Assembly (NCBI GenBank): GCA_030583785.1 | Contig: CP129475.1 | Location: forward strand, 914,209-978,208 | Direction of reading: 5' to 3' | Source: Candidatus Dojkabacteria bacterium | GTDB lineage: Bacteria; Patescibacteriota; Dojkabacteria; B142; OLB20 | DNA length: 64,000 bases | Part shown: one piece after another, positions 1 to 64,000 of the stretch | Position numbering within the stretch: the stretch's first letter is position 1 | Layout: every line of letters begins with the position of its first letter | Made by a program: the position numbers and the translations under genes | The notes under the pieces: model-generated | The model's database searches: none | Seen by the model: only the letters and a program-made list of their open reading frames with translations | What the model was told of the DNA's origin: nothing

Positions 1-580
1 TTTTCAAATAGCTTTCCAGCCATATATAAAAGTTAATTTCGGACTTGGAGAAGAGCATATTTCATATGTCTTAATACTGAGTGGAATCGTAAACATTCTG
101 TTTTTGCCTTTGGTAAAAATATTTACTAACAAGTTTGGTTTATACAAGCTGTTGAACCTTACATTCTTATTTAGGGCTCTAAACTTTGCAATTTTGGCTC
201 TGTTGGTCGATCAATCTGTCTTCTGGCTTATGATGGTTGTATTCGCTTTTGTGAATCTATTTAGCAGACCGATCATCACGAGTTTACTAACAAGAAATGT
301 AAAGTCAGAAGATCAGGGTGTAGCAATTGGAGTGTCAGAAAGCATGTTCTCTCTTGGATTGGCAGTTGGACCAGCAATTTTTGCATTTGTAAATTTGCCG
401 CTTCAAGAAGGGTTTACCTTTCTACAAATACCATTAATTACTGATATATTAATTGATTTGGCAAAGAATTACACACTTTCTTTCTATGCTATTGCCATAA
501 TTTCCGTAATTGCTTGGTTTTATGTGTTATGGTTTTTGAGGAGGATAAAGTATTCAAAAGCTGGAAACAATGATTTTTAA
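1..580 (+). CDS. MFS-type transporter, C-terminal fragment (5' end outside window)
   Basis: The reading frame is open from base 2 to the stop at 580. The product is hydrophobic with multi-TM character (FQIAFQPY...LVDQSVFWLMMVVFAFVNLF...GLAVGPAIFAFV). The listed ORF start at 104 is a TTG; the gene is most likely truncated by the window edge. Confidence 0.45.
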   Translation, partial: FQIAFQPYIKVNFGLGEEHISYVLILSGIVNILFLPLVKIFTNKFGLYKLLNLTFLFRALNFAILALLVDQSVFWLMMVVFAFVNLFSRPIITSLLTRNVKSEDQGVAIGVSESMFSLGLAVGPAIFAFVNLPLQEGFTFLQIPLITDILIDLAKNYTLSFYAIAIISVIAWFYVLWFLRRIKYSKAGNNDF

Positions 581-590
581 TTGTAGTTAA

Positions 591-2513
591 CTAAATGCCA
601 AGTTCCTGTTTGGCAAGTTGAGACAGATTCTCTCTCTTAGACCAGTCTCGTTTAGTTTTAGTTAGTTGTGCTTTCCGTAGGCGCAAGTTTAGTGGTGTTA
701 CTTCAAGAAGTTCGTCTTTACCTAAGAATGTTAAAGCGAAGTCTAATGTTAGTGGCTTGATTGTTTTTAACGAAACATTGGTGACCTCGGCCTGATTCCT
801 GCGTACTCCTGATTTTGCCCGTTCTTTTGCAACATTTACTTCAAGGTCTTGTTCGTATTTGTTTATCCCAACAATCATCCCTTCGTATACCTTTGTTGCA
901 GGTGGAATAAATAGATCACCGCGTTCTTGGATTGTATTTAGAGAGTATTCCATTGCAACTCCGTTAGCAGAAGCAATTAGGACTCCTCGTCTAAATGGTT
1001 CCGGTTGTTGAATGTAAGGTATGTAATCCAGTAAGAAGTTGTTCATCACAAGGTTTCCTTTTGTTGCTGTCAGTAGTGAACTTCTGAGACCAAGTAAGTT
1101 TCTGGTTCTAATTTTATACTCAAAGCGCAGAGTCCCATTATTTTCGTTCTCCATATTCAGCATTTCTGCCTTGCGTTCGCTTAGTTCTGAAACAATAATA
1201 CCTTGATACTCTTCAGGAACTTCGATAATTAATTCTTCTAATGGTTCTGACTTAACTCCGTTGATTTCTTGAATAACAATTTCTGGTCTGCGAATCTGAA
1301 ATTCGTAGCCTTCGCGTCTTAATTCTTCAATTAGAATTGAAAGCTGTAATTCACCGCGACCGGCAACATAGTATCCACCACCATCTGTTTTGGTAATTCT
1401 TAAACTGATATTAGTTTCAATCTCTTTTTCCAAGCGAGCTTGGAGTAACCTTGCCGTAACAAATTCACCCTCTTGTCCAAGAAAAGGTGATGTATTCGCT
1501 TCGAATTTTATTTGCACAGACGGATTAGAGATTCTCATCACGGGTAAACCTTCAATGTGTGAAGATGCGCAAGCTGTTCCTCCGATTGCCCTGGAATCTA
1601 TACCCACAAGAGCTACGATTTCTCCGGCAGATGCCTCATTTACCTCCACAAAATCCAAACCTTCTCTGACTACAAGTTTTCTAACTGTGCCAGTTTCGCG
1701 TTTTGCATCTTTTGTTTCGTCATGGACAACAGTAATGTTGTCGCCTGCTTTAACTTTTCCGCGAAGGATTTTACCGACCAGATAATTACCGCTATGAGCG
1801 TCATGAGTAAGTGTTGTGATTTGCATCTGAAAAGGACCGGCTTCGTCTCCGGTTGGCGCAGGCACATGTTCGATTATTCCGTCAAGTAAAGGAGTTATAT
1901 CTCCCTTTAGGTTTGAAATATCATTTAAGTCTCCTGAAGGCATTTCTTTAAAGGCAAGTCCTGCACGCCCGATGGCGTAATAATGGGGAAAGTCAAGTTG
2001 GCTTTCGTCAGTAGCTAGACTTAGAATTAAATCATGCACTTTATCAAGTGCTTTTGCGGGATTGGCAAAGCGTTTATCGATTTTATTGACAACCACAATC
2101 GGTCTAAGTCCAAGCTCTAATGCTCGTTTAAGTACAAACTTTGTTTGAGGCATTGGTCCTTCTTGAGCGTCAACAAGTAATAGACACCCATCTGCCATAT
2201 TAAGTGTGCGCTCAACTTCTCCTCCAAAGTCAGCATGACCTGGAGTATCAATGATATTAATCTTATGATCTTTGTAGCGGATGGAAATATTCTTTGCCTT
2301 GATGGTGATCCCTTTCTCGCGCTCTAAATCTCCACTATCTAGAATCATTTGTTGAGACATTTCTTCTTGGTTATCTCTGAAAACATGAGTACTTTTAAGA
2401 AATGCATCAACAAGAGTGGTCTTACCATGGTCAACATGAGCAATAATTGCTACATTTCTAATTTTGTCCTGCTCGGGCTTTTTATACATATTAATTCTTA
2501 TAACACTCTGCAT
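591..2513 (-). CDS. typA: Translational GTPase TypA/BipA
   Basis: The N-terminus reads KIRNVAIIAHVDHGKTTLVD, followed by DTPGHADFGGEVER and NKIDK GTPase motifs. The protein has the ~600-aa TypA architecture. The true start may be the internal Met at about 2489. Confidence 0.9.
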   Translation of the reverse strand: MQSVIRINMYKKPEQDKIRNVAIIAHVDHGKTTLVDAFLKSTHVFRDNQEEMSQQMILDSGDLEREKGITIKAKNISIRYKDHKINIIDTPGHADFGGEVERTLNMADGCLLLVDAQEGPMPQTKFVLKRALELGLRPIVVVNKIDKRFANPAKALDKVHDLILSLATDESQLDFPHYYAIGRAGLAFKEMPSGDLNDISNLKGDITPLLDGIIEHVPAPTGDEAGPFQMQITTLTHDAHSGNYLVGKILRGKVKAGDNITVVHDETKDAKRETGTVRKLVVREGLDFVEVNEASAGEIVALVGIDSRAIGGTACASSHIEGLPVMRISNPSVQIKFEANTSPFLGQEGEFVTARLLQARLEKEIETNISLRITKTDGGGYYVAGRGELQLSILIEELRREGYEFQIRRPEIVIQEINGVKSEPLEELIIEVPEEYQGIIVSELSERKAEMLNMENENNGTLRFEYKIRTRNLLGLRSSLLTATKGNLVMNNFLLDYIPYIQQPEPFRRGVLIASANGVAMEYSLNTIQERGDLFIPPATKVYEGMIVGINKYEQDLEVNVAKERAKSGVRRNQAEVTNVSLKTIKPLTLDFALTFLGKDELLEVTPLNLRLRKAQLTKTKRDWSKRENLSQLAKQELGI

Positions 2514-2694
2514 TCTAACAGAATAACAGGCTGTTACCTATTTGTTTTGCTGATTTGTGATATAATGGTTAAGTCTGTAATAAAACAGGCAGAAGCAGAG
2601 TGCTACCTTTTCCTCATATTTAGGATATTTGTATAACTCGGCTTACCGATTGGTAGTCAATCCGGTTATACATTTATCTAAATAATCAAACATC

Positions 2695-3882
2695 ATGGCT
2701 TTCTCGTCTCACAGAAGAAGACCTCATTATGGTCGTAGAAACAATCCTGGACCACAAAGTGGCAATAGATTCAATAGTAGTAAAATCAGACACGATATGT
2801 ATATTTCACAGGCCGTCTTGAGCGAGCCAGAGTCTATCTATAATGAAGATATGACTTACTCAGAATTCGAACTACTCAGTCAAGTGCAAGCTAATATTGA
2901 TGCACGGGGCTATATTCACCCGACAAAAATTCAGAGTCAGGTTATACCTTCAGCACTTGAAGGGAAAGATATTCTAGCCATGGCTAGAACAGGCTCAGGT
3001 AAAACAGCAGCATTCTTAATTCCTATGGTAAATAAGCTTATCCAGAATCCTGGACAAAGATGTTTAATCATTCTGCCTACTCGTGAACTTGCTCAACAAA
3101 CAGATGCTGAACTTAAAACCTTTGTTAAAGTTACGCAAATCAGATCTGCTGTAGTGATTGGTGGAACAAATATGTATCGTCAGATTTCTGAAGTAAAAAG
3201 AAATCCGCAGATTGTTATTGCTACACCAGGAAGACTTAGAGATTTATTCCAAAGAAGGATTATCAATTTGGCTAGCTTTAAGAATATTGTACTTGACGAG
3301 GTTGATCATATGCTTGATATGGGATTTGTACATGAGATTCGGTTTATCATTTCGCAGATGCCTAAAGAGAAGCAGTCGATGTTTCTATCTGCCACTATGC
3401 CAAGAGAAGCTGAAAGGATTGCCAACGAATTGCTTGTGAATCCTGTTCGTTTCGAAGTCAAAGAGGCAGTAAGGCAACAAAATATTGAACAAAATATTAT
3501 TAAGGTTCCGGCAGGTCAAAATAAGCTTGATGTGCTTGTTGATCATCTTAAGAAAGAGAATACAACAAAAGTACTTATCTTTTCCAAAACTAAGCATGGG
3601 GCGGATAAACTAAGTAATAGATTAGCATTGCGTGGGTTTAGAGTAGACGCAATCCATGGTAATAAATCTCAAGCAAAAAGAACCCGAGTAATCGAACTAT
3701 TCAAACAATGTAAGATCGACATTCTAGTAGCAACTGATGTTGCTGCAAGAGGTGTAGATATTCAAGATATCACGATGGTCATTAACTACGATGAGCCAGC
3801 TAATTACGATGACTACATTCACAGAATTGGTCGTACAGGTAGAATTGGTAAAAAGGGATACGCTTTTACCTTTGTGGAATAG
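2695..3882 (+). CDS. DEAD-box ATP-dependent RNA helicase
   Basis: Carries the Q-motif (PTKIQSQ), Walker A (AMARTGSGKTAAF), the DEVD box (LDEVDHM), SAT, and a helicase C domain (VATDVAARGVDI...HRIGRTGR). Confidence 0.9.
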   Translation: MAFSSHRRRPHYGRRNNPGPQSGNRFNSSKIRHDMYISQAVLSEPESIYNEDMTYSEFELLSQVQANIDARGYIHPTKIQSQVIPSALEGKDILAMARTGSGKTAAFLIPMVNKLIQNPGQRCLIILPTRELAQQTDAELKTFVKVTQIRSAVVIGGTNMYRQISEVKRNPQIVIATPGRLRDLFQRRIINLASFKNIVLDEVDHMLDMGFVHEIRFIISQMPKEKQSMFLSATMPREAERIANELLVNPVRFEVKEAVRQQNIEQNIIKVPAGQNKLDVLVDHLKKENTTKVLIFSKTKHGADKLSNRLALRGFRVDAIHGNKSQAKRTRVIELFKQCKIDILVATDVAARGVDIQDITMVINYDEPANYDDYIHRIGRTGRIGKKGYAFTFVE

Positions 3883-3970
3883 GTAATCAGGTAATTCTTG
3901 ATATTAAATAGGTTGGGTTTCTTGGGGTTTCAGAAAATGATTAGAAAGGCTCCAGATACTTCTGTCATTA

Positions 3971-4837
3971 TTATGTTTTAGGTTTGATATAACTATTCCA
4001 GTGGTCGCCCGCAAGATACTCCAGAGGTGGAGTAACAAAAATGCTCTCTGCTTGAGTATCGATTTTTTTTATGATGATTTCTCCTGAGTTAGTATCAATC
4101 TCCAGGTACTCATGATTGAAGCCCATTCCTTCATCGCAGTCTTCCGCTTTCGGAGTAATAATTGTCACTTTTGACAATTCGGGTCTATTATATTTGTAGG
4201 TTTTGTAAGCGTGCACATGACCGTGAAAGTATGTTAATTCCCCCAGCACCTCCGAGATTAGCTTTACGGCATTAAAATGATGAATATAGTATTGTTTTTC
4301 GTGATCAGGGTATAGAGGACAATGCCCAAGTACAAATAATTTCTTAAATTCACCAGTAATATTATTAATAACAGAATCGATCTCCTCGTATGTATCATCT
4401 CTGTAAGGTAGGAATATGATACAAACATTGTCTATTGTCTTGTATGTGAGCTGTTCTACGAAGTCAAACTTGGGGTTAGATCCTGTTGCTTTTTGTAAAG
4501 CTTCTCGCATTTCCGGGAAAAAATTCAGCATGCGAAGATCGCTATTACCTCTAACAACTGTCAGGTTCTTGCCTGATTCACTGATCATCTTTAATTGCTT
4601 CTCCCAGCCATCCACATTGATATCATGGTACCATTTAATTTCCTCCTCTGTGACAGTAGTTAAATCCTCAGCAGCATGAGCTTTCCAAACCTTGGAATAC
4701 CTACTCACGTTTTTAAGATAATCTTGTGTATCAACTGCTACAATATCCCCAAGCGAATAAACTTTATCTAGTCTTGAGAGTATTCTGCGCAGAGCTGGGA
4801 CATCATGTGTGTCACCTACAATATTTATTTTAGCCAT
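3971..4837 (-). CDS. Calcineurin-like metallophosphoesterase
   Basis: Contains GDTHD, GD, GNSD and GHVH metal-binding motifs. The start is set at the internal Met (MAKINIVGDTHD); the ORF extends to 4888. Confidence 0.6.
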   Translation of the reverse strand: MAKINIVGDTHDVPALRRILSRLDKVYSLGDIVAVDTQDYLKNVSRYSKVWKAHAAEDLTTVTEEEIKWYHDINVDGWEKQLKMISESGKNLTVVRGNSDLRMLNFFPEMREALQKATGSNPKFDFVEQLTYKTIDNVCIIFLPYRDDTYEEIDSVINNITGEFKKLFVLGHCPLYPDHEKQYYIHHFNAVKLISEVLGELTYFHGHVHAYKTYKYNRPELSKVTIITPKAEDCDEGMGFNHEYLEIDTNSGEIIIKKIDTQAESIFVTPPLEYLAGDHWNSYIKPKT

Positions 4838-4924
4838 TATCTTTGGTTTCCAAAGTATGATACATATGACCGAACATGATCTTATCATACTGGGAAATTC
4901 AAGAATTGTCTGTGGTGTAGTGAA

Positions 4925-4960
4925 TGGGGTGAGTTATTAGACTCGTTCCTGAACCTGCGG
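4925..4960. repeat. Putative attL of the integrative island: an 11-bp perfect direct repeat (tgaacctgcgg, 4950-4960) preceded by a degenerate copy of the tRNA-His 3' end
   Basis: tgaacctgcgg is identical at 4950-4960 and at 19625-19635 (inside the tRNA-His T-arm and at the recombinase stop). The upstream 4925-4943 sequence tggggtgagttattagact resembles the tRNA 3'-end sequence tggggtggttgacaggact at 19606-19624. Confidence 0.4.
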
Positions 4961-5080
4961 ATTGAGTTTAAGGTGAATGTTAATAATGTTCAATTCCTTT
5001 TAGGAAAATCGCTCGCGGCGTGACCTATAGTCTTATTTCTGCTACAATCACTGAAAAGTTTAATTAAATACACATTATTA

Positions 5081-5899
5081 ATGCGTAGGAGTATTCAATC
5101 CATAGAGTCGTCTGGGGTTGGTTTATCTACGCACATTGCTCGATACAATTTCCCTGCACGCTCTGATTATGAGCAATACTATATGTCTGGTGGGCAGATT
5201 CAATCCCCAGAAGAGTTATGGCAGAACAATGATTATGTCGCAGATGTTCAGAGACACTGGCATACTAAAGGGCAGAACGGATGTGTCTTTGCACAAAGGC
5301 AAGCAATAATTGGTGACGGGTGGAATACGCATGTAGTGTCTGATCCACTTGAAACGATACTCGGAGAAGACATTTTAGGTGATATCCCTTTGGTTGTCGC
5401 CAATGCAATAAATGATCCTAGTATTGAAGTTGTGAGTCTTTTGTTCCCTCAAGTGCGAACATCTGCCGAATTGGTAGTGTTCCTAAAGGCTCTTCGGTCA
5501 ACAAAACCATTTACTGTAGGACGAGAGGACAGATTTGATGATTATACTGCCCTAGGATTACGATTTCCCATTTCTGACGAAGTTACTGCTTGGATAGTAG
5601 GGTTCGCCCCATTCCCTTATTTACCTATAACTCGGCAAGCGCCTTCATTGGAACTTGCAGTGCGTGTGAAGGTAAAACCAGAAGATATGTTCTATAAATT
5701 AAATCATGATCAGAGTGTTGCACATCCTGCAGATATTCCTTTACAGATGGATGACGAGGTTGCAGAAAGACTATATACTATCACTGTAGAAAAAACAGCG
5801 GAATTGTTAGGGGGACATGATGCAAGAAAGAATAATCCCCATGCAAAGGCGAAGTACACTATATCCGTTCCCACTGAGCTGTGGTTTGGTGACACATAA
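5081..5899 (+). CDS. Hypothetical protein, possibly YqcI/YcgG-family-like
   Basis: Weak motif resemblance from memory (NGCVFAQ; IVGFAPFPYLPITRQAP compared with the YqcI signature FVFGSCP.Y..RR). GC content is higher than the left flank, and the gene is the first one inside the putative island. Confidence 0.3.
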   Translation: MRRSIQSIESSGVGLSTHIARYNFPARSDYEQYYMSGGQIQSPEELWQNNDYVADVQRHWHTKGQNGCVFAQRQAIIGDGWNTHVVSDPLETILGEDILGDIPLVVANAINDPSIEVVSLLFPQVRTSAELVVFLKALRSTKPFTVGREDRFDDYTALGLRFPISDEVTAWIVGFAPFPYLPITRQAPSLELAVRVKVKPEDMFYKLNHDQSVAHPADIPLQMDDEVAERLYTITVEKTAELLGGHDARKNNPHAKAKYTISVPTELWFGDT

Positions 5900-5931
5900 A
5901 AGAGATTAAATAAGTTAACAAAAATACATCA

Positions 5932-6573
5932 ATGATAGAAGTAGAAAAGAGATCTCTTGTAACTCAACAACAACTTGATACTCACCCCCTTAAGAACTTT
6001 TTTTCTGAGAAGGCAACGTTACAAAAACACTTTCGTCGCTTTACGATGGTTGGTATAGAAAATGCAGATTTTACTCCAAATCCTGATTCACTGATTGACC
6101 TAAAGGTGAGGACAACAGAAGAAAAAGGACTACTTACTGTAAAATATGGAAATTGGCATACGGGGACTGCAAGAGAAGAGCATGAAATATCTTTTAACCC
6201 TGAGACTGAGATAACAGCGGTAATGAATATCCTTAGGTTATTGGGAAGACAAACATTTATTATTAGTTATCTTGAGCGGTTTGAGTATCATTTCGAAAAC
6301 ATCATTATTACAAAGGACGTTTATAAATCGATGCCGGGCTCAATTTTATTAGAGCTGGAGGTAGGAGTACAGAATGAGAATGAGGTCGAATCAGCGGAAA
6401 AAAAGATTGATAACCTTATGGCTGAATTACAGTTAGAGACGCTTGATTCTGAGGGAACAAAAAGATTTATTGCTGATATGAATGCTATCAAAGAGTACCA
6501 GGTGAGTTTTGTGAGTCAGTCAGTTGACGAATGGTATACAAAATGGAGTGATTACATTCATTGTCGAATATAA
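5932..6573 (+). CDS. CYTH (triphosphate tunnel) domain protein
   Basis: The N-terminal MIEVEKR matches the CYTH ExExK signature, and there are later acidic ELE/LELEVG strands. The size of about 210 aa is typical. Confidence 0.5.
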   Translation: MIEVEKRSLVTQQQLDTHPLKNFFSEKATLQKHFRRFTMVGIENADFTPNPDSLIDLKVRTTEEKGLLTVKYGNWHTGTAREEHEISFNPETEITAVMNILRLLGRQTFIISYLERFEYHFENIIITKDVYKSMPGSILLELEVGVQNENEVESAEKKIDNLMAELQLETLDSEGTKRFIADMNAIKEYQVSFVSQSVDEWYTKWSDYIHCRI

Positions 6574-6589
6574 ATTAACATTCAGCATA

Positions 6590-7162
6590 ATGATAAAGGT
6601 TCAACTTGGTGGTAAGTTTACAAGAGAGGATGATGGGATTTTCCTGTTAAAGAAAAAACTGAAGGAGAGTGGACATTTTAGTATTCGGTATCCAGAAGGA
6701 GATGGGATTATGACTGATCATAATGGTATACCACTAACATTCGATCCAGCAAAAGAGAAAAAGTCTTTTTATGAAGTCGAGCTAGACTTTATGTTATCAA
6801 TCAAAGAATCTGATTTTCACATTGTTTATAATAAGTTTGCAGAAAAAATTGGCTACATTGGTGAGAGTTCGAGCATAGAAATTGCGTATGGGTTAGTTCA
6901 TGATAAAAACATTGTCCTCATGCACCAACCACTTTTTTCGGATAAAGTTCCAGAGAGTATCAAAAACCTCATTTCTGTAGCGGTGCAAAAAGAAAAAATA
7001 CTTGTTATTCCCTTATATACATATAATCTCACCGAAATTGATAATTTTGTTCATGATTATAAATCCTATGAGGTAAAGTATTCATTATCTGTTACTCAGG
7101 AAATGACAGTATTACAAGAAGTCGAAAAACTTCTATTATCATACAAGAATGCAAATTTCTAA
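6590..7162 (+). CDS. Hypothetical protein
   Basis: ORF with an internal ATG start (MIKVQLGG). The listed ORF at 6524 overlaps the upstream gene. No motif was recognised. Confidence 0.4.
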   Translation: MIKVQLGGKFTREDDGIFLLKKKLKESGHFSIRYPEGDGIMTDHNGIPLTFDPAKEKKSFYEVELDFMLSIKESDFHIVYNKFAEKIGYIGESSSIEIAYGLVHDKNIVLMHQPLFSDKVPESIKNLISVAVQKEKILVIPLYTYNLTEIDNFVHDYKSYEVKYSLSVTQEMTVLQEVEKLLLSYKNANF

Positions 7163-7164
7163 TA

Positions 7165-8031
7165 ATGTCTGATGCTTTAATTGACAGAGATCCCATGCCT
7201 GATCCACACCCATTGCTACAATACGAAACTATACGGCCAGGTATTGAACAATATCGTCTCGATCTTCGTGTTCTCTATCCCGATAGAGCAAAAAGAGATG
7301 CATTTGAGGGCAAGTGGCAAAGATTTTATGATTCTGATTCAGCAAACAGGGATGTTTTTGGGAGAGAAGATGATGCAATTATTTATCTTTCCGAATCACT
7401 TATTCCTGAGAAAAAAGACGAAAGACCCCCGTTGTTAATGGTTTTTGGTAATCCTGCGCCACATTCTATTAAGGAGGGTATGTTTTTTTCATATGAAGGA
7501 AATGGCAGAGAACATCGTATTTGGAAAATATTCAGAGATGTCGGGATAGTCTCGTTTGAGTTAGACACATTGTTCGAGGATCCAAATGAGCGAAGGAAAC
7601 GGCAGTTACATTCTCTTGAATACCATTCCCCATTTAGGATTGGGATGATACCATTTTACGCGATGGCAACAACGCCAAGTGCAGCACCATGGACTGGAGT
7701 ATCTGGTCTTTATAGGCTATTTGGAACGCAGGCAATGCAGAACATTGCAATGGCCGAAAGAGAGAGGCTAGGACGCATAGTGAGGAACTTTATGTCAGAT
7801 GGTGGGCTTATTATCGCCTTTCAAAAAGATGCATACGAGAATCTTTCACATGCTGAAGCCCCAGCTTATGGGAGAGATTCTGCATTACAAAATGGTCTTA
7901 TTGCATATTACGATGGGAATCCAGATGTAATGGTTGCGGGATCGCCTCCCACCCGTTCACTTCATGGAGTTCAAGCGAAAAAAGCACTTGCAGGGATTGT
8001 AGTGAAGTTTTTTAAAAGGGATGGGATGTAG
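7165..8031 (+). CDS. UDG-superfamily, MUG/TDG-like DNA glycosylase homologue (divergent motif)
   Basis: LLMVFGNPAPHS...EHRIWKIFRDVGIV parallels E. coli Mug VFCGINPGLSS...ANRFWKVIYQAGF. The catalytic-motif position carries GNPAP instead of GINPG. Confidence 0.4.
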   Translation: MSDALIDRDPMPDPHPLLQYETIRPGIEQYRLDLRVLYPDRAKRDAFEGKWQRFYDSDSANRDVFGREDDAIIYLSESLIPEKKDERPPLLMVFGNPAPHSIKEGMFFSYEGNGREHRIWKIFRDVGIVSFELDTLFEDPNERRKRQLHSLEYHSPFRIGMIPFYAMATTPSAAPWTGVSGLYRLFGTQAMQNIAMAERERLGRIVRNFMSDGGLIIAFQKDAYENLSHAEAPAYGRDSALQNGLIAYYDGNPDVMVAGSPPTRSLHGVQAKKALAGIVVKFFKRDGM

Positions 8032-8247
8032 TTGGGGATTAAAAGATGGGGTGGAGAAACTCAACCTGCGTGAACTTTTAGAGCAAATAGATATTAAATC
8101 CCTTAATGGTATCGATAAAGTTCACGAGCAGTATGCACAATACGTAGCTGCCGACCTTGCAGGCGAGAAAGTGAAACTTATCGACTACCGTTTATAGCCT
8201 TCTACTTGAAAGTAAGGAGGATAGTAAATGAACTAATACAGTATTAT

Positions 8248-8276
8248 TTGAATGGTAGAGCTAGACAATGTATCAT
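8248..8276 (+). promoter_or_regulatory. Candidate sigma70-like promoter for mrr (TTGAAT - 17 bp - TATCAT)
   Basis: TTGAAT at 8248-8253 and TATCAT at 8271-8276 with a TG immediately upstream. It lies about 40 bp upstream of the mrr ATG. Confidence 0.3.
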
Positions 8277-8317
8277 GATGATAAGTATAGATAAAAATCG
8301 ACCCACGAACTAAAACT

Positions 8318-9157
8318 ATGGCGGTACCTAAATACGACGACCTCTTTCAACCATTACTAGATGCATTGCATCAACTAGGCGGGTCGGGTACGGTCGAAGA
8401 AATCAACGAAAAAGTAGCAGAAATGCTAAATCTCTCAGAAGACGATGTAAATGAAATTCACAAAGGCACTGCTACGAAACTTGCCTACCGTTCTGGTTGG
8501 TCAAAAAACTACCTAAAACGGTATGGCTTAATCGAAAATTCCGAGCGAGGCGTGTGGCGGTTAACACTTAAAGGTCAGCAGACCAAAGTTGTAGATAAGG
8601 CGGATGTCCGTAGATTTGTACAAAAGCTATCACGCAAACAGGTAAACGTTGCGGATGCTGCAAATGACGGTCTTGAGCCAAACGAAACAGAAACCACGTG
8701 GGAGGAAGCGTTAATCCAAAAGTTATTGGAAATATCACCTGAATCATTTGAGAAATTATGCCAACGCATTTTGCGCGAATCTGGATTTATCCAGGTCGAA
8801 GTCACTGGCAAAAGTGGTGACGGCGGCATTGATGGTAAAGGGATTTTGCGTTTGAACGGATTATTGAGCTTCCACATCATTTTTCAGTGCAAACGCTATT
8901 CTGGCGCAGTCAGTTCCAAAGAAATCAGAGATTTCCGCGGTGCAATGCAAGGTCGAGCAGACAAAGGCCTATTTTTGACTACTGGAACATTTACCCGTGA
9001 TGCCAAGCAGGAAGCTACACGTGATGGCGCGCCACCGATTGACCTTGTAGACGGTAATTTATTAGCCCAGAAGCTCAAAGAACTTAGACTGGGCGTTGAC
9101 GTCGAAGTCCAGGAAGAAGTTACGATTAATCCAGCATTTTTTGAACAGTACAGTTGA
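8318..9157 (+). CDS. mrr: Mrr-like type IV (modification-dependent) restriction endonuclease
   Basis: The N-terminal Mrr_N winged helix (PKYDDLFQPLLDAL...) is followed by a PD-(D/E)xK Mrr_cat core (GKSGDGGIDGKG...FQCKRY). Confidence 0.8.
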   Translation: MAVPKYDDLFQPLLDALHQLGGSGTVEEINEKVAEMLNLSEDDVNEIHKGTATKLAYRSGWSKNYLKRYGLIENSERGVWRLTLKGQQTKVVDKADVRRFVQKLSRKQVNVADAANDGLEPNETETTWEEALIQKLLEISPESFEKLCQRILRESGFIQVEVTGKSGDGGIDGKGILRLNGLLSFHIIFQCKRYSGAVSSKEIRDFRGAMQGRADKGLFLTTGTFTRDAKQEATRDGAPPIDLVDGNLLAQKLKELRLGVDVEVQEEVTINPAFFEQYS

Positions 9158-9333
9158 TGACCGACGACACATACCTAACAATCGAAGAAGTGGCAGAAAA
9201 GCTCAAAGTAGCCTACATCACTGTGTATAGGTGGGTAAGAACTGGTCAGCTAAAATCGGTTAAAGCTGGCAAGCAACATCGGATAAAGCAAACCGACCTA
9301 GATAATTTTTTAGAACGAAAAAATGGCGCTTAG
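9157..9333 (+). CDS. Small excisionase-family HTH DNA-binding protein (58 aa)
   Basis: The ATG at 9157 overlaps the mrr stop (ATGA). The product MTDDTYLTIEEVAEKLKVAYITVYRWVRTGQLKSVKAGKQHRIKQTDLDNFLERKNGA matches the excisionase-family HTH_17 pattern (LTxxEVAExLxVSxxTVYRWxxxGxLPAxKxGxxWRI). Its stop at 9331-9333 overlaps the start of the downstream RM gene by 11 nt. It is absent from the ORF track because it is under 60 aa. Confidence 0.55.
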   Translation: MTDDTYLTIEEVAEKLKVAYITVYRWVRTGQLKSVKAGKQHRIKQTDLDNFLERKNGA

Positions 9334-12031
9334 TTGGAATGAAATAAAAAAACGCGCCATAGAGTTCTCTAAATCGTGGGAAGGGGTCGAACGCGAGAAA
9401 GCAGAGGCACAAACCTTCTGGAATGAGTTCTTTGAGGTATTTGGACAAACTCGCAGGAAAGTCGCCATCTTAGAGCAGGAAGTTAAAAGACTAGATGAAT
9501 CCAAAGGCTATATTGACCTATTTTGGCCAAAGGTACTCTTGGCAGAGGCTAAATCCAAGGGCAAAGACCTGGTTAAAGCCAAAGAACAGGCGATTTCCTA
9601 CCTTCATGGCATCGAAGACAGTGAATTACCACAGTATATTTTGACCTCTGACTTTGATGCTATGTCCCTACTCGACCTTGAATCAGGTGAGTCGTGGCAG
9701 TTCAAAGTCGGGAAATTACACGAAAATATCAAACTATTTTCTTTTATTGCTGGCTATGCGAAAACTGACTTCAAGGAAGAGGACCCTGTAAACATAAAAG
9801 CTGCGGAATTAATGGGTAAATTACATGACAGCCTCACGGAAGCAGGTTATTCTGGACATACTTTGGAAGTTTTCCTGGTCAGAGTGCTATTTTGTTTATT
9901 TGCTGACGACACTGGCATTTTTGAAAAAGGTACTTTTTCTCAATACATTAGCAGCACCAAAGTTGACGGCACCGACGTTGGTCCCCAGCTTGCGCAGCTT
10001 TTCCAGTTGCTAGATACGCCAGAAGAAAAGCGGTTTAGAAACCTTGATGAAAATCTCGCTAGGTTCCCTTACGTTAACGGTAAGCTATTTGAGGAAGTCA
10101 TACCTATGGCTGGATTCGATAGCACCATGCGCGGGTCACTAATCGCCTGTTCACAGTTTGATTGGAGTCGTATATCACCTGCTGTGTTTGGTTCATTGTT
10201 CCAATCTGTAATGGACCAAAAAGCCCGCAGAAACCTCGGCGCGCACTATACCAGTGAATCAAACATTTTAAAGGTAATAAGGCCGCTTTTCTTGGATGAA
10301 CTGTGGCAAGAATTTGAGTTGGTAAAAAATAACAAACCAAAGCTAGCCCAGTTCCATGACAAAATTGCTGGCTTGAAATTTATGGACCCTGCCTGCGGTT
10401 GTGGTAACTTTTTGGTCATCACCTACCGAGAATTGCGCTTACTTGAGTTAGAGGTCGTTAAAAAGTTGGCTGGACATCAAAGGACCTTTGACATAACAAG
10501 CCTCGTTAAACTCAACGTAGACAGCTTTTACGGTATAGAAATTGAGGAATTCCCAGCCAGAATCGCTGAAGTAGCCATGTGGCTAGTTGACCACCAAATG
10601 AACGTCAGATTCTCAGAAGAACTTGGGCAGTATTTTGTTCGTTTGCCGTTAAAAAAATCTGCCAACATAATTCACGGCAACGCCCTTCAAATCGACTGGC
10701 AATCTATCGTAAAACCTTCTGAGCTGTCATACATACTAGGCAACCCACCTTTCGTCGGCAAACAAATGCGAAGCAGAGAACAAACTGAAGACCAGCTTAA
10801 AGTAATGGCAGGTATAAAAGGAGCAGGTGTGCTAGATTTCGTAGCTTGCTGGTATATAAAAGCGGCACAGTACATCCAAAATACTGCAATTAAAGTTGCA
10901 CTAGTATCCACAAATTCAATAACGCAGGGTGAACAGGTCGGAATTCTATGGAGCGAGCTATTTGCAAAGTATGGTATAAAAATCCACTTCGCCCACCGCA
11001 CATTCCAATGGAACAGCGAGGCCAGGGGTAAAGCCGCCGTACACGTCGTAATTATAGGTTTTGCTAACTTCGACGACACGACGAAATACATATTTGAATA
11101 TGACCACATTCAGTCAGAGCCACATAAAATTAAAGTCAAAAACATAAACCCCTATTTGGTTGAAGGTAAAGAGTTAACAGTTCCCCTTAGGCGTAATCCC
11201 ATTTGTGATGTACCACGCATGGATTATGGAAGTACACCAAGGGATTTTAACCATTTAGTTTTGTCTTCTGATGAAAAAGAGGCATTAATCAGTGCGGAAC
11301 CTTTGGCAAAAAGATTTATCCGCCCATTCATAGGTTCATTTGAGTTTATTAATAACGTCAAAAGATACTGTTTATGGCTTGAAAATGTAACACCAAGTGA
11401 GCTCAACCAACTCCCGCTTGTGAAAGCAAGGGTTGAATTGGTGCGCAAAGATAGAAATCTAAGTGAAAGAGCTGGAACTAAGAAAATGGCCGAATATCCA
11501 ACTCTATTCGCGGAAAACCGTCAGCCTGACACGGATTATCTAGTTGTACCTCTAGTATCGTCAGTTAATAGAACTTATGTGCCTATTGGTTTCATGGATA
11601 AAAGTACAGTTACAAATAACCAGGTTTCAATAGTTCCTGAAGCTGGATTGTTTCACTTCGCAGTCATACAATCCTTAATGCACATGACATGGATGAGGTA
11701 TATTGCAGGACGATTAAAAAGCGATTACAGATATTCAAATTCATTGGTATACAATAATTTCCCTTGGCCAGCCAGCATCACAGATGACCTAAAAAGTCGA
11801 ATTGAATTTAAAGCACAGGAAGTGCTTAATATTAGGGCAGATTTTAATGATTCGACACTTGGTGAATTATATAACTCTCTGACAATGCCAGCTAAACTGC
11901 TAAAAGCACATAAGGAATTAGACAAATTAGTCGACAAGGCATATCGCAAAGACACCTTTGGTGATGACCGCGAGCGTATTGAGTTTTTGTTTGAGCTGTA
12001 TGCTGGCTTAACGCAAGCCCCAATCCAATAG
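9323..12031 (+). CDS. MmeI-family type IIL restriction-modification enzyme (fused endonuclease + N6-adenine methyltransferase + TRD)
   Basis: The N-terminus MALSWNEIKKRAIEFSKSWEGVEREKAEAQTFWNEFFEVFG...IDLFWPKVLLAEAKSKGKDL matches the MmeI N-terminal PD-ExK nuclease. An NPPF motif (LGNPPFVGKQ) and an FxGxG SAM region (MDPACGCGNFLV) are present. The 902-aa size fits the family. Confidence 0.85.
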   Translation: MALSWNEIKKRAIEFSKSWEGVEREKAEAQTFWNEFFEVFGQTRRKVAILEQEVKRLDESKGYIDLFWPKVLLAEAKSKGKDLVKAKEQAISYLHGIEDSELPQYILTSDFDAMSLLDLESGESWQFKVGKLHENIKLFSFIAGYAKTDFKEEDPVNIKAAELMGKLHDSLTEAGYSGHTLEVFLVRVLFCLFADDTGIFEKGTFSQYISSTKVDGTDVGPQLAQLFQLLDTPEEKRFRNLDENLARFPYVNGKLFEEVIPMAGFDSTMRGSLIACSQFDWSRISPAVFGSLFQSVMDQKARRNLGAHYTSESNILKVIRPLFLDELWQEFELVKNNKPKLAQFHDKIAGLKFMDPACGCGNFLVITYRELRLLELEVVKKLAGHQRTFDITSLVKLNVDSFYGIEIEEFPARIAEVAMWLVDHQMNVRFSEELGQYFVRLPLKKSANIIHGNALQIDWQSIVKPSELSYILGNPPFVGKQMRSREQTEDQLKVMAGIKGAGVLDFVACWYIKAAQYIQNTAIKVALVSTNSITQGEQVGILWSELFAKYGIKIHFAHRTFQWNSEARGKAAVHVVIIGFANFDDTTKYIFEYDHIQSEPHKIKVKNINPYLVEGKELTVPLRRNPICDVPRMDYGSTPRDFNHLVLSSDEKEALISAEPLAKRFIRPFIGSFEFINNVKRYCLWLENVTPSELNQLPLVKARVELVRKDRNLSERAGTKKMAEYPTLFAENRQPDTDYLVVPLVSSVNRTYVPIGFMDKSTVTNNQVSIVPEAGLFHFAVIQSLMHMTWMRYIAGRLKSDYRYSNSLVYNNFPWPASITDDLKSRIEFKAQEVLNIRADFNDSTLGELYNSLTMPAKLLKAHKELDKLVDKAYRKDTFGDDRERIEFLFELYAGLTQAPIQ

Positions 12032-12079
12032 GCTTACTTATCTACATCTGTTCTCTCTGAAGGCTTTTAGCGTTTAACC

Positions 12080-12108
12080 TTGTGTTTTAGAATTTGTAGG
12101 TGTATAAT
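12080..12108 (+). promoter_or_regulatory. Candidate promoter of the higB operon (TTGTGT - 17 bp - TATAAT)
   Basis: -35 TTGTGT at 12080-12085 and a perfect -10 TATAAT at 12103-12108, about 40 bp upstream of the higB ATG. Confidence 0.45.
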
Positions 12109-12124
12109 TTCCCAAAATGGGAAA
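12108..12124. promoter_or_regulatory. Inverted repeat TTTCCCA-aaa-TGGGAAA overlapping the predicted transcription start; candidate antitoxin operator
   Basis: A perfect 7-bp inverted repeat with a 3-bp spacer sits immediately after the -10 element. Type II TA operons are typically autoregulated through such palindromes. Confidence 0.35.
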
Positions 12125-12150
12125 AGATAATCAATCATTAAAACTGAATA

Positions 12151-12438
12151 ATGAAACTAGTAGGAATGCCAATTTTAAGTGAGTTTAAATCGAAGCATGC
12201 GGATGTGAAGTCACCAATCGACTCATGGGTGCAAGAAGTAAAAGCGGCGCAATGGCAGAACACTCACGACGTAAAGGCAAGGTACTCATCGGCTGACTTC
12301 TTTAAAGGCAATCGCGTAGTAATTAACTTGAAGGGTAATAAATATAGACTACTTTTTCGAGTTAATTATCAGGTGAAAGTGGTACAGGTGGAGAAAGTCG
12401 GCACACATAATGAATACAATAAGTGGAATTTAAATTAG
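12151..12438 (+). CDS. higB: HigB toxin (RelE/ParE superfamily mRNA interferase)
   Basis: 95 aa; FKGNRVVINLKGNKYRLLFRVNYQVKVVQVEKVGTHNEY matches the HigB signature. It sits upstream of a HigA-like gene and overlaps it by 16 nt. Confidence 0.75.
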   Translation: MKLVGMPILSEFKSKHADVKSPIDSWVQEVKAAQWQNTHDVKARYSSADFFKGNRVVINLKGNKYRLLFRVNYQVKVVQVEKVGTHNEYNKWNLN

Positions 12439-13658
12439 CGAACAAAATTATGGCAATAAAAGTAATAAAAACAGATGAAGAATACCAGGAGGCATTGGAA
12501 CTCTTAACTGCCCTCATGGCAAAAGACATTGAACCTCATTCAAGCGAGGCCGAAACCCTTGAATTGCTTGCAGCACTCATCGAGGATTACGAAGAAACAA
12601 TGTGGGGCGAAAATATCCCTGACCCAATTGATGCATTGCAGTTTAGAATGGAACAACAAGGGCTAACAGCCGACGACCTTGTTCCTTATATTGGTAGTCG
12701 TAGCAAAGTATCTGAAGTCCTATCGCGAAAGAGGCCGTTAAGTCTGAATATGCTCAAATCACTGCAAACTGGATTAGGGATTCCTGCAAATGTTCTTTTA
12801 AATCAGCCGAGAACCCAGGAGTTTAAAGGGGTTGATATAGAGCAGTTCCCTTTGAAAGAAATGATAAAAAGGGGTTATATCCAGGGCAAAATTGACGAAG
12901 GGCTAGATTATTTAGAAAAAAAGGTAAATGAATTTCTAAGCCCAGTCTTGGATAGTACTCACATTTCGACACTATTAAGTAAGACCTCCTATATTCGCTC
13001 ATCTAGGCCAATGAGTAGGCATGCCTTAATTGCGTGGGTAGCTGAAGTAATGCGTAAAGCAGAACAGAAAGAAAATATCGTTGAATTTGATGTAGCCTAT
13101 TTGGACAAAAACCTTCTCAATCAAGTAATAAAATTCAGTTCGGAAGATGGTGGTATTAATAAAGCCATAAAATATATTGAAGAAAATGGCATCTCAGTTG
13201 TCGTTGAACCCCATCTGCCTAAAACATATTTGGATGGTGCGGCTATTATGATTGATGGTAAAAACCCAGTAATAGGTTTAACCATTCGACATGACCGACT
13301 CGACAATTTTTGGTTTACCCTATTACATGAGTTATCTCATATCGTTTTGCATTACGATGAAGGAGTCCATCTATTCTATGACGACCTAGACACAATCGAC
13401 AGCACTAATCCAAAAGAAAAAGAAGCTGATGATTTAGCTATTAATACAATGATACCTTTAGACAAATGGAAAGTCAGTCCAGCTAGCATATTACCTTCTC
13501 CCGATGCAGCTAAACTGCTCGCAAACCAATTAGGGATACATATATCAATTGTTGCGGGACGAATGAGATACGAAAGAAAGCAGTACCAATTCCTAAATGA
13601 ACTAATTGGAAAAGGTGAAGTGCGTAAATATTTTCCAGAGGTGAAATGGGAGGTATGA
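12423..13658 (+). CDS. higA: HigA-like antitoxin (XRE HTH) fused to an ImmA/IrrE-family (COG2856, DUF955) HEXXH metallopeptidase domain
   Basis: The N-terminal ~135 aa align with HigA (EEYQEALELLTALM...IGSRSKVSEVLSRKRPLSLNMLKSLQTGLGIPANVLL). The C-terminal ~270 aa carry the HELSHIVLH zinc-peptidase motif. The start may be the internal Met at 12450. Confidence 0.7.
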   Translation: MEFKLANKIMAIKVIKTDEEYQEALELLTALMAKDIEPHSSEAETLELLAALIEDYEETMWGENIPDPIDALQFRMEQQGLTADDLVPYIGSRSKVSEVLSRKRPLSLNMLKSLQTGLGIPANVLLNQPRTQEFKGVDIEQFPLKEMIKRGYIQGKIDEGLDYLEKKVNEFLSPVLDSTHISTLLSKTSYIRSSRPMSRHALIAWVAEVMRKAEQKENIVEFDVAYLDKNLLNQVIKFSSEDGGINKAIKYIEENGISVVVEPHLPKTYLDGAAIMIDGKNPVIGLTIRHDRLDNFWFTLLHELSHIVLHYDEGVHLFYDDLDTIDSTNPKEKEADDLAINTMIPLDKWKVSPASILPSPDAAKLLANQLGIHISIVAGRMRYERKQYQFLNELIGKGEVRKYFPEVKWEV

Positions 13659-13659
13659 A

Positions 13660-14736
13660 ATGGAACATAATCAGAAATACATGCCAATACTACGATGGAA
13701 AAAAGCTGAGAGAGATGCATTAAAGTCGTTATCGGACGACCAAAAGAAAAACATCGTGCCGCTGTTTGAAATGGTTCCTAAAAGGATAACTGACCCCAAG
13801 AACAAGGACAACAAGTTACCAATGCCACCTAAACAGAATCTCGGCAATTGCATTGCATTCATACATAAAGAATTGACTGATATGAAAGTGCTATTGGACG
13901 TTACACATGTATATCCAAAGAAAGCAGAAGCGTTTGATGAAATGAGCATACCGACTACCTTATTTGGTAACAACCTTGTCCCAGTATTAAATTTGAATGA
14001 CATCAGAGCAGAGAACTTTAGCACAAATGTAAAAACCTTTTTTCGCAATCAAGGTATATGTCTAAGAGTAAAGTATAAGGAGATAGATGATAGTTTTTGG
14101 AATAGCGTAGACAACGAATTAACGGGCCTTGGCCTGACCAGACAGGATGTTGATTTTGTCATGGATTATGGGATTGCAAGCGTGAACCAAAAGGATGAAA
14201 TGCACAAGATAGTCAGTGATACCGACAAGACCACGGGATGGCGTAGCTATTTCTTTGCTAGTGGAGCTTTTCCTAAAGATTTACAAAAGATTACGCCTGG
14301 GAAAAAAGAGGAACTCGCACGAATCGACTGGACAAATTGGACTGACCTACTTAATCAAAACCCAGAACTACGATTACCGGGATTTAGCGACTACACGATT
14401 CAATATGCGGAGTATCACGAACCACCTGAAAAGGCTTTCCCAAGCTACAGCATAAGGTATACAGCACCAAATAAGTGGATTATTATGCGTGGACAAGGGT
14501 CAAATGCCCAAAATAGCGCTGGAGATAAACAATACTACGCGCATTCGGTCCTTTTAGTCATGGAAAGCGATTTCGCAGGTGCGAGTTGCTGTGAAAGCGA
14601 TAAAGACATCATCGCCCTAAGCCAAAATCCTGATGGCAAAATGGGAACACCCCAAAGCTGGATAAGAGCTGGGATAAGACATCACATTGTAGTTACGTTA
14701 AAGGGAGTAGAAAGCGTTTTGTCTTCTGGTAACTAG
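13660..14736 (+). CDS. Uncharacterised 358-aa protein, translationally coupled to higA (possibly Beta-protein/sce7725-like family)
   Basis: The ATG at 13660 lies 1 nt after the higA stop. N-terminus MEHNQKYMPILRWKKAERDALKSL. No catalytic motif was recognised. The family guess is from memory only. Confidence 0.45.
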   Translation: MEHNQKYMPILRWKKAERDALKSLSDDQKKNIVPLFEMVPKRITDPKNKDNKLPMPPKQNLGNCIAFIHKELTDMKVLLDVTHVYPKKAEAFDEMSIPTTLFGNNLVPVLNLNDIRAENFSTNVKTFFRNQGICLRVKYKEIDDSFWNSVDNELTGLGLTRQDVDFVMDYGIASVNQKDEMHKIVSDTDKTTGWRSYFFASGAFPKDLQKITPGKKEELARIDWTNWTDLLNQNPELRLPGFSDYTIQYAEYHEPPEKAFPSYSIRYTAPNKWIIMRGQGSNAQNSAGDKQYYAHSVLLVMESDFAGASCCESDKDIIALSQNPDGKMGTPQSWIRAGIRHHIVVTLKGVESVLSSGN

Positions 14737-15288
14737 ACACTCTCTTACAGAGGCTTTAAGCTCTCTTTCTGTAAAATTCTTCACCAACACTTCACAGATT
14801 TCCTTTTTATTTTTGCTATTCATGCCGTGAGCCAGATTTCTTCTTTTTAGGATATCAAGTGCTTCCGTTTTCCAGAGCATATTAGCAATAGTTAGCAAAT
14901 CCTGTGCTGGGTTTTCTTCTGCATTGCGCACACTAATAAGTTTAGGTTCATATTCGCTGTCTACTACTTTAGCTATAGTTATACCCCACCAATCTGGAAT
15001 CATTCTCAGTGCCTCAACCACATGACTTTTGCCAACCACAAGCGTAACTTTGTCGAAGATTAAGTTGTATGTGTTGGCCTGTGCAGAAAGTCTAAAAAGG
15101 TTATCCAAATCACCTTTTAGTTCATAACAGTGCATTATTCCATTAATAACTGCTATATCTGCTCTTACACTTCCATTGGAAATAGAAAACTCTGGAATAA
15201 TTGCCGTGTCAGGACCATTATATTTATTCTGAAGTTCCGACATTAACACCTTTCTTATTGTTTTGTCGCGAGTAATAAAATTATTCAT
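14698..15288 (-). CDS. sce7726-family-like protein (uncharacterised; usually paired with an sce7725-family gene)
   Basis: VRADIAVINGIMHCYELKGDLDNLFRLSAQANTYNLIFDKVTLVVGKSHVVEALRMIPDWWGI matches the remembered sce7726 signature (vRvDiAvvNG..hGyEiKsd.D.L.RL..Q...Y....D.vtLVvg..H...a....PdWWG). It converges on the upstream gene and overlaps it by 39 nt. Confidence 0.45.
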   Translation of the reverse strand: MNNFITRDKTIRKVLMSELQNKYNGPDTAIIPEFSISNGSVRADIAVINGIMHCYELKGDLDNLFRLSAQANTYNLIFDKVTLVVGKSHVVEALRMIPDWWGITIAKVVDSEYEPKLISVRNAEENPAQDLLTIANMLWKTEALDILKRRNLAHGMNSKNKKEICEVLVKNFTERELKASVRECLVTRRQNAFYSL

Positions 15289-15386
15289 ATAGCAGTTTTA
15301 CTTACAGTATAAATTTTTGCGATAATGACATCAACAATTTAAGCGCCTAACCCCATAAATTTCGGTTTATGGGTATGGACATAAGA

Positions 15387-15521
15387 CCTTGCGAGTATAG
15401 ACGGTTCCATCCGTCCAGATTTGCTCGCAAGGCCTTCAGGGGAAACTCTGATGCTGGATTGGGTGGGACCATTTTTGTGGTTTCCCAGTCCAGCATCGCT
15501 AAACGTATTTTATTTTTTAGC
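15387..15521 (+). promoter_or_regulatory. Highly structured leader: three consecutive hairpins immediately upstream of the ATG at 15531
   Basis: Hairpin 1: ccttgcgag (15387-15395) pairs with ctcgcaagg (15424-15432), with a nested gacgg/ccgtc stem. Hairpin 2: gatgctggattggg (15450-15463) pairs with cccagtccagcatc (15484-15497). Hairpin 3: gctaaa (15498-15503) pairs with tttagc (15516-15521) across a U-rich loop. Confidence 0.35.
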
Positions 15522-15530
15522 AACTGGACT

Positions 15531-16394
15531 ATGCGAATTCCATTTCCCAAAAGCAAGCCTGCAATTGCGGTAATAATAATCGTTGGTATTTTAGTACTCT
15601 GCTCAATCTGCTGCGTGTCAGCTATTCTTATTGCTCCTTCATTGCCTACAACACTTAAACTGACGTCTTCGCCGACGACTTCGTGGGACTCAAAGGAACC
15701 AACCCAGACAGTTAAATTCGATTGTACAAATGCTCAAAAAATCACGCTAAACGGCTCTCAGTTAAACGAAAAGGATAAAAATGAACTTTGTATTGGCAAT
15801 GGTTATAAACTCGATTTGCAGAATGGTCAGAACACTTTTACTTTTGTTGCTAGCCATGAGCGTGGTGACGTTGTGACAGTAGAATTAAAAATCAGTTTTG
15901 ACAAGAAAGCCTATGAGGATAGGTTGGCCGCCGAAGAAAAACAACGGCAAGAAGAGGAAGCTAAACGTAAGCAAAAAGAAGCCGATGACAAGGCAAAAGC
16001 CGAAGCTGAGGCTAACAAACCCAAAGTCGGTGACTCTCTTTTGGGGCCGAGTTACGAAGATATTAAAGCGGAGTATGAAAAGCAAAATAAACTTTCGAGT
16101 TACAAGGGTATGCAATATTTAGAGAGTTTAAAAGGTACCAAGATTGTCTGGGTGGCAGAAATAGGCGATGTCGACGAAGAATCGTTTGGAGATGATTTAT
16201 ACATCTCCTTGCTACTTTCGACTGGCATAGTTCAAAATAAACTAGCTTTTGTCGATAATCCCAAGCCCGAATACCTCAATTTGAATATGAAAACAGTAGT
16301 TAAGGTCACAGGCACGATAAAAGAGGTCAACACAAATTTTTTAGGACAAACAGTCTACATTAATGGTGACGCGACTTTCGAGGTTATCAACTAA
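15531..16394 (+). CDS. Membrane-anchored protein with a Lys/Glu-rich coiled-coil segment (hypothetical)
   Basis: Start set at the internal Met (MRIPFPKSKPAIAVIIIVGILVLCS TM helix). The central region reads KKAYEDRLAAEEKQRQEEEAKRKQKEADDKAKAEAEANK. The listed ORF start at 15369 spans the hairpin region. Confidence 0.45.
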   Translation: MRIPFPKSKPAIAVIIIVGILVLCSICCVSAILIAPSLPTTLKLTSSPTTSWDSKEPTQTVKFDCTNAQKITLNGSQLNEKDKNELCIGNGYKLDLQNGQNTFTFVASHERGDVVTVELKISFDKKAYEDRLAAEEKQRQEEEAKRKQKEADDKAKAEAEANKPKVGDSLLGPSYEDIKAEYEKQNKLSSYKGMQYLESLKGTKIVWVAEIGDVDEESFGDDLYISLLLSTGIVQNKLAFVDNPKPEYLNLNMKTVVKVTGTIKEVNTNFLGQTVYINGDATFEVIN

Positions 16395-16458
16395 CTACGT
16401 TTTATCTTAAATTGAACAAACGTGTGGAACGCCATGTGAGCAGCGGCTATAATGTGCT

Positions 16459-16800
16459 ATGGCTAGACCAACTAAACTCGACCAAATAACAGTCAAAAAA
16501 CTCGAAGAGGCATTTGCCGTAGGAGCAACTGTACCAGAAGCCTGTTTTAATGCGGGTATTAGTAAACAGACATACTACAACTGGACGGGAGAAAACCCTG
16601 AGTTATTGGACCGTTTTGAAGCATTGCAACAATCACCGATTTTGAGGGCTAGGAAGGCGGTATATGAGGGATTGGCAAATGACCCACATTTCGCATTAAA
16701 GTTCCTTGAAAGGAAGCTCAAGGGCGAATTTGGAATAAATCCAAACATAGCCGACACTGGTCACGAAATAAATATTGTCATTAGGAGGAAGCAAAATTAA
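16459..16800 (+). CDS. Phage terminase small-subunit-like HTH protein
   Basis: 113 aa; MARPTKLDQITVKKLEEAFAVGATVPEACFNAGISKQTYYNW...ENPELLDRFEALQ...KFLERK resembles phage TerS-like HTH proteins (PTKYTPEL...ICEAxGISxxTxYxWxxxNPEFxxxxxxAR...WxLERR). Confidence 0.45.
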   Translation: MARPTKLDQITVKKLEEAFAVGATVPEACFNAGISKQTYYNWTGENPELLDRFEALQQSPILRARKAVYEGLANDPHFALKFLERKLKGEFGINPNIADTGHEINIVIRRKQN

Positions 16801-16804
16801 ATAA

Positions 16805-17743
16805 ATGGAAAAGCCCGACATATTAGTATTTCGTGAGAAACGCTGGTTCCAACAATTTATTGGCAAAGAGTATGTTATCTACCACCGCCCTTTAAGCAAA
16901 GGGCAATCCGAATTGCACAGAGAGCTGACAGCTAGCCATGCAATTATGAAATCTCGGCAGTCAGAGGACGGGGAAAAGGAAAAATTTGTTATCTACGAAA
17001 TATTCCCGCATGAATTCCATCAATACTGCCAAGCCGAAATCGACAAACTTAGTGAGTGTAGAAAATCACAGGCCATTCAGACAAAAGAATTATTAGACCT
17101 GCTTGCCGCTGACTTTATCCAACACCAAAACACTGCGCCACTGGTCAACGAAGAGATTCTAGGGAGTTACAAGGCTAACCCTAAATTCGCGGCGGATTCA
17201 CCTAGCAATAGCCGCCATCGATTGAAGTTTAACGCGACCATGCGTCAATTGGAGCTTCAAGGGTATTTTAGGATTACTAACTTCGAGCTAGACGTATTCG
17301 CGACAGAAAAACCACTATCGCCTGAAAAAGCCCATGAACTAGAAAAGAAACCCGACCACAAAACAAAAACCGACTATCTACCTGCCGCTTACAGCAACTA
17401 CAAAATTAAATATCTTAGAGAATTTTCCGAATACGTCAGAAATGGCTATGGGAAAGAAACTGTGGAAATAGAGTTTGACCCTGAAAGTGGAGAAATCTGG
17501 TATGACGGCAAAAGTCGAAGTGTCGTCGGCAAGACTAGCCATTCCTACAAAGTTATAGCCGAATTTGCACTAGGCAAAAGCAGTGTTGAGATTAAGCAAT
17601 TATTTCCTGTTCAAAACGATAGTGATTTTAGACATGAGCTTGCGAAAGAGGTACGCAGGAAGATGGGTTTGTCAGCACAGCAGTTGAGAAATAAAGATGG
17701 AAACTTTATTTTGCAAAATGTTAGCGTAGCACCTAAAAAGTAA
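16805..17743 (+). CDS. Hypothetical protein (312 aa)
   Basis: ORF lying 5 nt after the TerS-like gene. No motif was recognised. Confidence 0.45.
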   Translation: MEKPDILVFREKRWFQQFIGKEYVIYHRPLSKGQSELHRELTASHAIMKSRQSEDGEKEKFVIYEIFPHEFHQYCQAEIDKLSECRKSQAIQTKELLDLLAADFIQHQNTAPLVNEEILGSYKANPKFAADSPSNSRHRLKFNATMRQLELQGYFRITNFELDVFATEKPLSPEKAHELEKKPDHKTKTDYLPAAYSNYKIKYLREFSEYVRNGYGKETVEIEFDPESGEIWYDGKSRSVVGKTSHSYKVIAEFALGKSSVEIKQLFPVQNDSDFRHELAKEVRRKMGLSAQQLRNKDGNFILQNVSVAPKK

Positions 17744-17986
17744 TTAGTTCTATCCCTACTTTTTCCCGCTTTTTTCCTAAGAATCCTACTTGATAGTTGG
17801 GATAGTGATTATGTGGAAAACACAGATATAAACTACAACGGCGAACCAATACGAAACCTACCAGCACTAGTTAAGGCTGTCCAGGTGGAAACCGCTAAAC
17901 GCTCGAGGACCAAACCCACCAAGGCTCTTTCAAAAAAACATAAATATCGAATGAAAGACAAGCTCGGAGAATATATAATGTAGTTA

Positions 17987-19627
17987 ATGAATGATGAGAA
18001 CCCACTTGAACAAGCACAGTACAAAGAGGCATTACTAAAATACGCCCACGCTTACACGCTCAAAAAGCAGAAAAATAAAAGCGAGAAACAACTTTCCGAT
18101 TCTAAACGCTACTATGTTATCTACGCCCGCAAATCCACCGAGGATGATAAACGACAAGTGCAATCCATAGAGGACCAAATCGAACAATGTCAGAAGTTTG
18201 CTAAAAGGGAGAATTTAGAGGTAGTTGATATTGTCCAAGAAGACAAAAGTGCAAAAACCGCTGGTAGACGTCCGAAATTTGCGGCAATGTTGGAACGGTT
18301 AAGGAAAGGTGATTTATACAACAGTATCCTGGCATGGCATCCAGACCGTTTAGCGCGCAATATGAAGGAAAGTGGAGAGATACTGGACCTGCTCGATAAC
18401 GACATTATTGTCGACCTTAAATTTCCATCTTACTCATTCAACAATGATGCTGCGGGCAAAATGACTCTAAGTATTTTGTTCGCGATGGCAAAGGAATTTT
18501 CCGACAAGTTATCAGAGGATACGAAGCGCGGTATTCGTAAAAAGATTCGCGAAGGTAAATATTCAGGCACAGGCAAACGTGGTTATATGGTGAACAAGCA
18601 CGAATATTTTAGACCCGATGACAGCAACTTCGCAATATATCAAAAGGCATGGCAGGAATACAGTAGTGGCAAAACGCAAAGTGAAATTATCCGCGGCTTA
18701 AAGGAACAAGGTGAGAAAATTTCCACAAATGGTATGTCAGAATACTTCCAAGACCCTTTTGTAGCTGGCATTTATACTTACGGTGAGCAGGTAGTTGACC
18801 TCGAAAAAGTAGACCCTAAATTTACGCCTATGATAGGTCCCAAGGAGTTTTTAATGGCACAAAAGATAAACAGGCCTAATCCACGCGGTTGGTGCATGAA
18901 CGATGAATTCAAACCACTAAATGACCTAGTCTTGTGTGCTGATTGTGGCAACCCAATGATTGCTGGTTTGAGTGAAGGTAATCGTTATCGATACCTAAAC
19001 CTGACTTGTAGCAATCGGGCTTGTAAGGAGAAAAGGCGAGAGAAAAAGATTAAACCAGTATCCAACACCATACGCGCATTCGAGATAATCGACTTTGCCC
19101 GTAGAGTGTTTGATGAATTGCTAAATATTGACCAAGCTACTTACGACAAGGCCAAGAAAAAGTATTTCACCGAACGCAGTGCGGTCATTAAAGGATTGGT
19201 TGCAGAGTCTGCAAAGTTGAAAGCTAGCAAATCCAAACTCGAAACTAAGTCCTCCAAACTAAGCGACCAGATACTCGAAAAGCACAGTGAAGATGTCAAA
19301 CAAAAGTTCTCAGAGGAATTTACAAGCGTGCTTGCGCAGATTAGAAATATTGACGCAAGTTTAGTTACCTTGGAACAAAAAAAGCGGGATTTGGAATTTG
19401 AAATCGAAGATGAATTTCCTGACTTCAAGACGTTTCTGAACTTCTTTGAAAACATATCGGCCACAATAGAATCCACCGATAATGCCTATCTTGTCGACCA
19501 ACTAGTGAAATTGGTATTTCTGAACCTAACTGTAAGTGAGAAAAAGGTTGTTAAATATACCCTTCGCGAGCCTTTCAAAACCTATGAGAACCTGAATTTC
19601 CTTGTTGGGGTGGTTGACAGGACTTGA
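17987..19627 (+). CDS. Large serine recombinase (integrase)
   Basis: Resolvase catalytic domain YVIYARKSTEDDKRQVQSIEDQ with the nucleophile Ser. The 546-aa length and a Cys-rich recombinase/zinc-ribbon region (CADCGNPM...CSNRAC) fit a large serine recombinase. Its 3' end overlaps the tRNA-His 3' end. Confidence 0.85.
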   Translation: MNDENPLEQAQYKEALLKYAHAYTLKKQKNKSEKQLSDSKRYYVIYARKSTEDDKRQVQSIEDQIEQCQKFAKRENLEVVDIVQEDKSAKTAGRRPKFAAMLERLRKGDLYNSILAWHPDRLARNMKESGEILDLLDNDIIVDLKFPSYSFNNDAAGKMTLSILFAMAKEFSDKLSEDTKRGIRKKIREGKYSGTGKRGYMVNKHEYFRPDDSNFAIYQKAWQEYSSGKTQSEIIRGLKEQGEKISTNGMSEYFQDPFVAGIYTYGEQVVDLEKVDPKFTPMIGPKEFLMAQKINRPNPRGWCMNDEFKPLNDLVLCADCGNPMIAGLSEGNRYRYLNLTCSNRACKEKRREKKIKPVSNTIRAFEIIDFARRVFDELLNIDQATYDKAKKKYFTERSAVIKGLVAESAKLKASKSKLETKSSKLSDQILEKHSEDVKQKFSEEFTSVLAQIRNIDASLVTLEQKKRDLEFEIEDEFPDFKTFLNFFENISATIESTDNAYLVDQLVKLVFLNLTVSEKKVVKYTLREPFKTYENLNFLVGVVDRT

Positions 19628-19682
19628 ACCTGCGGCATCCAGTGCCACAAACTGGCGCTCTACCGACTGAGCTACAACCACC
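19605..19682 (-). tRNA. tRNA-His (anticodon GTG), CCA encoded
   Basis: Reverse complement GGTGGTTGTAGCTCAGTCGGTAGAGCGCCAGTTTGTGGCACTGGATGCCGCAGGTTCAAGTCCTGTCAACCACCCCA forms a cloverleaf. The anticodon loop is TTGTGGC (GTG), and the usual His-specific extra 5' G / C73 arrangement is present. Confidence 0.85.
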
Positions 19683-19829
19683 ATAATACTCCGTCAATTA
19701 TAGCAAAAGATCCGCAATCCTTGCTAAATTTCTGCGATGTAATATTAATCTGCAACCATCTTCTCAGCTAGGTTTGAACTGCCAAGTAATATTAGTCTAA
19801 TATGGTGTCATACTCTTCAACATGTAAAT

Positions 19830-21260
19830 ATGGATAATCAAAAAGCAGATATTGGATTTATTGGACTGGCTGTAATGGGACAGAATCTGGTGCAAAATAT
19901 CGCCTCTAAAGGCTTCTCTGTCGCTGTCTATAATAGAACTGCTGCTATAACCAGAGAGTATATCGAAACTGTCGATTCTGAGAATATTTCTCCTGCTTAT
20001 TCCTTATCTGATTTATGTAATTCGATAAAATCACCAAAAAGGATCATGCTTATGGTCAAAGCAGGAGAAGCTGTTGACGAAGTTATCGATCAATTACTGC
20101 CAAATCTTCACAAAGGAGATGCATTGTTAGATATGGGTAATTCCAATTACAAAGATACGCAAAGACGAACGCACCAATTAACCGAAAAGGGGATTCTCTA
20201 TTCTGGTGTAGGTGTTTCAGGCGGAGAAGAAGGTGCCTTAAATGGTCCGAGTATTATGTTTGGAGGCTCTAAAGAGTTGTTTACTGAAGTTGAAGCGCTT
20301 ATAAAAAGTATTTCTGCTATGGATTTTCAGGGAGCTGCTACACTTACCTATGTTGGGCCGGACGGAGCAGGTCACTATGCCAAGATGGTGCATAACGGAA
20401 TCGAATATGCCATGATGCAGGCGATTTCTGAGGCGTATTTTCTGCTTAGAGATGTTTTCCACAAAGATCCCTCAGAAATCGCCGCAGTATTCGCTAATCT
20501 AAATGAAGGTCCTCTCAATTCCTATCTCATACAAATAACTGCTGATGTGCTTAACAAGCGAGACGATCTTACCGAAGGATTCTTAATAGATAAGATTCTC
20601 GATGTCGCGGAACAAAAAGGAACCGGCTCTTGGGTTTCTATCTCTGCCCTAGAGAATGGAACTGCACTAAATATTCTCACCGAAGCGGTCTTTGCACGCA
20701 GTCTGTCTGCAGACAAACAAACAAGGATCAAACTTGCTGAATTATCAACCAAGAACGAGCTTGAAAAAAATTCACGAGACAAAAACTTGCCAGATGACAA
20801 GCAACTGCATAAACTCGTCGAGGATTCGTTGCTTGTTTCGTTTTATTTGGCCTTTATCCAAGGATTTCACTTGTTAGCTAAGGCTGAAGCAGAAAACAAC
20901 TGGCAGATTAATCTTTCTGAACTGACAAGAATCTGGCAAGGGGGGTGCATCATTAGGGCAGAGCTTCTTAAAGACCTAAAAAGATATACAGAGACAAAGG
21001 CTGTACTTATTGAAAATGAAGAATTGTTTAAGATGATTAACGGTAAAATTCCGTCACTTCGAGAACTGGCACTAATGGCGACATCGCATGCTTTGCCCTT
21101 GCCGGTAATGCAAAACAGTTTGCTTTATTTCGACAGCATGATAAATCCCAATTTACCTACCAATTTAATCCAGGGTCTGCGAGATTATTTTGGAGCGCAT
21201 ACATATAAACGAACTGACAGAGAAGGAATCTTCCATACAAACTGGGACGATCAGAACTAA
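19830..21260 (+). CDS. gnd: 6-phosphogluconate dehydrogenase (decarboxylating)
   Basis: The N-terminal Rossmann segment IGFIGLAVMGQNLVQNIASKGFSVAVYNRT is present, with the Gnd catalytic and C-terminal domains over the full 476-aa length. Confidence 0.9.
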   Translation: MDNQKADIGFIGLAVMGQNLVQNIASKGFSVAVYNRTAAITREYIETVDSENISPAYSLSDLCNSIKSPKRIMLMVKAGEAVDEVIDQLLPNLHKGDALLDMGNSNYKDTQRRTHQLTEKGILYSGVGVSGGEEGALNGPSIMFGGSKELFTEVEALIKSISAMDFQGAATLTYVGPDGAGHYAKMVHNGIEYAMMQAISEAYFLLRDVFHKDPSEIAAVFANLNEGPLNSYLIQITADVLNKRDDLTEGFLIDKILDVAEQKGTGSWVSISALENGTALNILTEAVFARSLSADKQTRIKLAELSTKNELEKNSRDKNLPDDKQLHKLVEDSLLVSFYLAFIQGFHLLAKAEAENNWQINLSELTRIWQGGCIIRAELLKDLKRYTETKAVLIENEELFKMINGKIPSLRELALMATSHALPLPVMQNSLLYFDSMINPNLPTNLIQGLRDYFGAHTYKRTDREGIFHTNWDDQN

Positions 21261-21282
21261 AGGCTGCGGATATGTTCAAGCA
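21255..21282. repeat. Left copy of a 28-bp perfect direct repeat (aactaaaggctgcggatatgttcaagca) flanking the CRISPR-Cas cassette
   Basis: Identical 28-mer at 21255-21282 and 29750-29777. The left copy contains the gnd codon AAC plus stop TAA and abuts the truncated terminal CRISPR repeat. Confidence 0.75.
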
Positions 21283-23611
21283 ACAGTAGAAATCTCTTAT
21301 AAGGAATAAGGTTATTCATAAGCTGAAAAAGGTCGCAGAAATCTACAACAGTAGAAACCTCTTATAAGGAATAAGGAGGAGAGGTATCAGTCGCTCAAGT
21401 CATCTACAACAGTAGAAATCTCTTATAAGGAATAAGAATCTGGCAGTTGCGTTAGACAATACGATCTACAACAGTAGAAATCTCTTATAAGGAATAAGAA
21501 TAAATTATTAATTACCCACCATGAGAATCTACAACAGTAGAAATCTCTTATAAGGAATAAGTTTTAATTATTAGCGAATAAGTATGGATCTACAACAGTA
21601 GAAATCTCTTATAAGGAATAAGCTAGTAAATTTCCTGATATATTTTACAGCATCTACAACAGTAGAAATCTCTTATAAGGAATAAGTCATATTTATAGAA
21701 TACACACTTATTATCTACAACAGTAGAAATCTCTTATAAGGAATAAGCTCGTAACAGATATGTTGACAGCTCTAATCTACAACAGTAGAAATCTCTTATA
21801 AGGAATAAGTCCATAAATCAAATTACTAACATCTCTATCTACAACAGTAGAAATCTCTTATAAGGAATAAGATGTTGTTCGCCATAGTTTTCTAAAATCT
21901 ACAACAGTAGAAATCTCTTATAAGGAATAAGAGTAGACAAGTTTCGTGACGATGCAGAGTATCTACAACAGTAGAAATCTCTTATAAGGAATAAGTGCAA
22001 ACTTCAATTTTCACTTCAACATTTATCTACAACAGTAGAAATCTCTTATAAGGAATAAGATATATATATATTGAGGTTTATTCTTTAAATCTACAACAGT
22101 AGAAATCTCTTATAAGGAATAAGTACTTGGATTTTTATAGTTAACGCATTTATCTACAACAGTAGAAATCTCTTATAAGGAATAAGTGATGAGATAGCAA
22201 TGTTTGCAGGAATTATCTACAACAGTAGAAATCTCTTATAAGGAATAAGGCTACATTCTTATTCATTCTCAGAATTATCTACAACAGTAGAAATCTCTTA
22301 TAAGGAATAAGAAATCAAATAGTTTTTGGTATCTGTTTATCTACAACAGTAGAAATCTCTTATAAGGAATAAGTTCGCGACGATGCAGAGGCAAAAATTA
22401 TCTACAACAGTAGAAATCTCTTATAAGGAATAAGACAAGTATATCAGACCGACGGGACAAAATCTACAACAGTAGAAATCTCTTATAAGGAATAAGATTC
22501 TGCCAGTACCTTCTCAATTAATCCATCTACAACAGTAGAAATCTCTTATAAGGAATAAGACTGGAGAGTTTACTGGACAGGTTAATCTACAACAGTAGAA
22601 ATCTCTTATAAGGAATAAGATCACAGACACAGTTTCGCTTTAGTATCTACAACAGTAGAAATCTCTTATAAGGAATAAGATCACTGTATATAGAGCTGTT
22701 ACTGAATCTACAACAGTAGAAATCTCTTATAAGGAATAAGCGTATTTATACACCGACGGTTCCTTGGATCTACAACAGTAGAAATCTCTTATAAGGAATA
22801 AGTGCATGGTTTTTTCCTAAATAACTAAAATCTACAACAGTAGAAATCTCTTATAAGGAATAAGATTGGAAGATGTTTCAGCAAGATTTCGAATCTACAA
22901 CAGTAGAAATCTCTTATAAGGAATAAGGCTATTGGTAAAAAAGCTTAATCATAATATCTACAACAGTAGAAATCTCTTATAAGGAATAAGTTAGGCGTGT
23001 GTTATCCACATTTGAAATCTACAACAGTAGAAATCTCTTATAAGGAATAAGAGCAATAGACTGGGGAGGATATTCCTAATCTACAACAGTAGAAATCTCT
23101 TATAAGGAATAAGCATTATTTCTATCAATTTCAATGTTTATATCTACAACAGTAGAAATCTCTTATAAGGAATAAGATTCTGTTGCCGTCTTCAAGTTCG
23201 GCAAATCTACAACAGTAGAAATCTCTTATAAGGAATAAGCTTATTATTATTTAGCCATTGAATTTGATCTACAACAGTAGAAATCTCTTATAAGGAATAA
23301 GTGGAATATATTTTATCCTCTTATATGATCTACAACAGTAGAAATCTCTTATAAGGAATAAGAATGGATATATTAATTAATAACTAACGGATCTACAACA
23401 GTAGAAATCTCTTATAAGGAATAAGAGAAATAAAAGAGGGAGCAATCTTAATCTACAACAGTAGAAATCTCTTATAAGGAATAAGTTAGAGTTTATACGA
23501 AGTTTGCACATCGAATCTACAACAGTAGAAATCTCTTATAAGGAATAAGTCATACTAGTCTTGTTAATCCTAACAAATCTACAACAGTAGAAATCTCTTA
23601 TAAGGAATAAG
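21281..23611 (-). CRISPR. Type V-A CRISPR array: 38 repeats (one truncated terminal, 37 full) of 35 nt, 37 spacers of 26-29 nt
   Basis: Plus-strand repeat is ATCTACAACAGTAGAAATCTCTTATAAGGAATAAG. Its reverse complement ends ...AGAUUUCUACUGUUGUAGAU, the Cas12a crRNA 5' handle and pseudoknot. The leader and cas genes lie on the high-coordinate side, so transcription is on the minus strand. The distal repeat (21339-21373) carries one SNP, and the terminal repeat (21281-21310) lacks 5 nt. Confidence 0.95.
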
Positions 23612-23809
23612 AGCCATTTTCTTGATATAAAAGGAGATTCGATACAACCGATATTTACCGGGACGGATTCATATCATATTAAGAATAATGGGAAAAGCCT
23701 TAATTATCAACCTTATTGACGAATAGTATGGCTCGTCTGCTTAAAAATTAAGACTGAGGTTTGTTTTCCTTAGAAACGATTTATACCGTTAACTTGTCAA
23801 AGAGCTATT
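23612..23809 (-). promoter_or_regulatory. CRISPR leader (AT-rich, about 198 bp) between cas2 and the first repeat
   Basis: AT-rich non-coding stretch in the canonical position cas2-leader-array. It contains TTGATA and TATTCT/TAATAT hexamers in the transcript orientation. Confidence 0.55.
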
Positions 23810-24091
23810 CTAATCAAAGTATACCACATCCTCCTCTTCGTAATGTGCAGCACCATACTTGCGGATCTTCTTTTGGCAAGCTTCACATATCTCCATTACA
23901 AGGATATGATCTGTCAAATCAGCTTTTGTCATATGCTTTTTTTCGATACCCTCTATAACCAATCTTAATAGTCGTTTGCTATTGCGTATCTCGTAAACAG
24001 AGTACTGCAAAGCATGACCAAACTTTTTAAGGAACTTAGAGAATCTGGTTCTCCTTTTATTATCAGCGATATCGTATGTGACTAGAATCAT
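23810..24091 (-). CDS. cas2: CRISPR-associated endoribonuclease Cas2
   Basis: 93 aa with N-terminus MILVTYDIADNKRRTRFSKFL (Cas2 signature). It overlaps cas1 by 4 nt. Confidence 0.9.
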   Translation of the reverse strand: MILVTYDIADNKRRTRFSKFLKKFGHALQYSVYEIRNSKRLLRLVIEGIEKKHMTKADLTDHILVMEICEACQKKIRKYGAAHYEEEDVVYFD

Positions 24092-25041
24092 TTGTATATA
24101 TATTGTTTAAAATGATATCTGTTTGGATCCATTATATGTTTATAAAAATTCTTAATATATGTATAAATATCTTCACGATTTCTCATTAATTCTTCAAAGA
24201 ACATATTAGTATATTTTCTATGGAAATCTTTCTTGATTAAGAATTCTCCATCTTTGAAATAGAAATCTTTCTCATTAATCTGACCAAGGTTCCAAGCTTT
24301 TACGAGCTTATAATCAATAATTGGGCGTAAAGGTTCCATTACATCGCAAGACAATGATTTCCTAATGAAAAATGGTTTATGATAGTAACCCATATAAGTA
24401 TCAAAGCCAAACAGTCTTAGTAACGAGTCAACATAGTTAAATAAATATGTGTATCCAATATCTAACAACAAGTTTGGAATATCCTCCTTTGTTCTGGGTG
24501 TTCTTCGATACCACTTCAGATTGTCAAACATCCGATTGAAATAACCCTTAGCCGCATTTCCTTCGAATCCAAGCATTGATTCTGTACTTTTTGCATTTGT
24601 TATGCCGTTGATTGAAGCAATATCTGTAATAACAATTCCTGTTCTTGTCTTTTGGAGAGCATTGTATTGATTCTGGACCTTATTGAGGACCAAGTTTCTA
24701 CTAATCTCTAAAGCAAATGAATCATTATGGTGATACTGTTTCTTTCTAAGGATGTAATTCCCTTCTGCTGCTGATGTGATTTCGGCATAAGTTTTTAAAG
24801 AGTCATTAAGCAGAAAAAGAGATATCCCATGTTCTCTCATCTGTTTAATCAATACACTAGTCAAACTTAATTCGCCGATATAATAGATTGCAAATATTAA
24901 GTGTGTTGAAACTTGATGAGTGAATCTATCATCTCTATATAGGCAGATATTGCTGTTCCTAAATTTGAGTTTGTTATCTAACCCTGGTCTATTACCAACA
25001 TGCAGTATCTTTTTTTCTTTGAAATCATTTAACTGTAGCAT
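24088..25041 (-). CDS. cas1: CRISPR-associated integrase Cas1
   Basis: 317 aa with Cas1 motifs, including the conserved His/Glu region (GFDTYMGYYHK...FFIRKSLSCDVMEPLRPIID). Confidence 0.9.
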   Translation of the reverse strand: MLQLNDFKEKKILHVGNRPGLDNKLKFRNSNICLYRDDRFTHQVSTHLIFAIYYIGELSLTSVLIKQMREHGISLFLLNDSLKTYAEITSAAEGNYILRKKQYHHNDSFALEISRNLVLNKVQNQYNALQKTRTGIVITDIASINGITNAKSTESMLGFEGNAAKGYFNRMFDNLKWYRRTPRTKEDIPNLLLDIGYTYLFNYVDSLLRLFGFDTYMGYYHKPFFIRKSLSCDVMEPLRPIIDYKLVKAWNLGQINEKDFYFKDGEFLIKKDFHRKYTNMFFEELMRNREDIYTYIKNFYKHIMDPNRYHFKQYIYK

Positions 25042-25589
25042 GTAGCCTTGTCACATAATGTAATGTAAATACAGTTCGAACATTTATTTGCTGAAACTGG
25101 TTTCGTCAACTGTGAAGGGTTATATTGTAGTATCGATTTCGTTAACAATCTCAAACTTACCTGTTCATATGCTGTCGGCAAAGGGATTGGATACCGTTTA
25201 TTGTCTATTAGTGAGTGGATGCACATTGACTTAACTTTATAACCCATTTCGGTTAAACAGACATATTGGGCATGCAGTTGGAGAATATATCCTGCGTAGA
25301 TCTTCTTCACTTTCCGTTTCCTTTCGACCAGAAGACCGGTAGATTTGTCGAAGATGTCAATCTTTCCAATTAAGTTATAGGTCTCACTATATATTGCTGT
25401 ACTCTTAAGTATGTTCTTTCTCGAGGAATACTTTTTTGTGTCTACTGCTTCGTGAGCGATTGTACCAAGTAACTGTGGAGTGTCCTGATATAAAGACTTG
25501 TCGAAAGATTCAAATATGGCGTGCAAATATAAAGAATAGGGGCAAAAGATGAAATCATTAAGTTTAGATATCTGTATAGCTCTTACCAT
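25029..25589 (-). CDS. cas4: CRISPR-associated exonuclease Cas4 (RecB-like nuclease, 4Fe-4S)
   Basis: An N-terminal Cys (FIFCPYSLYL), GTIAHE, GKIDIFD and a C-terminal CxxCxxxxxC cluster (CSNCIYITLC) are present. The 186-aa size is typical for type V-A Cas4. Confidence 0.85.
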   Translation of the reverse strand: MVRAIQISKLNDFIFCPYSLYLHAIFESFDKSLYQDTPQLLGTIAHEAVDTKKYSSRKNILKSTAIYSETYNLIGKIDIFDKSTGLLVERKRKVKKIYAGYILQLHAQYVCLTEMGYKVKSMCIHSLIDNKRYPIPLPTAYEQVSLRLLTKSILQYNPSQLTKPVSANKCSNCIYITLCDKATCYS

Positions 25590-25662
25590 ACAGATATTAT
25601 ACTATAAGACACTATTATTCCGAAGCCTATAGTTGATATGTTTTTATGGAACTATTTCTGAA

Positions 25663-28600
25663 TTATTCTCTTGATGCAAAATCATCCCATTCAAGATTTG
25701 AGATATACAAATCATTCCAACTTGGTGTTGCCGACTGACCATTAACTTGCATGAAACGTTTTACTTTTCTAATCATTACAACCCCTTTGCGTGCAATATT
25801 ATAAGCACCATTTTCATCGCCATTCTTTGGTAAATGCTTCCCAAATACTTCAGCCTTTCTACTGTCAAAGAAGGGTTCAACAGGCGAGAGTATGAAATCG
25901 TTCTCATCACCATCGGAATCGACTTTAGTGTTTCTTATTTGACAAATAAGTCCGAAATAGTAGATTAAGCTACGGAATAATTTAGAGTTATTCTTGTCTT
26001 CTTCATCAATGTCTTTAATTTGCTTTAGTAGGTCCTTGTTTATATCTACTTCATATTCTTCTAATACCTCTTTAATGCTTATAGTGATATTGTCATAGTG
26101 TTCGTATGCACCTTTATTATTATTCAGTTTTTTATCCCATTTGTATCGTTCAACATTTGAGCAGACAGTCCAGATATGTTTCTTTGGATACTCTTTAGCT
26201 TTAGGATAGAATTTTTTTAGATCATATGTAAATTTGAAATGGTCTTTTGTGTCATCGTACTCAATACTATCAAAATTTAATAGATCGATCTTTGCCATTT
26301 TTGCATTGGTATTTTTTAAATACAGATTTGGCCTCCAACCGGTAAGCGGATCAATCTTAGAAGTATACGCTGCTTGAGTATAAAAAATAATACCTGTTTG
26401 TTTACCTATTTCGTCAAAACTCCTAAATGGTGAGGTAAGTTGATATGCTTTGTGAATACCGCCTAACTCAGAGCGGTTATTATGAGTCTTGTCAGCTAGG
26501 TAATTAAGTTTCTCGATTAATCCTTTTTCCAGTTGTTGGTAAGTACTTTTTTCAAATCCACTTCGAATTTGTTTAAACCTCATATTCAAATCTTCCATAA
26601 CGATTATTGCTCCATGCTTAATTGCTAGGTCAGATATTTTTTTGACTAACAACGAAACATAACCTCGTTTTAGATCCTTTATCTTTTGAATCTCTTGCCA
26701 ATCTTTACGATCTCTTTCTCTATCGACTGCCCGGTCTGATAATAGTTTCTTGAAGTCAATGCCTTTGAGGTTATTTAATGATCCACTTTCAATTACCTCT
26801 CCATCTTGTGTAATCACTGAATAGTAGGCCAAGTGCTTTTCGCCTCTGTCAACACCAATGATGTTTATTGAATCATTACTTGCTAAGAGCTTACACACTA
26901 GATCGTTTACCCTAGTAACTCCCTTGTTGATCCGATTAAGTGTGATTGGAACATGGAAAAAGTACTTATTTTCTGAATACCTTGTGTTTATTACTCTCTT
27001 ATTTCCTTTTTTATCTACCCGCTCGCCCAGCTTGTCTTTGTCGGTCTTCGGTCTAAAGAACAGCTCTGCTTGACCATTTAGTTTAAAACGGTAATTATTA
27101 TCAAGATTCTCTTGTGAGAATAATTCTTCAAAGTAAATTGTGTGTAAGTTCTTCGTTCCTCTGCTCTCTTTTGAGAAATCTTTATTGTAAATTTGAAATA
27201 AATATAATTCACCTTTACTATTGCTTTCAATTATTTGACTCTCGGCAAAGGGTGTAAACCAAACCTTGTATCCTTTCTGGTTTAATTCTTTGTAGAATTC
27301 GTCAACGCTGTCATATTTTTCGGAATCTTTTATCAAAGAATAGTCAAAATATGCTGTACTTGGATAGCATTCGAGGAACTGTTTGCAGAAATCTATCCAT
27401 TTCTTTACAGCCTCTCTATGCAAAGTTTCATTTCCTCCTAACTTTAAGTACTCTTTCTGGAAGACTTTTATATAGTATTTTTCATCGTCACTATTAACTT
27501 CACCTCTTAAAACAGATCTTGATAGATCCTCTTTAAGATAAATACGGTTGTTTATCTCGTATATTTCTTTTGTGATTTTTAATGGATTAAGTAGATCACC
27601 TATAGAAGAAGTTTTCGTTAGAACATAATCATCATCAGAGTTTTGAAAGTGATTCGCAACCTCTTTTAATTGAGTTGTTGTCTTTGGTATGTTTGTTACT
27701 ACATCCTTCACAAATTTGTAATTCAGCAGTTCATAATGATTCGGTTCTACTTCAGCTTCTTGAGTATCTTTTGCCTTAGTAAATAATTTGTTGTAACCTT
27801 TCTTCATTATCCCTAGAAAGAACTCGTGATTTCTTCTAAGAATTACAGTTGAGTATGATGCCACCTTATTCTTATCCCAGCCATCAGCTAGAGTTGGATT
27901 GTCGAAGTTAAGCTTCCACTTTTCTTCGCTATATGGTTTTCTTGTTAAATAATTTCTAACCTTGTTATATGGTTGGACAATTTCCTCGTATGCGTTTGCG
28001 TAAAATTCCAGATAACCAATATCTGGTTCTGTATAGAATGTATCTAACATACTGTCGTATTCAGTTAACCAATTGCGTTTTTTTTCTAATGCAAAGTACA
28101 TCGCCATCTGATAGATATGTAAAACTGAATCCAGATAGTCTTTAATAATTTTTTTTGTATCTTTATTAATTCTAAATTCCTCTAGAAGTTTTACAAAAAC
28201 TGGTTCACTCTTACTGTAATCAATTTGATTTTCTTGATCTCGCTGTTTGTTAACAATCAATGAGTCAAACTCATACTTAAAGATGTCAACAAACTGCAAC
28301 CAATTTGGTTGTCCTGCTTGTGTTGCGGAAGTACCACTCTTTTCGTAGTACCGATCTTTCCATATTTCGTTCTCATCACCAATTGCAGTTAGAGCAGTTT
28401 TAATATCTTTTAGGGTAATGAACTGTGGAAAACGATATGTTTCTCCAACCTTATTGATACCTTCCACTGCATTTTCTTTCAGTGTATTGTAGAGCGCTTC
28501 TTCTAGTTGGCTTTTGTCGTTGATCCATCTATGAAGAATAGTATTGAAAGCTTCTTTGCTAATTAAGATTCCACCGATGTCATATTCTTCAGTACTCCTA

Positions 28601-29673
28601 AAGAATTTATCGAGTAGTTTGTACAGATTCTTAATTCTTATCTTTGCAGATTCATGAAAAGTTAGGAGCATATCAAATAGCTCGTTTTCGTTGTCAAGCT
28701 CATCAATAAATTTCTCCTTTTCACTAAGTAGTTGTTTATCGAGTTTCTTCAAAAATGATATCTTTTTATCACGATTGTTTTGTCGATATTCATTAATAAC
28801 TTCGTTTACACCGATAACTTTTTCACCATTTTCTAGTGTTTTCCCACCAATTAGCTCGTTATATGTATTCAAACCCTCTTGTGTTAGGCATCGATTATAG
28901 TAAACGATACTTATTAATTGATTTGCAGCGATCTTAAGTTCTCGGTGCGGTTCTAAGATACTTCCAACATCTTGTGACTCAAATGTGAGGATATTCTCGA
29001 TGAAACGATCAAGATTATGATCAATAATTCTTGTAGCTAGAGCAGTACTCGTTCCGTCAGATTTATAAAAATTCTCTCTTGTTGCAAAGAATTTTTTAAA
29101 ATATCCTGTAAAACCTTTCCAACCATCGAAGATTGAAATAATCTCTCCCGTATCTTTATTAATTAACTTTGTTTCTTGATCGTCTCCATAACTTTCTTTA
29201 AGTATCTGGAAGACTTTTTCTTCAAAGAGGATATTAAGATCTGTTTTTTTTAGCTTGAGGTGGGTATATCTTTTTTCTGCCCATTTCTTACCAGTATTAT
29301 TGAATGACGCTATTACTTGAGATCTTAATTCCTGCCTTGCTTTTTTTAATTTATCGAATAGCTTTTTATCTTTTTTATTAGTTTTGTATTCTTTATAGGT
29401 TTTGAGATACTCTTCCAGCCCATCTATTTCGAAGTTGTTCAGTGATTCTTGAATAAATTCTCTATGTAGCTTGTCAAAGTAAGGTTTGGTTCTCTCATAG
29501 GCAAGCTTTCGATTTTTATCAATCTCTACAATGTTATTCTCCATTAACATGTTTTCTGTATTACCAACAGGTTTTAATTCAAATCTTAGTGTTTTTGAAA
29601 GTGGATATAGATTAGTAAAGTCACTGAAGGGGTGCTTAGACATATTAGTATCGTGAAGAATATTGCTTCCCAT
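25663..29673 (-). CDS. cas12a: Cas12a (Cpf1) type V-A effector nuclease
   Basis: The N-terminus ...MSKHPFSDFTNLYPLSKTLRFELKPVG is the Cas12a hallmark. RuvC-I (IGVDRGEKHLAY), RuvC-II (IVMEDLNMRFKQ), RuvC-III (GDENGAYNIARKG) and the Nuc region (ILSPVEPFFDSR) are all present. The likely true start is the internal Met at 29643, which would give 1326 aa. Confidence 0.95.
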   Translation of the reverse strand: MGSNILHDTNMSKHPFSDFTNLYPLSKTLRFELKPVGNTENMLMENNIVEIDKNRKLAYERTKPYFDKLHREFIQESLNNFEIDGLEEYLKTYKEYKTNKKDKKLFDKLKKARQELRSQVIASFNNTGKKWAEKRYTHLKLKKTDLNILFEEKVFQILKESYGDDQETKLINKDTGEIISIFDGWKGFTGYFKKFFATRENFYKSDGTSTALATRIIDHNLDRFIENILTFESQDVGSILEPHRELKIAANQLISIVYYNRCLTQEGLNTYNELIGGKTLENGEKVIGVNEVINEYRQNNRDKKISFLKKLDKQLLSEKEKFIDELDNENELFDMLLTFHESAKIRIKNLYKLLDKFFRSTEEYDIGGILISKEAFNTILHRWINDKSQLEEALYNTLKENAVEGINKVGETYRFPQFITLKDIKTALTAIGDENEIWKDRYYEKSGTSATQAGQPNWLQFVDIFKYEFDSLIVNKQRDQENQIDYSKSEPVFVKLLEEFRINKDTKKIIKDYLDSVLHIYQMAMYFALEKKRNWLTEYDSMLDTFYTEPDIGYLEFYANAYEEIVQPYNKVRNYLTRKPYSEEKWKLNFDNPTLADGWDKNKVASYSTVILRRNHEFFLGIMKKGYNKLFTKAKDTQEAEVEPNHYELLNYKFVKDVVTNIPKTTTQLKEVANHFQNSDDDYVLTKTSSIGDLLNPLKITKEIYEINNRIYLKEDLSRSVLRGEVNSDDEKYYIKVFQKEYLKLGGNETLHREAVKKWIDFCKQFLECYPSTAYFDYSLIKDSEKYDSVDEFYKELNQKGYKVWFTPFAESQIIESNSKGELYLFQIYNKDFSKESRGTKNLHTIYFEELFSQENLDNNYRFKLNGQAELFFRPKTDKDKLGERVDKKGNKRVINTRYSENKYFFHVPITLNRINKGVTRVNDLVCKLLASNDSINIIGVDRGEKHLAYYSVITQDGEVIESGSLNNLKGIDFKKLLSDRAVDRERDRKDWQEIQKIKDLKRGYVSLLVKKISDLAIKHGAIIVMEDLNMRFKQIRSGFEKSTYQQLEKGLIEKLNYLADKTHNNRSELGGIHKAYQLTSPFRSFDEIGKQTGIIFYTQAAYTSKIDPLTGWRPNLYLKNTNAKMAKIDLLNFDSIEYDDTKDHFKFTYDLKKFYPKAKEYPKKHIWTVCSNVERYKWDKKLNNNKGAYEHYDNITISIKEVLEEYEVDINKDLLKQIKDIDEEDKNNSKLFRSLIYYFGLICQIRNTKVDSDGDENDFILSPVEPFFDSRKAEVFGKHLPKNGDENGAYNIARKGVVMIRKVKRFMQVNGQSATPSWNDLYISNLEWDDFASRE

Positions 29674-29749
29674 TATATCATGGGAAAAAATATATAAACA
29701 AACTAAAAAATGTTTAGGTTGGTGAGGGTAAGAATCACATTCTTAGGTC

Positions 29750-29777
29750 AACTAAAGGCTGCGGATATGTTCAAGCA
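29750..29777. repeat. Right copy of the 28-bp direct repeat; encodes the C-terminal MLEHIRSL-stop of the VanW-like gene on the minus strand
   Basis: Identical to 21255-21282. Its reverse complement reads ATG CTT GAA CAT ATC CGC AGC CTT TAG. Confidence 0.75.
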
Positions 29778-30651
29778 TAGATTGTTTATATTCCTCAATC
29801 ATTTCCTGTGGGTCTGTGTACGATATTAATCGAATGTCTTTGTTTGCCATAATATATGCTCCGATGCTTTCGCCTTTGTAGGCGCTAGGATGATCGTTTC
29901 TATAAGTAAGCACGATTCTAATCTTTAGACCTTCAAGCTCTTTAATGTTTTTTATGGCGGGATTTAGTGTAAAGCCATAGTCTTGTCCTCCTCCTGAACT
30001 GATTTTTATGACTGTGTAGCCATAGCCTCGATTACTATCTTTGTAAGTATGCGACCAGTCGGCGTGAGGAGCTCGATCTCCACGGGCAAAAACAAACATA
30101 GGTATACCGTATCTTTCCTTAAACTGATTATTGGCATTGTCCATCATTTGTCCGAGCGCACTTGTACTCCAGCACAAACCGGAACCGAAGAAATAGCCGT
30201 TTTGCGGTCTTACATATCCGTTTCTTGGATTTAAAGAAAGATAGCCGTCTGCGATGACCCGAATTCTATTACCAGGAGCTAAGGTAGGCATGCGATTTAA
30301 TTCTCTGACGCCTGCTGCGGCATTTAAGTATTTCCCCCAGTAGTAGTCATTTTTGTGCAGTGGAAGTTCGGTGAAGGCAAACTGGTAGCTCAAAGAAGGA
30401 TCAATGCTTTCGCCGGCAACAGCAGGTAGGTTGTCGTCACTTGGAAATGCGTCTTCTGCAAAGATGATTCCGTTATCGCTATAGACGGCAAAGTTGTCTT
30501 TATAGGAGTCTTTCCCTTGATAAAACTGTGAGGCGATTCTTTGTCCAAGATTGAAAGTCGGACCCTGTTGAAACAATTTAATTCGTGCAGATACCGACAC
30601 AGGCTGTGCCAACAGTAAAGTAATTACTAACAGGAATTTCAGGATTTTCAT
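29752..30651 (-). CDS. Exported VanW-like domain protein
   Basis: Signal peptide MKILKFLLVITLLLAQPVSVSA. NGYFFGSGLCWSTSALGQ resembles the VanW GGGxCQxSTTLY motif. Confidence 0.45.
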   Translation of the reverse strand: MKILKFLLVITLLLAQPVSVSARIKLFQQGPTFNLGQRIASQFYQGKDSYKDNFAVYSDNGIIFAEDAFPSDDNLPAVAGESIDPSLSYQFAFTELPLHKNDYYWGKYLNAAAGVRELNRMPTLAPGNRIRVIADGYLSLNPRNGYVRPQNGYFFGSGLCWSTSALGQMMDNANNQFKERYGIPMFVFARGDRAPHADWSHTYKDSNRGYGYTVIKISSGGGQDYGFTLNPAIKNIKELEGLKIRIVLTYRNDHPSAYKGESIGAYIMANKDIRLISYTDPQEMIEEYKQSMLEHIRSL

Positions 30652-30707
30652 TGATCGATACTACTCTGATATACAGACTAGCATAATCGCAGTGAACTTT
30701 GAATCAA

Positions 30708-30784
30708 TGGTGCGCTGAGAAGGACTCGAACCTTCAACCTACTGCTTAGAAGGCAGTTGCTCTATCCATTGAGCTATCAGCGCC
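30708..30784 (-). tRNA. tRNA-Arg (anticodon TCT), CCA encoded
   Basis: Reverse complement GGCGCTGATAGCTCAATGGATAGAGCAACTGCCTTCTAAGCAGTAGGTTGAAGGTTCGAGTCCTTCTCAGCGCACCA, with anticodon loop CTTCTAA. Confidence 0.85.
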
Positions 30785-30904
30785 CAGTAACGCCACCAAT
30801 TATAGCAGTAGATTAATTATTTATAAAGCCAAAAGAATTGTAATGCAGCACAATGCATAAATATTTGCATATTCGTAATCTGGATAGTAATTAATCTAAA
30901 GAAT

Positions 30905-31591
30905 ATGCAAAAACCATTCCCAGAAATTGAAACAGCTAAGACAAATACAGACGAACTTATGCAGTGTTTTCTGCATGATTTGTCTGGTCCTTTGTCTATA
31001 TTGCAAATGCAGTTAGAGCAAGCCGGTCGAGATATTACCCATGAACAGATAGTTTCGGTTAAATCGTTGTTAAGTAAAGCACAGCAAGGACTAAGTCATG
31101 TAAATCGTATGGTTGTTTCTGCCAAGACAGGAATTGACGATTCTGCCGAACTTAGCTTTTCTGCAGTTCATCAGCTTAACCAGCTCTGTGATTGGTATGG
31201 TTTGCTTGCCACAGAACATGAAATCGACTTAATACAAGATTATCTCGACGACAAAATACTGCTTGGTAGCTCTACAATATTTAATCGCTGTCTGGCCAAT
31301 GTTATTCAAAATGCCATCGAAGCTCTTGTGACCGTAAAAGGGACGAAACAAATCCTAATTGCAACAAAACGAACGATAAGCTCATTCATTGTAAGCATCT
31401 CCGACAATGGAATTGGAATACAGCCACATTTGCTGCCGCTACTATGTAACAAAGGTTTTTCGAAGAAGGGAACAAACCGAGGATACGGCTTATATAATGT
31501 TAAAAAACAAATGGCAAAGCATTTTAATGCAGAAATAAATATTGCTACCAATAAAAGCAAGGGAACAAAAGTCAGGTTGATCTTTCGCTAA
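30905..31591 (+). CDS. Cytoplasmic sensor histidine kinase (HisKA + HATPase_c)
   Basis: H-box FLHDLSGPLS. ATPase N/G boxes are present (IQNAIEAL; ISDNGIGI; GYGLYNVKK). No TM segments. Confidence 0.65.
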   Translation: MQKPFPEIETAKTNTDELMQCFLHDLSGPLSILQMQLEQAGRDITHEQIVSVKSLLSKAQQGLSHVNRMVVSAKTGIDDSAELSFSAVHQLNQLCDWYGLLATEHEIDLIQDYLDDKILLGSSTIFNRCLANVIQNAIEALVTVKGTKQILIATKRTISSFIVSISDNGIGIQPHLLPLLCNKGFSKKGTNRGYGLYNVKKQMAKHFNAEINIATNKSKGTKVRLIFR

Positions 31592-31597
31592 AAGAAA

Positions 31598-32152
31598 CTA
31601 AATAGGACTCTCTTTAAGCTTTAGAAAGTACCCAATTACAGTAGATATCGGGTGCAGTGTAAACCAGATTAAAAATATTAGAACATACTCAAGTAGGTTC
31701 AATTGAACATAAAAAAGTGTAAAGGCTACTCCTCCGATGATATAGTCAAGCTGGTCAAACGGAAACCAGGCTTTGCCGGGAGCTACTCCTATTCTGCGTT
31801 TAAAAGAACTTTCAATTGCATCTCCCAGTAATGCGCCAAGTGCGAATAACGAGCCAAGTATAAGGGGATTTATTTGACTGTAATCAAGGTTAATTGATTC
31901 TTTTAAGTAATCACTTTGCATGTAGATGTTTTGTTGAAGCAAGACTACAACGATGCCGACGATTATTCCTGCAATCAGTCCACGAATTGATTTGTTCTTG
32001 CCGAATAATCTGGCGCCCCCAATTTCGATGCCAAAGTCTAGGGGTGCATTAAACTTTTTTAGAAAAGGTATCTTCATGGCAATGACGGGCGCCGTATTTG
32101 CAAGACCTGCAGGAAGAAAGAACCATATTGCCGTGAGTATTGCTTCAAACAT
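31598..32152 (-). CDS. CDP-archaeol synthase (CarS, DUF46)-like integral membrane cytidylyltransferase
   Basis: WFFLPAGLANTAPV, GKNKSIRG and GDAIESSFKRRIG parallel CarS motifs (LPAYxPN...GxxKTWRG...GDLxxSFIKRRxG). The 184-aa polytopic size is typical. Confidence 0.5.
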   Translation of the reverse strand: MFEAILTAIWFFLPAGLANTAPVIAMKIPFLKKFNAPLDFGIEIGGARLFGKNKSIRGLIAGIIVGIVVVLLQQNIYMQSDYLKESINLDYSQINPLILGSLFALGALLGDAIESSFKRRIGVAPGKAWFPFDQLDYIIGGVAFTLFYVQLNLLEYVLIFLIWFTLHPISTVIGYFLKLKESPI

Positions 32153-33083
32153 GCTCTAGAAGATAGGAAATATAATATTTGCAGAGTCTTTCTATTTGGC
32201 TTGGGATGATAATCCCTTTCTTAATAGTATTATCTTTGGTATTCCAGAGCCATCTGGTATCAACAAATGTAACGCGCTTACTGGAAACAATAATATTATC
32301 TGTTTTTAGAAGCCAATCAGATACTTCTTTGACCGGATATCTGGGTCTTGTGTCTGGGAGAAGATTATCCTTCATTCTCATTAATAGGATTAGATAGATG
32401 AGAATGATTAACTGATAGATCACTGCGTCGCTGAAGTCGTCGTTATCTATGTTTAAGTCGTGAAGTAATTCACCTTCAACAAATTTTTGAATAATAAAGT
32501 ATGTGTCTCGGCCTTTATTTTGAGGAGATATTGACTTGCCGTAGAGTAGATATTCTTTCGGTAGAAAATTATGGTATCGATATTTTGAGCCTAGAACCTT
32601 TTCGATGTTGTCATCAAGTTTTATCTTGAAGAACTTTTCGATTTCACTTCGATATAAAAGCAGATCGTCACGGATTCTTTTTTGCGAGCTGAAGAACAGA
32701 TCACGATTTTCGTGGTAATAATAATCGTCTTTTCTAAAATAACCAAAGTATTGAACAAAAGTTAGATACATTTCGTATTGTCTGCGGATTTCATCTTCGT
32801 CTGGTAGAAATGTAAATTGAAACAGTTTGAGAACCTTTTGAGCAAGCATTGTCGGAAAGGGAAGCTTAGCATTTTCGAACATGACAGAAATATCTATGTC
32901 CCATCTGCCTTCTTTAATTACCCATTCTGAATTTTGCAGTTTGAATGTTCTGCCTTGCAGACCCTGACCTATTGGTTTTAGTTCGTAACCTGAAAAGATT
33001 TCTTCGATAGGTGCTTTGTGCAGCTTGTTGGCCGAATAAATAGCATATTTGCGAAATTTTTGTTCTAATTCAGATATTGCCAT
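32145..33083 (-). CDS. Hypothetical protein (possible kinase-like fold)
   Basis: PIGQGLQGRTFKL resembles a glycine-rich loop, but no catalytic loop is clear. Confidence 0.35.
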   Translation of the reverse strand: MAISELEQKFRKYAIYSANKLHKAPIEEIFSGYELKPIGQGLQGRTFKLQNSEWVIKEGRWDIDISVMFENAKLPFPTMLAQKVLKLFQFTFLPDEDEIRRQYEMYLTFVQYFGYFRKDDYYYHENRDLFFSSQKRIRDDLLLYRSEIEKFFKIKLDDNIEKVLGSKYRYHNFLPKEYLLYGKSISPQNKGRDTYFIIQKFVEGELLHDLNIDNDDFSDAVIYQLIILIYLILLMRMKDNLLPDTRPRYPVKEVSDWLLKTDNIIVSSKRVTFVDTRWLWNTKDNTIKKGIIIPSQIERLCKYYISYLLEHV

Positions 33084-33115
33084 GAGAGATTATTATACCT
33101 CTCGTTTGATTTAGG

Positions 33116-33802
33116 TCAAAGTCTGCCGTTTCTGATTTGATAGCCAATTCCATGAACGGTTTTGATGATGTCGCACTTAAATACTTTTTTTACCTTTCTA
33201 CGGATGTTGCTGATGTGCACATCTATTGTTCCGCTAAAAGGTTCTTTGTCTCCCCAGACATTACTAAGTATTTGGCTACGACTTACTGCTGAATTATTGT
33301 ATTTGCTTAGATAATAGATTAGCTCAAACTCTCGTTTGCGAAGTGGGAGTCTGGTGCGGCCCCGTTTTAGTTCTAAGGTGTTTTGATCAAGCTGTAAATC
33401 TTGTATAAACTCGATATGGCCTTTAGTAATAGGGGGCCGCACCAACAACTTATCTATTCTGGCTCGCAGTTCTTGCATAGAGAAGGGTTTGGTGACATAA
33501 TCGTCTGCGCCTTCTGCCAAGACCTTGCAAATATGTTCAATATTATCTGTGCCACTTAGAAATAGTACGGGAGTGTCATATTGAAGACTACGAATCTTTT
33601 TTAACAATTGCAGACCGGTTTCGCTTGCCATGGTATGATCTAAAATGATTAAATCAGGAAGCTGATTTTCTAAAATTCTAAGACCGCTTTTTGCGTCTGT
33701 TGCCAAATGGCAGAAATAGTCTTTATCGCCTAAATAGTGACGAATGTTTTGAATGAGTTTTAGGTTATCGTCAATAAGTAGCAGTTTATACATAGTATTC
33801 AA
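33116..33802 (-). CDS. OmpR-family response regulator
   Basis: REC domain (LLLIDD...DLIILD...TKPF) followed by a winged-helix trans_reg_C domain (TVHGIGYQIRNG). The start may be the Met at 33793. Confidence 0.85.
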   Translation of the reverse strand: MNTMYKLLLIDDNLKLIQNIRHYLGDKDYFCHLATDAKSGLRILENQLPDLIILDHTMASETGLQLLKKIRSLQYDTPVLFLSGTDNIEHICKVLAEGADDYVTKPFSMQELRARIDKLLVRPPITKGHIEFIQDLQLDQNTLELKRGRTRLPLRKREFELIYYLSKYNNSAVSRSQILSNVWGDKEPFSGTIDVHISNIRRKVKKVFKCDIIKTVHGIGYQIRNGRL

Positions 33803-33886
33803 TTAAAGAATTAATTATTCGTTTTTCTTTTGCTTGTATTTTATTCTTTGTTCGTGGTAACAAGCATTGTGATCTAATACAAATTT

Positions 33887-34723
33887 ATGAAAAAAAATCT
33901 TTTACAGCTTAGTAGTTTTCAGAAACTTATAATCTTCCTAATAACCCTCTCGGTAGGCATAATCGCCATAAACGAGACGCAAACCAGACACCTTAGTGTT
34001 GCCGAAGAAGATACTATTGAGATACAAGAATCAGATTCAGACACAGAAGTCGATCTTCAACTAGCCGAAAATCAGGAACAAGAAAGCGCCGACCTTTTAG
34101 GTATTTCAGACAGAAAAGTAACTGTCTTTTTAGATAAAGATGGGAATGGCAACTATACCCAGACTGATTCATTGTGTGATACCTGCGTTGCCAAATCCCT
34201 TGTGGCAGGTAATAGAACAAATGGAAGATATCCTGATTTAAAAGAATTGAAGACTATTACTATTGCTTCATCGGGAAGTCTTCAAGAGTCCGACCTACTA
34301 ACAGTTAATTCAGTTTGGGGTTTCTTTCCCGATAGGGATCTGGCGATTATTCCGTTTACTGTAGCCTTAAACGACGGCAGTTCAGATCTTTACATTCCTG
34401 CAAGATCGGTTAAACATAAAATTTCTGGTAATAATGCAAATATTGCCTTCGTAAATAGTGTTGATGAAACAAAAATACTTATCGGGTTCTCTAAATTAAT
34501 ACCAAGCTACATTACTGCTGCGAACGAAAATAGCGATGTTTGGGTACAGCTTACTCCCGATACAGGCAAACCGGATTTTCAATATCTTGCCAAATCTAAA
34601 TTAACAAAAGATGATGCCTTGCTGACTGGCAGCAGTGACGGCTATTTGCTCGAAGTCGACTTTCAGACCAAACAGAGTTTAGACAAGCTATCAGCCGAGC
34701 AACTATATTTCTTCTTGCTTTAG
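33887..34723 (+). CDS. Exported/membrane-anchored hypothetical protein
   Basis: N-terminal hydrophobic segment IIFLITLSVGIIAI. No recognised motifs. Confidence 0.45.
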   Translation: MKKNLLQLSSFQKLIIFLITLSVGIIAINETQTRHLSVAEEDTIEIQESDSDTEVDLQLAENQEQESADLLGISDRKVTVFLDKDGNGNYTQTDSLCDTCVAKSLVAGNRTNGRYPDLKELKTITIASSGSLQESDLLTVNSVWGFFPDRDLAIIPFTVALNDGSSDLYIPARSVKHKISGNNANIAFVNSVDETKILIGFSKLIPSYITAANENSDVWVQLTPDTGKPDFQYLAKSKLTKDDALLTGSSDGYLLEVDFQTKQSLDKLSAEQLYFFLL

Positions 34724-34748
34724 ACTCGATTCGTAAATACAATGTGAT

Positions 34749-36035
34749 ATGAGCCTCCTTGATTATGTCAACTTAGGACTAGATCATTTGTCCGTTAAGG
34801 ATTTGCATTCGCTTGCCAATGATTACGCAACCCAGATTAAAGATTCACTCGAAGGCAAACCAACCACACTTGAAATGATTCCTGCTCAGATCGCAAAAAA
34901 GAACACTGACTCTGGTTCTGGAGTTGTGCTAGCCATAGACATTGGAGGCAGTAAAGTTCGTTTGGCATTCATCTCTCGAAACGGATCAAACCAAGAAGTG
35001 CTGACTGAAACACAATTTGAATTCAAAGGGGGATCATTAACTATCGATGAATACAGTTCAATGCTTGTCAGCAAGATCTTAGAGTTTTATCAGACTTATA
35101 AACTGCCCGAGATTTTGGGGATTGGTTTTGTCTTTTCGTTTCCTGCAAAGATAATTCAAACAAACTGCGGTACCGATGTTAGCAGAGAGGGCTATGATGA
35201 TGAATGGGGCAAAGATTTTCTGGTAAAAGATTCAAACATAAACATTACTAGGCAAATTCGCAACGAACTAGAAAAGAAAGGTTTCCCAGTCAATTGTTGG
35301 GTTTCGATGAATGATGTTACGGCACTTCTTTATACTCAACAAGATTCTAATATTTGTTTCGTGGCTGGAACGGGTTTTAATTTGGGTATAAATATTAATG
35401 GAAGCTTGTATAACACAGAATCGGGCTTCTTTTCTTCTCCTCTGTTTGTGCAACTTATGCCTAAGGTAGTAAAGAAGTACTTTGCAGAGGTAGAAGCAAT
35501 TCTCAAAATCAATGACGAAGATCCTGGGCAAAGTTTGCACATGCTTGATATAACAGAAGTTCAAGTCGGGGGTCTATATTTATACCGACTACTTATCTTG
35601 GCAATGCTTACGCTTGGGGACTGTGATAACAGCCTGATAATTGCTATAAATCGTCTAGAAAGCAAAGCCTTAACTATGGCATTGACTTCCGAATACGAGT
35701 CTATTTCCAAAGAGTGTGACTGCGGAATGACGCCTCGAAGGTTTGAGAATTTGAAAAGCGTGTCTGCACTTCTTAGAGATCGTGCTGCAGATATTGTTGC
35801 TTTTCAGATTGCAGGAGCACTTCAGGTGCGCCAAGATGTAAACGACGGGAATCATACTATCGTTGCTAACGGCTCGCTAATTGAAAAACTCCCCGGTTTT
35901 AAAGAGCGAATCGTGTCACGAGTCAAAGAGATCTGGGGTTACAACATAACTATAGCAACAAACGACGAAGCACCGCTAATTGGAGCTGCAAATGCCTGCT
36001 TTGATCATGTCCTTAACTCAGGAGAGAATAAATGA
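34749..36035 (+). CDS. Hexokinase-family sugar kinase
   Basis: LAIDIGGSKVRLAFI and GFVFSFPAKI match the hexokinase phosphate-1 and sugar-binding signatures (LAIDLGGTNFRV; GFTFSFP). Confidence 0.7.
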   Translation: MSLLDYVNLGLDHLSVKDLHSLANDYATQIKDSLEGKPTTLEMIPAQIAKKNTDSGSGVVLAIDIGGSKVRLAFISRNGSNQEVLTETQFEFKGGSLTIDEYSSMLVSKILEFYQTYKLPEILGIGFVFSFPAKIIQTNCGTDVSREGYDDEWGKDFLVKDSNINITRQIRNELEKKGFPVNCWVSMNDVTALLYTQQDSNICFVAGTGFNLGININGSLYNTESGFFSSPLFVQLMPKVVKKYFAEVEAILKINDEDPGQSLHMLDITEVQVGGLYLYRLLILAMLTLGDCDNSLIIAINRLESKALTMALTSEYESISKECDCGMTPRRFENLKSVSALLRDRAADIVAFQIAGALQVRQDVNDGNHTIVANGSLIEKLPGFKERIVSRVKEIWGYNITIATNDEAPLIGAANACFDHVLNSGENK

Positions 36036-36588
36036 CAATAAAATAGGTTATTGTCAGAATGGTTGACGCCTTTTCGGTGAGCGTGTTTTGTGTTCGGATT
36101 GTTTCGATAAAATGTAGGCTTTGCCATAGCGGAACAGCAAGCAGTGCAATGATGTAAAGTGAATTGAAGTTTAATGACGCGATATTTTCGACAAGAAATA
36201 TAATTATGACAAAAAGAATTCGGTCGATAAGAAATGCAGTAACGATTACTGGGAGCAAGCCTTTGATCGTTTTAACAAGAGACAGTTTTAACTTGTAAAT
36301 CCTTCCTACTACGAAGAAGAATAATAACACTATAAGGTTTAGAAGAATATATAATACTGCGACTCCAAGCCCGTAAGCCATAGCGTTTAATACTCCTACA
36401 GAGTATTGTGCCGAGCCTGAACTGATAAGTAATTCTGCAGGTATGTACATAAGGATACTGACAACAAAAACCAAAGCAGACCAGAGCATAAGTTTTTTGT
36501 TATTAACTCCAGAAACCCTTTTTTGGAATGAATTGGGATTAAATAGTAATAAACCGGCTTTCTTATCAAGTTCTCTTAGTATTTGCAT
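36013..36588 (-). CDS. Polytopic membrane protein (hypothetical)
   Basis: Five to six predicted TM helices. No motif. Confidence 0.45.
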   Translation of the reverse strand: MQILRELDKKAGLLLFNPNSFQKRVSGVNNKKLMLWSALVFVVSILMYIPAELLISSGSAQYSVGVLNAMAYGLGVAVLYILLNLIVLLFFFVVGRIYKLKLSLVKTIKGLLPVIVTAFLIDRILFVIIIFLVENIASLNFNSLYIIALLAVPLWQSLHFIETIRTQNTLTEKASTILTITYFIVIYSLLS

Positions 36589-36670
36589 ATTGACCTTAGA
36601 ATAATTTAATCATAAGCTAATACTAGCAAAGTTTCGCCACTTAGCGATATAACTTTATATATTTATTTAC

Positions 36671-36820
36671 GATGGAAGGATTTGTAGTGTCTCTGGTTGT
36701 AAGCGCAATTACAGGTTTTGTTGTTGCCTTCATTGTCAGATCTACACAACTAACAAAGAATATGACTCCAGAAGAGAAAAAGCGCAAAACAGGTGGCTTT
36801 GATGTAGAGGTCGACTTATG
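36671..36820 (+). CDS. Small membrane protein (49 aa), putative
   Basis: MEGFVVSLVVSAITGFVVAFIVRSTQLTKNMTPEEKKRKTGGFDVEVDL. Its stop overlaps the start of the next ORF (ATGA). Short, so low confidence. Confidence 0.3.
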
Positions 36821-37951
36821 ACGATTGATCGCGTCAGCAGAAAACTCATCGTCTTGGCACTATATCTAGACTCGCTTAGTCCGGGTGCGGTTTCTGAATT
36901 CTGGTTACCTGCCCCTGTTCGTAAAGAATTAAAACAAGAAGTGCCCAAAAGCATAGATTTAGACAAAATATCTTTCGAGATCAACTCTGAAATAACACTG
37001 CTCCTTGATCGTGAACGCAGGTCTTACTTAAGCGAAATCGCCAAATCGATCATTTTTCAAATTACTGCGATTCTAGAAGACGAAGAAAAAAGCTTTGCAG
37101 ATTTTAATCGCAATTGTTTCGGAATAATTGTCGAACGAGCTAGCGAAGTTGAAATAAAAAGGCTGGATGACAAAATAATTGATCTGGAATCAAGACTCAG
37201 AAAATCAAGGTACGATGTACTTGCAGAAAATCGAGTAGATAAAAGATCTCTACTTAGGCAATTTTCGCAACAGGTCGAAAACGCGAAAATTGCCATGCCA
37301 CCAAACCTTGCCTTACCTGAATCAGAATCCTTTTCAGTCAGTTCAACATCTCGCAAAGTATGGTCTGCATTCAATAAACATGTAGCTCCATTTAAATCCG
37401 AATTAATAATAAATAAAGACTTTGATTTCACCACACATGGACTAGCCAACTTGGCAGCACACGAAGGCTATGGCGGACACCATACAGAGTTATCATTAAA
37501 AGATAAGCTTCTCGTCAACGAAGGCAGAGGAGAGCATAGTTTTGTATTAACCTTCAGTCCGCAGACATTTATAAGTGAAGCTATCGCTGAATCGGCTTAT
37601 CAACTTCATGGTCTTAATCCCTTAACCAGAGAATCAATGCTAATTTGGTATTACGAAAAACAGTTGATGGCTCTTCAGAATCTGGCAGTCTTTCTGCATT
37701 TTGAAGACGGACTTGAAAAGCAGGAGATCATGCACAGGCTTGACGGTTATGATGTATCCGAAACTGATCTGCAAAAATTAGTTAATTTCGCCACCGATAA
37801 AAAACTTGGTAGATATGCGCACATTTATCATGCCGGATTTAGATTTTTGCAAAGCATTATTCAAAGACTTGAAGATAAAAGTCCATTAATAAAAAGGATA
37901 TATACAAGACCGGTAACTCCAAATATGCTTCTGGTTCAACACGCTGTCTAA
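36818..37951 (+). CDS. Hypothetical protein (377 aa)
   Basis: ORF of consistent length. No motif recognised. Confidence 0.45.
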   Translation: MTIDRVSRKLIVLALYLDSLSPGAVSEFWLPAPVRKELKQEVPKSIDLDKISFEINSEITLLLDRERRSYLSEIAKSIIFQITAILEDEEKSFADFNRNCFGIIVERASEVEIKRLDDKIIDLESRLRKSRYDVLAENRVDKRSLLRQFSQQVENAKIAMPPNLALPESESFSVSSTSRKVWSAFNKHVAPFKSELIINKDFDFTTHGLANLAAHEGYGGHHTELSLKDKLLVNEGRGEHSFVLTFSPQTFISEAIAESAYQLHGLNPLTRESMLIWYYEKQLMALQNLAVFLHFEDGLEKQEIMHRLDGYDVSETDLQKLVNFATDKKLGRYAHIYHAGFRFLQSIIQRLEDKSPLIKRIYTRPVTPNMLLVQHAV

Positions 37952-38006
37952 GAAAGGATTTGACAACTTTGCTATTATTTTAGGTATTAATTCAAAATAA
38001 TTTGTT

Positions 38007-38909
38007 ATGAGTAAATTATCTCTACTGCTTGCACTTGTGTTAATCATTGTCGGAGCATTTGTCGTGCTCTCCAATAACGAACAAGGTCTTCAGCAAGAAC
38101 GAACTGTTGCCGCCTCAATTGCACCACTAGCCAGCCTCGTTCAATCTGTTGCCGGAGACAAGATCGAAGTAGTTCAAATACTTCCTGCAGGTAGCAGTCC
38201 ACACACATTTTCACTCGCAGTTTCAGATAAGCTGAAGATCGAAAAGGCTGAAGCAGTTTTTGTCATTGGTCACGAACTTGATGACTGGGCCGTTGAAGGT
38301 CTTTCCGAAGATAAGATTCTACAGGTTGACAGCGGAATAGAACTTAAAGAAGCTGAAGATCACGAAGACGAGCTCGAAGCAGATCATGATCACGAAGGAG
38401 AAGATCCCCACTATTGGTTATCCTTAACGAATGCCATAATCATGGTTGATAATATCGAGAGCCAACTTTCGAAACTCTACCCACAAGATAAAGATACATT
38501 CGTTGCCAATGCACAGTCACTTAAATCTGAACTTGAAACATTGCGCAATGATGCTGTCGCAAAATTCTCGCAGTTGCAGAACAAAGAATTGGTCACTTTT
38601 CATAATGCTTTTGCTTACTTTGCAGATGATCTTGGTTTAGAAGTGATAGCAACAATAGAAGAATTCCCTGGCAAAGAGCCAACGGCAGCTTACCTAAAAA
38701 GTGTTGGAGAACTTATACAAGAAAAAAACATCAAAGTACTATTCAAAGAGCCACAACTTTCTGATGCAGTTATTAAACCACTAGCAGAAGATTACGGTGC
38801 TAAAGTTCTTACTCTTGATCCCATTGGGGGCATAAATGGCAGAGAAAGTTACCTTTCAATGATGCACTATAACATTGATACAATCTTTAGCGCTCTCAGC
38901 GAAGAATAG
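38007..38909 (+). CDS. znuA: Zinc ABC transporter substrate-binding protein ZnuA (TroA-like cluster 9)
   Basis: Signal/TM N-terminus. A His/Asp/Glu-rich loop EAEDHEDELEADHDHEGEDPHYW is typical of ZnuA, along with metal-ligand His residues. Confidence 0.8.
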   Translation: MSKLSLLLALVLIIVGAFVVLSNNEQGLQQERTVAASIAPLASLVQSVAGDKIEVVQILPAGSSPHTFSLAVSDKLKIEKAEAVFVIGHELDDWAVEGLSEDKILQVDSGIELKEAEDHEDELEADHDHEGEDPHYWLSLTNAIIMVDNIESQLSKLYPQDKDTFVANAQSLKSELETLRNDAVAKFSQLQNKELVTFHNAFAYFADDLGLEVIATIEEFPGKEPTAAYLKSVGELIQEKNIKVLFKEPQLSDAVIKPLAEDYGAKVLTLDPIGGINGRESYLSMMHYNIDTIFSALSEE

Positions 38910-39828
38910 TTTGTTTAAAGAGTTCTGCAACTTTCTGTTGATAAGCAAGAGCACTCTTGCTCATAAAGGCGATGCGGGTTTCTTTGTTATAGTCAGGAAG
39001 ATCCTGCCAAGTTGTGCGGCTAAACACAGTGTTTAATAATTTATAGCCAGTGTCGGTTTTTATTATTCCTTTGATGCGAATAAATCCCCACGCAGAAATT
39101 TTCTCTAACAATTCATCGATAGCTTGTTGCGAATAAGTGTTATTTGAATCTGTAAAACCGAAAGCTTGAACAGAGTCTGCATGTTCGTGATGCGAATCAT
39201 GATTGTCGTAGTCTAAATTTTCTTTAAAGTCCACCAGCTTTGGATCGATCCCTAAAATTGCATCTTTATGAATATTGCCGCTAGCAGTTTTTATAATTGG
39301 CACACCCGGATAAAGATCGTGAACATAGTCGAGAGCTTTTTCGAGTTGTTTCTCGTTGACCAGCGTGATTTTATTCAGGATTATTAAATCAACATATTCT
39401 GCTTGTTCTTTTGCCATAACACTATTGTCTCGAAAAGCTTCGTAATTAAGAGCATCAACAACAGTGACAAGTCCATCGAATTCAAGTTTATCAACTCGCT
39501 TAACCTGTATGATTACCGGAAAAGGATAGGCGGTTCCGGCAGTTTCGATAATGATTCGATCCACTTCGATTGTATCTGCAATTTCAATTAGGGCTTCGTG
39601 TAATTTACCGACAAGAACACAACATAAACATCCGTTTAATATTTCTTTGGCAGCAATATTTTTTGCTTTCAGAAGTTCGCTATCAATATTTACATCGCCG
39701 TATTCGTTTTTTAGCCAGACAGTTTTGTAATCATCTGGTAATTGTTTTACAAGATTTCGAATGACGGTTGTCTTACCTGCTCCAAGTGATCCGCTGATTA
39801 TTGTTGTAGGAATCTTTTTTTGACTCAT
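38896..39828 (-). CDS. COG0523-family GTPase (CobW/ZigA-like putative zinc metallochaperone)
   Basis: Walker A GSLGAGKTTVI and the GCLCCV (CxCC) metal-binding motif. It converges on and overlaps znuA. Confidence 0.8.
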   Translation of the reverse strand: MSQKKIPTTIISGSLGAGKTTVIRNLVKQLPDDYKTVWLKNEYGDVNIDSELLKAKNIAAKEILNGCLCCVLVGKLHEALIEIADTIEVDRIIIETAGTAYPFPVIIQVKRVDKLEFDGLVTVVDALNYEAFRDNSVMAKEQAEYVDLIILNKITLVNEKQLEKALDYVHDLYPGVPIIKTASGNIHKDAILGIDPKLVDFKENLDYDNHDSHHEHADSVQAFGFTDSNNTYSQQAIDELLEKISAWGFIRIKGIIKTDTGYKLLNTVFSRTTWQDLPDYNKETRIAFMSKSALAYQQKVAELFKQTILR

Positions 39829-39958
39829 GGATTTTGTTGTCTCACAATAAATAAAAGCATACCATATTTATTTTTTTTTGCTAATTATTTTCAGAAAAGT
39901 ATTGTCATGTCATGATAGCCAAGTTAATATGTAGTCATATAATTTTTACTTAATATAA

Positions 39959-40159
39959 ATGGCAACGAAAAAAACTGCCAAAAAGCCGGTGAAGAAGGCT
40001 GTTAAGAAACCGGTAAAGAAAGTTGCTAAGAAAGCAGTAAAGAAAACAGTAAAGAAGGTTGCAAAAAAAACAGTTAAAAAAACTGTAAAAAAAGCAGCTA
40101 AAAAGACAGTTAAAAAAACTGCTAAGAAGAGCACTGCCAAAAAAGCAAAGAAGAAATAG
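39959..40159 (+). CDS. Lysine/alanine-rich histone H1-like DNA-binding protein
   Basis: 66 aa made of (A/T/P)VKK(A/T) repeats. The DNA is a tandem 15-18 bp repeat. The overlapping minus-strand ORFs are Phe-rich mirror artefacts. Confidence 0.6.
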   Translation: MATKKTAKKPVKKAVKKPVKKVAKKAVKKTVKKVAKKTVKKTVKKAAKKTVKKTAKKSTAKKAKKK

Positions 40160-40160
40160 T

Positions 40161-40184
40161 AACGACAATAGGTCGTTTTTTAAT
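40161..40184 (+). terminator. Rho-independent terminator hairpin (aacgac-aatag-gtcgtt + TTTTT)
   Basis: A 6-bp stem followed by a T-run, 2 nt after the stop of the Lys-rich gene. Confidence 0.5.
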
Positions 40185-40190
40185 GCTTAC

Positions 40191-40221
40191 AAACACTCCT
40201 TTCGAGGAGTGTTTTGTGTTT
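40191..40221 (+). terminator. Second, stronger terminator hairpin (aaacactcct-ttcg-aggagtgttt, then tgtgttt)
   Basis: A 10-bp perfect stem and a U-rich tail. It supports the later start (40256) for the downstream gene. Confidence 0.55.
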
Positions 40222-40255
40222 AGAAGTTTGTAAACCTTTTGGTATAATCCGATCT

Positions 40256-41323
40256 ATGAATGAATCGGACTTGCAAATAAAGCTTGGCGAGATTACCTCT
40301 GCCATGATGGCTTATCTAAGTGATAAGCTATGTCCAGACCTGAATAATCCTCCAGCTTCTTATGATTATCAAGGTATCGAAATACCACTTGAATGTTTTT
40401 ATTTGAATATGCCCCTGTTCTGGCAGCCAAGACCGGGGGCGAAGATTGATGGAGCGCATGATTATCGAGCATCAGAATCATTTGTTCTGCGACCTGATAA
40501 TGTACGAATTCCCTTATCTGGTTCCGCAGTCTCGCAGGCTGCAATAGTTCATGCGGAATCAACAAAAAGACACGAGATTTTACTCCCTGCATTTGTTCGT
40601 AGCGGAAATACAATTTTTGCAGATGATGACTTTTTTCCTCCGGATAGCTTTTTTAAAGGAGAGGATCTTGCCGGATTGACAGTTATAAGAATGGTCGACT
40701 TGTATCGTACATTTGGAATGTTTCCTGAAAATCTTTATTCTTCAGGGTTGTCCGCTGTAATGCAGAGTTTTGATTTTCGTGGCCGAAGGATTGTCGATTT
40801 TGGATGTGGAGAAGCAAGTCAATTGTTGCTTGCAGGTATCTTGGGTGCAGATTCTGGAATCGGTATAGATCTTCCGAGTTCTGTCGACGAAGATTTTAGA
40901 ACAAGGCACCAACAGAATCTAGCCATGAACAAATTAGATATGCGCATCATCGTTGAAGGATGCGATCTTAATAATGATCAGGCTGCTTCGGTAATTGAAG
41001 ATTTATCTTTGTTAAACAATCTTCGCTCTCCCAATACTGCAATCATAAATATCGGTCCTTCATATGATAGACGCGATAACGAAGAAGGTTCACATATCAA
41101 AGCATTAGAAGCTTTGTTTGATTTACCCTATGTTGATCTTTTATTTGCAGGCGGTTATGCAAGTGTCTACTCTGGTGATACGCATCTTGCACCAAGCCAT
41201 ATTATCGAAAGTCATGATCTTGCGATGCAAATCATTAACGAACTATTTGAAAATGTCTTAGTTTATAACCTTCCTGGAAACATGTTGGTTATTGTTGGTC
41301 GGGGCAGAAAAGTAAACGCTTAG
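40256..41323 (+). CDS. Putative SAM-dependent methyltransferase-like protein
   Basis: VDFGCGEASQLL resembles methyltransferase motif I. Start set at MNESDLQ, downstream of the terminators; the listed ORF start is 40214. Confidence 0.4.
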   Translation: MNESDLQIKLGEITSAMMAYLSDKLCPDLNNPPASYDYQGIEIPLECFYLNMPLFWQPRPGAKIDGAHDYRASESFVLRPDNVRIPLSGSAVSQAAIVHAESTKRHEILLPAFVRSGNTIFADDDFFPPDSFFKGEDLAGLTVIRMVDLYRTFGMFPENLYSSGLSAVMQSFDFRGRRIVDFGCGEASQLLLAGILGADSGIGIDLPSSVDEDFRTRHQQNLAMNKLDMRIIVEGCDLNNDQAASVIEDLSLLNNLRSPNTAIINIGPSYDRRDNEEGSHIKALEALFDLPYVDLLFAGGYASVYSGDTHLAPSHIIESHDLAMQIINELFENVLVYNLPGNMLVIVGRGRKVNA

Positions 41324-41325
41324 AA

Positions 41326-44300
41326 CTATTTAAATAGTAGCGATGCACCATTAGAATAGTACTCCCTCTTAACATCTTCTTCAGTGAGAGCGTAGGTGAA
41401 GTGTTTTGTTTCATCTAGCACAACAGGCACATAAATATTAACATTTCTATATCTAGCAAAGTTAAGACCAGTATTGTAGTTGGCGATTAATCCGCCACCA
41501 GTATGACTGCATATTAATTGCCCATCTATATAAAATTTTAATGTACCTTGAGCATCATAGGTACCAACTAGATGCATCCACTCTCCGACTCTACTGTTCC
41601 AATAGTTAGCTCCGGTGCCACATGAACGGTTCACTGTCACTGTTGATGTTTTAACGAAGAAGCCTAATCTATAAGGATCGGGTCCATAGTTCCCAACGGA
41701 ACTTAATCTGTAATGATAAAAAGGATCGGTATGCGAAGTGAAATCTTTTCCAAAAATCAAATCGTTGCCCGCACCGACATAGGTCTTAGTAAATTTGACC
41801 CAAGTAGATAGAGTGAGTTCTTGTGGCGGGTTAAGATATGCACTCGTGGAAGTAGTTGCATAATCATTGGTTCCATCAAATTCGTGACAGCCATTATATT
41901 TACAATTTGTTGGTGCCAACCAGGCAGTGGAAGGTGTCGTATTTAGAAGTGTTGCATGAAGTCCATTACCAGAATGATCAAAGGCTGTTGTTCCAGAACC
42001 TTCGTCAAATTTCCAATACCCAGTTGGCGCTCCACCATTATATTCCAGAGCAATCTCTCGGACAGTCAGTGCCCGTTTCCAAATCTTAACATTGTCTATG
42101 CTACCGTTAAACATCCATGATCCTCCCCAAGAAGGATTGCCACCTATTGTAAGCGGTTGAGCACCGTTGTGAATGTTCCCCGTAAAGTTTACCGCCGTTC
42201 CAGGCAGTCCATTAACTGTAACTCGAATATTGCTTCCGTTATAAACGCAGGTCGCAAAATTCCATTCCCCATTAACATAATTCTGACCTGTAAGACTATA
42301 AGCAAGTGTTGATGGGGTCGTTCCATTTGTTGACATCCAGCAGCGGACTCTGCCATCAGCTTCAACACTTAAATGGAATTCGTAAGCATTTGCTCCCGCC
42401 ATTTTTGCTACCAATGATCTTTGCGCTGCCGTTGATGTCTTAAACCAAGCGCTTACAGTTATTTGGTTAGACCAGTCAAATAGAGAAGAGTCAGCAGTTG
42501 AAACATACTGATCTGATCCGTTCAGGTTAATCGCTCCCCCAACTTTGCCTCTTACCCAATTTGCGTCAGTAGTATTATTTAGTGTTCCGTTTGCAGCATT
42601 TGTTGATGAGTCTACTGCAGTTACACCTGATTTGCTATCTAACTTATAGTGCACAGCAAGATCTTGAGTGGTTTGTTTTTCGGTTGATTGGGTAAGATTA
42701 AGAAAATCTGTAGATTCTGGAATATCTTTGAGATCGTTCAAGGAGATAATTTCGTCATCGGTTAGAATTTTTGAATAAGCACGGAAATCGTCAATATATC
42801 CCGAGAAGTTGAACCCCCAGCTGTTGAGATATTTGTTTCCAATTCCAAATGTCGTTGCGAAGTTAGAAAAAGTTGTAGTTGTCGTTTTGTCTAAAACACC
42901 ATTGATATAAAGTTTAGTATTAGAATTACCTAAAAGGATCACTATATGAGACCATTGATTAGTTGGTATGGTTGAGTTGCTAATCTCAACCCATGAAGCT
43001 CCTGTCCAAGCATTAATTTTATTGGAAAAAAATGCCAAAGCAAAGTTTGAAGTAGAACCTGAAAGTGCACCAAATATTCTTCTGTCGTTAGCTGTAGTTG
43101 TTGGGTTGATCCAGATACTGAATGATTTAAGAGTTGAATTAAAGCTTCCTGCATTAACATAGCTTGTCGTACCATTAAGACTCACTGATCGATTGCCAAC
43201 AATACTGGTAGATGATGTAGTTGCTCCACTTACTCCTGTGCCGTTAAATGTCTTACTTGTATCCATTACCTCTCCTGTTATATTTGAGTAGCTTTGCTCC
43301 TCGAACTTATAGTGTCGAAGTAGGTCTTCATTAATTGATGAAAATATATAATCGAAATCTGCAATTTTACTGAAGCTGGAAACAGCGTAATTGAAGAATC
43401 TAATGTCGTCGATTTGACCGGAAAACTCGTTACCAATATCACTCCCGCCGATAAATAGAGAACTATTGTTATATAGGGCTCCTGTTGAGGATAATGTTGT
43501 GTCATCGGGACCTGCTCTTTGGCCATTAACAAATAGTTGCAACTTAGTATTCCTTTTGACGCACAATGCATGGTGCCACTCTGAATCATCATATTCAGCA
43601 GTGCTTACGACGCTATCTTCTGGGAAAGAAATGGCATCGTCGTCGATGCCGCATACGACCTTCCCGGTGCTATCAAGGTATAGACTGTAACCAATAGAAT
43701 TGCCTAGTCCTCCTTTACCAACTAGCAAAGAATCACTAGATACAGTTCCGTCTGTTTTAAACCAGGTTGCAATAGAAAAACTGCCACCTGCTGCCACATC
43801 AAGAAGGTCGTTGTCGGGAACAGAAATATAATCATTAGTGCCATCAAAACGAAGTGATTTTGATATTTTCCCTTCTTGCCACTCGTTACCAGACATATTT
43901 TGCAGAGTTCCGTGTAGGTTATTTAAAGATGAATCGTTAGCTGTAGTACCTTCTTTTTCGTCAAGCTTCCAATGTGCTATCGCATCTGGTTGGAAAGAGT
44001 AGAGATCTTCAACAGCTTTCTTGTCGAGTGCAGTTCGATAAATACGCACATCGTCAATTAAACCGTTCCATGGTGCGATATTTGTTGTGGTCTGAATCCC
44101 AACTTTTGTTGAGGCGGCATTGCTGATTGACCCTGTGGTTGTGTCAGCTACTTCACTAACAAGCACTCCGTCTAGATAAAGCGATAATGTACCTTTTGCT
44201 TTGTCCCTAACTCCTACAAGATGATGCCAGTCCGAATTTACATTGTTAGAGCTGCTTGCTGTAGGATTATTCGAACCATCCCATATGGCGAATTGCCAGG

Positions 44301-47300
44301 TGTTATCTGAGTGTAGTTTAAGCACATACGGATAGGTTGTTCCTGTATTATATCTTTGCACAGCGGTCCTGATTGTACCTGAAGTTGGATTGTTGGCTTT
44401 GACCCAGGCACTAACTGTAAAAGAGTCGTTTGCTCCAAAATTGAGGGCGTTATGGTTAAAGTTGACATAATCGTTGGTTCCGTCGAAACTTCCGGAGTTC
44501 CCATAAATTGAATTTCCGGTTACGACTGCTCCGCCAGTTGCTGTCCCATGAAAATTATTTCCAGAAGCGTCTATTACCTGGTTTGCGGTTCCATTCCAAA
44601 GACCTTCGTCAAACTTCCACCAGGCTAAAAGTCCGCTCCTGTCTTCGTTGTTACTTGTTCCAAGAACTTGAGAGTAGCTGTTGTACTCTTTTAGAACCTC
44701 ATCTGTTGTAATTGCTCTATCATAGAGTTTTATTTCGTCCATGAATCCATCATAGTTCTGACTGGTTACTGATAGGTGGTTTGAACCAAATCTAAGTGGG
44801 GCAGTGTTATTAATATCAAGTGAAGATATTGCTAAACTATTGTCAAGTACCCCATTAATGAATATCTTTAATACATTACTCTCACGCATAAATACATAAT
44901 GTCGCCACCGGCTGTCATCGAGCGCAGATGCATTTGTTTCAAGTTCGTTGGCATTAGAAACGCGAAAGATTGTTTTCCCAACAGGGCTAACAAAAGGGGT
45001 GTCAATAAAAGCCGTCATCCCCTGATAAGGTGTTGATGGATTAGATGTTTTTATAAATAATGTTGCGTAGTTTGTGGCACCTCCTTGTTGATCGTTAGCT
45101 AAAATCCACATAGAAACTGTAAAGTCTCCTGTACCCATGTTTAACAAATCGTGATGATCGACCTGAAAAATGTCGTTGACACCGTCAAGTTTAAGACAGT
45201 TTCCGGATACACATTGATTAACTCTTAGAGGATCCGAGGTCGTGACATAAGGAGCCGTTCCTAAATAGCCATCAAGCTTTGATCCGGCTGTACCATGATT
45301 CTTTAATATCTGCCCCTCAGTTTCATCTAGTTTTAGCCACAGAAGCGGACCTTCGCTTTTCACTTCAGATCCTACCACGACAGTTGTTGGTATCGAAGTG
45401 GCATGTTGTCCAACGGCTATCCAATCTAAAACCACGCTGTCGCTAGTATTGCTTGTTTCAAAGCGTAAGTACATATTTTCGTCGGGAACATTTGTGGTTA
45501 GTGCGCCAGCAGAAGTATTGTCAACGATAAAATCAGTATTGCCGGTTCTCCAAGCTATCTCAAACACCCTTGCTACAGTGTTTTCGGCGATTGATCCTGC
45601 AGTTGTAGTAGTTGTACCTTCGTTACTTGTGTTTCTGATCCAGTTTCCGCTGGCGGATGTGAAACTGAAATAAGCAGAATCATCGGCATTGAAATTGTTT
45701 GCAAAAGTTCTATTAGAAAAACCTAGCCTTGCAATGTCTAAGGTGTTTGAAGATTGCGAGGCTCTAAAAAGAACTCTGGAACTAGTTGCAAAGGTGCTAT
45801 TTGAGACAAGACCTATTGTGTTTGATGCATCCGATAATGTGATAGTGCCATTATTATTAATTTGAATGTTGCCGTTAAGCTCAAAGCCGCTAATAGTTTT
45901 ATCTGAACTCTTGTGGTTTTCTGAAGATTCAACTTTGATGTACTTGTTGAGTGATTTTTGGTTTTCAATTTCTGTATTAATCCATCCTCGGCTAAGTCCG
46001 GTTGATGCAACTCGAACTTCGTCCATAACACCATCAAAATAATAACCATTACTAAGATGGGCACCTATTCTTGATGCACCAGTAGGGTTTGTTCTAAGGG
46101 TTTGTGAATACGCTGTTGTATCGACAAGGTTTCCATTTATATAGATGTTTTTTGATGATCCATTATATACACAAGCGATATGTGTCCATACTCCCGGCTT
46201 AAGGACACCTCCGGCAATAGAGAATGATTGTGAATGAAGCACACTACTTGCGTTGACTGTTCTAAAGAGAATTAATTGGTTTGAACCTTCTATGAAACAA
46301 CTATATTGTGTATTTACTGCATTCGTTGCGGATTTTTCAAAAATTAACATGTTCTTTGTTGTATCGTCGAGTTTGACCCAAGCTGATATCGAAAGTTGTT
46401 GCAGATCGAGTGTTGCCGAGCCATCAATCGCAAAGTAATCGTTTGTTCCATCGAAATCGATTCCATTCCCAACTATTCCCTCAACTGAAGCAGAACTTAG
46501 CATGCTACCGGACATAGTAGCGTTATTGGCACTTCCGGAACTATCAAGAAGTTGAGGAGCTGAACCCGAAGGATCTTGATTCATATGTTGTACAAGGCGA
46601 TAGCTTCCACTCCAAACTGCTGTACTATTTGTTTCGGACGCTGAACTGTTGGCGTAGTATATGTAAAAGTGATTATCATCAGTTGCTGATAATGTAGGGG
46701 CAAGAAACCAGAGTTTTCCTGTGTCAGTAGAGGTATTTAGACTGACAAGCTCTCGATTAAGTTTGGTGACTCCATCTGCAGCAGTAATCACAATGTCATC
46801 TCCATCAGCATCTACTCTGTCAAAGAACTCCGTACCGAGAAGTGACAAATCAAGATAAACTGGGAAGTCTGTAAGGGTAGAAGCTCTTACCATTTCTTTG
46901 GCAATCGTGAACTTTTGTCTTAGCCCCCATGCTGAGTTATACCAAGGTGCTTGCTGAATTGATAGATCCGAGAAGAAATTGAAAGTGTTTGCTCCCGATG
47001 AGTAGGCATTAGCAAGTTGATTCCCATAATACATATAAATTTTTGTGCCGCCGACTTCAACCCTAGGCATTCTGACCCAAAAATCTGTACTCGTTGAATC
47101 TCCGCAGGCAAGATCTTTATCAACAATCCAATATGGAAGAAGATTTCCGGCTCTATCAACAAAGCGAATGTCTTGACAATTGAATTGCAGTTTGCCTTCG
47201 TTAAATAGCGTTTGCGTGTTTACGGCAGTTATCTTAACTTGAAAGTTAGTTAGGAGTGCAGTGTTTCCTGAGATATCGACTTCTCTTCTATAAGCCCAGC

Positions 47301-47442
47301 TATCATCGAACCAAGTTGAGGCGCTTGTAGCATCGGGGTTAACAAGAATAACAATAATCGGGACAAACAGAATGAGCACACTGAGGCAAATTACCAGCAA
47401 ACGGGAATACAAAACTTTAAGAAAAAACTTCTTCAATTTCAT
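41326..47442 (-). CDS. Giant (2038 aa) surface protein with an N-terminal TM/signal anchor and about 8 LamG/ConA-like lectin repeats
   Basis: The FDGTNDY...SxSAWVK module recurs (FDGTNDYFAIDGS; FDGTNDYVNFNHN...TVSAWVK; FDGTNDYISVPDN...SIATWFK; FDGTNDYATTSTS...TLSTWVK). N-terminal hydrophobic segment LLVICLSVLILFVPIIVILV. Confidence 0.75.
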   Translation of the reverse strand: MKLKKFFLKVLYSRLLVICLSVLILFVPIIVILVNPDATSASTWFDDSWAYRREVDISGNTALLTNFQVKITAVNTQTLFNEGKLQFNCQDIRFVDRAGNLLPYWIVDKDLACGDSTSTDFWVRMPRVEVGGTKIYMYYGNQLANAYSSGANTFNFFSDLSIQQAPWYNSAWGLRQKFTIAKEMVRASTLTDFPVYLDLSLLGTEFFDRVDADGDDIVITAADGVTKLNRELVSLNTSTDTGKLWFLAPTLSATDDNHFYIYYANSSASETNSTAVWSGSYRLVQHMNQDPSGSAPQLLDSSGSANNATMSGSMLSSASVEGIVGNGIDFDGTNDYFAIDGSATLDLQQLSISAWVKLDDTTKNMLIFEKSATNAVNTQYSCFIEGSNQLILFRTVNASSVLHSQSFSIAGGVLKPGVWTHIACVYNGSSKNIYINGNLVDTTAYSQTLRTNPTGASRIGAHLSNGYYFDGVMDEVRVASTGLSRGWINTEIENQKSLNKYIKVESSENHKSSDKTISGFELNGNIQINNNGTITLSDASNTIGLVSNSTFATSSRVLFRASQSSNTLDIARLGFSNRTFANNFNADDSAYFSFTSASGNWIRNTSNEGTTTTTAGSIAENTVARVFEIAWRTGNTDFIVDNTSAGALTTNVPDENMYLRFETSNTSDSVVLDWIAVGQHATSIPTTVVVGSEVKSEGPLLWLKLDETEGQILKNHGTAGSKLDGYLGTAPYVTTSDPLRVNQCVSGNCLKLDGVNDIFQVDHHDLLNMGTGDFTVSMWILANDQQGGATNYATLFIKTSNPSTPYQGMTAFIDTPFVSPVGKTIFRVSNANELETNASALDDSRWRHYVFMRESNVLKIFINGVLDNSLAISSLDINNTAPLRFGSNHLSVTSQNYDGFMDEIKLYDRAITTDEVLKEYNSYSQVLGTSNNEDRSGLLAWWKFDEGLWNGTANQVIDASGNNFHGTATGGAVVTGNSIYGNSGSFDGTNDYVNFNHNALNFGANDSFTVSAWVKANNPTSGTIRTAVQRYNTGTTYPYVLKLHSDNTWQFAIWDGSNNPTASSSNNVNSDWHHLVGVRDKAKGTLSLYLDGVLVSEVADTTTGSISNAASTKVGIQTTTNIAPWNGLIDDVRIYRTALDKKAVEDLYSFQPDAIAHWKLDEKEGTTANDSSLNNLHGTLQNMSGNEWQEGKISKSLRFDGTNDYISVPDNDLLDVAAGGSFSIATWFKTDGTVSSDSLLVGKGGLGNSIGYSLYLDSTGKVVCGIDDDAISFPEDSVVSTAEYDDSEWHHALCVKRNTKLQLFVNGQRAGPDDTTLSSTGALYNNSSLFIGGSDIGNEFSGQIDDIRFFNYAVSSFSKIADFDYIFSSINEDLLRHYKFEEQSYSNITGEVMDTSKTFNGTGVSGATTSSTSIVGNRSVSLNGTTSYVNAGSFNSTLKSFSIWINPTTTANDRRIFGALSGSTSNFALAFFSNKINAWTGASWVEISNSTIPTNQWSHIVILLGNSNTKLYINGVLDKTTTTTFSNFATTFGIGNKYLNSWGFNFSGYIDDFRAYSKILTDDEIISLNDLKDIPESTDFLNLTQSTEKQTTQDLAVHYKLDSKSGVTAVDSSTNAANGTLNNTTDANWVRGKVGGAINLNGSDQYVSTADSSLFDWSNQITVSAWFKTSTAAQRSLVAKMAGANAYEFHLSVEADGRVRCWMSTNGTTPSTLAYSLTGQNYVNGEWNFATCVYNGSNIRVTVNGLPGTAVNFTGNIHNGAQPLTIGGNPSWGGSWMFNGSIDNVKIWKRALTVREIALEYNGGAPTGYWKFDEGSGTTAFDHSGNGLHATLLNTTPSTAWLAPTNCKYNGCHEFDGTNDYATTSTSAYLNPPQELTLSTWVKFTKTYVGAGNDLIFGKDFTSHTDPFYHYRLSSVGNYGPDPYRLGFFVKTSTVTVNRSCGTGANYWNSRVGEWMHLVGTYDAQGTLKFYIDGQLICSHTGGGLIANYNTGLNFARYRNVNIYVPVVLDETKHFTYALTEEDVKREYYSNGASLLFK

Positions 47443-47623
47443 AAAACCAGTTTAACCTAAATGAAGTGTTAGATAAAGTGGCGCAATGCAATTATGATAT
47501 AATACCTATATATAATTTAGATAGTATGGAAATATTTATTTGAAGACCGACAAAAGGTTTTTTCTGATGGTTATGTTCTTACTTGGCAAGAAATCGGGTT
47601 AGATATTCCAGAAAGCTAATTTT

Positions 47624-48229
47624 ATGAATCCTGAAATTCTTCAAATCATCAATGATTTATACACTCCCCAAGAGACCATTATCCAAGCCGGGCAATATGG
47701 AAACACTCGTGAGTTGTTATTTCAAATTGAAAATGATTCCTTAGGCATTAGTAGGTTCCGAATATGCGATCGAGAGCTAATATTAAAATTCACTACTCAT
47801 GCTTATACGACAGAAAACGAATTAGGCAGGTGGTTGAATTTCTCCTTAAAAACAAGGGTGACCAATGCTATGGATCATGCCAAGTATCCTTTTGTACCTG
47901 AGAACGGCTACCACCCAGATTTACGGGCAGGTGTTTTCGTCGATTATATAATTTCAATAATGCATGAATTCGGACCATTAAACGGGATAAGAGTGGTATG
48001 GATGGATGTTCCAGGTAAAGATCAGGAATACGGTCGTTATATAGAGAATCGCCAAGGAAGAAATGATTTAAATGCAGCAAATGGCACTTGGACAGCAAAT
48101 TATCTAACTAGGCACAACTATTCTTTATTTTTGGTGAGAGAAACATACGATCAGGTCTATGGTAGCATTGATAAAGTAGAGGCTTACTTTCGATTAGTAG
48201 CTGATGCAGGCATCACCCCAGAGCCCTAA
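47624..48229 (+). CDS. Hypothetical protein (201 aa)
   Basis: ORF with no motif recognised. Its 3' end overlaps the nuclease gene on the opposite strand by 36 nt. Confidence 0.4.
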   Translation: MNPEILQIINDLYTPQETIIQAGQYGNTRELLFQIENDSLGISRFRICDRELILKFTTHAYTTENELGRWLNFSLKTRVTNAMDHAKYPFVPENGYHPDLRAGVFVDYIISIMHEFGPLNGIRVVWMDVPGKDQEYGRYIENRQGRNDLNAANGTWTANYLTRHNYSLFLVRETYDQVYGSIDKVEAYFRLVADAGITPEP

Positions 48230-48739
48230 TCTTTTCTCTCTTGCACTCTTCTCTGCAGATTTAAATCTTTGCTGGTACTTGTAAACAGAGCTATAAGTGT
48301 ACTCACTAGCGTATCCATTGATAATCATTTCTTCGTTGATAAGCCGATCTTCAAGCCAGATGTATAGTAATAGTCTGCCGTATCGATCTGTTTCGCCTTG
48401 CGAAGGGTCAAACTCGATTGAAACATATTGATCAGTGAGTAGCTGTGTCAAAAATGCTGTAGCTTCTTTTCCGAAGCATTCAATTTGTTTTGTTGGATGT
48501 TTTGTTTCTGGCGCATCTATGCCAATCAATCTGATTGTGAAGCTTTCTCCATCGATAGATAGTTTTAAGGTATCACCATCCACGATTCTTTCGACAAGGT
48601 ACTGTTGTGTATGGTCGCTTGTGCCGAGTGTACTTGGTTCAAAGGTTTCTGTTCCTAGAAAGCTAAGGATAAATAGAAGTCCAAACAGAATAAGAGGAGC
48701 AACAACACCAGTCCAAAATCTTTTAGGGCTGATTTTCAT
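48194..48739 (-). CDS. Membrane-anchored thermonuclease (staphylococcal nuclease/SNase homologue)
   Basis: VERIVDGDTLKL...IRLIGIDAPE...CFGKEA...DRYGRLLLYIW...NGYA...GLW matches the SNase catalytic motifs. N-terminal TM anchor. Confidence 0.85.
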   Translation of the reverse strand: MKISPKRFWTGVVAPLILFGLLFILSFLGTETFEPSTLGTSDHTQQYLVERIVDGDTLKLSIDGESFTIRLIGIDAPETKHPTKQIECFGKEATAFLTQLLTDQYVSIEFDPSQGETDRYGRLLLYIWLEDRLINEEMIINGYASEYTYSSVYKYQQRFKSAEKSAREKRLGLWGDACISY

Positions 48740-48772
48740 GTGCAGAAAGGGTATTTACAGATTTATGCAGAG

Positions 48773-48847
48773 CGGGGCCGACGAGGCTCGAACTCGCAAC
48801 CTCTCGCGTGACAGGCGAGTGCTCTAACCAAGTTGAGCTACGGCCCC
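48773..48847 (-). tRNA. tRNA-Asp (anticodon GTC), no encoded CCA
   Basis: Reverse complement GGGGCCGTAGCTCAACTTGGTTAGAGCACTCGCCTGTCACGCGAGAGGTTGCGAGTTCGAGCCTCGTCGGCCCCG, with anticodon loop CTGTCAC. Confidence 0.85.
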
Positions 48848-48933
48848 GCTCTGCATTCTGGCATCTCTCAAAGTCAATGCTTTCGCATTATACCAGAAAT
48901 ATTTCTTGAACTTAATAATTTCTCTATTTTACA

Positions 48934-49016
48934 TGCTGCGGAGAGGACTTGAACCTCCACAGGATTGCTCCCACTACCACCTCAAGGTAGCGCGTCTACC
49001 ATTCCGCCACCGCAGC
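48934..49016 (-). tRNA. tRNA-Leu (anticodon GAG), long variable arm, no encoded CCA
   Basis: Reverse complement GCTGCGGTGGCGGAATGGTAGACGCGCTACCTTGAGGTGGTAGTGGGAGCAATCCTGTGGAGGTTCAAGTCCTCTCCGCAGCA, with anticodon loop TTGAGGT. Confidence 0.8.
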
Positions 49017-49070
49017 AATTTGTAGGCAATTATAACAGACAGTAACTATGCTAGTGAATAGCTAGAGCTA

Positions 49071-50759
49071 TCACTTCTTTTTGGTGAGATAGTATTCAAG
49101 GTACTTTCCAAATAACAGTCTGGTATGTGCTTCAAGTCCGGGAATCGCAACGAGAACCATTCCAACAACGGGTTGAACCACCCATTCGACAATTGAGAAC
49201 AACTTTTTGACGATATTAGTCTTTCCGGGTCGCACTGGTTTTAGGTACTGGTCAAGCAGTATCGAGATAATTAAGAACCAAAGCGTTAATTGAATCATGA
49301 ATGATGAAACTCGTGGCAAGTTTACTCCGGTTGTTGTGGCTGCGAAAGCAGGATTTACAAGTAACGGAATGTTTCCTCCAAACAGGATAATCACAGAAGA
49401 TACCGGTCCGATTATATGATCTGCAATAACATGAAGTCCCCTGTAAAATACAGCGATTGGAATCCTGCCTTGAATGAAAAGTTTGAGTAGATTCTTTAAA
49501 ACCCACCCGTCATCAGAGATCCCCCAAGACCATCTTCTTTCTTGGAAGTAATTGTTCTTGATTGTTTCTAGATGAGTTTCGCCTTCTGCTGCATCTGCCA
49601 TAACTTTTTGATAAATTGGCACCGTAGAAACTTTGTTGCCGAACTTAAATGCAGATTTGAAGAAGATATGAAAATCTTCTGGTGTGATATCTGGCGTCCA
49701 GTAGCCAATTTGGTCAATTAACCAGAACGAAGTCGTATATGTTGAGAACGGAACCAATTTATCTGTCCTGATCAATCTGCCGACATTATAAATTGTAGAC
49801 ATGCTGTTCTTGACTCTGGCATAGAATGGGAGTCTCCAGATATTTGCATACAAAATCATGGCAGCATTAAAGAACTTGAATTCTGCATCTTTTCTGGTCA
49901 AATATTCGTAACTAACATTGGCAAAGTATTGCTCTGGTAGTTGTGAGTCAGCATCACAGCTTGTTACGGTTACTTTTCGTAAATCCCAGCCTAGTTTGTC
50001 GATCATTGTTTTTGCATATTTGCCTGCTGAAGCCATGTTCGATGATTTCCCGACGATTTCATCTTCGGTAAGCTCGTGGCTGTTAATCCAGATATGTTCA
50101 AACTTATCTGCGTAGGCTTCTTTTAGTTGTTCAGATACTTTGACTCCATCTGGATCTCTAGCTTCGGCACCAAGTACAATAGAGATTTGTTTTGACGGAA
50201 AAGTGCCTGAGGCTACTTTTTGAATTGTCTTTTCTAGAACATGGTAGGGTTCCTTCCAATGAGGAATCACAATTATATGATGCAGATCTCGCCAGTTTTG
50301 CAGATCGAGTTTTTGCCTTAGCTCTTTGAGTCTGGATATTTCGGACTTTAAGTAATTCTTAACCTTTAATTTTTCGTTGGCAATAAGTATTCTATGTAAG
50401 AATCTTGGAAATCGTTTGGGTGCAATTGTTTCTGGATCGATCTCTAATTTCTTTTTCTGCGATAGCAGTCGTAGCTGTTCTTCTTTGTTTTTAATAGCAA
50501 CTTCGATGTCATCAAGCTCATGAAGTCTGCCGAGCCAATCAATTTGTTCTGCATGGCGAATTCGTACAAGACTTAAAGCAAAGAATACAGCGAATGAAAT
50601 CGATTTATATAAGAAGTAGACATTAAAAATGATTACAAAGTAGGCAGTAGCAAAAGGGAAAGCAAATCCACCCCAGATAGGAAAAAAGATCAGACTAAAT
50701 GTGATTAACGGTGGAATTTTTTCAAAGACGAGATCGATTCTACTGCGCTTTTTTTTCAT
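49071..50759 (-). CDS. Family 2 glycosyltransferase, processive/cellulose-synthase-like, membrane-embedded
   Basis: The DxD region (SCDADS) and the QERRWSWG (QxxRW) motif are present, with several TM helices at both ends. Confidence 0.7.
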   Translation of the reverse strand: MKKKRSRIDLVFEKIPPLITFSLIFFPIWGGFAFPFATAYFVIIFNVYFLYKSISFAVFFALSLVRIRHAEQIDWLGRLHELDDIEVAIKNKEEQLRLLSQKKKLEIDPETIAPKRFPRFLHRILIANEKLKVKNYLKSEISRLKELRQKLDLQNWRDLHHIIVIPHWKEPYHVLEKTIQKVASGTFPSKQISIVLGAEARDPDGVKVSEQLKEAYADKFEHIWINSHELTEDEIVGKSSNMASAGKYAKTMIDKLGWDLRKVTVTSCDADSQLPEQYFANVSYEYLTRKDAEFKFFNAAMILYANIWRLPFYARVKNSMSTIYNVGRLIRTDKLVPFSTYTTSFWLIDQIGYWTPDITPEDFHIFFKSAFKFGNKVSTVPIYQKVMADAAEGETHLETIKNNYFQERRWSWGISDDGWVLKNLLKLFIQGRIPIAVFYRGLHVIADHIIGPVSSVIILFGGNIPLLVNPAFAATTTGVNLPRVSSFMIQLTLWFLIISILLDQYLKPVRPGKTNIVKKLFSIVEWVVQPVVGMVLVAIPGLEAHTRLLFGKYLEYYLTKKK

Positions 50760-50761
50760 GA

Positions 50762-53122
50762 TTATTTTGTAATCTGCTTGATGTATTCCAAATATTCTTT
50801 AGCAATTTCATCCCAGCAAAACTCTTTGGCTTTGAGATGGTTATTCTTCTTAATTTCTTCTCTATTCTCTTTGTTATTGTAAAAGTATTCAATATGTTTT
50901 CTAAGTTCTTTTCGGTCTCCGAAGTCATAGAGTAAACCATTCTGTCCTTCTTTGATCAAAAACTCTCCACCCTCTGTCCGAGTTGAGATAATCACATTTT
51001 TGCGGGCCATCGCTTCCAAGATGCTAATTCCAAAAGCCTCCCACTGACTGGACATAATAAAGATTTCTGAACTCTCAAGAAGCGCCTGTTTCGTGCTGTC
51101 GTCGGCTTCTGGAAGGAGAATGACATTTTTCTCTAGATTCATTTCTTTAATCAGATTTTCGATATGCTCGAAATAGTCACCTTTTCTGCCGATTGCAATT
51201 AATACTAGATCGGGCAGCTCGTGCAATAAATCTGCTATTGCATATATAACATCTTCAAGACCTTTATACTTCTCAAATCTGCCCACAAAACTGATTACGA
51301 ACTTGCTCTTCAACTTGTATTTCTTCAAGAAGCTGGAATTATCAAAATCCTCTAAATATTCTTTACTTATGCCGTTAGGTAGGTAAAAGATTTTCTTGGG
51401 ATTAATTCTGTACCTTCTTAACCAGCGAATTTGCTGAGGATTGACCTGAATTACTCCTCGGTATAGCCAGTTTAGATATAGTGATTGTAAGGTATTCATA
51501 AACATCCTGATGATTTTTTGGGGGAGAGAATAATCATTTAGAGCCATAAATGGTCCGTGAGGAGTATTGATAAGTACACTTCTCGAAAATATCTTTTTCA
51601 AGATAAGCATGATGTCGTGCCAGATAAATCCAAATCCGTGGACATGTATAAGGTCATACCTGTTTCTGAGAAGATGAATGAGCATTCTTGGATAAATGGT
51701 AGCGTAGTAGTGACGATTAAGTCGTTTGAATCTGCGAATACTGATCCCAGAAAATTCTTCTGTTTCAGGCTGAGGATCTTCGCTTAGGTTGCCTGTAAGC
51801 ACTTCTACTTTGTGACCTGCTTTACTAGCGCGCAATGCAATTTCTAAGCAATTGTTTTCTGCTCCGCCTTTGAACGGATGAAAAAATGTAGAAAGGTAGG
51901 CGATTTTTAATGGTGATATAGTACCTGCGAGTTCGAGCAGTTTTTCTTTGGTTTTTGTTGCGCTTACATTCCAGTCGAATCTTTCAGCAACTTTCAGGCC
52001 TTTTTTAACCATAGTTTTATTTTTTTGCTCGTCTTCGATTATGCTTTGAATTGCTTCGCTGACATCGGTCGGTTCGTCTGGATTAACAAAGGCGGGTGTT
52101 TCGTCAAGAATTTCGGGGTAGCTAGATCTTCTAGGCGCTACAATAGGGACTCCTGCAGCAGCAGCTTCTAACACAGAAAAACCAAAACCTTCGTAGGTCG
52201 ATAGATGCACAAAGACACTGGCGTTTTTTAGAACAATAGGCAAGTGGATTTTATCGACTTCACCGGTAATAATGACATTATGCTTGAGTTTGTTGTCTTC
52301 GATTAACTCCAAAATCTGCTTTGCCGCAGGATTTTGTGGCTTTGGTTTGTTGTCCCAGCCGACTTTAAATTCTTTTCCGGTCAGTACAAGCTTCATATCA
52401 GGGAATCTGGTAATCAGGTTTTTGAAGGCTAGTATTAGCGAAGGTACATTTTTGTTGGATTCAAAGCCACCGTAATAAAGAATGTAGGGTGTAGAGATTT
52501 TGTACATTAATAAAACCCTTCTGACATCTCTTGCATCTGAAGAGATTTTTTTCTGGCGAAAGTTTTCGTCGATTCCTAAGTGAATCCGTTCTGTTTTTTC
52601 TTCCTTAAAACCTGCCTTTTGAATCAGTTCTCTTCTGCTGAAGTCTGAGTTTGTAAGGACAAGATCTGCTTTTTTTGCTTTCTTTAAGTTGTATCTGTAA
52701 AAAATTCCCTTAAGTGCGTTATGCAAAGTTCCTTTTTGTGAATATTTTCCTGTAGCGTAAGGAATCACATCGTGGACCATTACACAGGTTTTTACTATTC
52801 CTATTGGGAGTCCTCTTTCAAAATGGGGCGCAAAATATACATCTAATTTTTCTTGCTTTATTTTGCGCTTAACACGAAGCTTAAACCTGAGAATATTAAG
52901 AGGACTTGAATTTACCGGTTTTCCAAGGGAACAGAAAGAGATTTGTTTATTCTTGTTAACCCCTAGTTTGTTTAGATTGTCTTTTAGATTTTTGTATCCG
53001 AATAAGACCCAAGTGTGATTAGTATCTTCTATCATGCGTGCAATTATTTCGCGAGCATATGTACCAATACCTCTACTTGCATACTGATCAAACAGAAAAG
53101 TTGTGTCAATTCCTATGCGCAT
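50762..53122 (-). CDS. Tandem GT4-family glycosyltransferase (two GT-B modules fused)
   Basis: Two E(x7)E-type C-terminal GT4 signatures: EGFGFSVLEAAAAGVPIVAP and EAFGISILEAMARKNVIIST. Confidence 0.75.
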   Translation of the reverse strand: MRIGIDTTFLFDQYASRGIGTYAREIIARMIEDTNHTWVLFGYKNLKDNLNKLGVNKNKQISFCSLGKPVNSSPLNILRFKLRVKRKIKQEKLDVYFAPHFERGLPIGIVKTCVMVHDVIPYATGKYSQKGTLHNALKGIFYRYNLKKAKKADLVLTNSDFSRRELIQKAGFKEEKTERIHLGIDENFRQKKISSDARDVRRVLLMYKISTPYILYYGGFESNKNVPSLILAFKNLITRFPDMKLVLTGKEFKVGWDNKPKPQNPAAKQILELIEDNKLKHNVIITGEVDKIHLPIVLKNASVFVHLSTYEGFGFSVLEAAAAGVPIVAPRRSSYPEILDETPAFVNPDEPTDVSEAIQSIIEDEQKNKTMVKKGLKVAERFDWNVSATKTKEKLLELAGTISPLKIAYLSTFFHPFKGGAENNCLEIALRASKAGHKVEVLTGNLSEDPQPETEEFSGISIRRFKRLNRHYYATIYPRMLIHLLRNRYDLIHVHGFGFIWHDIMLILKKIFSRSVLINTPHGPFMALNDYSLPQKIIRMFMNTLQSLYLNWLYRGVIQVNPQQIRWLRRYRINPKKIFYLPNGISKEYLEDFDNSSFLKKYKLKSKFVISFVGRFEKYKGLEDVIYAIADLLHELPDLVLIAIGRKGDYFEHIENLIKEMNLEKNVILLPEADDSTKQALLESSEIFIMSSQWEAFGISILEAMARKNVIISTRTEGGEFLIKEGQNGLLYDFGDRKELRKHIEYFYNNKENREEIKKNNHLKAKEFCWDEIAKEYLEYIKQITK

Positions 53123-53165
53123 ATATTTCTTCTGAAGCTGTATTGATTGTACAACGAGCTAATGA

Positions 53166-54224
53166 TTACTCACAACTCATCCTGTTAAGAGAATATAGAT
53201 ATTCAGTCGGGGTGATTTGCAAATCCTCAATGATCTTTGCGTGTTCTTTACCCAGGTAGCGCCAGTGCCAGGGTTCGTATCTATAGCCTGTGATATGTTG
53301 TTTATCTTTAGGATAAGACATTGTGAATCCGTACTTATAAGCATTCTCTTTTAGCCATTTGCCCAGACGGGTGTTTTCATAGGCATCAGATATTGTGAAA
53401 TTGTTTTCTACTGTAAGCAGATCGACTGTTGTGCCAAGATGGTGTTCGCTGAAGCCGGGAAGTGCGGCATAATAATTTGCCTTGTCGCCAATTAGCGAGC
53501 TCCAATAGGAGTGTGCTTTTGTCTGTCCGGAAAAGCTTCTGTATCCGGAACTGATTACAACGCTTATTCCCTGTTGTTGGATATCTTTAATCATTTCTAC
53601 GAGTGCATCAAATGTTTCTGGGGTTACATAGGCGCTTCCATTTTTGTAAACGGGCAAACCTCGGGTTGATCCGTTGATTAGTACTGGAGGTATAAAGTTA
53701 TCTGGGAGCTTATTATATTTGTCTACGACGACTTCGATTGCAAAAGGAAAGACTGTTTCTTTCACGGTTCTGTCGGGATTCTGAAGACAGGTAGAAATAT
53801 TCATTCTGTTAACCGTAAGTTGATGATTGTTGATGTTTCCTACTTCGTCCGTAAGTGAAAGAGTGAGCTTGTTTTCGCCTTCAGAGAGATTGTCTAGTGT
53901 GACAAGGTATCTGAATTGGTTCTTGTTTTCTTCGATAAGTCGTAATGAGTAATTTTCTGTTTCTTTTTCAACTAGAGCCTTATCTGTTGAAAGTTTAAAA
54001 GAAGCATTTGCGTAAAATGTTTCGTTAGGAACTTCTATGCCAAGAATATTCGGGGCTTCCGATACATTGTCTGACTCTGCTGCATAAACTGTTGAGGCAT
54101 TGTAGATTGTTCCTGTTTGAGAACTTTCCGGAGAAGGCAGCGAATATAGAATAAAACCTGCCGAAAAGGAGATTATCCACAGGCAAACAACAATAAGCAA
54201 GTTTTGTATATCCCTTTTCGGCAT
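53166..54224 (-). CDS. Peptidase M15B (VanY-like D-alanyl-D-alanine carboxypeptidase), membrane-anchored
   Basis: SEHHLGTTVDL and EPWHWRY zinc-ligand motifs. N-terminal TM segment. Confidence 0.75.
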   Translation of the reverse strand: MPKRDIQNLLIVVCLWIISFSAGFILYSLPSPESSQTGTIYNASTVYAAESDNVSEAPNILGIEVPNETFYANASFKLSTDKALVEKETENYSLRLIEENKNQFRYLVTLDNLSEGENKLTLSLTDEVGNINNHQLTVNRMNISTCLQNPDRTVKETVFPFAIEVVVDKYNKLPDNFIPPVLINGSTRGLPVYKNGSAYVTPETFDALVEMIKDIQQQGISVVISSGYRSFSGQTKAHSYWSSLIGDKANYYAALPGFSEHHLGTTVDLLTVENNFTISDAYENTRLGKWLKENAYKYGFTMSYPKDKQHITGYRYEPWHWRYLGKEHAKIIEDLQITPTEYLYSLNRMSCE

Positions 54225-54333
54225 TCGCAGTAAAAATCGGATGTTACTAATTGTAAGAAATTGACAGTATTTAGTCCAGATTTATCTGCTTGCTCTCTGT
54301 AAATTGATATAATAAACTTATCGAACTTATTTT

Positions 54334-55314
54334 TTGTTATTTACCATGTCAAAGAACGCAGCTTTATTAATTTTGGTTGTCTTCATGTTTTCGGTTGTTA
54401 TGTGTTTTTGCTGCTTTGTCCTCTTTGCTGTCTCATCTATCGTTAGCGGTGGCTACATTTCAGGTATAGATTCAACTGTTTTATTGGATGGTGATTTTGC
54501 TAATACTGTCGCAGTTATTGATTTAGATGGTGTTATTACAACTGAGCCGCTGGTAGATCTGTTTGGGGCAACTACTACTGATATGACCACAAGTGTGATC
54601 TCTAAAATTGACCACGCCATTAATAACGATGGTATCAAAGGAGTTATTCTACGAGTTGATTCCCCCGGTGGAGAGGTTTATGCAACCAGAATGATTTATA
54701 ACAAGTTAGTTGAACTACAAGAAGCTGGAAAGCCCCTTGTTGTGCTTATGCAGGATGTAGCAGCATCTGGTGGATACTATGTCTCTGCTCCTGCTGATTA
54801 TATCGTGGCATCAGAAATGACTCTTACTGGAAGTATAGGCGTGGTATTTCAGACTACAGATTTAACTGGGCTTTATGACAAGATCGGAATTAAGCAAATA
54901 ACAATTGCAAACTCAGAGGGTGAACTTAAAGTCCTAGAAGACCTTGATGATCCTCAAAGTGATGGGTATAAAGTCTTGCAAGGTGTTGCCGATGATGTGC
55001 AGGATAATTTTATCAATGTTGTTGCTCAAGGGAGAGGATTATCTGTAGATCAAGTTAAGAAAATTGCGGATGCCAGAGTTTTTAGCGGTAAACAGGCGCT
55101 AGAGGCGGGACTTGTTGACGAACTTGGTGAACAATCGGTTGCCTTCGCTCGCATATCCGAGATACTAGAAATCGAAAATCCAAGATTTATTCTTTTGCAA
55201 GATCAAGAGAATAGTTTTAACAGCTTAATGATATCTTTACAAAACTCATTGGCACCTTGGTCCTTGCTTTCTAAGGATAAAGAGTTTAATATTAAATATC
55301 TCCTACACTTATAG
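54334..55314 (+). CDS. sppA: Signal peptide peptidase SppA (S49 family)
   Basis: DSPGGEVYA...LVVLMQDVAASGGYYVSAPADYIVASEMTLTGSIGV matches the S49 catalytic region. N-terminal TM segment. Confidence 0.8.
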   Translation: MLFTMSKNAALLILVVFMFSVVMCFCCFVLFAVSSIVSGGYISGIDSTVLLDGDFANTVAVIDLDGVITTEPLVDLFGATTTDMTTSVISKIDHAINNDGIKGVILRVDSPGGEVYATRMIYNKLVELQEAGKPLVVLMQDVAASGGYYVSAPADYIVASEMTLTGSIGVVFQTTDLTGLYDKIGIKQITIANSEGELKVLEDLDDPQSDGYKVLQGVADDVQDNFINVVAQGRGLSVDQVKKIADARVFSGKQALEAGLVDELGEQSVAFARISEILEIENPRFILLQDQENSFNSLMISLQNSLAPWSLLSKDKEFNIKYLLHL

Positions 55315-55339
55315 TAGTTTCTTAGTCAATTATAAATAT

Positions 55340-55975
55340 ATGACAATTACTGGCTTGCGTAAACTTGTGCGCAGTAGTAGAATAGCAATTCATGTAGATG
55401 GTGAGTATCGTTTCGCTGTTGATCCATCTCTAGTTCTTGAAGAGCAGTTGTTTGTCGGTAAGACTGTCAGCGAAGAAGAGTTAGCGTCTTACCAGCTATC
55501 TGCACAAGAAGCAAAATTGGTTCATCTTAGCCTTGCCTTAATTGCCAGAAGGCCTCGCACAAAGGTAGAACTAGAACGCTATCTTATTGCAAGATTAAAT
55601 CAAGAAGGTATGCCTCAAGAACAGTCTTATGACTTAGTAAAGAAGATAATTGAGAGGTTGACAGACAAGGGTTATATCGACGACAGGGCTTTCTCGAAGC
55701 TATATATTGACTCCTTAATAAAGAGCAAATATTATAGTCCATTGCAGATTAAACAGAAGCTTTTACAAAAAGGAATAGAACTCGAATTAACTAACGAGTT
55801 GTTGTCAGAGAAATACAAGAAAGTGCAGGTCGATAATGTGATTGTTGATTTGATCAAAAAGCAATCTAGGCGCATAAAGGCTCTGTCTAAAGACGATAAA
55901 GACTATACTTTAAGACTAAAAAAATACTTGATACAGAAAGGCTTTCGCTACTCTGATATTGAAAAGAATCTTTAA
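55340..55975 (+). CDS. recX: RecX-family regulatory protein
   Basis: Three-helix repeat pattern (SEEELASYQLS...RSRTKVELERYL...GYIDDRAFSKLYI...LQIKQKLLQKGIE). Confidence 0.6.
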   Translation: MTITGLRKLVRSSRIAIHVDGEYRFAVDPSLVLEEQLFVGKTVSEEELASYQLSAQEAKLVHLSLALIARRPRTKVELERYLIARLNQEGMPQEQSYDLVKKIIERLTDKGYIDDRAFSKLYIDSLIKSKYYSPLQIKQKLLQKGIELELTNELLSEKYKKVQVDNVIVDLIKKQSRRIKALSKDDKDYTLRLKKYLIQKGFRYSDIEKNL

Positions 55976-55992
55976 TTATTAATTGGTGAAAA

Positions 55993-56307
55993 ATGACTAC
56001 TTTTGGAGATCGCGTTAAAGCAGCAAGAGAAGAAGCTAAGCTCTCGCAGTTGCAAGTTGGTGTGGCTCTTGGTGTATCTGATAAAACGATTTCTGGTTAC
56101 GAGTCAGGCAGAATAAGTCCCCCGATTGATAAACTGCATAAGCTGGCAGATTTATTCAAGAAGCCGACGAGTTATTTTTTAGGTACAGATCCTAAGGATT
56201 ACAAAATCAGCTCAAGGTTACGCGCAGTTGAGATCATGCTCAGAGATATTCGTAGAGAACTTCGTGAAATTAAAGCTCTTTCTCAGACTGTAGATTTGGA
56301 TCGCTAA
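55993..56307 (+). CDS. XRE-family HTH transcriptional regulator
   Basis: FGDRVKAAREEAKLSQLQVGVALGVSDKTISGYESGR is a canonical Cro/C1-type HTH. Confidence 0.75.
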   Translation: MTTFGDRVKAAREEAKLSQLQVGVALGVSDKTISGYESGRISPPIDKLHKLADLFKKPTSYFLGTDPKDYKISSRLRAVEIMLRDIRRELREIKALSQTVDLDR

Positions 56308-56384
56308 AGCATTGTGCATAATAGAGCTTTCTGCTACAATCTGAGGTCAATTCAGGTAGGTATAATTAATAGTATAATCAAATC

Positions 56385-56831
56385 ATGGGGAACTTATTAA
56401 CAATAGAGCAATCATATGTAAAACAGACACCTCATTTCGAGGTAGGCGATACAATTGCTGTACATAACATTGTCCGCGAAGGAGACAAAAAGAGAATTCA
56501 GATTTTCAAAGGTATCGTCTTGGCTATCAAAGGAGATGGACTTGGAAGAACTTTCACTGTCAGAAAAATCAGCAATGGCATCGGTGTAGAAAAAATATTT
56601 CCATTACATAGCCCAAACATCAGCAAGATAGAGGTTCTTAAAAGCGGAAAAGTACGCAGTTCTAAGATTTACTACATGCGAAAACGAGTAGGTAAAAAAG
56701 CTCTAAAGGTTTCAGAAGGTGAAATGTACAGCGAAGAATTGACACAAGAAGAGCCTGTTGCAGAAAATGATGAACCAGCAAATGATCAGCAAGAGGCTAT
56801 CGAAGACTCAAAGGCCGACGACAAAGCTTGA
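56385..56831 (+). CDS. rplS: 50S ribosomal protein L19 with an acidic C-terminal extension
   Basis: FEVGDTIAVHNIVREGDKKRIQIFKGIVLAIKGDGLGRTFTVRKISNGIGVEKIFPLHSPNISKIEV matches L19 end to end. Confidence 0.9.
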   Translation: MGNLLTIEQSYVKQTPHFEVGDTIAVHNIVREGDKKRIQIFKGIVLAIKGDGLGRTFTVRKISNGIGVEKIFPLHSPNISKIEVLKSGKVRSSKIYYMRKRVGKKALKVSEGEMYSEELTQEEPVAENDEPANDQQEAIEDSKADDKA

Positions 56832-57429
56832 AATCGACTTGCTTAACACTGGTTATCAGCGCATAGTCGGTATTGATGAAGTTGGCAGAGGAGCATGGGC
56901 AGGTCCGGTTGTAGTTGGTGCTTTTGCTTACTATCCTTTCTCAAAAACAATTCCCGAAGTTAAAGATTCAAAGCTATTATCTCCTGCAAAACGAGAGATT
57001 ATTAACGAAGAATTAAGAAAAGAGGAGTATTCTCTTGCTGTAGCCGACAATACAATGATAGACACTCTAGGGGTTGGGCAAGCAATATGTGCGCTCATAA
57101 GCGAACTTATAGACAAATTCGATGACCATAATACATTTTTCTTGGTCGACGGCAGATTCAAGGCAGACTTCCATTTAAGCTGTAAAAAACTTGTAAAAGG
57201 TGATCTTCAACACTATAGCATCGCTTCTGCATCAATACTGGCAAAAGTATTCAGAGACAATCTAATGCAAAAGCTTGATCGTTTTTTTCCCAACTTCGAT
57301 TTCGCTTCAAATGTCGGTTATCCAACGCCAAGGCACATTAAAGCACTGCAGCAATTCGGGCCGTCAAAGATTCACAGGTTCAGTTACAAACCAATTAAAC
57401 AGCTTCAACATGACAAACACCAGGGCTAA
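56758..57429 (+). CDS. rnhB: Ribonuclease HII (start uncertain)
   Basis: GIDEVGRGAWAGPVVVGA carries the RNase HII DEDD catalytic start. As listed, the ORF overlaps rplS by 74 nt. The true start may be TTG at 56839 or the ATG at 56785. Confidence 0.75.
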   Translation: MQKMMNQQMISKRLSKTQRPTTKLEIDLLNTGYQRIVGIDEVGRGAWAGPVVVGAFAYYPFSKTIPEVKDSKLLSPAKREIINEELRKEEYSLAVADNTMIDTLGVGQAICALISELIDKFDDHNTFFLVDGRFKADFHLSCKKLVKGDLQHYSIASASILAKVFRDNLMQKLDRFFPNFDFASNVGYPTPRHIKALQQFGPSKIHRFSYKPIKQLQHDKHQG

Positions 57430-57772
57430 AGGAGCTAGAGCAGAAACTTTAGCACGAGATTATATTATCTCATTGGGGTACAAAATAATTGAGCGAAACT
57501 ATACCATTAGAGGTGGAGAAATTGATATAATTGCTTCTGATTCTAATACAATCGTTTTTTTTGAAGTCAAAAGTCTGATACAATCAAGTCGCTATCAGAT
57601 TGAAGAGCAGGTTACGCAAGAAAAAAAGAAAGTCCTTATCAGAACTTGTAAGTATTGGCTACTAAAAGCAGGCAAGTTAGATTCAAACTGGAGGATTGAC
57701 TTTATCGGTATTGTATACAAGAATAACCGTACAGACTATAAATTGCAGCACATCACAAATGCGATTTATTAA
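57410..57772 (+). CDS. YraN-family (UPF0102) endonuclease
   Basis: KGARAETLARDYIISLGYKIIERNYTIRGGEIDIIASDSNTIVFFEVK matches the YraN signature. Start is at the internal Met. Overlaps the rnhB end by 20 nt. Confidence 0.75.
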   Translation: MTNTRAKGARAETLARDYIISLGYKIIERNYTIRGGEIDIIASDSNTIVFFEVKSLIQSSRYQIEEQVTQEKKKVLIRTCKYWLLKAGKLDSNWRIDFIGIVYKNNRTDYKLQHITNAIY

Positions 57773-57773
57773 T

Positions 57774-57845
57774 GGGTCGGTAGCTCAATGGTAGAGCAGT
57801 GGCCTTTTAAGCCATTGGTTGAGGGTTCGAGTCCCTCCCGACTCA
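57774..57845 (+). tRNA. tRNA-Lys (anticodon TTT), no encoded CCA
   Basis: GGGTCGGTAGCTCAATGGTAGAGCAGTGGCCTTTTAAGCCATTGGTTGAGGGTTCGAGTCCCTCCCGACTCA, with anticodon loop CTTTTAA. It starts 2 nt after the yraN stop. Confidence 0.85.
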
Positions 57846-57909
57846 TATTGAAAATAATCTTTCCCCCTGGACTTCATAATTCTTTCACAATTATTTCGTA
57901 TAATTAATC

Positions 57910-58599
57910 ATGGAAAGAATACTTATAGTAGAAGATGATGATGGTATAGCTGCGATTGAGTCAGACTACCTTCGTAATTCCGGATATAGTGTATCTAGGG
58001 TTAAAAACGGTCAAGATGGTTATCATAAATTTCTAGAAGAGAAACCCGATCTCATTATTCTTGATTTAAACCTCCCATTAATTAATGGATACGATCTATG
58101 TAAGCTTATTCGCAAACAGTCTGGTATACCAATCATTATGGTAACTGCAAAAACTAAAGAGATTGACGAACTGCTTGGATTAGAATTAGGCGCGGATGAT
58201 TATGTAAAAAAACCCTTTAGCCCCAAAATCCTTGTATCGCGTGTTAAGGCCATGTTGAAAAGGCCAAACAATACAATACAAAATAATGATTCTCTTATCA
58301 TTGGAGACTTCAATATTGATTTTGATAAGAGATCAGTTAAACTGAATGATCGAATAATCCCATTCACCACAGTACAATTCAACATATTTGCACAACTTAT
58401 TCAAAATCCCGGAAAAGTCTTCAGTAGAAACGAGTTAATCGACAGATCATACGATGATAAAGATTTAGTAGATATTTACGATAGAACTATGGATTCTCAC
58501 ATCAAGAACATCAGAAAGCTCATCGAGATCGATCCCAAGAAGCCTCAATACATATATACTGTTCGTGGAATCGGATATAAGTTTAATGAATTCAATTAG
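57910..58599 (+). CDS. OmpR-family response regulator
   Basis: REC domain (ILIVEDD...DLIILDLNLP...KKPF) followed by a winged helix (VRGIGYKF). Confidence 0.85.
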   Translation: MERILIVEDDDGIAAIESDYLRNSGYSVSRVKNGQDGYHKFLEEKPDLIILDLNLPLINGYDLCKLIRKQSGIPIIMVTAKTKEIDELLGLELGADDYVKKPFSPKILVSRVKAMLKRPNNTIQNNDSLIIGDFNIDFDKRSVKLNDRIIPFTTVQFNIFAQLIQNPGKVFSRNELIDRSYDDKDLVDIYDRTMDSHIKNIRKLIEIDPKKPQYIYTVRGIGYKFNEFN

Positions 58600-59677
58600 A
58601 AAAAAAATCACAATTGGAATTCTTCTAACACTAGTTTCCTCAATCCTTATTGTCGGATTACTTTCAAGTCATCTACTTAATAATAGCTTCGAAGGTTTTC
58701 TACAGACACAAGAAGCAGAGGGTTTTGGGTATGGCAGAGGTAGAAATCAATCAGACGAGAAAAGGCTTGAACGATATCAAACCATAACTTCTGAGTTTCA
58801 AAACAATATCGTACTGAGTTTGATAGTGTCGTCTTTCTTTGGGTTTATTATCAGCATCGGAGTTGGTTTATATATTTCTAATCGTATTAGCAATCCACTT
58901 AAAGTTCTGCAACAAAAGCTTGTCGACATGAGGCAGAATCGTTATAAAAAACTGGACATCGAAACAGATACGGTCGAGATAATTAAACTTGCAGAAGCAT
59001 ACAATAAGTTAATTGACGAATTGGCAAGAATTGAATCCTTGAGAGAAGACTTAGTTTCTGATGTAGCGCATGAACTTAAAACACCACTTACTAAGGTTAT
59101 TGGTCAGCTTGAAGGCTGTGCAGATGGATTATATGAATGTGATAAATCTCATCTCACTAAGATTCTAGAGAATACATATCAAATAGGAGCATTGATCGAT
59201 TCCTTACAGAGAGTTGTAGAAATTAAAGCAAAGAAATACGAATTGACTTTAGATAAAGTCAAGCTTTCAGATTTTGTAGAGAGTATTATTTCGGGACTAT
59301 CAAAAGATAGTATAAAGATTCTTAATCGCGTGAGGAATGATGTAATTATCAAGGCTGATAAAGATAAACTTAGAGAGATATTTGATAACCTACTAAGTAA
59401 TGCCATCCGTCACACAGAAAAGGGAGAGGTCACAATTGATTACGATAGCACTTCAAGTTCGATCAAAATTTGTGATACCGGAGAAGGTATTGAGAAAAAA
59501 GATCTTCCATATATCTTTGAAAGATTCTATAGGGGCGATAAATCTAGAAGTAAAGAAACAGGAGGTTTTGGGTTGGGTCTGGCAATTGTAAGCGAATTGG
59601 TAGAGGCACATGGCTGGTCTATATCAGTGACCAGCAAAATAAAGAGGGGAACATGTTTTAGCATTTCACTAAATTAA
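58565..59677 (+). CDS. Membrane sensor histidine kinase
   Basis: Two TM segments, H-box SDVAHELKTPLT, N/G boxes (NLLSNAIRHT; DTGEGI; GGFGLGLAIV). Overlaps the regulator gene by 35 nt. Confidence 0.85.
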   Translation: MESDISLMNSIRKKITIGILLTLVSSILIVGLLSSHLLNNSFEGFLQTQEAEGFGYGRGRNQSDEKRLERYQTITSEFQNNIVLSLIVSSFFGFIISIGVGLYISNRISNPLKVLQQKLVDMRQNRYKKLDIETDTVEIIKLAEAYNKLIDELARIESLREDLVSDVAHELKTPLTKVIGQLEGCADGLYECDKSHLTKILENTYQIGALIDSLQRVVEIKAKKYELTLDKVKLSDFVESIISGLSKDSIKILNRVRNDVIIKADKDKLREIFDNLLSNAIRHTEKGEVTIDYDSTSSSIKICDTGEGIEKKDLPYIFERFYRGDKSRSKETGGFGLGLAIVSELVEAHGWSISVTSKIKRGTCFSISLN

Positions 59678-59878
59678 TTCTCCTCCATAATTCCTCCAAA
59701 TACTTGAATTAAGATTAGTTAAGCTTGAGTTAGATGTATATCAATAAAGCAAACCTAGCGCGGTTAGCGTAATACATATTTGGCTTACTAATTGTTTATC
59801 TAATACCAAGACTGCTCAAGAGAAAGCTTGAGGATAATAAAAAACAAATGTAAATTATCTTTTTTTATCGATTAAATC

Positions 59879-60328
59879 ATGAGCAAAGGAAAAATTGCGT
59901 TAGTATCCTTCGCTTTACTTACGGTTTCAGGATTGATTGGATTATCTGGTGTATCTGCTGCAGAATTTTCTGGAACAGAAAAGCTAGCGATGAATGCCGA
60001 AGTCCTATCGGTTGATGGTACGAGTGTTTCGATCAAAGACACTCAAACAGGAGAAATATACAAAACATCTTTTGGACCTGTAAGGTTCTCAAGAGAATAT
60101 AAGGCCGGCGAGATTCTCGAAGTAGAGGGTATGAGTACCGATCATGAAAACGAAAGGAATCACAACTTCAAAACGATCAAGGTTGGAGAACTCGAGCTTC
60201 GATCAGAGTTTGGCGGTAGACCCAATTGGGCTAGGTCAAATGGTGACTCGTTAGGAAAGCATAGAGCTGGTGGTCAAGCTAACTTTATTGATGCCGATGG
60301 TGATGGCAATTGTGACAATCGTAACTAA
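59879..60328 (+). CDS. Small exported protein with an Asp/Gly-rich, possibly metal-binding C-terminus
   Basis: Signal peptide MSKGKIALVSFALLTVSGLIGLSGVSAA. C-terminal DADGDGNCDNRN. Confidence 0.45.
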   Translation: MSKGKIALVSFALLTVSGLIGLSGVSAAEFSGTEKLAMNAEVLSVDGTSVSIKDTQTGEIYKTSFGPVRFSREYKAGEILEVEGMSTDHENERNHNFKTIKVGELELRSEFGGRPNWARSNGDSLGKHRAGGQANFIDADGDGNCDNRN

Positions 60329-60380
60329 ACGCACCGCAATATGCTCGTTATAAGGAGAAGTCGATTCGGCTTCTCCTTTT

Positions 60381-61787
60381 TTAATCCATTTCAAGGCTTT
60401 GTAGTTTATCTATCCCTAATGGTTCAGTGAAAAGATGGTGTAGTAAATCGGTAGCATTATTGTAATATTCAGGGAAGTCGATATCATCATTAAATCTGCC
60501 GTATCGATAAGAATAATAGTGAAGATAAAGATATATTCTGTGAGATATATCTGACTTCTGCGCAGCATTAAATCTTGTAAATAAAGGATTCTCATTAATT
60601 TGTTTTACAATCTGTGCTTGATTAAGTAGACTTATTTCTACAAGTCCGAATTGGTTTAGTTTTGGAATACCACCTTCAAGGGGTCTTCGGTATTCTATCC
60701 CAAGTAGAGCTAGGGTTGTCAAAATAATATCTTTGCGGATTCTAGCTTCAGTTATGTCTTTAAACGGTTCAACTATTATTGGATTAAAAGAATCAGGCAT
60801 CAATGTTGTTGCATTATAAACAGAATATTCAGCCGGAATAGGGCTTTGTAGGCTACCATCGCTATGTTGGTATAGCGTAAGTGCTCTGTCAATAATGACC
60901 GGATTAAGGCCTTCAACAATGATGTTGTCAGGTTTTATATCTAAATTGTATAACCCTGCCTCAAAATCTGCTTCTGTAGAATGTGCAATTCTGTTCATAA
61001 TTACTAGTGCTTCTGCAAGGCTTTGGGGTTGATATTCATCAAGGGTGACCCCCTCTACGGCTTCGTACATAGTTCCGTAGAACTTTCCTATCTCATTGTT
61101 TTCCTTATCAAATGCACTAAAAAGAACAACCACTCTACCGGATTGAATTGCTGTTCTCGCTACTTTTCTGTTGTCAGTTATTACTTGGAAGGTATCTGGA
61201 TCAATTGCTTCTATTGTTGCATATCTTGTCGAGTTGGCTTCTATTCTGTCTGTAATCTGGTTCTCGTATGCGGCCTCGGTAGGAACGCATCTTTTTTCTA
61301 GCAGTTTTCGTATTTTTAATATGGTGGCTTTTCTTTGTTCACCATCGCTTCGCCAATCAACATCTTCAGGAAGAGATCTGTCAGAATAATAGCTTCTTGC
61401 CATCTCTGGAAGATGAACAGCTTTCTGCCAGAGAATGTGATTAGCAATATTGAAATCAGGTTGACATAATAATGAATCTAATTGATTCAAGTCTGCGGGG
61501 GTGCGACATCCGTAGTAAGCTTCTCTTGTTAGTTGATTGTCTGCGTCAATTATTCTTTGAGTGAGATCATTTAAAAACCTACCCATTTCCACAGGATAAA
61601 GCTTAACTACGAGATTTCTTTCCTCCTCTTTTGCAAAAAATACCATACCCTGAGTCCCGCCTCCAATAAAGTCTACATTTCTGCAGGTAGTCTCGTTTGG
61701 CGCCTTGATACACACTGTATCAGCCAGAATATGAATGTTATCTAGTGGATCGACTTCACCAGGTTGTACAATAACAGTTTCCGCCAT
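60381..61787 (-). CDS. Protein-kinase-like (ePK/aminoglycoside phosphotransferase-fold) protein
   Basis: Gly-rich loop IGGGTQGMVFF, conserved Lys (VVKLY), and the catalytic loop LYNLDIKPDNIIV, which resembles HRDLKPENIL. Confidence 0.45.
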   Translation of the reverse strand: MAETVIVQPGEVDPLDNIHILADTVCIKAPNETTCRNVDFIGGGTQGMVFFAKEEERNLVVKLYPVEMGRFLNDLTQRIIDADNQLTREAYYGCRTPADLNQLDSLLCQPDFNIANHILWQKAVHLPEMARSYYSDRSLPEDVDWRSDGEQRKATILKIRKLLEKRCVPTEAAYENQITDRIEANSTRYATIEAIDPDTFQVITDNRKVARTAIQSGRVVVLFSAFDKENNEIGKFYGTMYEAVEGVTLDEYQPQSLAEALVIMNRIAHSTEADFEAGLYNLDIKPDNIIVEGLNPVIIDRALTLYQHSDGSLQSPIPAEYSVYNATTLMPDSFNPIIVEPFKDITEARIRKDIILTTLALLGIEYRRPLEGGIPKLNQFGLVEISLLNQAQIVKQINENPLFTRFNAAQKSDISHRIYLYLHYYSYRYGRFNDDIDFPEYYNNATDLLHHLFTEPLGIDKLQSLEMD

Positions 61788-61843
61788 AAGATCGTTTATA
61801 TATCATTATTATATAATAGAAGTGTGGAAATCACAATGGTATA

Positions 61844-63616
61844 TTACTCAATCTCAGAACCAATAAATTCTCCTTGCTGCAGTTTCCAAAGTGAATGGTA
61901 GATGCCGTTTTTTGCTAATAGTTCATGATGTGTTCCACTTTCAGCTATTCTTCCGTTATCTATAACTATTATGCGATCTGCCCTGAGAATTGTTGATAAT
62001 CTGTGAGCAATAATAATTGTTGTCTTACCTGCAGACACCCTCCAGAATGACTCTTGTATCAGCTTTTCTGATTTGCTATCAAGTTGGCTGGTAGCTTCGT
62101 CAAATATTATAACGGGAGGATTTTCGATAAACATTCGAGCAATCGCAAGTCTTTGCTTTTGTCCTCCCGAAAGCTTAATTCCTCTCTCGCCGACTTCTGT
62201 ATCGTATCCTTTAGGTAAAGAAGAAATAAATTCGTCAAGATTGGCAATTTTGGCCGCATCTTTTACTTTCTCAAGCTCATATTTTTTAGCTCCGTAGCCA
62301 ATGTTATAACCTATTGATTCATTAAACAGGACTGGTTCTTGAGGCACGACTCCAAGCAAGCTTCGAAGATTTGATTTAGTGATATCTTTTATTGAAACCC
62401 CGTCAATAAGGATTTCTCCTTTTTGCACATCGTAAAATCTAAGTAGTAGTTTTGTAAGTGTTGATTTTCCTGCTCCGGAGCTTCCGACAAAGGCAACAGT
62501 TTCGCCCGCATTGATTACTAGATTAAAGTCCTTGATTGTGCTTTCGCTTTTATTGTATGAGAAATCGACATCTCGGAATTCTATAGTACCTTTTGCATCA
62601 GACAGGTTTATTTTTTTTGGATTTGCTGGGTCAAGAATTTGAGGCTTGTGCGTTAATATGCCAATGTATTTTTCGAGATCGCTGTAATTCTTGGCAATTT
62701 CTCTAAAGCGCCAGACAACATCTTCGAGATTAGGGAAAAATGTGGTTACGAATCCGGCAACCAGAACAAAGTCTCCAACAGAGAAATTGCCACTAGTGGT
62801 TTCGTATAAGGCAATAAAAAGTACTAATCCTGCGCCAAGTAGCGAAAGTGATCCTGTACTTATGTCTATCAAGCGGAAGGTATTGATATATTTCCAAACA
62901 GCAGATTTCCAAGTTGCGTATTCGCTTTTTATTCGAGAAATTTCTTCCTTTTCTTTGGCAAAATACTTAACAGTTTCGTAATTGATCATGTTGTCAACAA
63001 CTATCCCTGATATGCGATCTTCTTGTGTATTTAAGAGTCTTCGTTTGGAGATATTGCGTTTTACTAGGAAGGTTGCGGTAACAATGTTTACGAATACTAT
63101 GCCGATTACTACCATAAGTAATTTGCTGTCCAAAATTGAGAAAGCGAAAGATACAAAAATAAAATTAACTAGAAGTCTTAGCAGATTTCTGTTAATTTCG
63201 ATATTCATGCTGAAATGCGCGCCTTCTCCTCGACGCAGTGTCGAAATCAATGAGCCACTTCTTTTGTTGGCATGATAAGTATAGTCAAGGTCATGAAGAT
63301 GAGAGAAAACATCTACCTTTAGATCTCTGGAAGTATTAATGAAATAGATATCGTTTATGGTATCGCCTAATATCTCGAGAATGAAACTGATAGCTCGGAT
63401 AGCAATAAACCCGAATAGAATCTGTAGAACAAAAGTTATATCAAGTTGTTCAAGGCTGTCGACCAGGAATTTATAGAAATAAATTGCATAGTTCCCTGTA
63501 ACTCTTGATAAGATGACCAGTATTGCCCCGATGATCACTGCATAGGGGTATTTCCAATTATATCTGTAAAATATGCGAAATATGTTGCGCATGGTGGTGT
63601 CGCAAGAAAAGTACAA
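61844..63616 (-). CDS. ABC exporter, fused permease + ATPase (MsbA/multidrug-like)
   Basis: Six-TM N-terminal domain. Walker A GSSGAGKSTL, signature LSGGQKQRLAIAR, Walker B IIIFDEATSQLD. Confidence 0.9.
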   Translation of the reverse strand: MYFSCDTTMRNIFRIFYRYNWKYPYAVIIGAILVILSRVTGNYAIYFYKFLVDSLEQLDITFVLQILFGFIAIRAISFILEILGDTINDIYFINTSRDLKVDVFSHLHDLDYTYHANKRSGSLISTLRRGEGAHFSMNIEINRNLLRLLVNFIFVSFAFSILDSKLLMVVIGIVFVNIVTATFLVKRNISKRRLLNTQEDRISGIVVDNMINYETVKYFAKEKEEISRIKSEYATWKSAVWKYINTFRLIDISTGSLSLLGAGLVLFIALYETTSGNFSVGDFVLVAGFVTTFFPNLEDVVWRFREIAKNYSDLEKYIGILTHKPQILDPANPKKINLSDAKGTIEFRDVDFSYNKSESTIKDFNLVINAGETVAFVGSSGAGKSTLTKLLLRFYDVQKGEILIDGVSIKDITKSNLRSLLGVVPQEPVLFNESIGYNIGYGAKKYELEKVKDAAKIANLDEFISSLPKGYDTEVGERGIKLSGGQKQRLAIARMFIENPPVIIFDEATSQLDSKSEKLIQESFWRVSAGKTTIIIAHRLSTILRADRIIVIDNGRIAESGTHHELLAKNGIYHSLWKLQQGEFIGSEIE

Positions 63617-63712
63617 AATGGTTGGGATCGTTTAATATCTCACAATATCGAGTAATAGTCAAACAATTTTGTCGATATTTGTTGTATAATTAACTATATA
63701 GCAGATATATTC

Positions 63713-64000
63713 TTGGAACTCTATTCACAACAACCATTAATATCAAACATCTTTCGAATACAGAGAGATGGGCTTGTAGACCCAGCGTATTTATCCGAAG
63801 AAGATCATACCGATTATCCGAATCTTTATTGTCAGCTCTTTGACTGTGGCGTTGATTGGCTTGGTAGTTTGAATATCGAGCCTTTTAACAAGCTTGTTGG
63901 TTTTTATGATGACGGTGTTGTTCTGGGAATCAAGGATAGCCCCAATTTTTATACTGTAGGATCGCCGACAGGATTTGTGAGAGGTTATAACCTTGGAGGT
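63713..64000 (+). CDS. Partial ORF running off the window end (hypothetical; possible TTG start)
   Basis: The frame is open from 63659 to 64000 with no ATG. The first plausible start is TTG at 63713. Product ...IQRDGLVDPAYLSEEDHTDYPNLYCQLFDCGVDWLGSLNIEPFNKLVGFYDDGVVLGIKD. Confidence 0.2.
   Translation, partial: MELYSQQPLISNIFRIQRDGLVDPAYLSEEDHTDYPNLYCQLFDCGVDWLGSLNIEPFNKLVGFYDDGVVLGIKDSPNFYTVGSPTGFVRGYNLGG

What the first reader, a model, noticed from the sequence alone, without database searches (positions are those of the whole stretch)
21255..29777. Complete type V-A (Cas12a) CRISPR-Cas locus in canonical order, all on the minus strand
cas12a-cas4-cas1-cas2-leader-array is contiguous and compact, with 4- and 13-nt gene overlaps. 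Cas12a keeps all three RuvC acidic residues and the Nuc arginine region. The 35-nt repeat encodes the exact Cas12a pseudoknot handle (UCUACUGUUGUAGAU). With 37 spacers, the array indicates an active adaptation history. The genomic context (hexokinase, CarS-like gene, giant LamG protein, reduced-looking proteins) hints at a Patescibacteria-like host, where Cas12a orthologues are phylogenetically informative.
Basis: partly seen in the sequence, partly recalled or inferred. Interest (0 to 1): 0.6.

Follow-up and report, generated by a model that had tools for sequence, protein, structure and literature searches.

The report
Textbook Cas12a CRISPR locus, already annotated
This is a complete, intact-looking Cas12a-type CRISPR immune system in a tiny-genome Dojkabacteria (Patescibacteria) bacterium; it is an ordinary example whose effector protein is already correctly named in GenBank, with one modest oddity in the part of the enzyme that normally trims its guide RNAs.

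Summary
On the minus strand lie cas12a (25663-29673, 1336 aa), cas4, cas1 and cas2, with 13- and 4-nt overlaps. A 198-nt leader follows, then an array of 38 repeats and 37 unique spacers (21276-23611).

Cas12a scores 805 bits on TIGR04330 (cutoff 300). It keeps RuvC D942/E1027/D1286, Nuc R1247 and both PAM-reading lysines. The repeat folds into the UCUAC-UGUU-GUAGA handle.

The identical protein is GenBank WKZ27757.1, named Cas12a from Candidatus Dojkabacteria. Cas12a in this phylum has been known since 2015, so this is a known kind and a catalogued member.

No protospacer was found in any database searched. One internal clue supports a TTTV PAM: spacers 20 and 27 overlap, and spacer 20 places TTTG upstream of protospacer 27.

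There is one deviation. The canonical pre-crRNA RNase residues (FnCas12a H843/K852/K869) have no clear counterparts. The His is missing in a whole CPR-dominated "short-loop" clade. The K869 column is I895 here.

The same clade shows different nucleotides flanking the predicted crRNA cut site. Self-processing is therefore inferred, not shown.

An adjacent 11.5-kb strain-variable defence island sits at tRNA-His.

The parts
25663..29673 (-). cas12a (cpf1), 1336 aa, identical to GenBank WKZ27757.1. Key residues: RuvC D942, E1027, D1286; Nuc R1247; PAM-reading K603 and K664 (= AsCas12a K548 and K607).
   Evidence: five Pfam Cas12a domains; TIGR04330 804.8 bits against cutoff 300; alignments to solved Cas12a chains; residue positions; identical NCBI protein.
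26980..27054 (-). Codons for Cas12a residues 874-898, the WED-III loop that carries the pre-crRNA RNase centre in characterised Cas12a. Here the loop is short. The canonical His is absent (deleted, or D880), the FnCas12a K869 column is I895, and the neighbouring residues are N896 and T897.
   Evidence: (hhalign places a 16-residue gap over the T-H-P-A-N..N-K-N segment).
25029..25589 (-). cas4, 186 aa. It has a RecB-type D..ExK motif, one N-terminal Cys and a C-terminal CxxCx5C cluster.
   Evidence: PF01930; TIGR04328 type V Cas4, 221 bits against cutoff 70; sequence.
24088..25041 (-). cas1, 317 aa. It overlaps cas4 by 13 nt and cas2 by 4 nt.
   Evidence: PF01867, 166 bits; TIGR00287 137.6 against 71.7; the type V model TIGR04329 scores 292.1, just under its 300 cutoff.
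23810..24091 (-). cas2, 93 aa.
   Evidence: PF09827; TIGR01573.
23612..23809 (-). Leader, 198 nt, 33% GC. It holds one weak sigma-70-like match (TTGATA-17-TATTCT, 23710-23682). It is identical in independent assemblies.
   Evidence: The promoter is a consensus match only.
21276..23611 (-). CRISPR array: 38 repeats of 35 nt and 37 unique spacers of 25-30 nt, transcribed in the same direction as the cas genes. The degenerate repeats lie at the end far from the leader.
21276..21375 (-). Trailer end of the array. Repeat 37 (21341-21375) carries A>G at handle position -18. Spacer 37 follows. The terminal repeat 38 (21276-21310) is truncated after 30 nt and lacks the 3' arm of the stem.
22374..22399 (-). 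Spacer 20. It overlaps the target of spacer 27 (21932-21960) and supplies the 4 nt (TTTG) that would precede protospacer 27.
   Evidence: shared CTCTGCATCGTC[G/A]CGAA, same orientation. The PAM reading is an inference.

Best explanation
This is a complete, canonical type V-A CRISPR-Cas system in a Candidatus Dojkabacteria (Patescibacteria) chromosome.

Proposed mechanism:
1. The array is transcribed from the leader next to cas2 (inferred).
2. Each repeat's last ~19 nt (GAUUUCUACUGUUGUAGAU) forms the Cas12a 5' handle, and the spacer lies 3' of it. No tracrRNA is involved.
3. Cas12a bound to the crRNA recognises a T-rich 5' PAM, most likely TTTV. This is inferred from the conserved PAM lysines K603/K664 and one internal spacer-overlap clue.
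4. It cuts DNA with its RuvC/Nuc centre (D942, E1027, D1286, R1247).
5. Cas4-Cas1-Cas2 add new spacers at the leader end.

Shown here: gene content, order, domain architecture, catalytic DNase residues, repeat structure and host lineage. Inferred: expression, PAM, targets and activity.

The least secure step is pre-crRNA maturation. The protein belongs to a CPR-dominated 'short-loop' Cas12a group that lacks the canonical RNase histidine. I consider it most likely that the cut between -20 and -19 is still made by a rewired WED site.
For: - Cas12a: TIGR04330 804.8 bits (cutoff 300), five Cas12a Pfam domains, PADLOC Cas12a 1148 bits. PDB Cas12a chains match at E 1e-131 to 1e-174 over the full length.
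- DNase residues: RuvC and Nuc residues align to FnCas12a D917/E1006/D1255/R1218 and are invariant in 62 homologues.
- PAM residues: AsCas12a K548 and K607 are conserved as K603 and K664.
- Adaptation module: type V Cas4 (TIGR04328), Cas1 and Cas2 are intact with overlapping reading frames.
- Array: 36 identical repeats with degenerate ones only at the trailer end, and 37 unique spacers.
- Repeat fold: UCUAC-UGUU-GUAGA stem-loop, with 0.71 of the ensemble in that structure.
- No tracrRNA: there is no anti-repeat elsewhere in the window.
- Real sequence: the same protein is 100% identical in 9 contigs from independent samples, so it is not an assembly artefact.
- Shared architecture: the same layout, with the array about 2 kb downstream on the same strand, is seen in dozens of relatives.
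- PAM clue: spacer 20 places TTTG upstream of protospacer 27.
Against: - No protospacer was found. The searches covered all 37 spacers by BLAST against 50,697 phage records, 8 exact scans of IMG/VR and 2 of JGI metagenomes. Targets and PAM therefore remain unverified.
- There are no expression or small-RNA data.
- The three FnCas12a RNase residues (H843 acid, K852, K869 base; roles from PMC11127173) lack clear counterparts. The His is deleted or replaced by D880, and K869 aligns with I895.
- The K/H residues that most clade members have just before the conserved R-Y are N896 and T897 here.
Confidence: 0.9

Rival explanations
1. The locus is a working type V-A system, but this Cas12a has lost self-processing of pre-crRNA. 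Guides would then be matured by host RNases or used with long 5' extensions. That makes it a natural RNase-dead Cas12a.
For: - Profile-profile alignment puts a 16-residue deletion over the canonical T-H-P-A-N..N-K-N segment, which holds FnCas12a H843 and K852. It aligns K869 with I895.
- Pairwise alignments to solved structures agree that no His is present between residues 870 and 906.
- In about 55 short-loop relatives, the triplet before R-Y is mostly D-H-K, N-H-K, N-K-K or K-N-K. Only the query (I-N-T) and L045 (T-N-S) have no basic or His residue there.
Against: - The short loop is shared by 54 of 74 compared Cas12a fragments, and many of those loci have large arrays of up to 51 repeats. 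The clade as a whole is clearly under selection with this loop.
- The 18-nt handle is perfectly conserved.
- Basic residues remain close by (K888, K889, K892, R893) and could rebuild the site.
- The nucleotides flanking the predicted cut co-vary with loop type. That fits a remodelled active site better than a lost one.
Confidence: 0.15
2. The locus is an inactive relic: a fossil array with cas genes no longer used for defence.
For: No spacer matched any sequence searched. The last two repeats are degenerate.
Against: - All four cas ORFs are full length with their catalytic motifs.
- Thirty-six repeats are identical.
- The protein is 100% conserved across independent samples.
- Degenerate terminal repeats are normal at the trailer end.
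- Viruses of Patescibacteria are poorly represented in databases, so a lack of matches is expected.
Confidence: 0.05
3. The effector is a different type V protein, such as an RNA-triggered Cas12a2-like effector or Cas12e, misread as Cas12a.
For: A weak secondary NCBIfam hit to Cas12e/CasX (53 bits) over the RuvC region.
Against: - That hit is far below its cutoff of 200 and covers only the shared RuvC fold.
- The full-length matches to TIGR04330, to PADLOC Cas12a models and to solved Cas12a chains include the REC1, REC2, PI and NUC domains.
Confidence: 0.01

Closest known systems
FnCas12a (Francisella novicida U112 Cpf1), the reference type V-A system (PDB 5ng6, 5mga)
   Same: - Same gene order: cas12a-cas4-cas1-cas2-array.
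- Same domain set.
- RuvC D917/E1006/D1255 and Nuc R1218 are conserved as D942/E1027/D1286/R1247.
- The last 18 nt of the repeat (AUUUCUACUGUUGUAGAU) match the handle seen in canonical loci and, from my own knowledge, that of the F. novicida repeat.
   Different: - The relationship is distant: E 1e-146 by phmmer, and non-CPR relatives are about 31-34% identical.
- The WED RNase loop is about 14-16 residues shorter. It lacks the H843 equivalent, and the K869 column is Ile.
- Handle position -19 is G, not A.
- The repeat is 35 nt rather than 36 nt.
AsCas12a (Acidaminococcus sp., PDB 5b43, 8sfh)
   Same: It is the best match over the WED-II/PI region. The long PI domain has I-P-K-x-T-T-Q, and K548 and K607 are conserved as K603 and K664. 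This predicts a TTTV-type PAM.
   Different: AsCas12a H800 aligns with E884 or D880, depending on the alignment. K860 aligns with I895. AsCas12a also has a roughly 45-residue insertion in this loop that is absent here.
ReChb Cas12a (PDB 8qwd)
   Same: It is the best-scoring solved structure overall (E 1.4e-174, 586 bits), aligned over nearly the full length.
   Different: It has the canonical T-I-V-H-K-A-N..K-N-K..I-I-K-D-R-R-Y RNase loop.
CPR/Patescibacteria Cas12a, including PeCpf1 (Peregrinibacteria GW2011_GWA2_33_10 = L063) and Roizmanbacteria GW2011_GWA2_37_7 (L023). Cas12a was reported in Dojkabacteria (WS6), Parcubacteria and Roizmanbacteria by Zetsche et al. 2015, as cited in PMC6509639.
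   Same: Same short-loop WED architecture, same locus layout and same type of host. The query is 38-54% identical to these proteins. The repeats use GA or AA at positions -19/-18.
   Different: The nearest relative is only 54% identical (L005/P0002). Most clade members keep Lys and/or His in the three residues before the conserved R-Y. The query has I-N-T there.

Membership tests
Type V-A CRISPR-Cas (Cas12a/Cpf1) | A single large effector homologous to Cas12a over its full length (REC1, REC2, WED, PI, RuvC, Nuc). | tested here: met
   TIGR04330 equivalog 804.8 bits against cutoff 300. Pfam REC1, REC2, PI, RuvC_1 and NUC all score above their cutoffs. PADLOC Cas12a scores 1148 bits. PDB Cas12a chains match at E 1e-131 to 1e-174.
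Type V-A CRISPR-Cas (Cas12a/Cpf1) | An intact RuvC D-E-D triad and the Nuc-domain arginine for DNA cleavage. | tested here: met
   D942, E1027, D1286 and R1247 align to FnCas12a D917, E1006, D1255 and R1218. They are invariant in 62 homologues.
Type V-A CRISPR-Cas (Cas12a/Cpf1) | A crRNA-only guide. The repeat ends in the UCUAC-N(3-5)-GUAGAU stem-loop handle, the spacer lies 3' of the repeat, and there is no tracrRNA. | tested here: met
   The repeat ends in ...GAUUUCUACUGUUGUAGAU. The MFE fold gives the 5-bp stem with a UGUU loop. No repeat or anti-repeat copy with at least 24/35 or 16/19 matches exists elsewhere in the 64-kb window.
Type V-A CRISPR-Cas (Cas12a/Cpf1) | A cas4-cas1-cas2 adaptation module between the effector gene and the array. 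| tested here: met
   Cas4 TIGR04328 221 bits (cutoff 70). Cas1 TIGR00287 137.6 bits (cutoff 71.7), with the type V-specific TIGR04329 at 292.1, just under its 300 cutoff. Cas2 TIGR01573 47.7 bits (cutoff 24.5).
Type V-A CRISPR-Cas (Cas12a/Cpf1) | A T-rich PAM on the 5' side of the protospacer. | tested here: inconclusive
   The PAM-contacting lysines are conserved (K603, K664). Overlapping spacers 20 and 27 imply TTTG upstream of protospacer 27. No real protospacer was found in any collection.
Type V-A CRISPR-Cas (Cas12a/Cpf1) | Characteristic of studied members, but not required for family membership: a WED-domain RNase centre (FnCas12a H843/K852/K869) that matures pre-crRNA. | tested here: not met
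   At sequence level the His is absent (a 16-residue gap in hhalign, or D880 in the AsCas12a-anchored alignment). K869 aligns with I895. K852 may correspond to K888 or K889. The same short loop occurs in accepted family members such as PeCpf1 (L063), so this does not exclude membership. The activity itself cannot be tested with these tools.
Type V-A CRISPR-Cas (Cas12a/Cpf1) | PAM-dependent staggered dsDNA cleavage guided by crRNA. | not testable with these tools
   This needs biochemistry or an in vivo interference assay.
Short-loop (CPR-dominated) Cas12a subgroup. This is my own operational grouping, not a named family. | A WED-III loop of 17-28 residues between F-[YF]-R and R-[YF], without the T-H-P-A-N motif. 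Repeat position -19 is not fixed as A. | tested here: met
   The query loop is 20 residues plus I-N-T. Its repeat has G at -19 and A at -20, the commonest state in this group. In an NJ tree of the 300-aa region, the query sits among Patescibacteria sequences, while the canonical-loop sequences form one separate clade.
Other type V effectors (Cas12e/CasX and similar) | Passing the respective equivalog model. | tested here: not met
   NF045604 Cas12e scores 53.2 bits against a cutoff of 200, over the RuvC region only.

The most novel reading that the evidence does not exclude
The CPR-dominated short-loop Cas12a lineage may have a differently built pre-crRNA processing centre. It has no canonical general-acid His, and the nucleotides at -20/-19 are altered. 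This particular enzyme lacks even the Lys/His residues its clade usually keeps next to the conserved R-Y. It could therefore be a natural Cas12a that does not self-process its array, or one that does so with a new catalytic constellation (for example K888/K889/K892/R893).
Probability: 0.15. Interest if true: 0.5.

Novelty: already known. Interest (0 to 1): 0.2.

Why it matters
As it stands, this adds one more annotated Cas12a locus from a Patescibacteria genome. It is useful as a data point, because CRISPR is rare in these reduced genomes, and as a divergent orthologue only 54% identical to its nearest relative. It is not a discovery.

The one aspect with some wider value concerns the RNase loop. 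A large, mostly uncharacterised branch of Cas12a lacks the histidine that every biochemical study treats as the general acid for crRNA maturation. The repeat nucleotides at the cut site differ in step with this.

If that branch processes RNA with different residues, or not at all, it would bear on how array multiplexing with Cas12a can be engineered and on how the RNase site evolved.

Tried and rejected
- Protospacer search, all negative. I ran all 37 spacers, concatenated, by blastn against the INPHARED phage collection. I ran eight exact scans of IMG/VR with spacers 1, 2, 7, 14, 17, 19, 35 and a degenerate spacer-20/27 pattern. I ran two scans of JGI metagenomes. All caps for these scans are now used.
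- Self-targeting. No spacer matches the rest of the window with 5 or fewer mismatches.
- Cross-matching against relatives' loci gave only chance-level hits of 11-17 nt. This covered the window's spacers against 80 relatives' loci, and 745 relatives' spacers against the window.
- Spacer turnover between strains could not be assessed. The short-read Logan contigs collapse the array to a single hybrid repeat.
- tracrRNA-like anti-repeat: none in the window.
I did not pursue a fragment model, because the tool returns no coordinates from which active-site geometry could be read.
- A possible 'PI-domain insertion' relative to AsCas12a turned out to be shared by about 17 of 62 clade members. It simply marks the long-PI subtype, so I dropped it as a peculiarity.
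- Literature searches for RNase-site variation in CPR Cas12a found nothing in the held library.
- The upstream 299-aa ORF has a signal peptide and no Pfam, NCBIfam or PADLOC hit. I treated it as unrelated to the CRISPR system.
Full report
**1. What is in the sequence**

The ORF list and the minus-strand read-out show four co-directional genes:
- a 1336-aa ORF at 25663-29673
- a 186-aa ORF at 25029-25589
- a 317-aa ORF at 24088-25041
- a 93-aa ORF at 23810-24091

After a 198-nt spacer region (23612-23809) comes a repeat array. A pattern search with the 35-nt unit CTTATTCCTTATAAGAGATTTCTACTGTTGTAGAT finds 38 copies between 21276 and 23611.
- Copies 1-36 are identical.
- Copy 37 has one A>G change.
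- Copy 38 matches for 30 nt and then diverges.
- The 37 intervening spacers are 25-30 nt long and all different.

Tandem Repeats Finder independently reports period 62 and 37.5 copies. The array ends 15 nt from the stop codon of a convergent 6-phosphogluconate dehydrogenase gene (19830-21260). The finding's start coordinate therefore slightly overshoots. Its end coordinate reaches 26 nt into an unrelated upstream ORF.

**2. Identity of the genes**

The large protein is Cas12a by several tests.
- It matches all five Pfam Cas12a domains (REC1, REC2, PI, RuvC_1, NUC).
- It passes the NCBIfam equivalog model TIGR04330 at 804.8 bits against a cutoff of 300.
- It hits PADLOC Cas12a models at up to 1148 bits.
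- Against solved structures, every one of the 26 hits is a Cas12a. The best is 8qwd 'ReChb' at E 1.4e-174, followed by AsCas12a, FnCas12a, MbCas12a and LbCas12a entries.

The other three proteins are a type V Cas4 (TIGR04328, 221 bits), Cas1 and Cas2.
- Cas1 scores 137.6 bits on TIGR00287. It scores 292 on the type V model, just below that model's cutoff of 300.
- The Cas4 sequence shows the D..ExK nuclease motif and the four cysteines.
- Cas1 shows the H...D.ME.P motif.

**3. Catalytic and recognition residues**

I counted along the HMMER alignment to FnCas12a chain 5mga, whose numbering is native.
- FnCas12a D917, E1006, D1255 and R1218 correspond to D942, E1027, D1286 and R1247.
- These four are invariant in an alignment of 62 homologues. 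I confirmed them by position.

In the alignment to AsCas12a chain 8sfh (native numbering), the PAM-reading K548 and K607 correspond to K603 and K664. The query has the long, As-like PI domain, shared by about 17 of 62 clade members.

The DNA-cutting machinery and the T-rich-PAM readout are therefore conserved at sequence level.

**4. The repeat and the guide RNA**

As RNA, the repeat folds with 71% of the ensemble in one structure. That structure has a 3' hairpin, UCUAC-UGUU-GUAGA followed by U, which is the Cas12a handle. It also has a small extra 5' hairpin (CUUAU/AUAAG), which would be removed on maturation.

By analogy with FnCas12a, the cut should fall between A(-20) and G(-19). In FnCas12a, cleavage four nucleotides upstream of the stem leaves a 19-nt handle (established knowledge).

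No other copy or complement of the repeat occurs in the window. This is consistent with a tracrRNA-free system.

The degenerate repeats lie at the end far from cas2. This fixes the leader at 23612-23809 and the transcription direction as that of the cas genes. Only a weak promoter-like match lies in the leader.

The A>G change in repeat 37 falls at handle position -18. From published AsCas12a structures (my knowledge), this position takes part in the pseudoknot. The oldest spacer may therefore be poorly used.

**5. Host and prior knowledge**

The database search returned the identical 1336-aa protein. It is GenBank WKZ27757.1, 'MAG: type V CRISPR-associated protein Cas12a/Cpf1 [Candidatus Dojkabacteria bacterium]', on a 1,172,464-bp contig.

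Fragments at 90% identity or more were deposited as hypothetical proteins of candidate division WS6 bacterium OLB21. The same gene, 100% identical, occurs in nine Logan contigs from several sequencing runs.

The next-nearest protein is only 54% identical. In one-genome-per-species GTDB data, the relatives at 38-54% identity are almost all Patescibacteria MAGs. They include Peribacteria, Pacebacteria, Moraniibacteriota, WWE3, Dojkabacteria, Gracilibacteria, Saccharibacteria and Roizmanbacteria. Bacteroidales, Clostridia and other non-CPR Cas12a are 31-34% identical.

A published study states that Cas12a systems in Dojkabacteria (WS6), Parcubacteria and Roizmanbacteria genomes were recognised by Zetsche et al. 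2015 (PMC6509639).

The host guess was therefore right. Both the kind of system and this very protein are already in the public record.

**6. Targets and PAM**

No protospacer was found.
- A blastn of all 37 spacers against 50,697 phage records gave nothing.
- Eight exact-match scans of IMG/VR gave nothing.
- Two scans of JGI metagenomes gave nothing.
- No spacer matches the rest of the window with up to five mismatches.

One internal clue exists. Spacers 20 (AATTTTTGCCTCTGCATCGTCGCGAA) and 27 (ACTCTGCATCGTCACGAAACTTGTCTACT) share CTCTGCATCGTC[G/A]CGAA in the same orientation. They evidently derive from variants of one target.

In that register, the four bases preceding protospacer 27 are TTTG in spacer 20, which is a TTTV PAM. 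This is an inference from two non-identical variants, not a measurement.

**7.

In FnCas12a, pre-crRNA cleavage uses H843 (acid), K852 and K869 (base) in the WED domain (PMC11127173).

In the query, the segment between F-F-R(874) and R(898)-Y is PKTDKDKLGERVDKKGNKRVINT. It contains no histidine. The alignments agree on the following.
- Pairwise alignments to solved structures place the canonical His either in a gap or opposite D880 or E884. They place K869 (AsCas12a K860) opposite I895.
- MAFFT with reference fragments gives a deletion of about 14 residues. The ReChb, Mb and As fragments were taken from the tool alignments.
- A profile-profile alignment of 54 short-loop against 20 canonical-loop sequences gives a 16-residue deletion covering T-H-P-A-N...N-K-N (probability 100).
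- If one instead anchors on the shared [KR]-L-G-E motif of AsCas12a, K809 may correspond to K889.

The short loop is not peculiar to this genome.
- All 54 non-canonical fragments have it, including PeCpf1 (L063) and the Roizmanbacteria protein (L023).
- In a neighbour-joining tree of this 300-aa region, the canonical-loop sequences form a single clade apart from them.

What is peculiar here is the triplet before R-Y. The clade mostly has D-H-K, N-H-K, N-K-K or K-N-K. The query has I-N-T. Only one other sequence (L045, T-N-S) likewise lacks any Lys, Arg or His there.

**8. A co-variation that bears on the mechanism**

I extracted the dominant repeat from each related locus.
- Position -19 is A in 16 of 16 canonical-loop loci.
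- In 36 short-loop loci it is G (17), A (16), U (2) or C (1).
- Position -20 is U in 11 of 16 canonical loci but in only 2 of 36 short-loop loci, where A dominates.

Fisher tests give p about 1e-4 and 4e-6. They ignore shared ancestry and should be read as descriptive.

The 18 nt from -18 to -1 stay essentially the same in both groups. The two nucleotides flanking the predicted scissile phosphate thus change together with the protein loop that should cut there.

I read this as favouring a remodelled, still functional processing site in the clade. This particular protein remains an open case. No paper in the held library addresses the point.

**9. Surroundings**

The cas-array block has 32.6% GC against about 38.5% in the flanks. 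It lies between tRNA-Arg (30708-30783) and tRNA-His (19606-19681).

Comparison with the Logan contigs shows that window 8055-19605 is an 11.55-kb insertion, absent from otherwise 99.8-100% identical strains.
- It abuts the 3' end of tRNA-His.
- It is bounded by an 8-bp repeat, TGGGGTGG.
- It ends with a 546-aa large serine recombinase.
- It carries an Mrr-type type IV restriction enzyme, an MmeI-like type IIG restriction-modification enzyme, PD-Lambda-2 B and C components, and a cll-like protein.

The CRISPR locus therefore sits next to a mobile, strain-variable defence island.

**10. Verdict**

This is a standard type V-A locus of a kind long known in this phylum, and its effector is already correctly annotated in GenBank. 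The novelty class is 'already known' and interest is low.

The only lead worth a specialist's time is the non-canonical RNase loop of the CPR-type Cas12a branch and this protein's extreme version of it. That can be settled with a simple in vitro processing assay.

Noticed in passing
window 8055-19605: An 11.55-kb insertion relative to near-identical strains (L001, L002). It is bounded by the 8-bp repeat TGGGGTGG, abuts the 3' end of tRNA-His (19606-19681, minus strand), and ends with a large serine recombinase (17987-19627). It carries an Mrr-like type IV REase, an MmeI-like type IIG RM enzyme, PD-Lambda-2 B/C and a cll-like protein. It is a mobile defence island right next to the CRISPR locus. 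Contig L003 breaks exactly at the junction, which suggests both states coexist in a sample.
   Followed up: partly
window 15344-15472 (+): An Rfam LOOT RNA (RF03000) hit at 49.9 bits against a gathering score of 46.4. It lies inside the defence island and overlaps the start of an unannotated 341-aa ORF (15369-16394).
   Followed up: no
related loci L005-L084, and window 26980-27054: There is a family-wide dichotomy in Cas12a. Canonical-loop proteins (T-H-P-A-N..N-K-N..I-K-D-[KR]-R-[YF]) always have A at repeat position -19 and mostly U at -20. Short-loop, mostly Patescibacteria proteins lack the His and have G, A, U or C at -19 and mostly A at -20. The association is not corrected for phylogeny.
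   Followed up: partly
window 22374-22399 and 21932-21960: Spacers 20 and 27 come from overlapping positions of two variants of the same target, with 2 differences in the overlap. This points to repeated acquisition against an evolving invader. The overlap implies a TTTG PAM for protospacer 27.
   Followed up: yes
L001-L004 (Logan contigs), about 7150-7190: Short-read assemblies of the same strain collapse the 2.3-kb array into a single hybrid repeat, joining the leader-side start of the repeat to the trailer-side truncated end. Such contigs would make the locus look almost array-less.
   Followed up: yes
window 29752-30651 (-) and 30708-30783 (-): A 299-aa ORF with a clear N-terminal signal peptide and no Pfam, NCBIfam or PADLOC hit lies directly upstream of cas12a. 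A tRNA-Arg lies upstream of it. The low-GC cas block (32.6% against about 38.5%) is thus bracketed by two tRNA genes.
   Followed up: partly
window 21276-23611, each repeat, first 15 nt: The 5' part of every repeat (CUUAUUCCUUAUAAG) can form its own 5-bp hairpin, upstream of the predicted processing site. Its function, if any, is unknown.
   Followed up: no
protein cluster of P0001 (P0121-P0123): In the 2016 draft genome of candidate division WS6 bacterium OLB21, the same Cas12a (90% identity or more) is split into fragments of 125, 135 and 343 aa annotated as hypothetical proteins. This is presumably due to frameshifts in that assembly.
   Followed up: no
window 41326-47442 (-): A 2038-aa protein with seven Laminin_G_3 domains plus DUF2341. 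It has a sub-threshold resemblance to TafC fimbrial proteins (193.7 bits against a cutoff of 410). It may be a large surface or adhesion protein, typical of episymbiotic Patescibacteria.
   Followed up: no

Follow-up and report, generated by a model that had tools for sequence, protein, structure and literature searches.

The type V-A CRISPR-Cas locus of this genome lies between two convergent core genes as an insert of 8,467 bp bounded by a perfect 28-bp direct repeat, and in relatives the same two genes meet at a single copy of the 28-mer. The explanation that we favour, with a probability of about 0.55, is that a piece of foreign DNA was inserted once, with duplication of the target and no recombinase encoded by the element, and that host recombination acted later at the repeats. 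The features concerned are collected in Table 1, where positions refer to the window, i.e., the whole 64-kb stretch of DNA analyzed.

Table 1. Features of the CRISPR-Cas insert and its surroundings (positions in the window).
Feature	Position	Strand	Remarks
Separate defence island, outside the cassette	8055..19605	+	At the 3′ end of tRNA-His (19606-19681)
gnd (6-phosphogluconate dehydrogenase), left flanking core gene	19830..21260	+	Pfam 6PGD, NAD_binding_2; TIGR00873
Left 28-mer copy	21255..21282	.	Bases 7-28: non-coding relic of the 299-aa gene (its 3′ end)
Truncated terminal CRISPR repeat, left end of the insert	21283..21310	-	28/35 nt, lacking the first 7 nt (ATCTACA)
CRISPR array	21283..23611	-	38 repeats of 35 nt, one of them truncated; 37 spacers (25-30 nt), all unique
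Leader region, between cas2 and first repeat	23612..23809	-	Assigned by position
cas2	23810..24091	-	PF09827, E=3e-16
cas1	24088..25041	-	PF01867, E=1e-48
cas4	25029..25589	-	PF01930, E=3e-9
cas12a (cpf1)	25663..29673	-	TIGR04330, 805 bits vs cutoff 300; Pfam REC1, RuvC_1, NUC, PI
cas12a upstream region, right end of the insert	29674..29749	-	Small hairpin TAAGAAT-CAC-ATTCTTA 4 nt from the end
Right 28-mer copy	29750..29777	.	Contains the final codons and the stop of the 299-aa gene
299-aa secreted hypothetical protein, right flanking core gene	29752..30651	-	Signal peptide

A search of the whole window for the 28-mer AACTAAAGGCTGCGGATATGTTCAAGCA returned the two exact copies announced by the original prediction and no others, even with three mismatches allowed, and a match occurred in 0 of 100 shuffles. 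Several further details of that prediction were confirmed at the edges of the insert: the left copy holds the gnd stop codon (TAA at 21258-21260); the right copy encodes MLEHIRSL-stop of the opposing gene, the last seven codons, the stop and 2 nt of the Met codon falling inside it; and the truncated, distal CRISPR repeat abuts the left copy with no intervening base. The insertion point is where the convergent gnd and 299-aa gene overlap by 4 bp. The break at the left end falls in the UGUU loop of the crRNA hairpin; on fold comparison the full repeat folds as UCUAC-UGUU-GUAGA, whereas the truncated repeat continued by the 28-mer cannot. The junction at this end shows a microhomology of 2 nt ('CA'), and the duplication measures 28 bp, or 26 bp when these 2 nt are counted to the insert. 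The right end displayed no similarity to the CRISPR repeat when aligned against shuffles (p=0.86); a degenerate repeat at this end, or a pseudo-repeat as the target, was rejected because the alignment was not significant. A promoter and terminator scan of the cas12a upstream region gave weak promoter-like matches, no better than those in shuffles. The ends of the insert carry no terminal inverted repeats, and the 28-mer is also unlike the CRISPR repeat.

The insert contains the type V-A locus only, namely the 38-repeat array, leader, cas2, cas1, cas4, cas12a and 76 bp upstream of the latter. It encodes neither recombinase nor transposase, as had been claimed: every ORF of at least 70 aa in it is a cas gene. 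Its AT-richness was likewise borne out by the GC contents, 0.325 (32.5%) in the insert vs 0.391 (39.1%) in the remaining window. By its Cas12a effector, the adjoining cas4, cas1 and cas2 and an array with a 5-bp-stem hairpin repeat, the locus is classified as type V-A CRISPR-Cas. The true start of cas12a is possibly the second ATG, at 29643. The CRISPR repeat ends in the Cas12a handle TTTCTACTGTTGTAGAT, and the commonest spacer length in the array is 27 nt, followed by 28 nt. No spacer matched the window within 5 mismatches, no protospacer was found in IMG/VR for one spacer-derived pattern, and the CRISPR repeat gave 0 matches in viral contigs.

The identity of gnd is firm (TIGR00873, 535 bits vs a cutoff of 427), and the gene is found in cassette-bearing and empty contigs alike. 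The name 'VanW-like' earlier given to the convergent gene did not hold, as the 299-aa protein has no Pfam or NCBIfam match even at E≤10. Its homologues are confined to WS6/Dojkabacteria; the GTDB species genomes, collections without this species, contained no relative of it. In WS6 OLB20, synteny to the right of the 299-aa gene is conserved.

It had been anticipated that relatives would show gnd and the right-hand gene converging on one 28-mer, and this arrangement, the empty site, was found in 15 contigs from 13 sequencing runs, with three junction variants. Among these contigs are L022/L023, reading gggacgatcag-28-mer-tagattg, and the Y-type contigs L117-L126. The Logan contigs concerned are k=31 assemblies, so a 28-bp repeat could not have collapsed to give the empty-site contigs. 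The filled state is equally reproducible: both 28-mer copies occur with identical junctions in the independent assemblies L001, L011, L016, L031 and L112, and the NCBI OLB21 contig L015 has the same left junction. The single-copy sites together with the identical filled junctions uphold the proposal that the whole cas-array unit was inserted precisely between the two genes, the 28 bp being readable either as a target-site duplication or as an att core. Judged from these sequences, comparison of both alleles shows an insertion that duplicated 26-28 bp of its target. In five runs, contigs were broken exactly at the repeat edge, and the assemblies indicate that cassette and empty alleles are present together in one sample. 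Contigs with the exact Cas12a all show the chromosomal junction, always at this single site, and neither the 28-mer nor the cassette turned up elsewhere in any collection. With degeneracy introduced at the third positions of its codons in the 299-aa frame, the 28-mer gave 0 matches in metagenome, genome and viral collections, so the sequence is not a common motif, and the earlier question of its occurrence elsewhere is answered in the same sense for the rest of the window. Another contig, L019, has a window-type gnd that runs on through 'TA' into the empty path, a hint of an empty allele on the cassette-bearing haplotype; its last 105 bp are common to both haplotypes and unphasable, and we give it no weight.

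The insertion can be dated as ancient rather than recent, because 164 of 7,185 positions (2.3%, with 2.4-3.8% in the flanks) distinguish the cassette of lineage W from that of lineage X and because the repeat copies are 27/28 identical in three haplotypes. These are lineage X, whose left copy has one substitution (AACTAAGGG...), as expected of an unconstrained vestige, and L030 and L002, whose right copy carries A at position 12. Neighbour-joining trees built for each of the two flanks place the empty lineage Y within the cassette-bearing lineages, from which a minimum of one more precise loss or gain at the repeat would follow. All four combinations occur between cassette presence and a TC/CT polymorphism 3 bp from the left copy, and again between cassette presence and G/A at repeat position 12. 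The repeat seems to have served more than once, the cassette being precisely lost or gained at it. The polarity of the Y event (loss vs independent gain) is read from midpoint-rooted trees of ~1-1.4 kb in a visibly recombining population with mosaic tracts.

Concerning the source of the cassette, the closest non-self homologue of its Cas12a is 54% identical, and the named matches among the closest homologues (42-50% identical) are all from other phyla of the CPR. Lower GC and distant Cas12a relatives speak for a foreign origin of the cassette DNA. Neither the locus of the closest Cas12a nor that of another relative has flanking repeats, and in a survey of 80 further V-A loci a flanking repeat of at least 17 bp was present in 0 of the 27 that were evaluable; applied to the window, the scan does recover the 28-mer. 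The insertion thus looks like a one-off event and not a general property of V-A loci. Neither donor nor integration intermediate was found in the searches, and the chemistry of integration is for that reason deduced from the footprint.

It seems reasonable to picture the favoured course of events as follows. In an ancestor of this uncultured Dojkabacteria population (candidate division WS6, CPR), the 8,467-bp, AT-richer piece would have been inserted once into the overlap of gnd and the 299-aa gene. The piece would have been a minimal, self-contained V-A locus that brought along its upstream region, cas12a-cas4-cas1-cas2, leader and array; at one end, the incoming fragment was probably broken inside a CRISPR repeat. 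Integration may have occurred by illegitimate end-joining, or by fill-in insertion of a linear fragment at a staggered break, for which no element-encoded recombinase would be needed. With 26-28 bp duplicated, neither gene lost its 3′ end, and the gnd stop is followed by a useless duplicate of the last 22 nt of the 299-aa gene. The cassette would afterwards have been inherited and have diverged together with its hosts, the two 28-bp copies becoming substrates for host recombination, either RecA-dependent or slippage-type. Precise deletion in at least one sub-lineage would then account for presence/absence polymorphism within the same environments. Illegitimate insertion is favoured here over an att site used in trans. 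Against it stands the fact that bacterial illegitimate insertions delete target DNA more often than they duplicate it.

Site-specific integration is the alternative that survives best, although we consider it unlikely. The 28-mer would be an attP/attB core recognized by a recombinase of the tyrosine type, acting in trans or lost in the meantime, and the cassette, or the surviving CRISPR-Cas end of a larger element, may still excise and re-integrate. It is typical of integrative elements that the repeat restores the 3′ ends of both neighbours, and the variants at positions 7 and 12 would fit a fixed crossover between them. Repeated site-specific integration would also produce the nested position of lineage Y and the interleaving of empty and filled haplotypes with flanks common to both up to and into the repeat, which counts against the favoured explanation. 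The neighbourhood is moreover an integration hot spot, and lineage X has a tyrosine-integrase-like gene in an island adjoining gnd. In the window, a hidden tyrosine integrase was rejected, the 312-aa ORF at the corresponding position being unrelated to that gene, and no tyrosine integrase was found anywhere in the 64 kb; a trans-acting recombinase may lie elsewhere in the genome, beyond the window, and this too weighs against the explanation that we prefer. The 28-mer has no inverted-repeat arms by inspection (a weak argument, as cores vary) and the empty site no notable structure; no second site was found in any collection; an element end inside a CRISPR repeat would be odd for an attP arm; and the left copy is already decaying in lineage X.

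The large serine recombinase (17987-19627) encoded 1.6 kb to the left of the left 28-mer copy was also considered as the cassette integrase and rejected. It is the last gene of the tRNA-His island, which also encodes Mrr, MmeI, HigB/M78 and Beta protein. This island is missing from the cassette-bearing contigs L011, L012, L013, L015 and L030 and is, for that reason, independent of the cassette. The lineage-X counterpart of the recombinase is only 29% identical and, to our knowledge, serine recombinases leave no long core repeats.

A related and rather doubtful reading is that of a recombinase-less mobile CRISPR-Cas module which would undergo repeated rounds of circular excision and of re-integration at the 28-bp site, driven perhaps by a host or trans-acting recombination function or by its own Cas1. 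The haplotypes common into the repeat and the interleaving of both states in the trees are compatible with it. The excised circle would carry the junction ...ATTCTTAGGTC-28-mer-ACAGTAG...

Campbell-type homologous integration, quite improbable in our view, would start from a circular or episomal cassette with ~28 bp of chromosomal identity, e.g., in a self-derived, spacer-like distal unit. The 28-mer does occupy the position of the next spacer, directly after the last repeat, and has the second most common spacer length; 28 bp also just exceeds the minimal length for RecA-dependent recombination in E. coli. On the other hand, in array orientation the 28-mer replaces the last 7 nt of the repeat, with no intact repeat before it, and no TTTV PAM lies 5′ of the matching chromosomal sequence. 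The other side lacks any repeat remnant, the array has no spacer matching the window, and there is no evidence for the circle of the CRISPR-Cas locus alone that would be needed.

Even less credit can be given to a casposon-like self-integration by the Cas1-Cas2(-Cas4) of the cassette through staggered attacks 28 bp apart. The cas1, cas2 and cas4 genes are intact, and Cas1 integrases duplicate the DNA between their two attack sites (the repeat in spacer integration, 14-15 bp in casposons). Yet the duplication is of 28 bp vs the 35-nt repeat of this system, the target resembles neither repeat nor leader, terminal inverted repeats and a polymerase B are absent, none of the 27 other V-A loci has flanking repeats, and we know of no case of Cas1-Cas2 integrating an 8-kb substrate. 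A chance repeat or an assembly artefact is practically discounted by the shuffles (0/100 with a match), the occurrence of both copies in many independent assemblies and the haplotypes proper to the empty-site contigs.

Four classes of known element were also compared and rejected. A DDE transposon does not agree with the absence of a transposase, the unrelated ends and the 28-bp duplication; a casposon would share the presence of Cas1, but there is no family B polymerase, there are no inverted repeats, and the duplication is 28 bp vs 14-15 bp; and a Tn7-like CRISPR-associated transposon would need tnsB/tnsC/tniQ and Tn7 ends, which are absent. An element exploiting Xer/dif (IMEX, pdif module) fits in length, such sites being defined as 28 bp with two partly palindromic 11-bp arms and a 6-bp centre, but the arms AACTAAAGGCT and ATGTTCAAGCA are not inverted repeats by inspection. 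One of them matches the E. coli XerD arm at 8/11 positions, probably by chance.

Among known patterns, the nearest is insertion with long target duplication (Nobusato et al. 2000, Gene 259:99; Furuta, Abe & Kobayashi 2010, PMC2853133), by which restriction-modification cassettes without mobility genes are inserted, the repeats often spanning stop codons (PMC2853133). The present case shares with it a compact defence unit (<20 kb, here 8,467 bp) with no mobility gene, direct repeats to which a single copy corresponds in a relative with the empty site, repeats over a stop codon and an insert GC differing from that of the genome. It differs in its cargo, CRISPR-Cas instead of restriction-modification, in its CPR host, and in a length of 28 bp that is below the >30 bp working cut-off of those authors, whose cases run from 46 to ~420 bp (PMC2853133). 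In the literature searched, no paper tied this footprint to CRISPR-Cas. The recombinase-less microcin H47 island of E. coli excises through flanking repeats without RecA (Azpiroz & Lavina 2017, PMC5426353). It is likewise a small cargo without its own recombinase, and its host-driven, RecA-independent excision and re-integration matches the loss or gain deduced here; however, its repeats are long and imperfect, with four homology blocks, and its excision was shown by PCR, whereas ours is deduced from population sequences. Integrative islands and prophages whose att core lies at a gene 3′ end resemble our case in that repeats restore the target ends and empty strains are single-copy, and differ from it in that the cassette has no integrase, its core no inverted-repeat arms and one of its ends lies inside a CRISPR repeat. 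Finally, the locus resembles canonical CPR V-A loci in its cas12a-cas4-cas1-cas2-array order, its UCUAC-UGUU-GUAGA hairpin and its location, as relatives also sit between housekeeping genes. Unlike the 27 evaluable relatives, it is bounded by a direct repeat, and both the acquisition footprint and the empty allele are preserved.

CRISPR-Cas loci move between genomes, and the footprint of their integration is almost never preserved. For this Cas12a locus of a CPR bacterium, we have the filled and the empty site as well as both junctions in exact form. CRISPR-Cas is rare in CPR bacteria according to PMC6509639. On the favoured explanation, a bare CRISPR-Cas unit that brings no transposase or integrase could gain entry to a streamlined genome, two overlapping genes would be undamaged by its entry, and the short duplication left behind would make the acquisition reversible. 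The frequent gain and loss of CRISPR-Cas within species would then have a concrete route that lends itself to testing, and long target duplication, as a mode of defence-gene mobility, would extend beyond restriction-modification systems to CRISPR-Cas. If instead the locus were a mobile module, an entire adaptive-immune locus would come and go in CPR genomes independently of the genes beside it.

The empty contigs, retrieved via near-identical variants of both flanking proteins, numbered 15 from 13 sequencing runs, and in them gnd and the convergent 299-aa gene meet on one copy of the 28-bp direct repeat AACTAAAGGCTGCGGATATGTTCAAGCA (28-mer), as the original prediction had anticipated. The window itself contains exactly two copies, exact matches at the expected positions on either side of the type V-A (Cas12a) cassette. 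The window gave no other match, even allowing three mismatches, and 100 shuffles gave none at all. The single 28-mer of the empty contigs identifies the inserted DNA as the segment between the copies plus 28 duplicated bp. The empty contigs are k=31 assemblies (Logan resource), so a 28-bp repeat is unable to collapse them, and they have SNP haplotypes of their own. Their junctions fall into two alleles, E and Y (Table), and in the contigs with allele Y the 28-mer is canonical or has the variant form AGCTAAAGGCTACGG....

The gnd stop codon in the left copy and the MLEHIRSL-stop codons of the convergent gene in the right copy were both located as described. The label 'VanW-like' given to the latter gene is unsupported: the 299-aa protein matched no Pfam or NCBIfam family, even at E ≤ 10. 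Of the 'Van' families, a single protein was detected in the window, a VanY-type D-Ala-D-Ala carboxypeptidase. The gnd C-terminus is polymorphic: it reads either ...WDDQN* (476 aa, stop within the 28-mer) or ...WDN*/WDD* (474 aa, stop just before the 28-mer), and where gnd has the shorter form there is no overlap between the convergent genes. In the left copy, the non-coding bases 7-28 are a remnant of the 299-aa gene's 3' end, and the ancestral state is therefore a single-copy convergent junction. The interpretation originally proposed, precise insertion of the whole cas-array unit with target duplication, is thus supported by the empty sites: the repeat-bounded insertion is real, and occurred as a single unit with duplication of 26-28 bp of target.

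Features of the window and of related contigs (L numbers); positions refer to the window unless a contig is named
Feature	Position	Strand	Remarks
Inner island	3929-8054		metallophosphatase, CYTH protein, three hypothetical genes
Defence island	8055-19605		11.5 kb; Mrr nuclease, MmeI-type restriction-modification enzyme, HigB and M78 peptidase, Beta protein, P4 cII-like gene
tRNA-His	19606-19681
gnd	19830-21260	+	stop TAA (21258-21260) inside left 28-mer copy
gnd C-terminus sites compared	21249-21260; L112 11415-11431; L117 3360-3376
Left 28-mer copy	21255-21282
Inserted DNA	21283-29749		8,467 bp
CRISPR array		-	38 repeats of 35 nt; 37 unique spacers, 25-30 nt
Leader		-	~200 bp
cas2, cas1, cas4, cas12a		-	inside insert
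cas12a upstream region			76 bp; right end of insert
Right 28-mer copy	29750-29777
299-aa ORF	29752-30651	-	convergent with gnd; C-terminus ...MLEHIRSL* inside right 28-mer copy
Laminin_G_3 protein	41326-47442		2,038 aa
VanY-type carboxypeptidase	53166-54224
Empty allele E (L022, L023)			junction gggacgatcag[28-mer]tagattg; gnd 476 aa; gene ends overlap by 4 nt
Empty allele Y (L117-L126)			junction gggacgactag[28-mer or variant]tagattg; gnd 474 aa; gene ends 2 nt apart
Left copy, haplotype X			G at position 7; 27/28 between copies
Right copy, L030 and L002			A at position 12; 27/28 between copies

Concerning the content of the insert, all features between the two copies are on the minus strand. 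Three further observations were confirmed: the CRISPR repeat adjoining the left copy is truncated (its first 7 nt are missing), the insert is AT-rich (GC 0.325 versus 0.391 elsewhere in the window), and no recombinase or transposase was found among its genes. The cassette thus has no cis-encoded mobility function. In the transcribed orientation, the terminal repeat is broken within the loop (UGUU) of the Cas12a crRNA hairpin. The insert would amount to a minimal functional unit that stops about 76 bp upstream of cas12a on one side and inside a repeat on the other. Its two ends are unrelated to each other, the CRISPR repeat shows no resemblance to the 28-mer or to the 76 bp at the right end (p = 0.86-0.99 versus shuffles), and junction microhomology amounts to 2 nt (CA) on the left and none on the right. 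The empty site displays no unusual structure, a TTTV PAM is missing 5' of the 28-mer (read in array orientation), and none of the spacers has a match in the window. A dif-like site was discarded because the 28-mer has no palindromic arms.

Some details of the locus deserve mention. In the region 29641-29690, the first ATG of the cas12a ORF (29673) is inside a hairpin and a TGATATAAT motif; homologues begin near ...FTNLY, which makes the second ATG (29643) the probable true start and would place the promoter in the 76 bp at the right end of the insert. Two spacers (21932-21960 and 22374-22399) have in common a 17-nt core (CTCTGCATCGTC[A/G]CGAA), from which it follows that they were acquired from overlapping sites of variant targets; the viral collection yielded no match. 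The public OLB21 contig L015, which terminates within the array, contains homopolymer insertions within two CRISPR repeats (8960-9000, e.g. aaaatctctttataaagg), and these look like assembly error rather than biology.

The insertion is not recent relative to the splitting of the lineages. Lineage X (L112-L116) carries the cassette with both junctions identical to those of the window, and differs from it at 164 of 7,185 cassette positions (2.3%) and by 2.4-3.8% in the flanks; these similar divergences place the insertion before the split of X from the window lineage. The 28-mer copies have begun diverging (Table). The population is mosaic: contig L030 agrees with the window at all but 2 of the 7,185 cassette positions, and its right flank changes to another haplotype within 29743-29823, repeat included. 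Strains differ in short hypervariable patches inside gnd (20720-20843 and 20484-20510); the window and L022, for instance, have about 20 differences in 120 bp. Further strains have tracts, a few hundred bp long, of X-like or Y-like sequence. Homologous recombination over short tracts would therefore be frequent in the population.

In neighbour-joining trees of both flanks, empty E lies outside and empty Y among the cassette-bearing lineages. Cassette presence occurs in all four combinations with a TC/CT polymorphism lying 3 bp to the left of the repeat, and likewise with G/A at repeat position 12. So, recurrent mutation at those sites aside, the repeat itself must have undergone one or more additional events; at position 12, recurrent mutation is made less likely by linked flank SNPs. 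Such an event may have been a loss or a re-gain, either of them precise, or else a crossover inside a stretch of about 30 bp. The most economical account is that the cassette was inserted once, long ago, and was later deleted precisely between its two flanking copies in Y's ancestor. In five runs (SRR23332755, SRR23332757, SRR24881069, SRR34539589 and SRR36519112), contigs start or stop exactly at the repeat edge, which indicates that the two alleles occur side by side within a sample.

As to the mechanism, we infer that integration was illegitimate, a linear fragment being joined at a staggered break and the gap then filled in, while later losses would be due to host recombination between the two 28-bp copies. 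Site-specific integration, by a recombinase that acted in trans or has since been lost, would interleave the two states in the population in the same way, and is a possible, rather unlikely alternative. Integration of the Campbell type, through 28 bp of homology already present, is improbable. Self-integration driven by Cas1 is very improbable, because the repeat of this system is 35 nt long and the target resembles neither repeat nor leader.

Other insertions surround gnd. To its left, two nested islands lie against the 3' end of tRNA-His. The inner island is missing from L012, L015 and L022, and its joints have a 10-bp overlap in common with the tRNA-His end. The defence island has an 8-bp repeat (TGGGGTGG) at its bounds and is missing from many sister strains; its last gene is that of a large serine recombinase (546 aa), and this ORF overlaps tRNA-His by 22 nt. 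Cassette-bearing strains have both islands, one or none, and lineage X has a different one there, in which a type I restriction-modification system and a tyrosine-integrase-like gene accompany a serine recombinase that shares only 29% identity with that of the window. This independent variation rules out that the recombinase adjoining gnd is part of the cassette. Cassette and islands together represent three independent insertions around gnd.

The host is a CPR bacterium; identical proteins are on record in a 1.17-Mb MAG of Candidatus Dojkabacteria and in candidate division WS6 bacterium OLB21. The genes to the right of the 299-aa gene have the same order in WS6 OLB20, and are therefore core genome. 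Encoded farther right is a giant surface protein, of a type common in CPR genomes, that has DUF2341 and seven Laminin_G_3 (concanavalin-like) repeats. The exact Cas12a was found always at this single site; the closest other Cas12a is 54% identical, and those named among the closest (42-50% identical) are all from CPR phyla. When the loci of the closest and of a second relative and 80 V-A loci from metagenomes were surveyed, none of the 27 with usable flanks on both sides had a flanking direct repeat of at least 17 bp, and the identical scan recovered the 28-mer in the window. The flanking repeat is therefore not a general property of V-A cassettes.

The footprint matches the 'insertion with long target duplication' of restriction-modification cassettes, which have no mobility genes, have repeats often across start or stop codons, and occur mostly in naturally competent species (PMC2853133). 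It differs from them in that the cargo is CRISPR-Cas and in that its 28 bp fall below the authors' 30-bp threshold (PMC2853133). The inferred repeat-mediated loss resembles that of the recombinase-less H47 island of E. coli (PMC5426353). In the literature searched, no paper linked this long-target-duplication footprint to a CRISPR-Cas locus. The type of rearrangement is already known, and CRISPR-Cas joins it as cargo, the cassette being a well-preserved natural example of a bare CRISPR-Cas locus entering and leaving a small genome.
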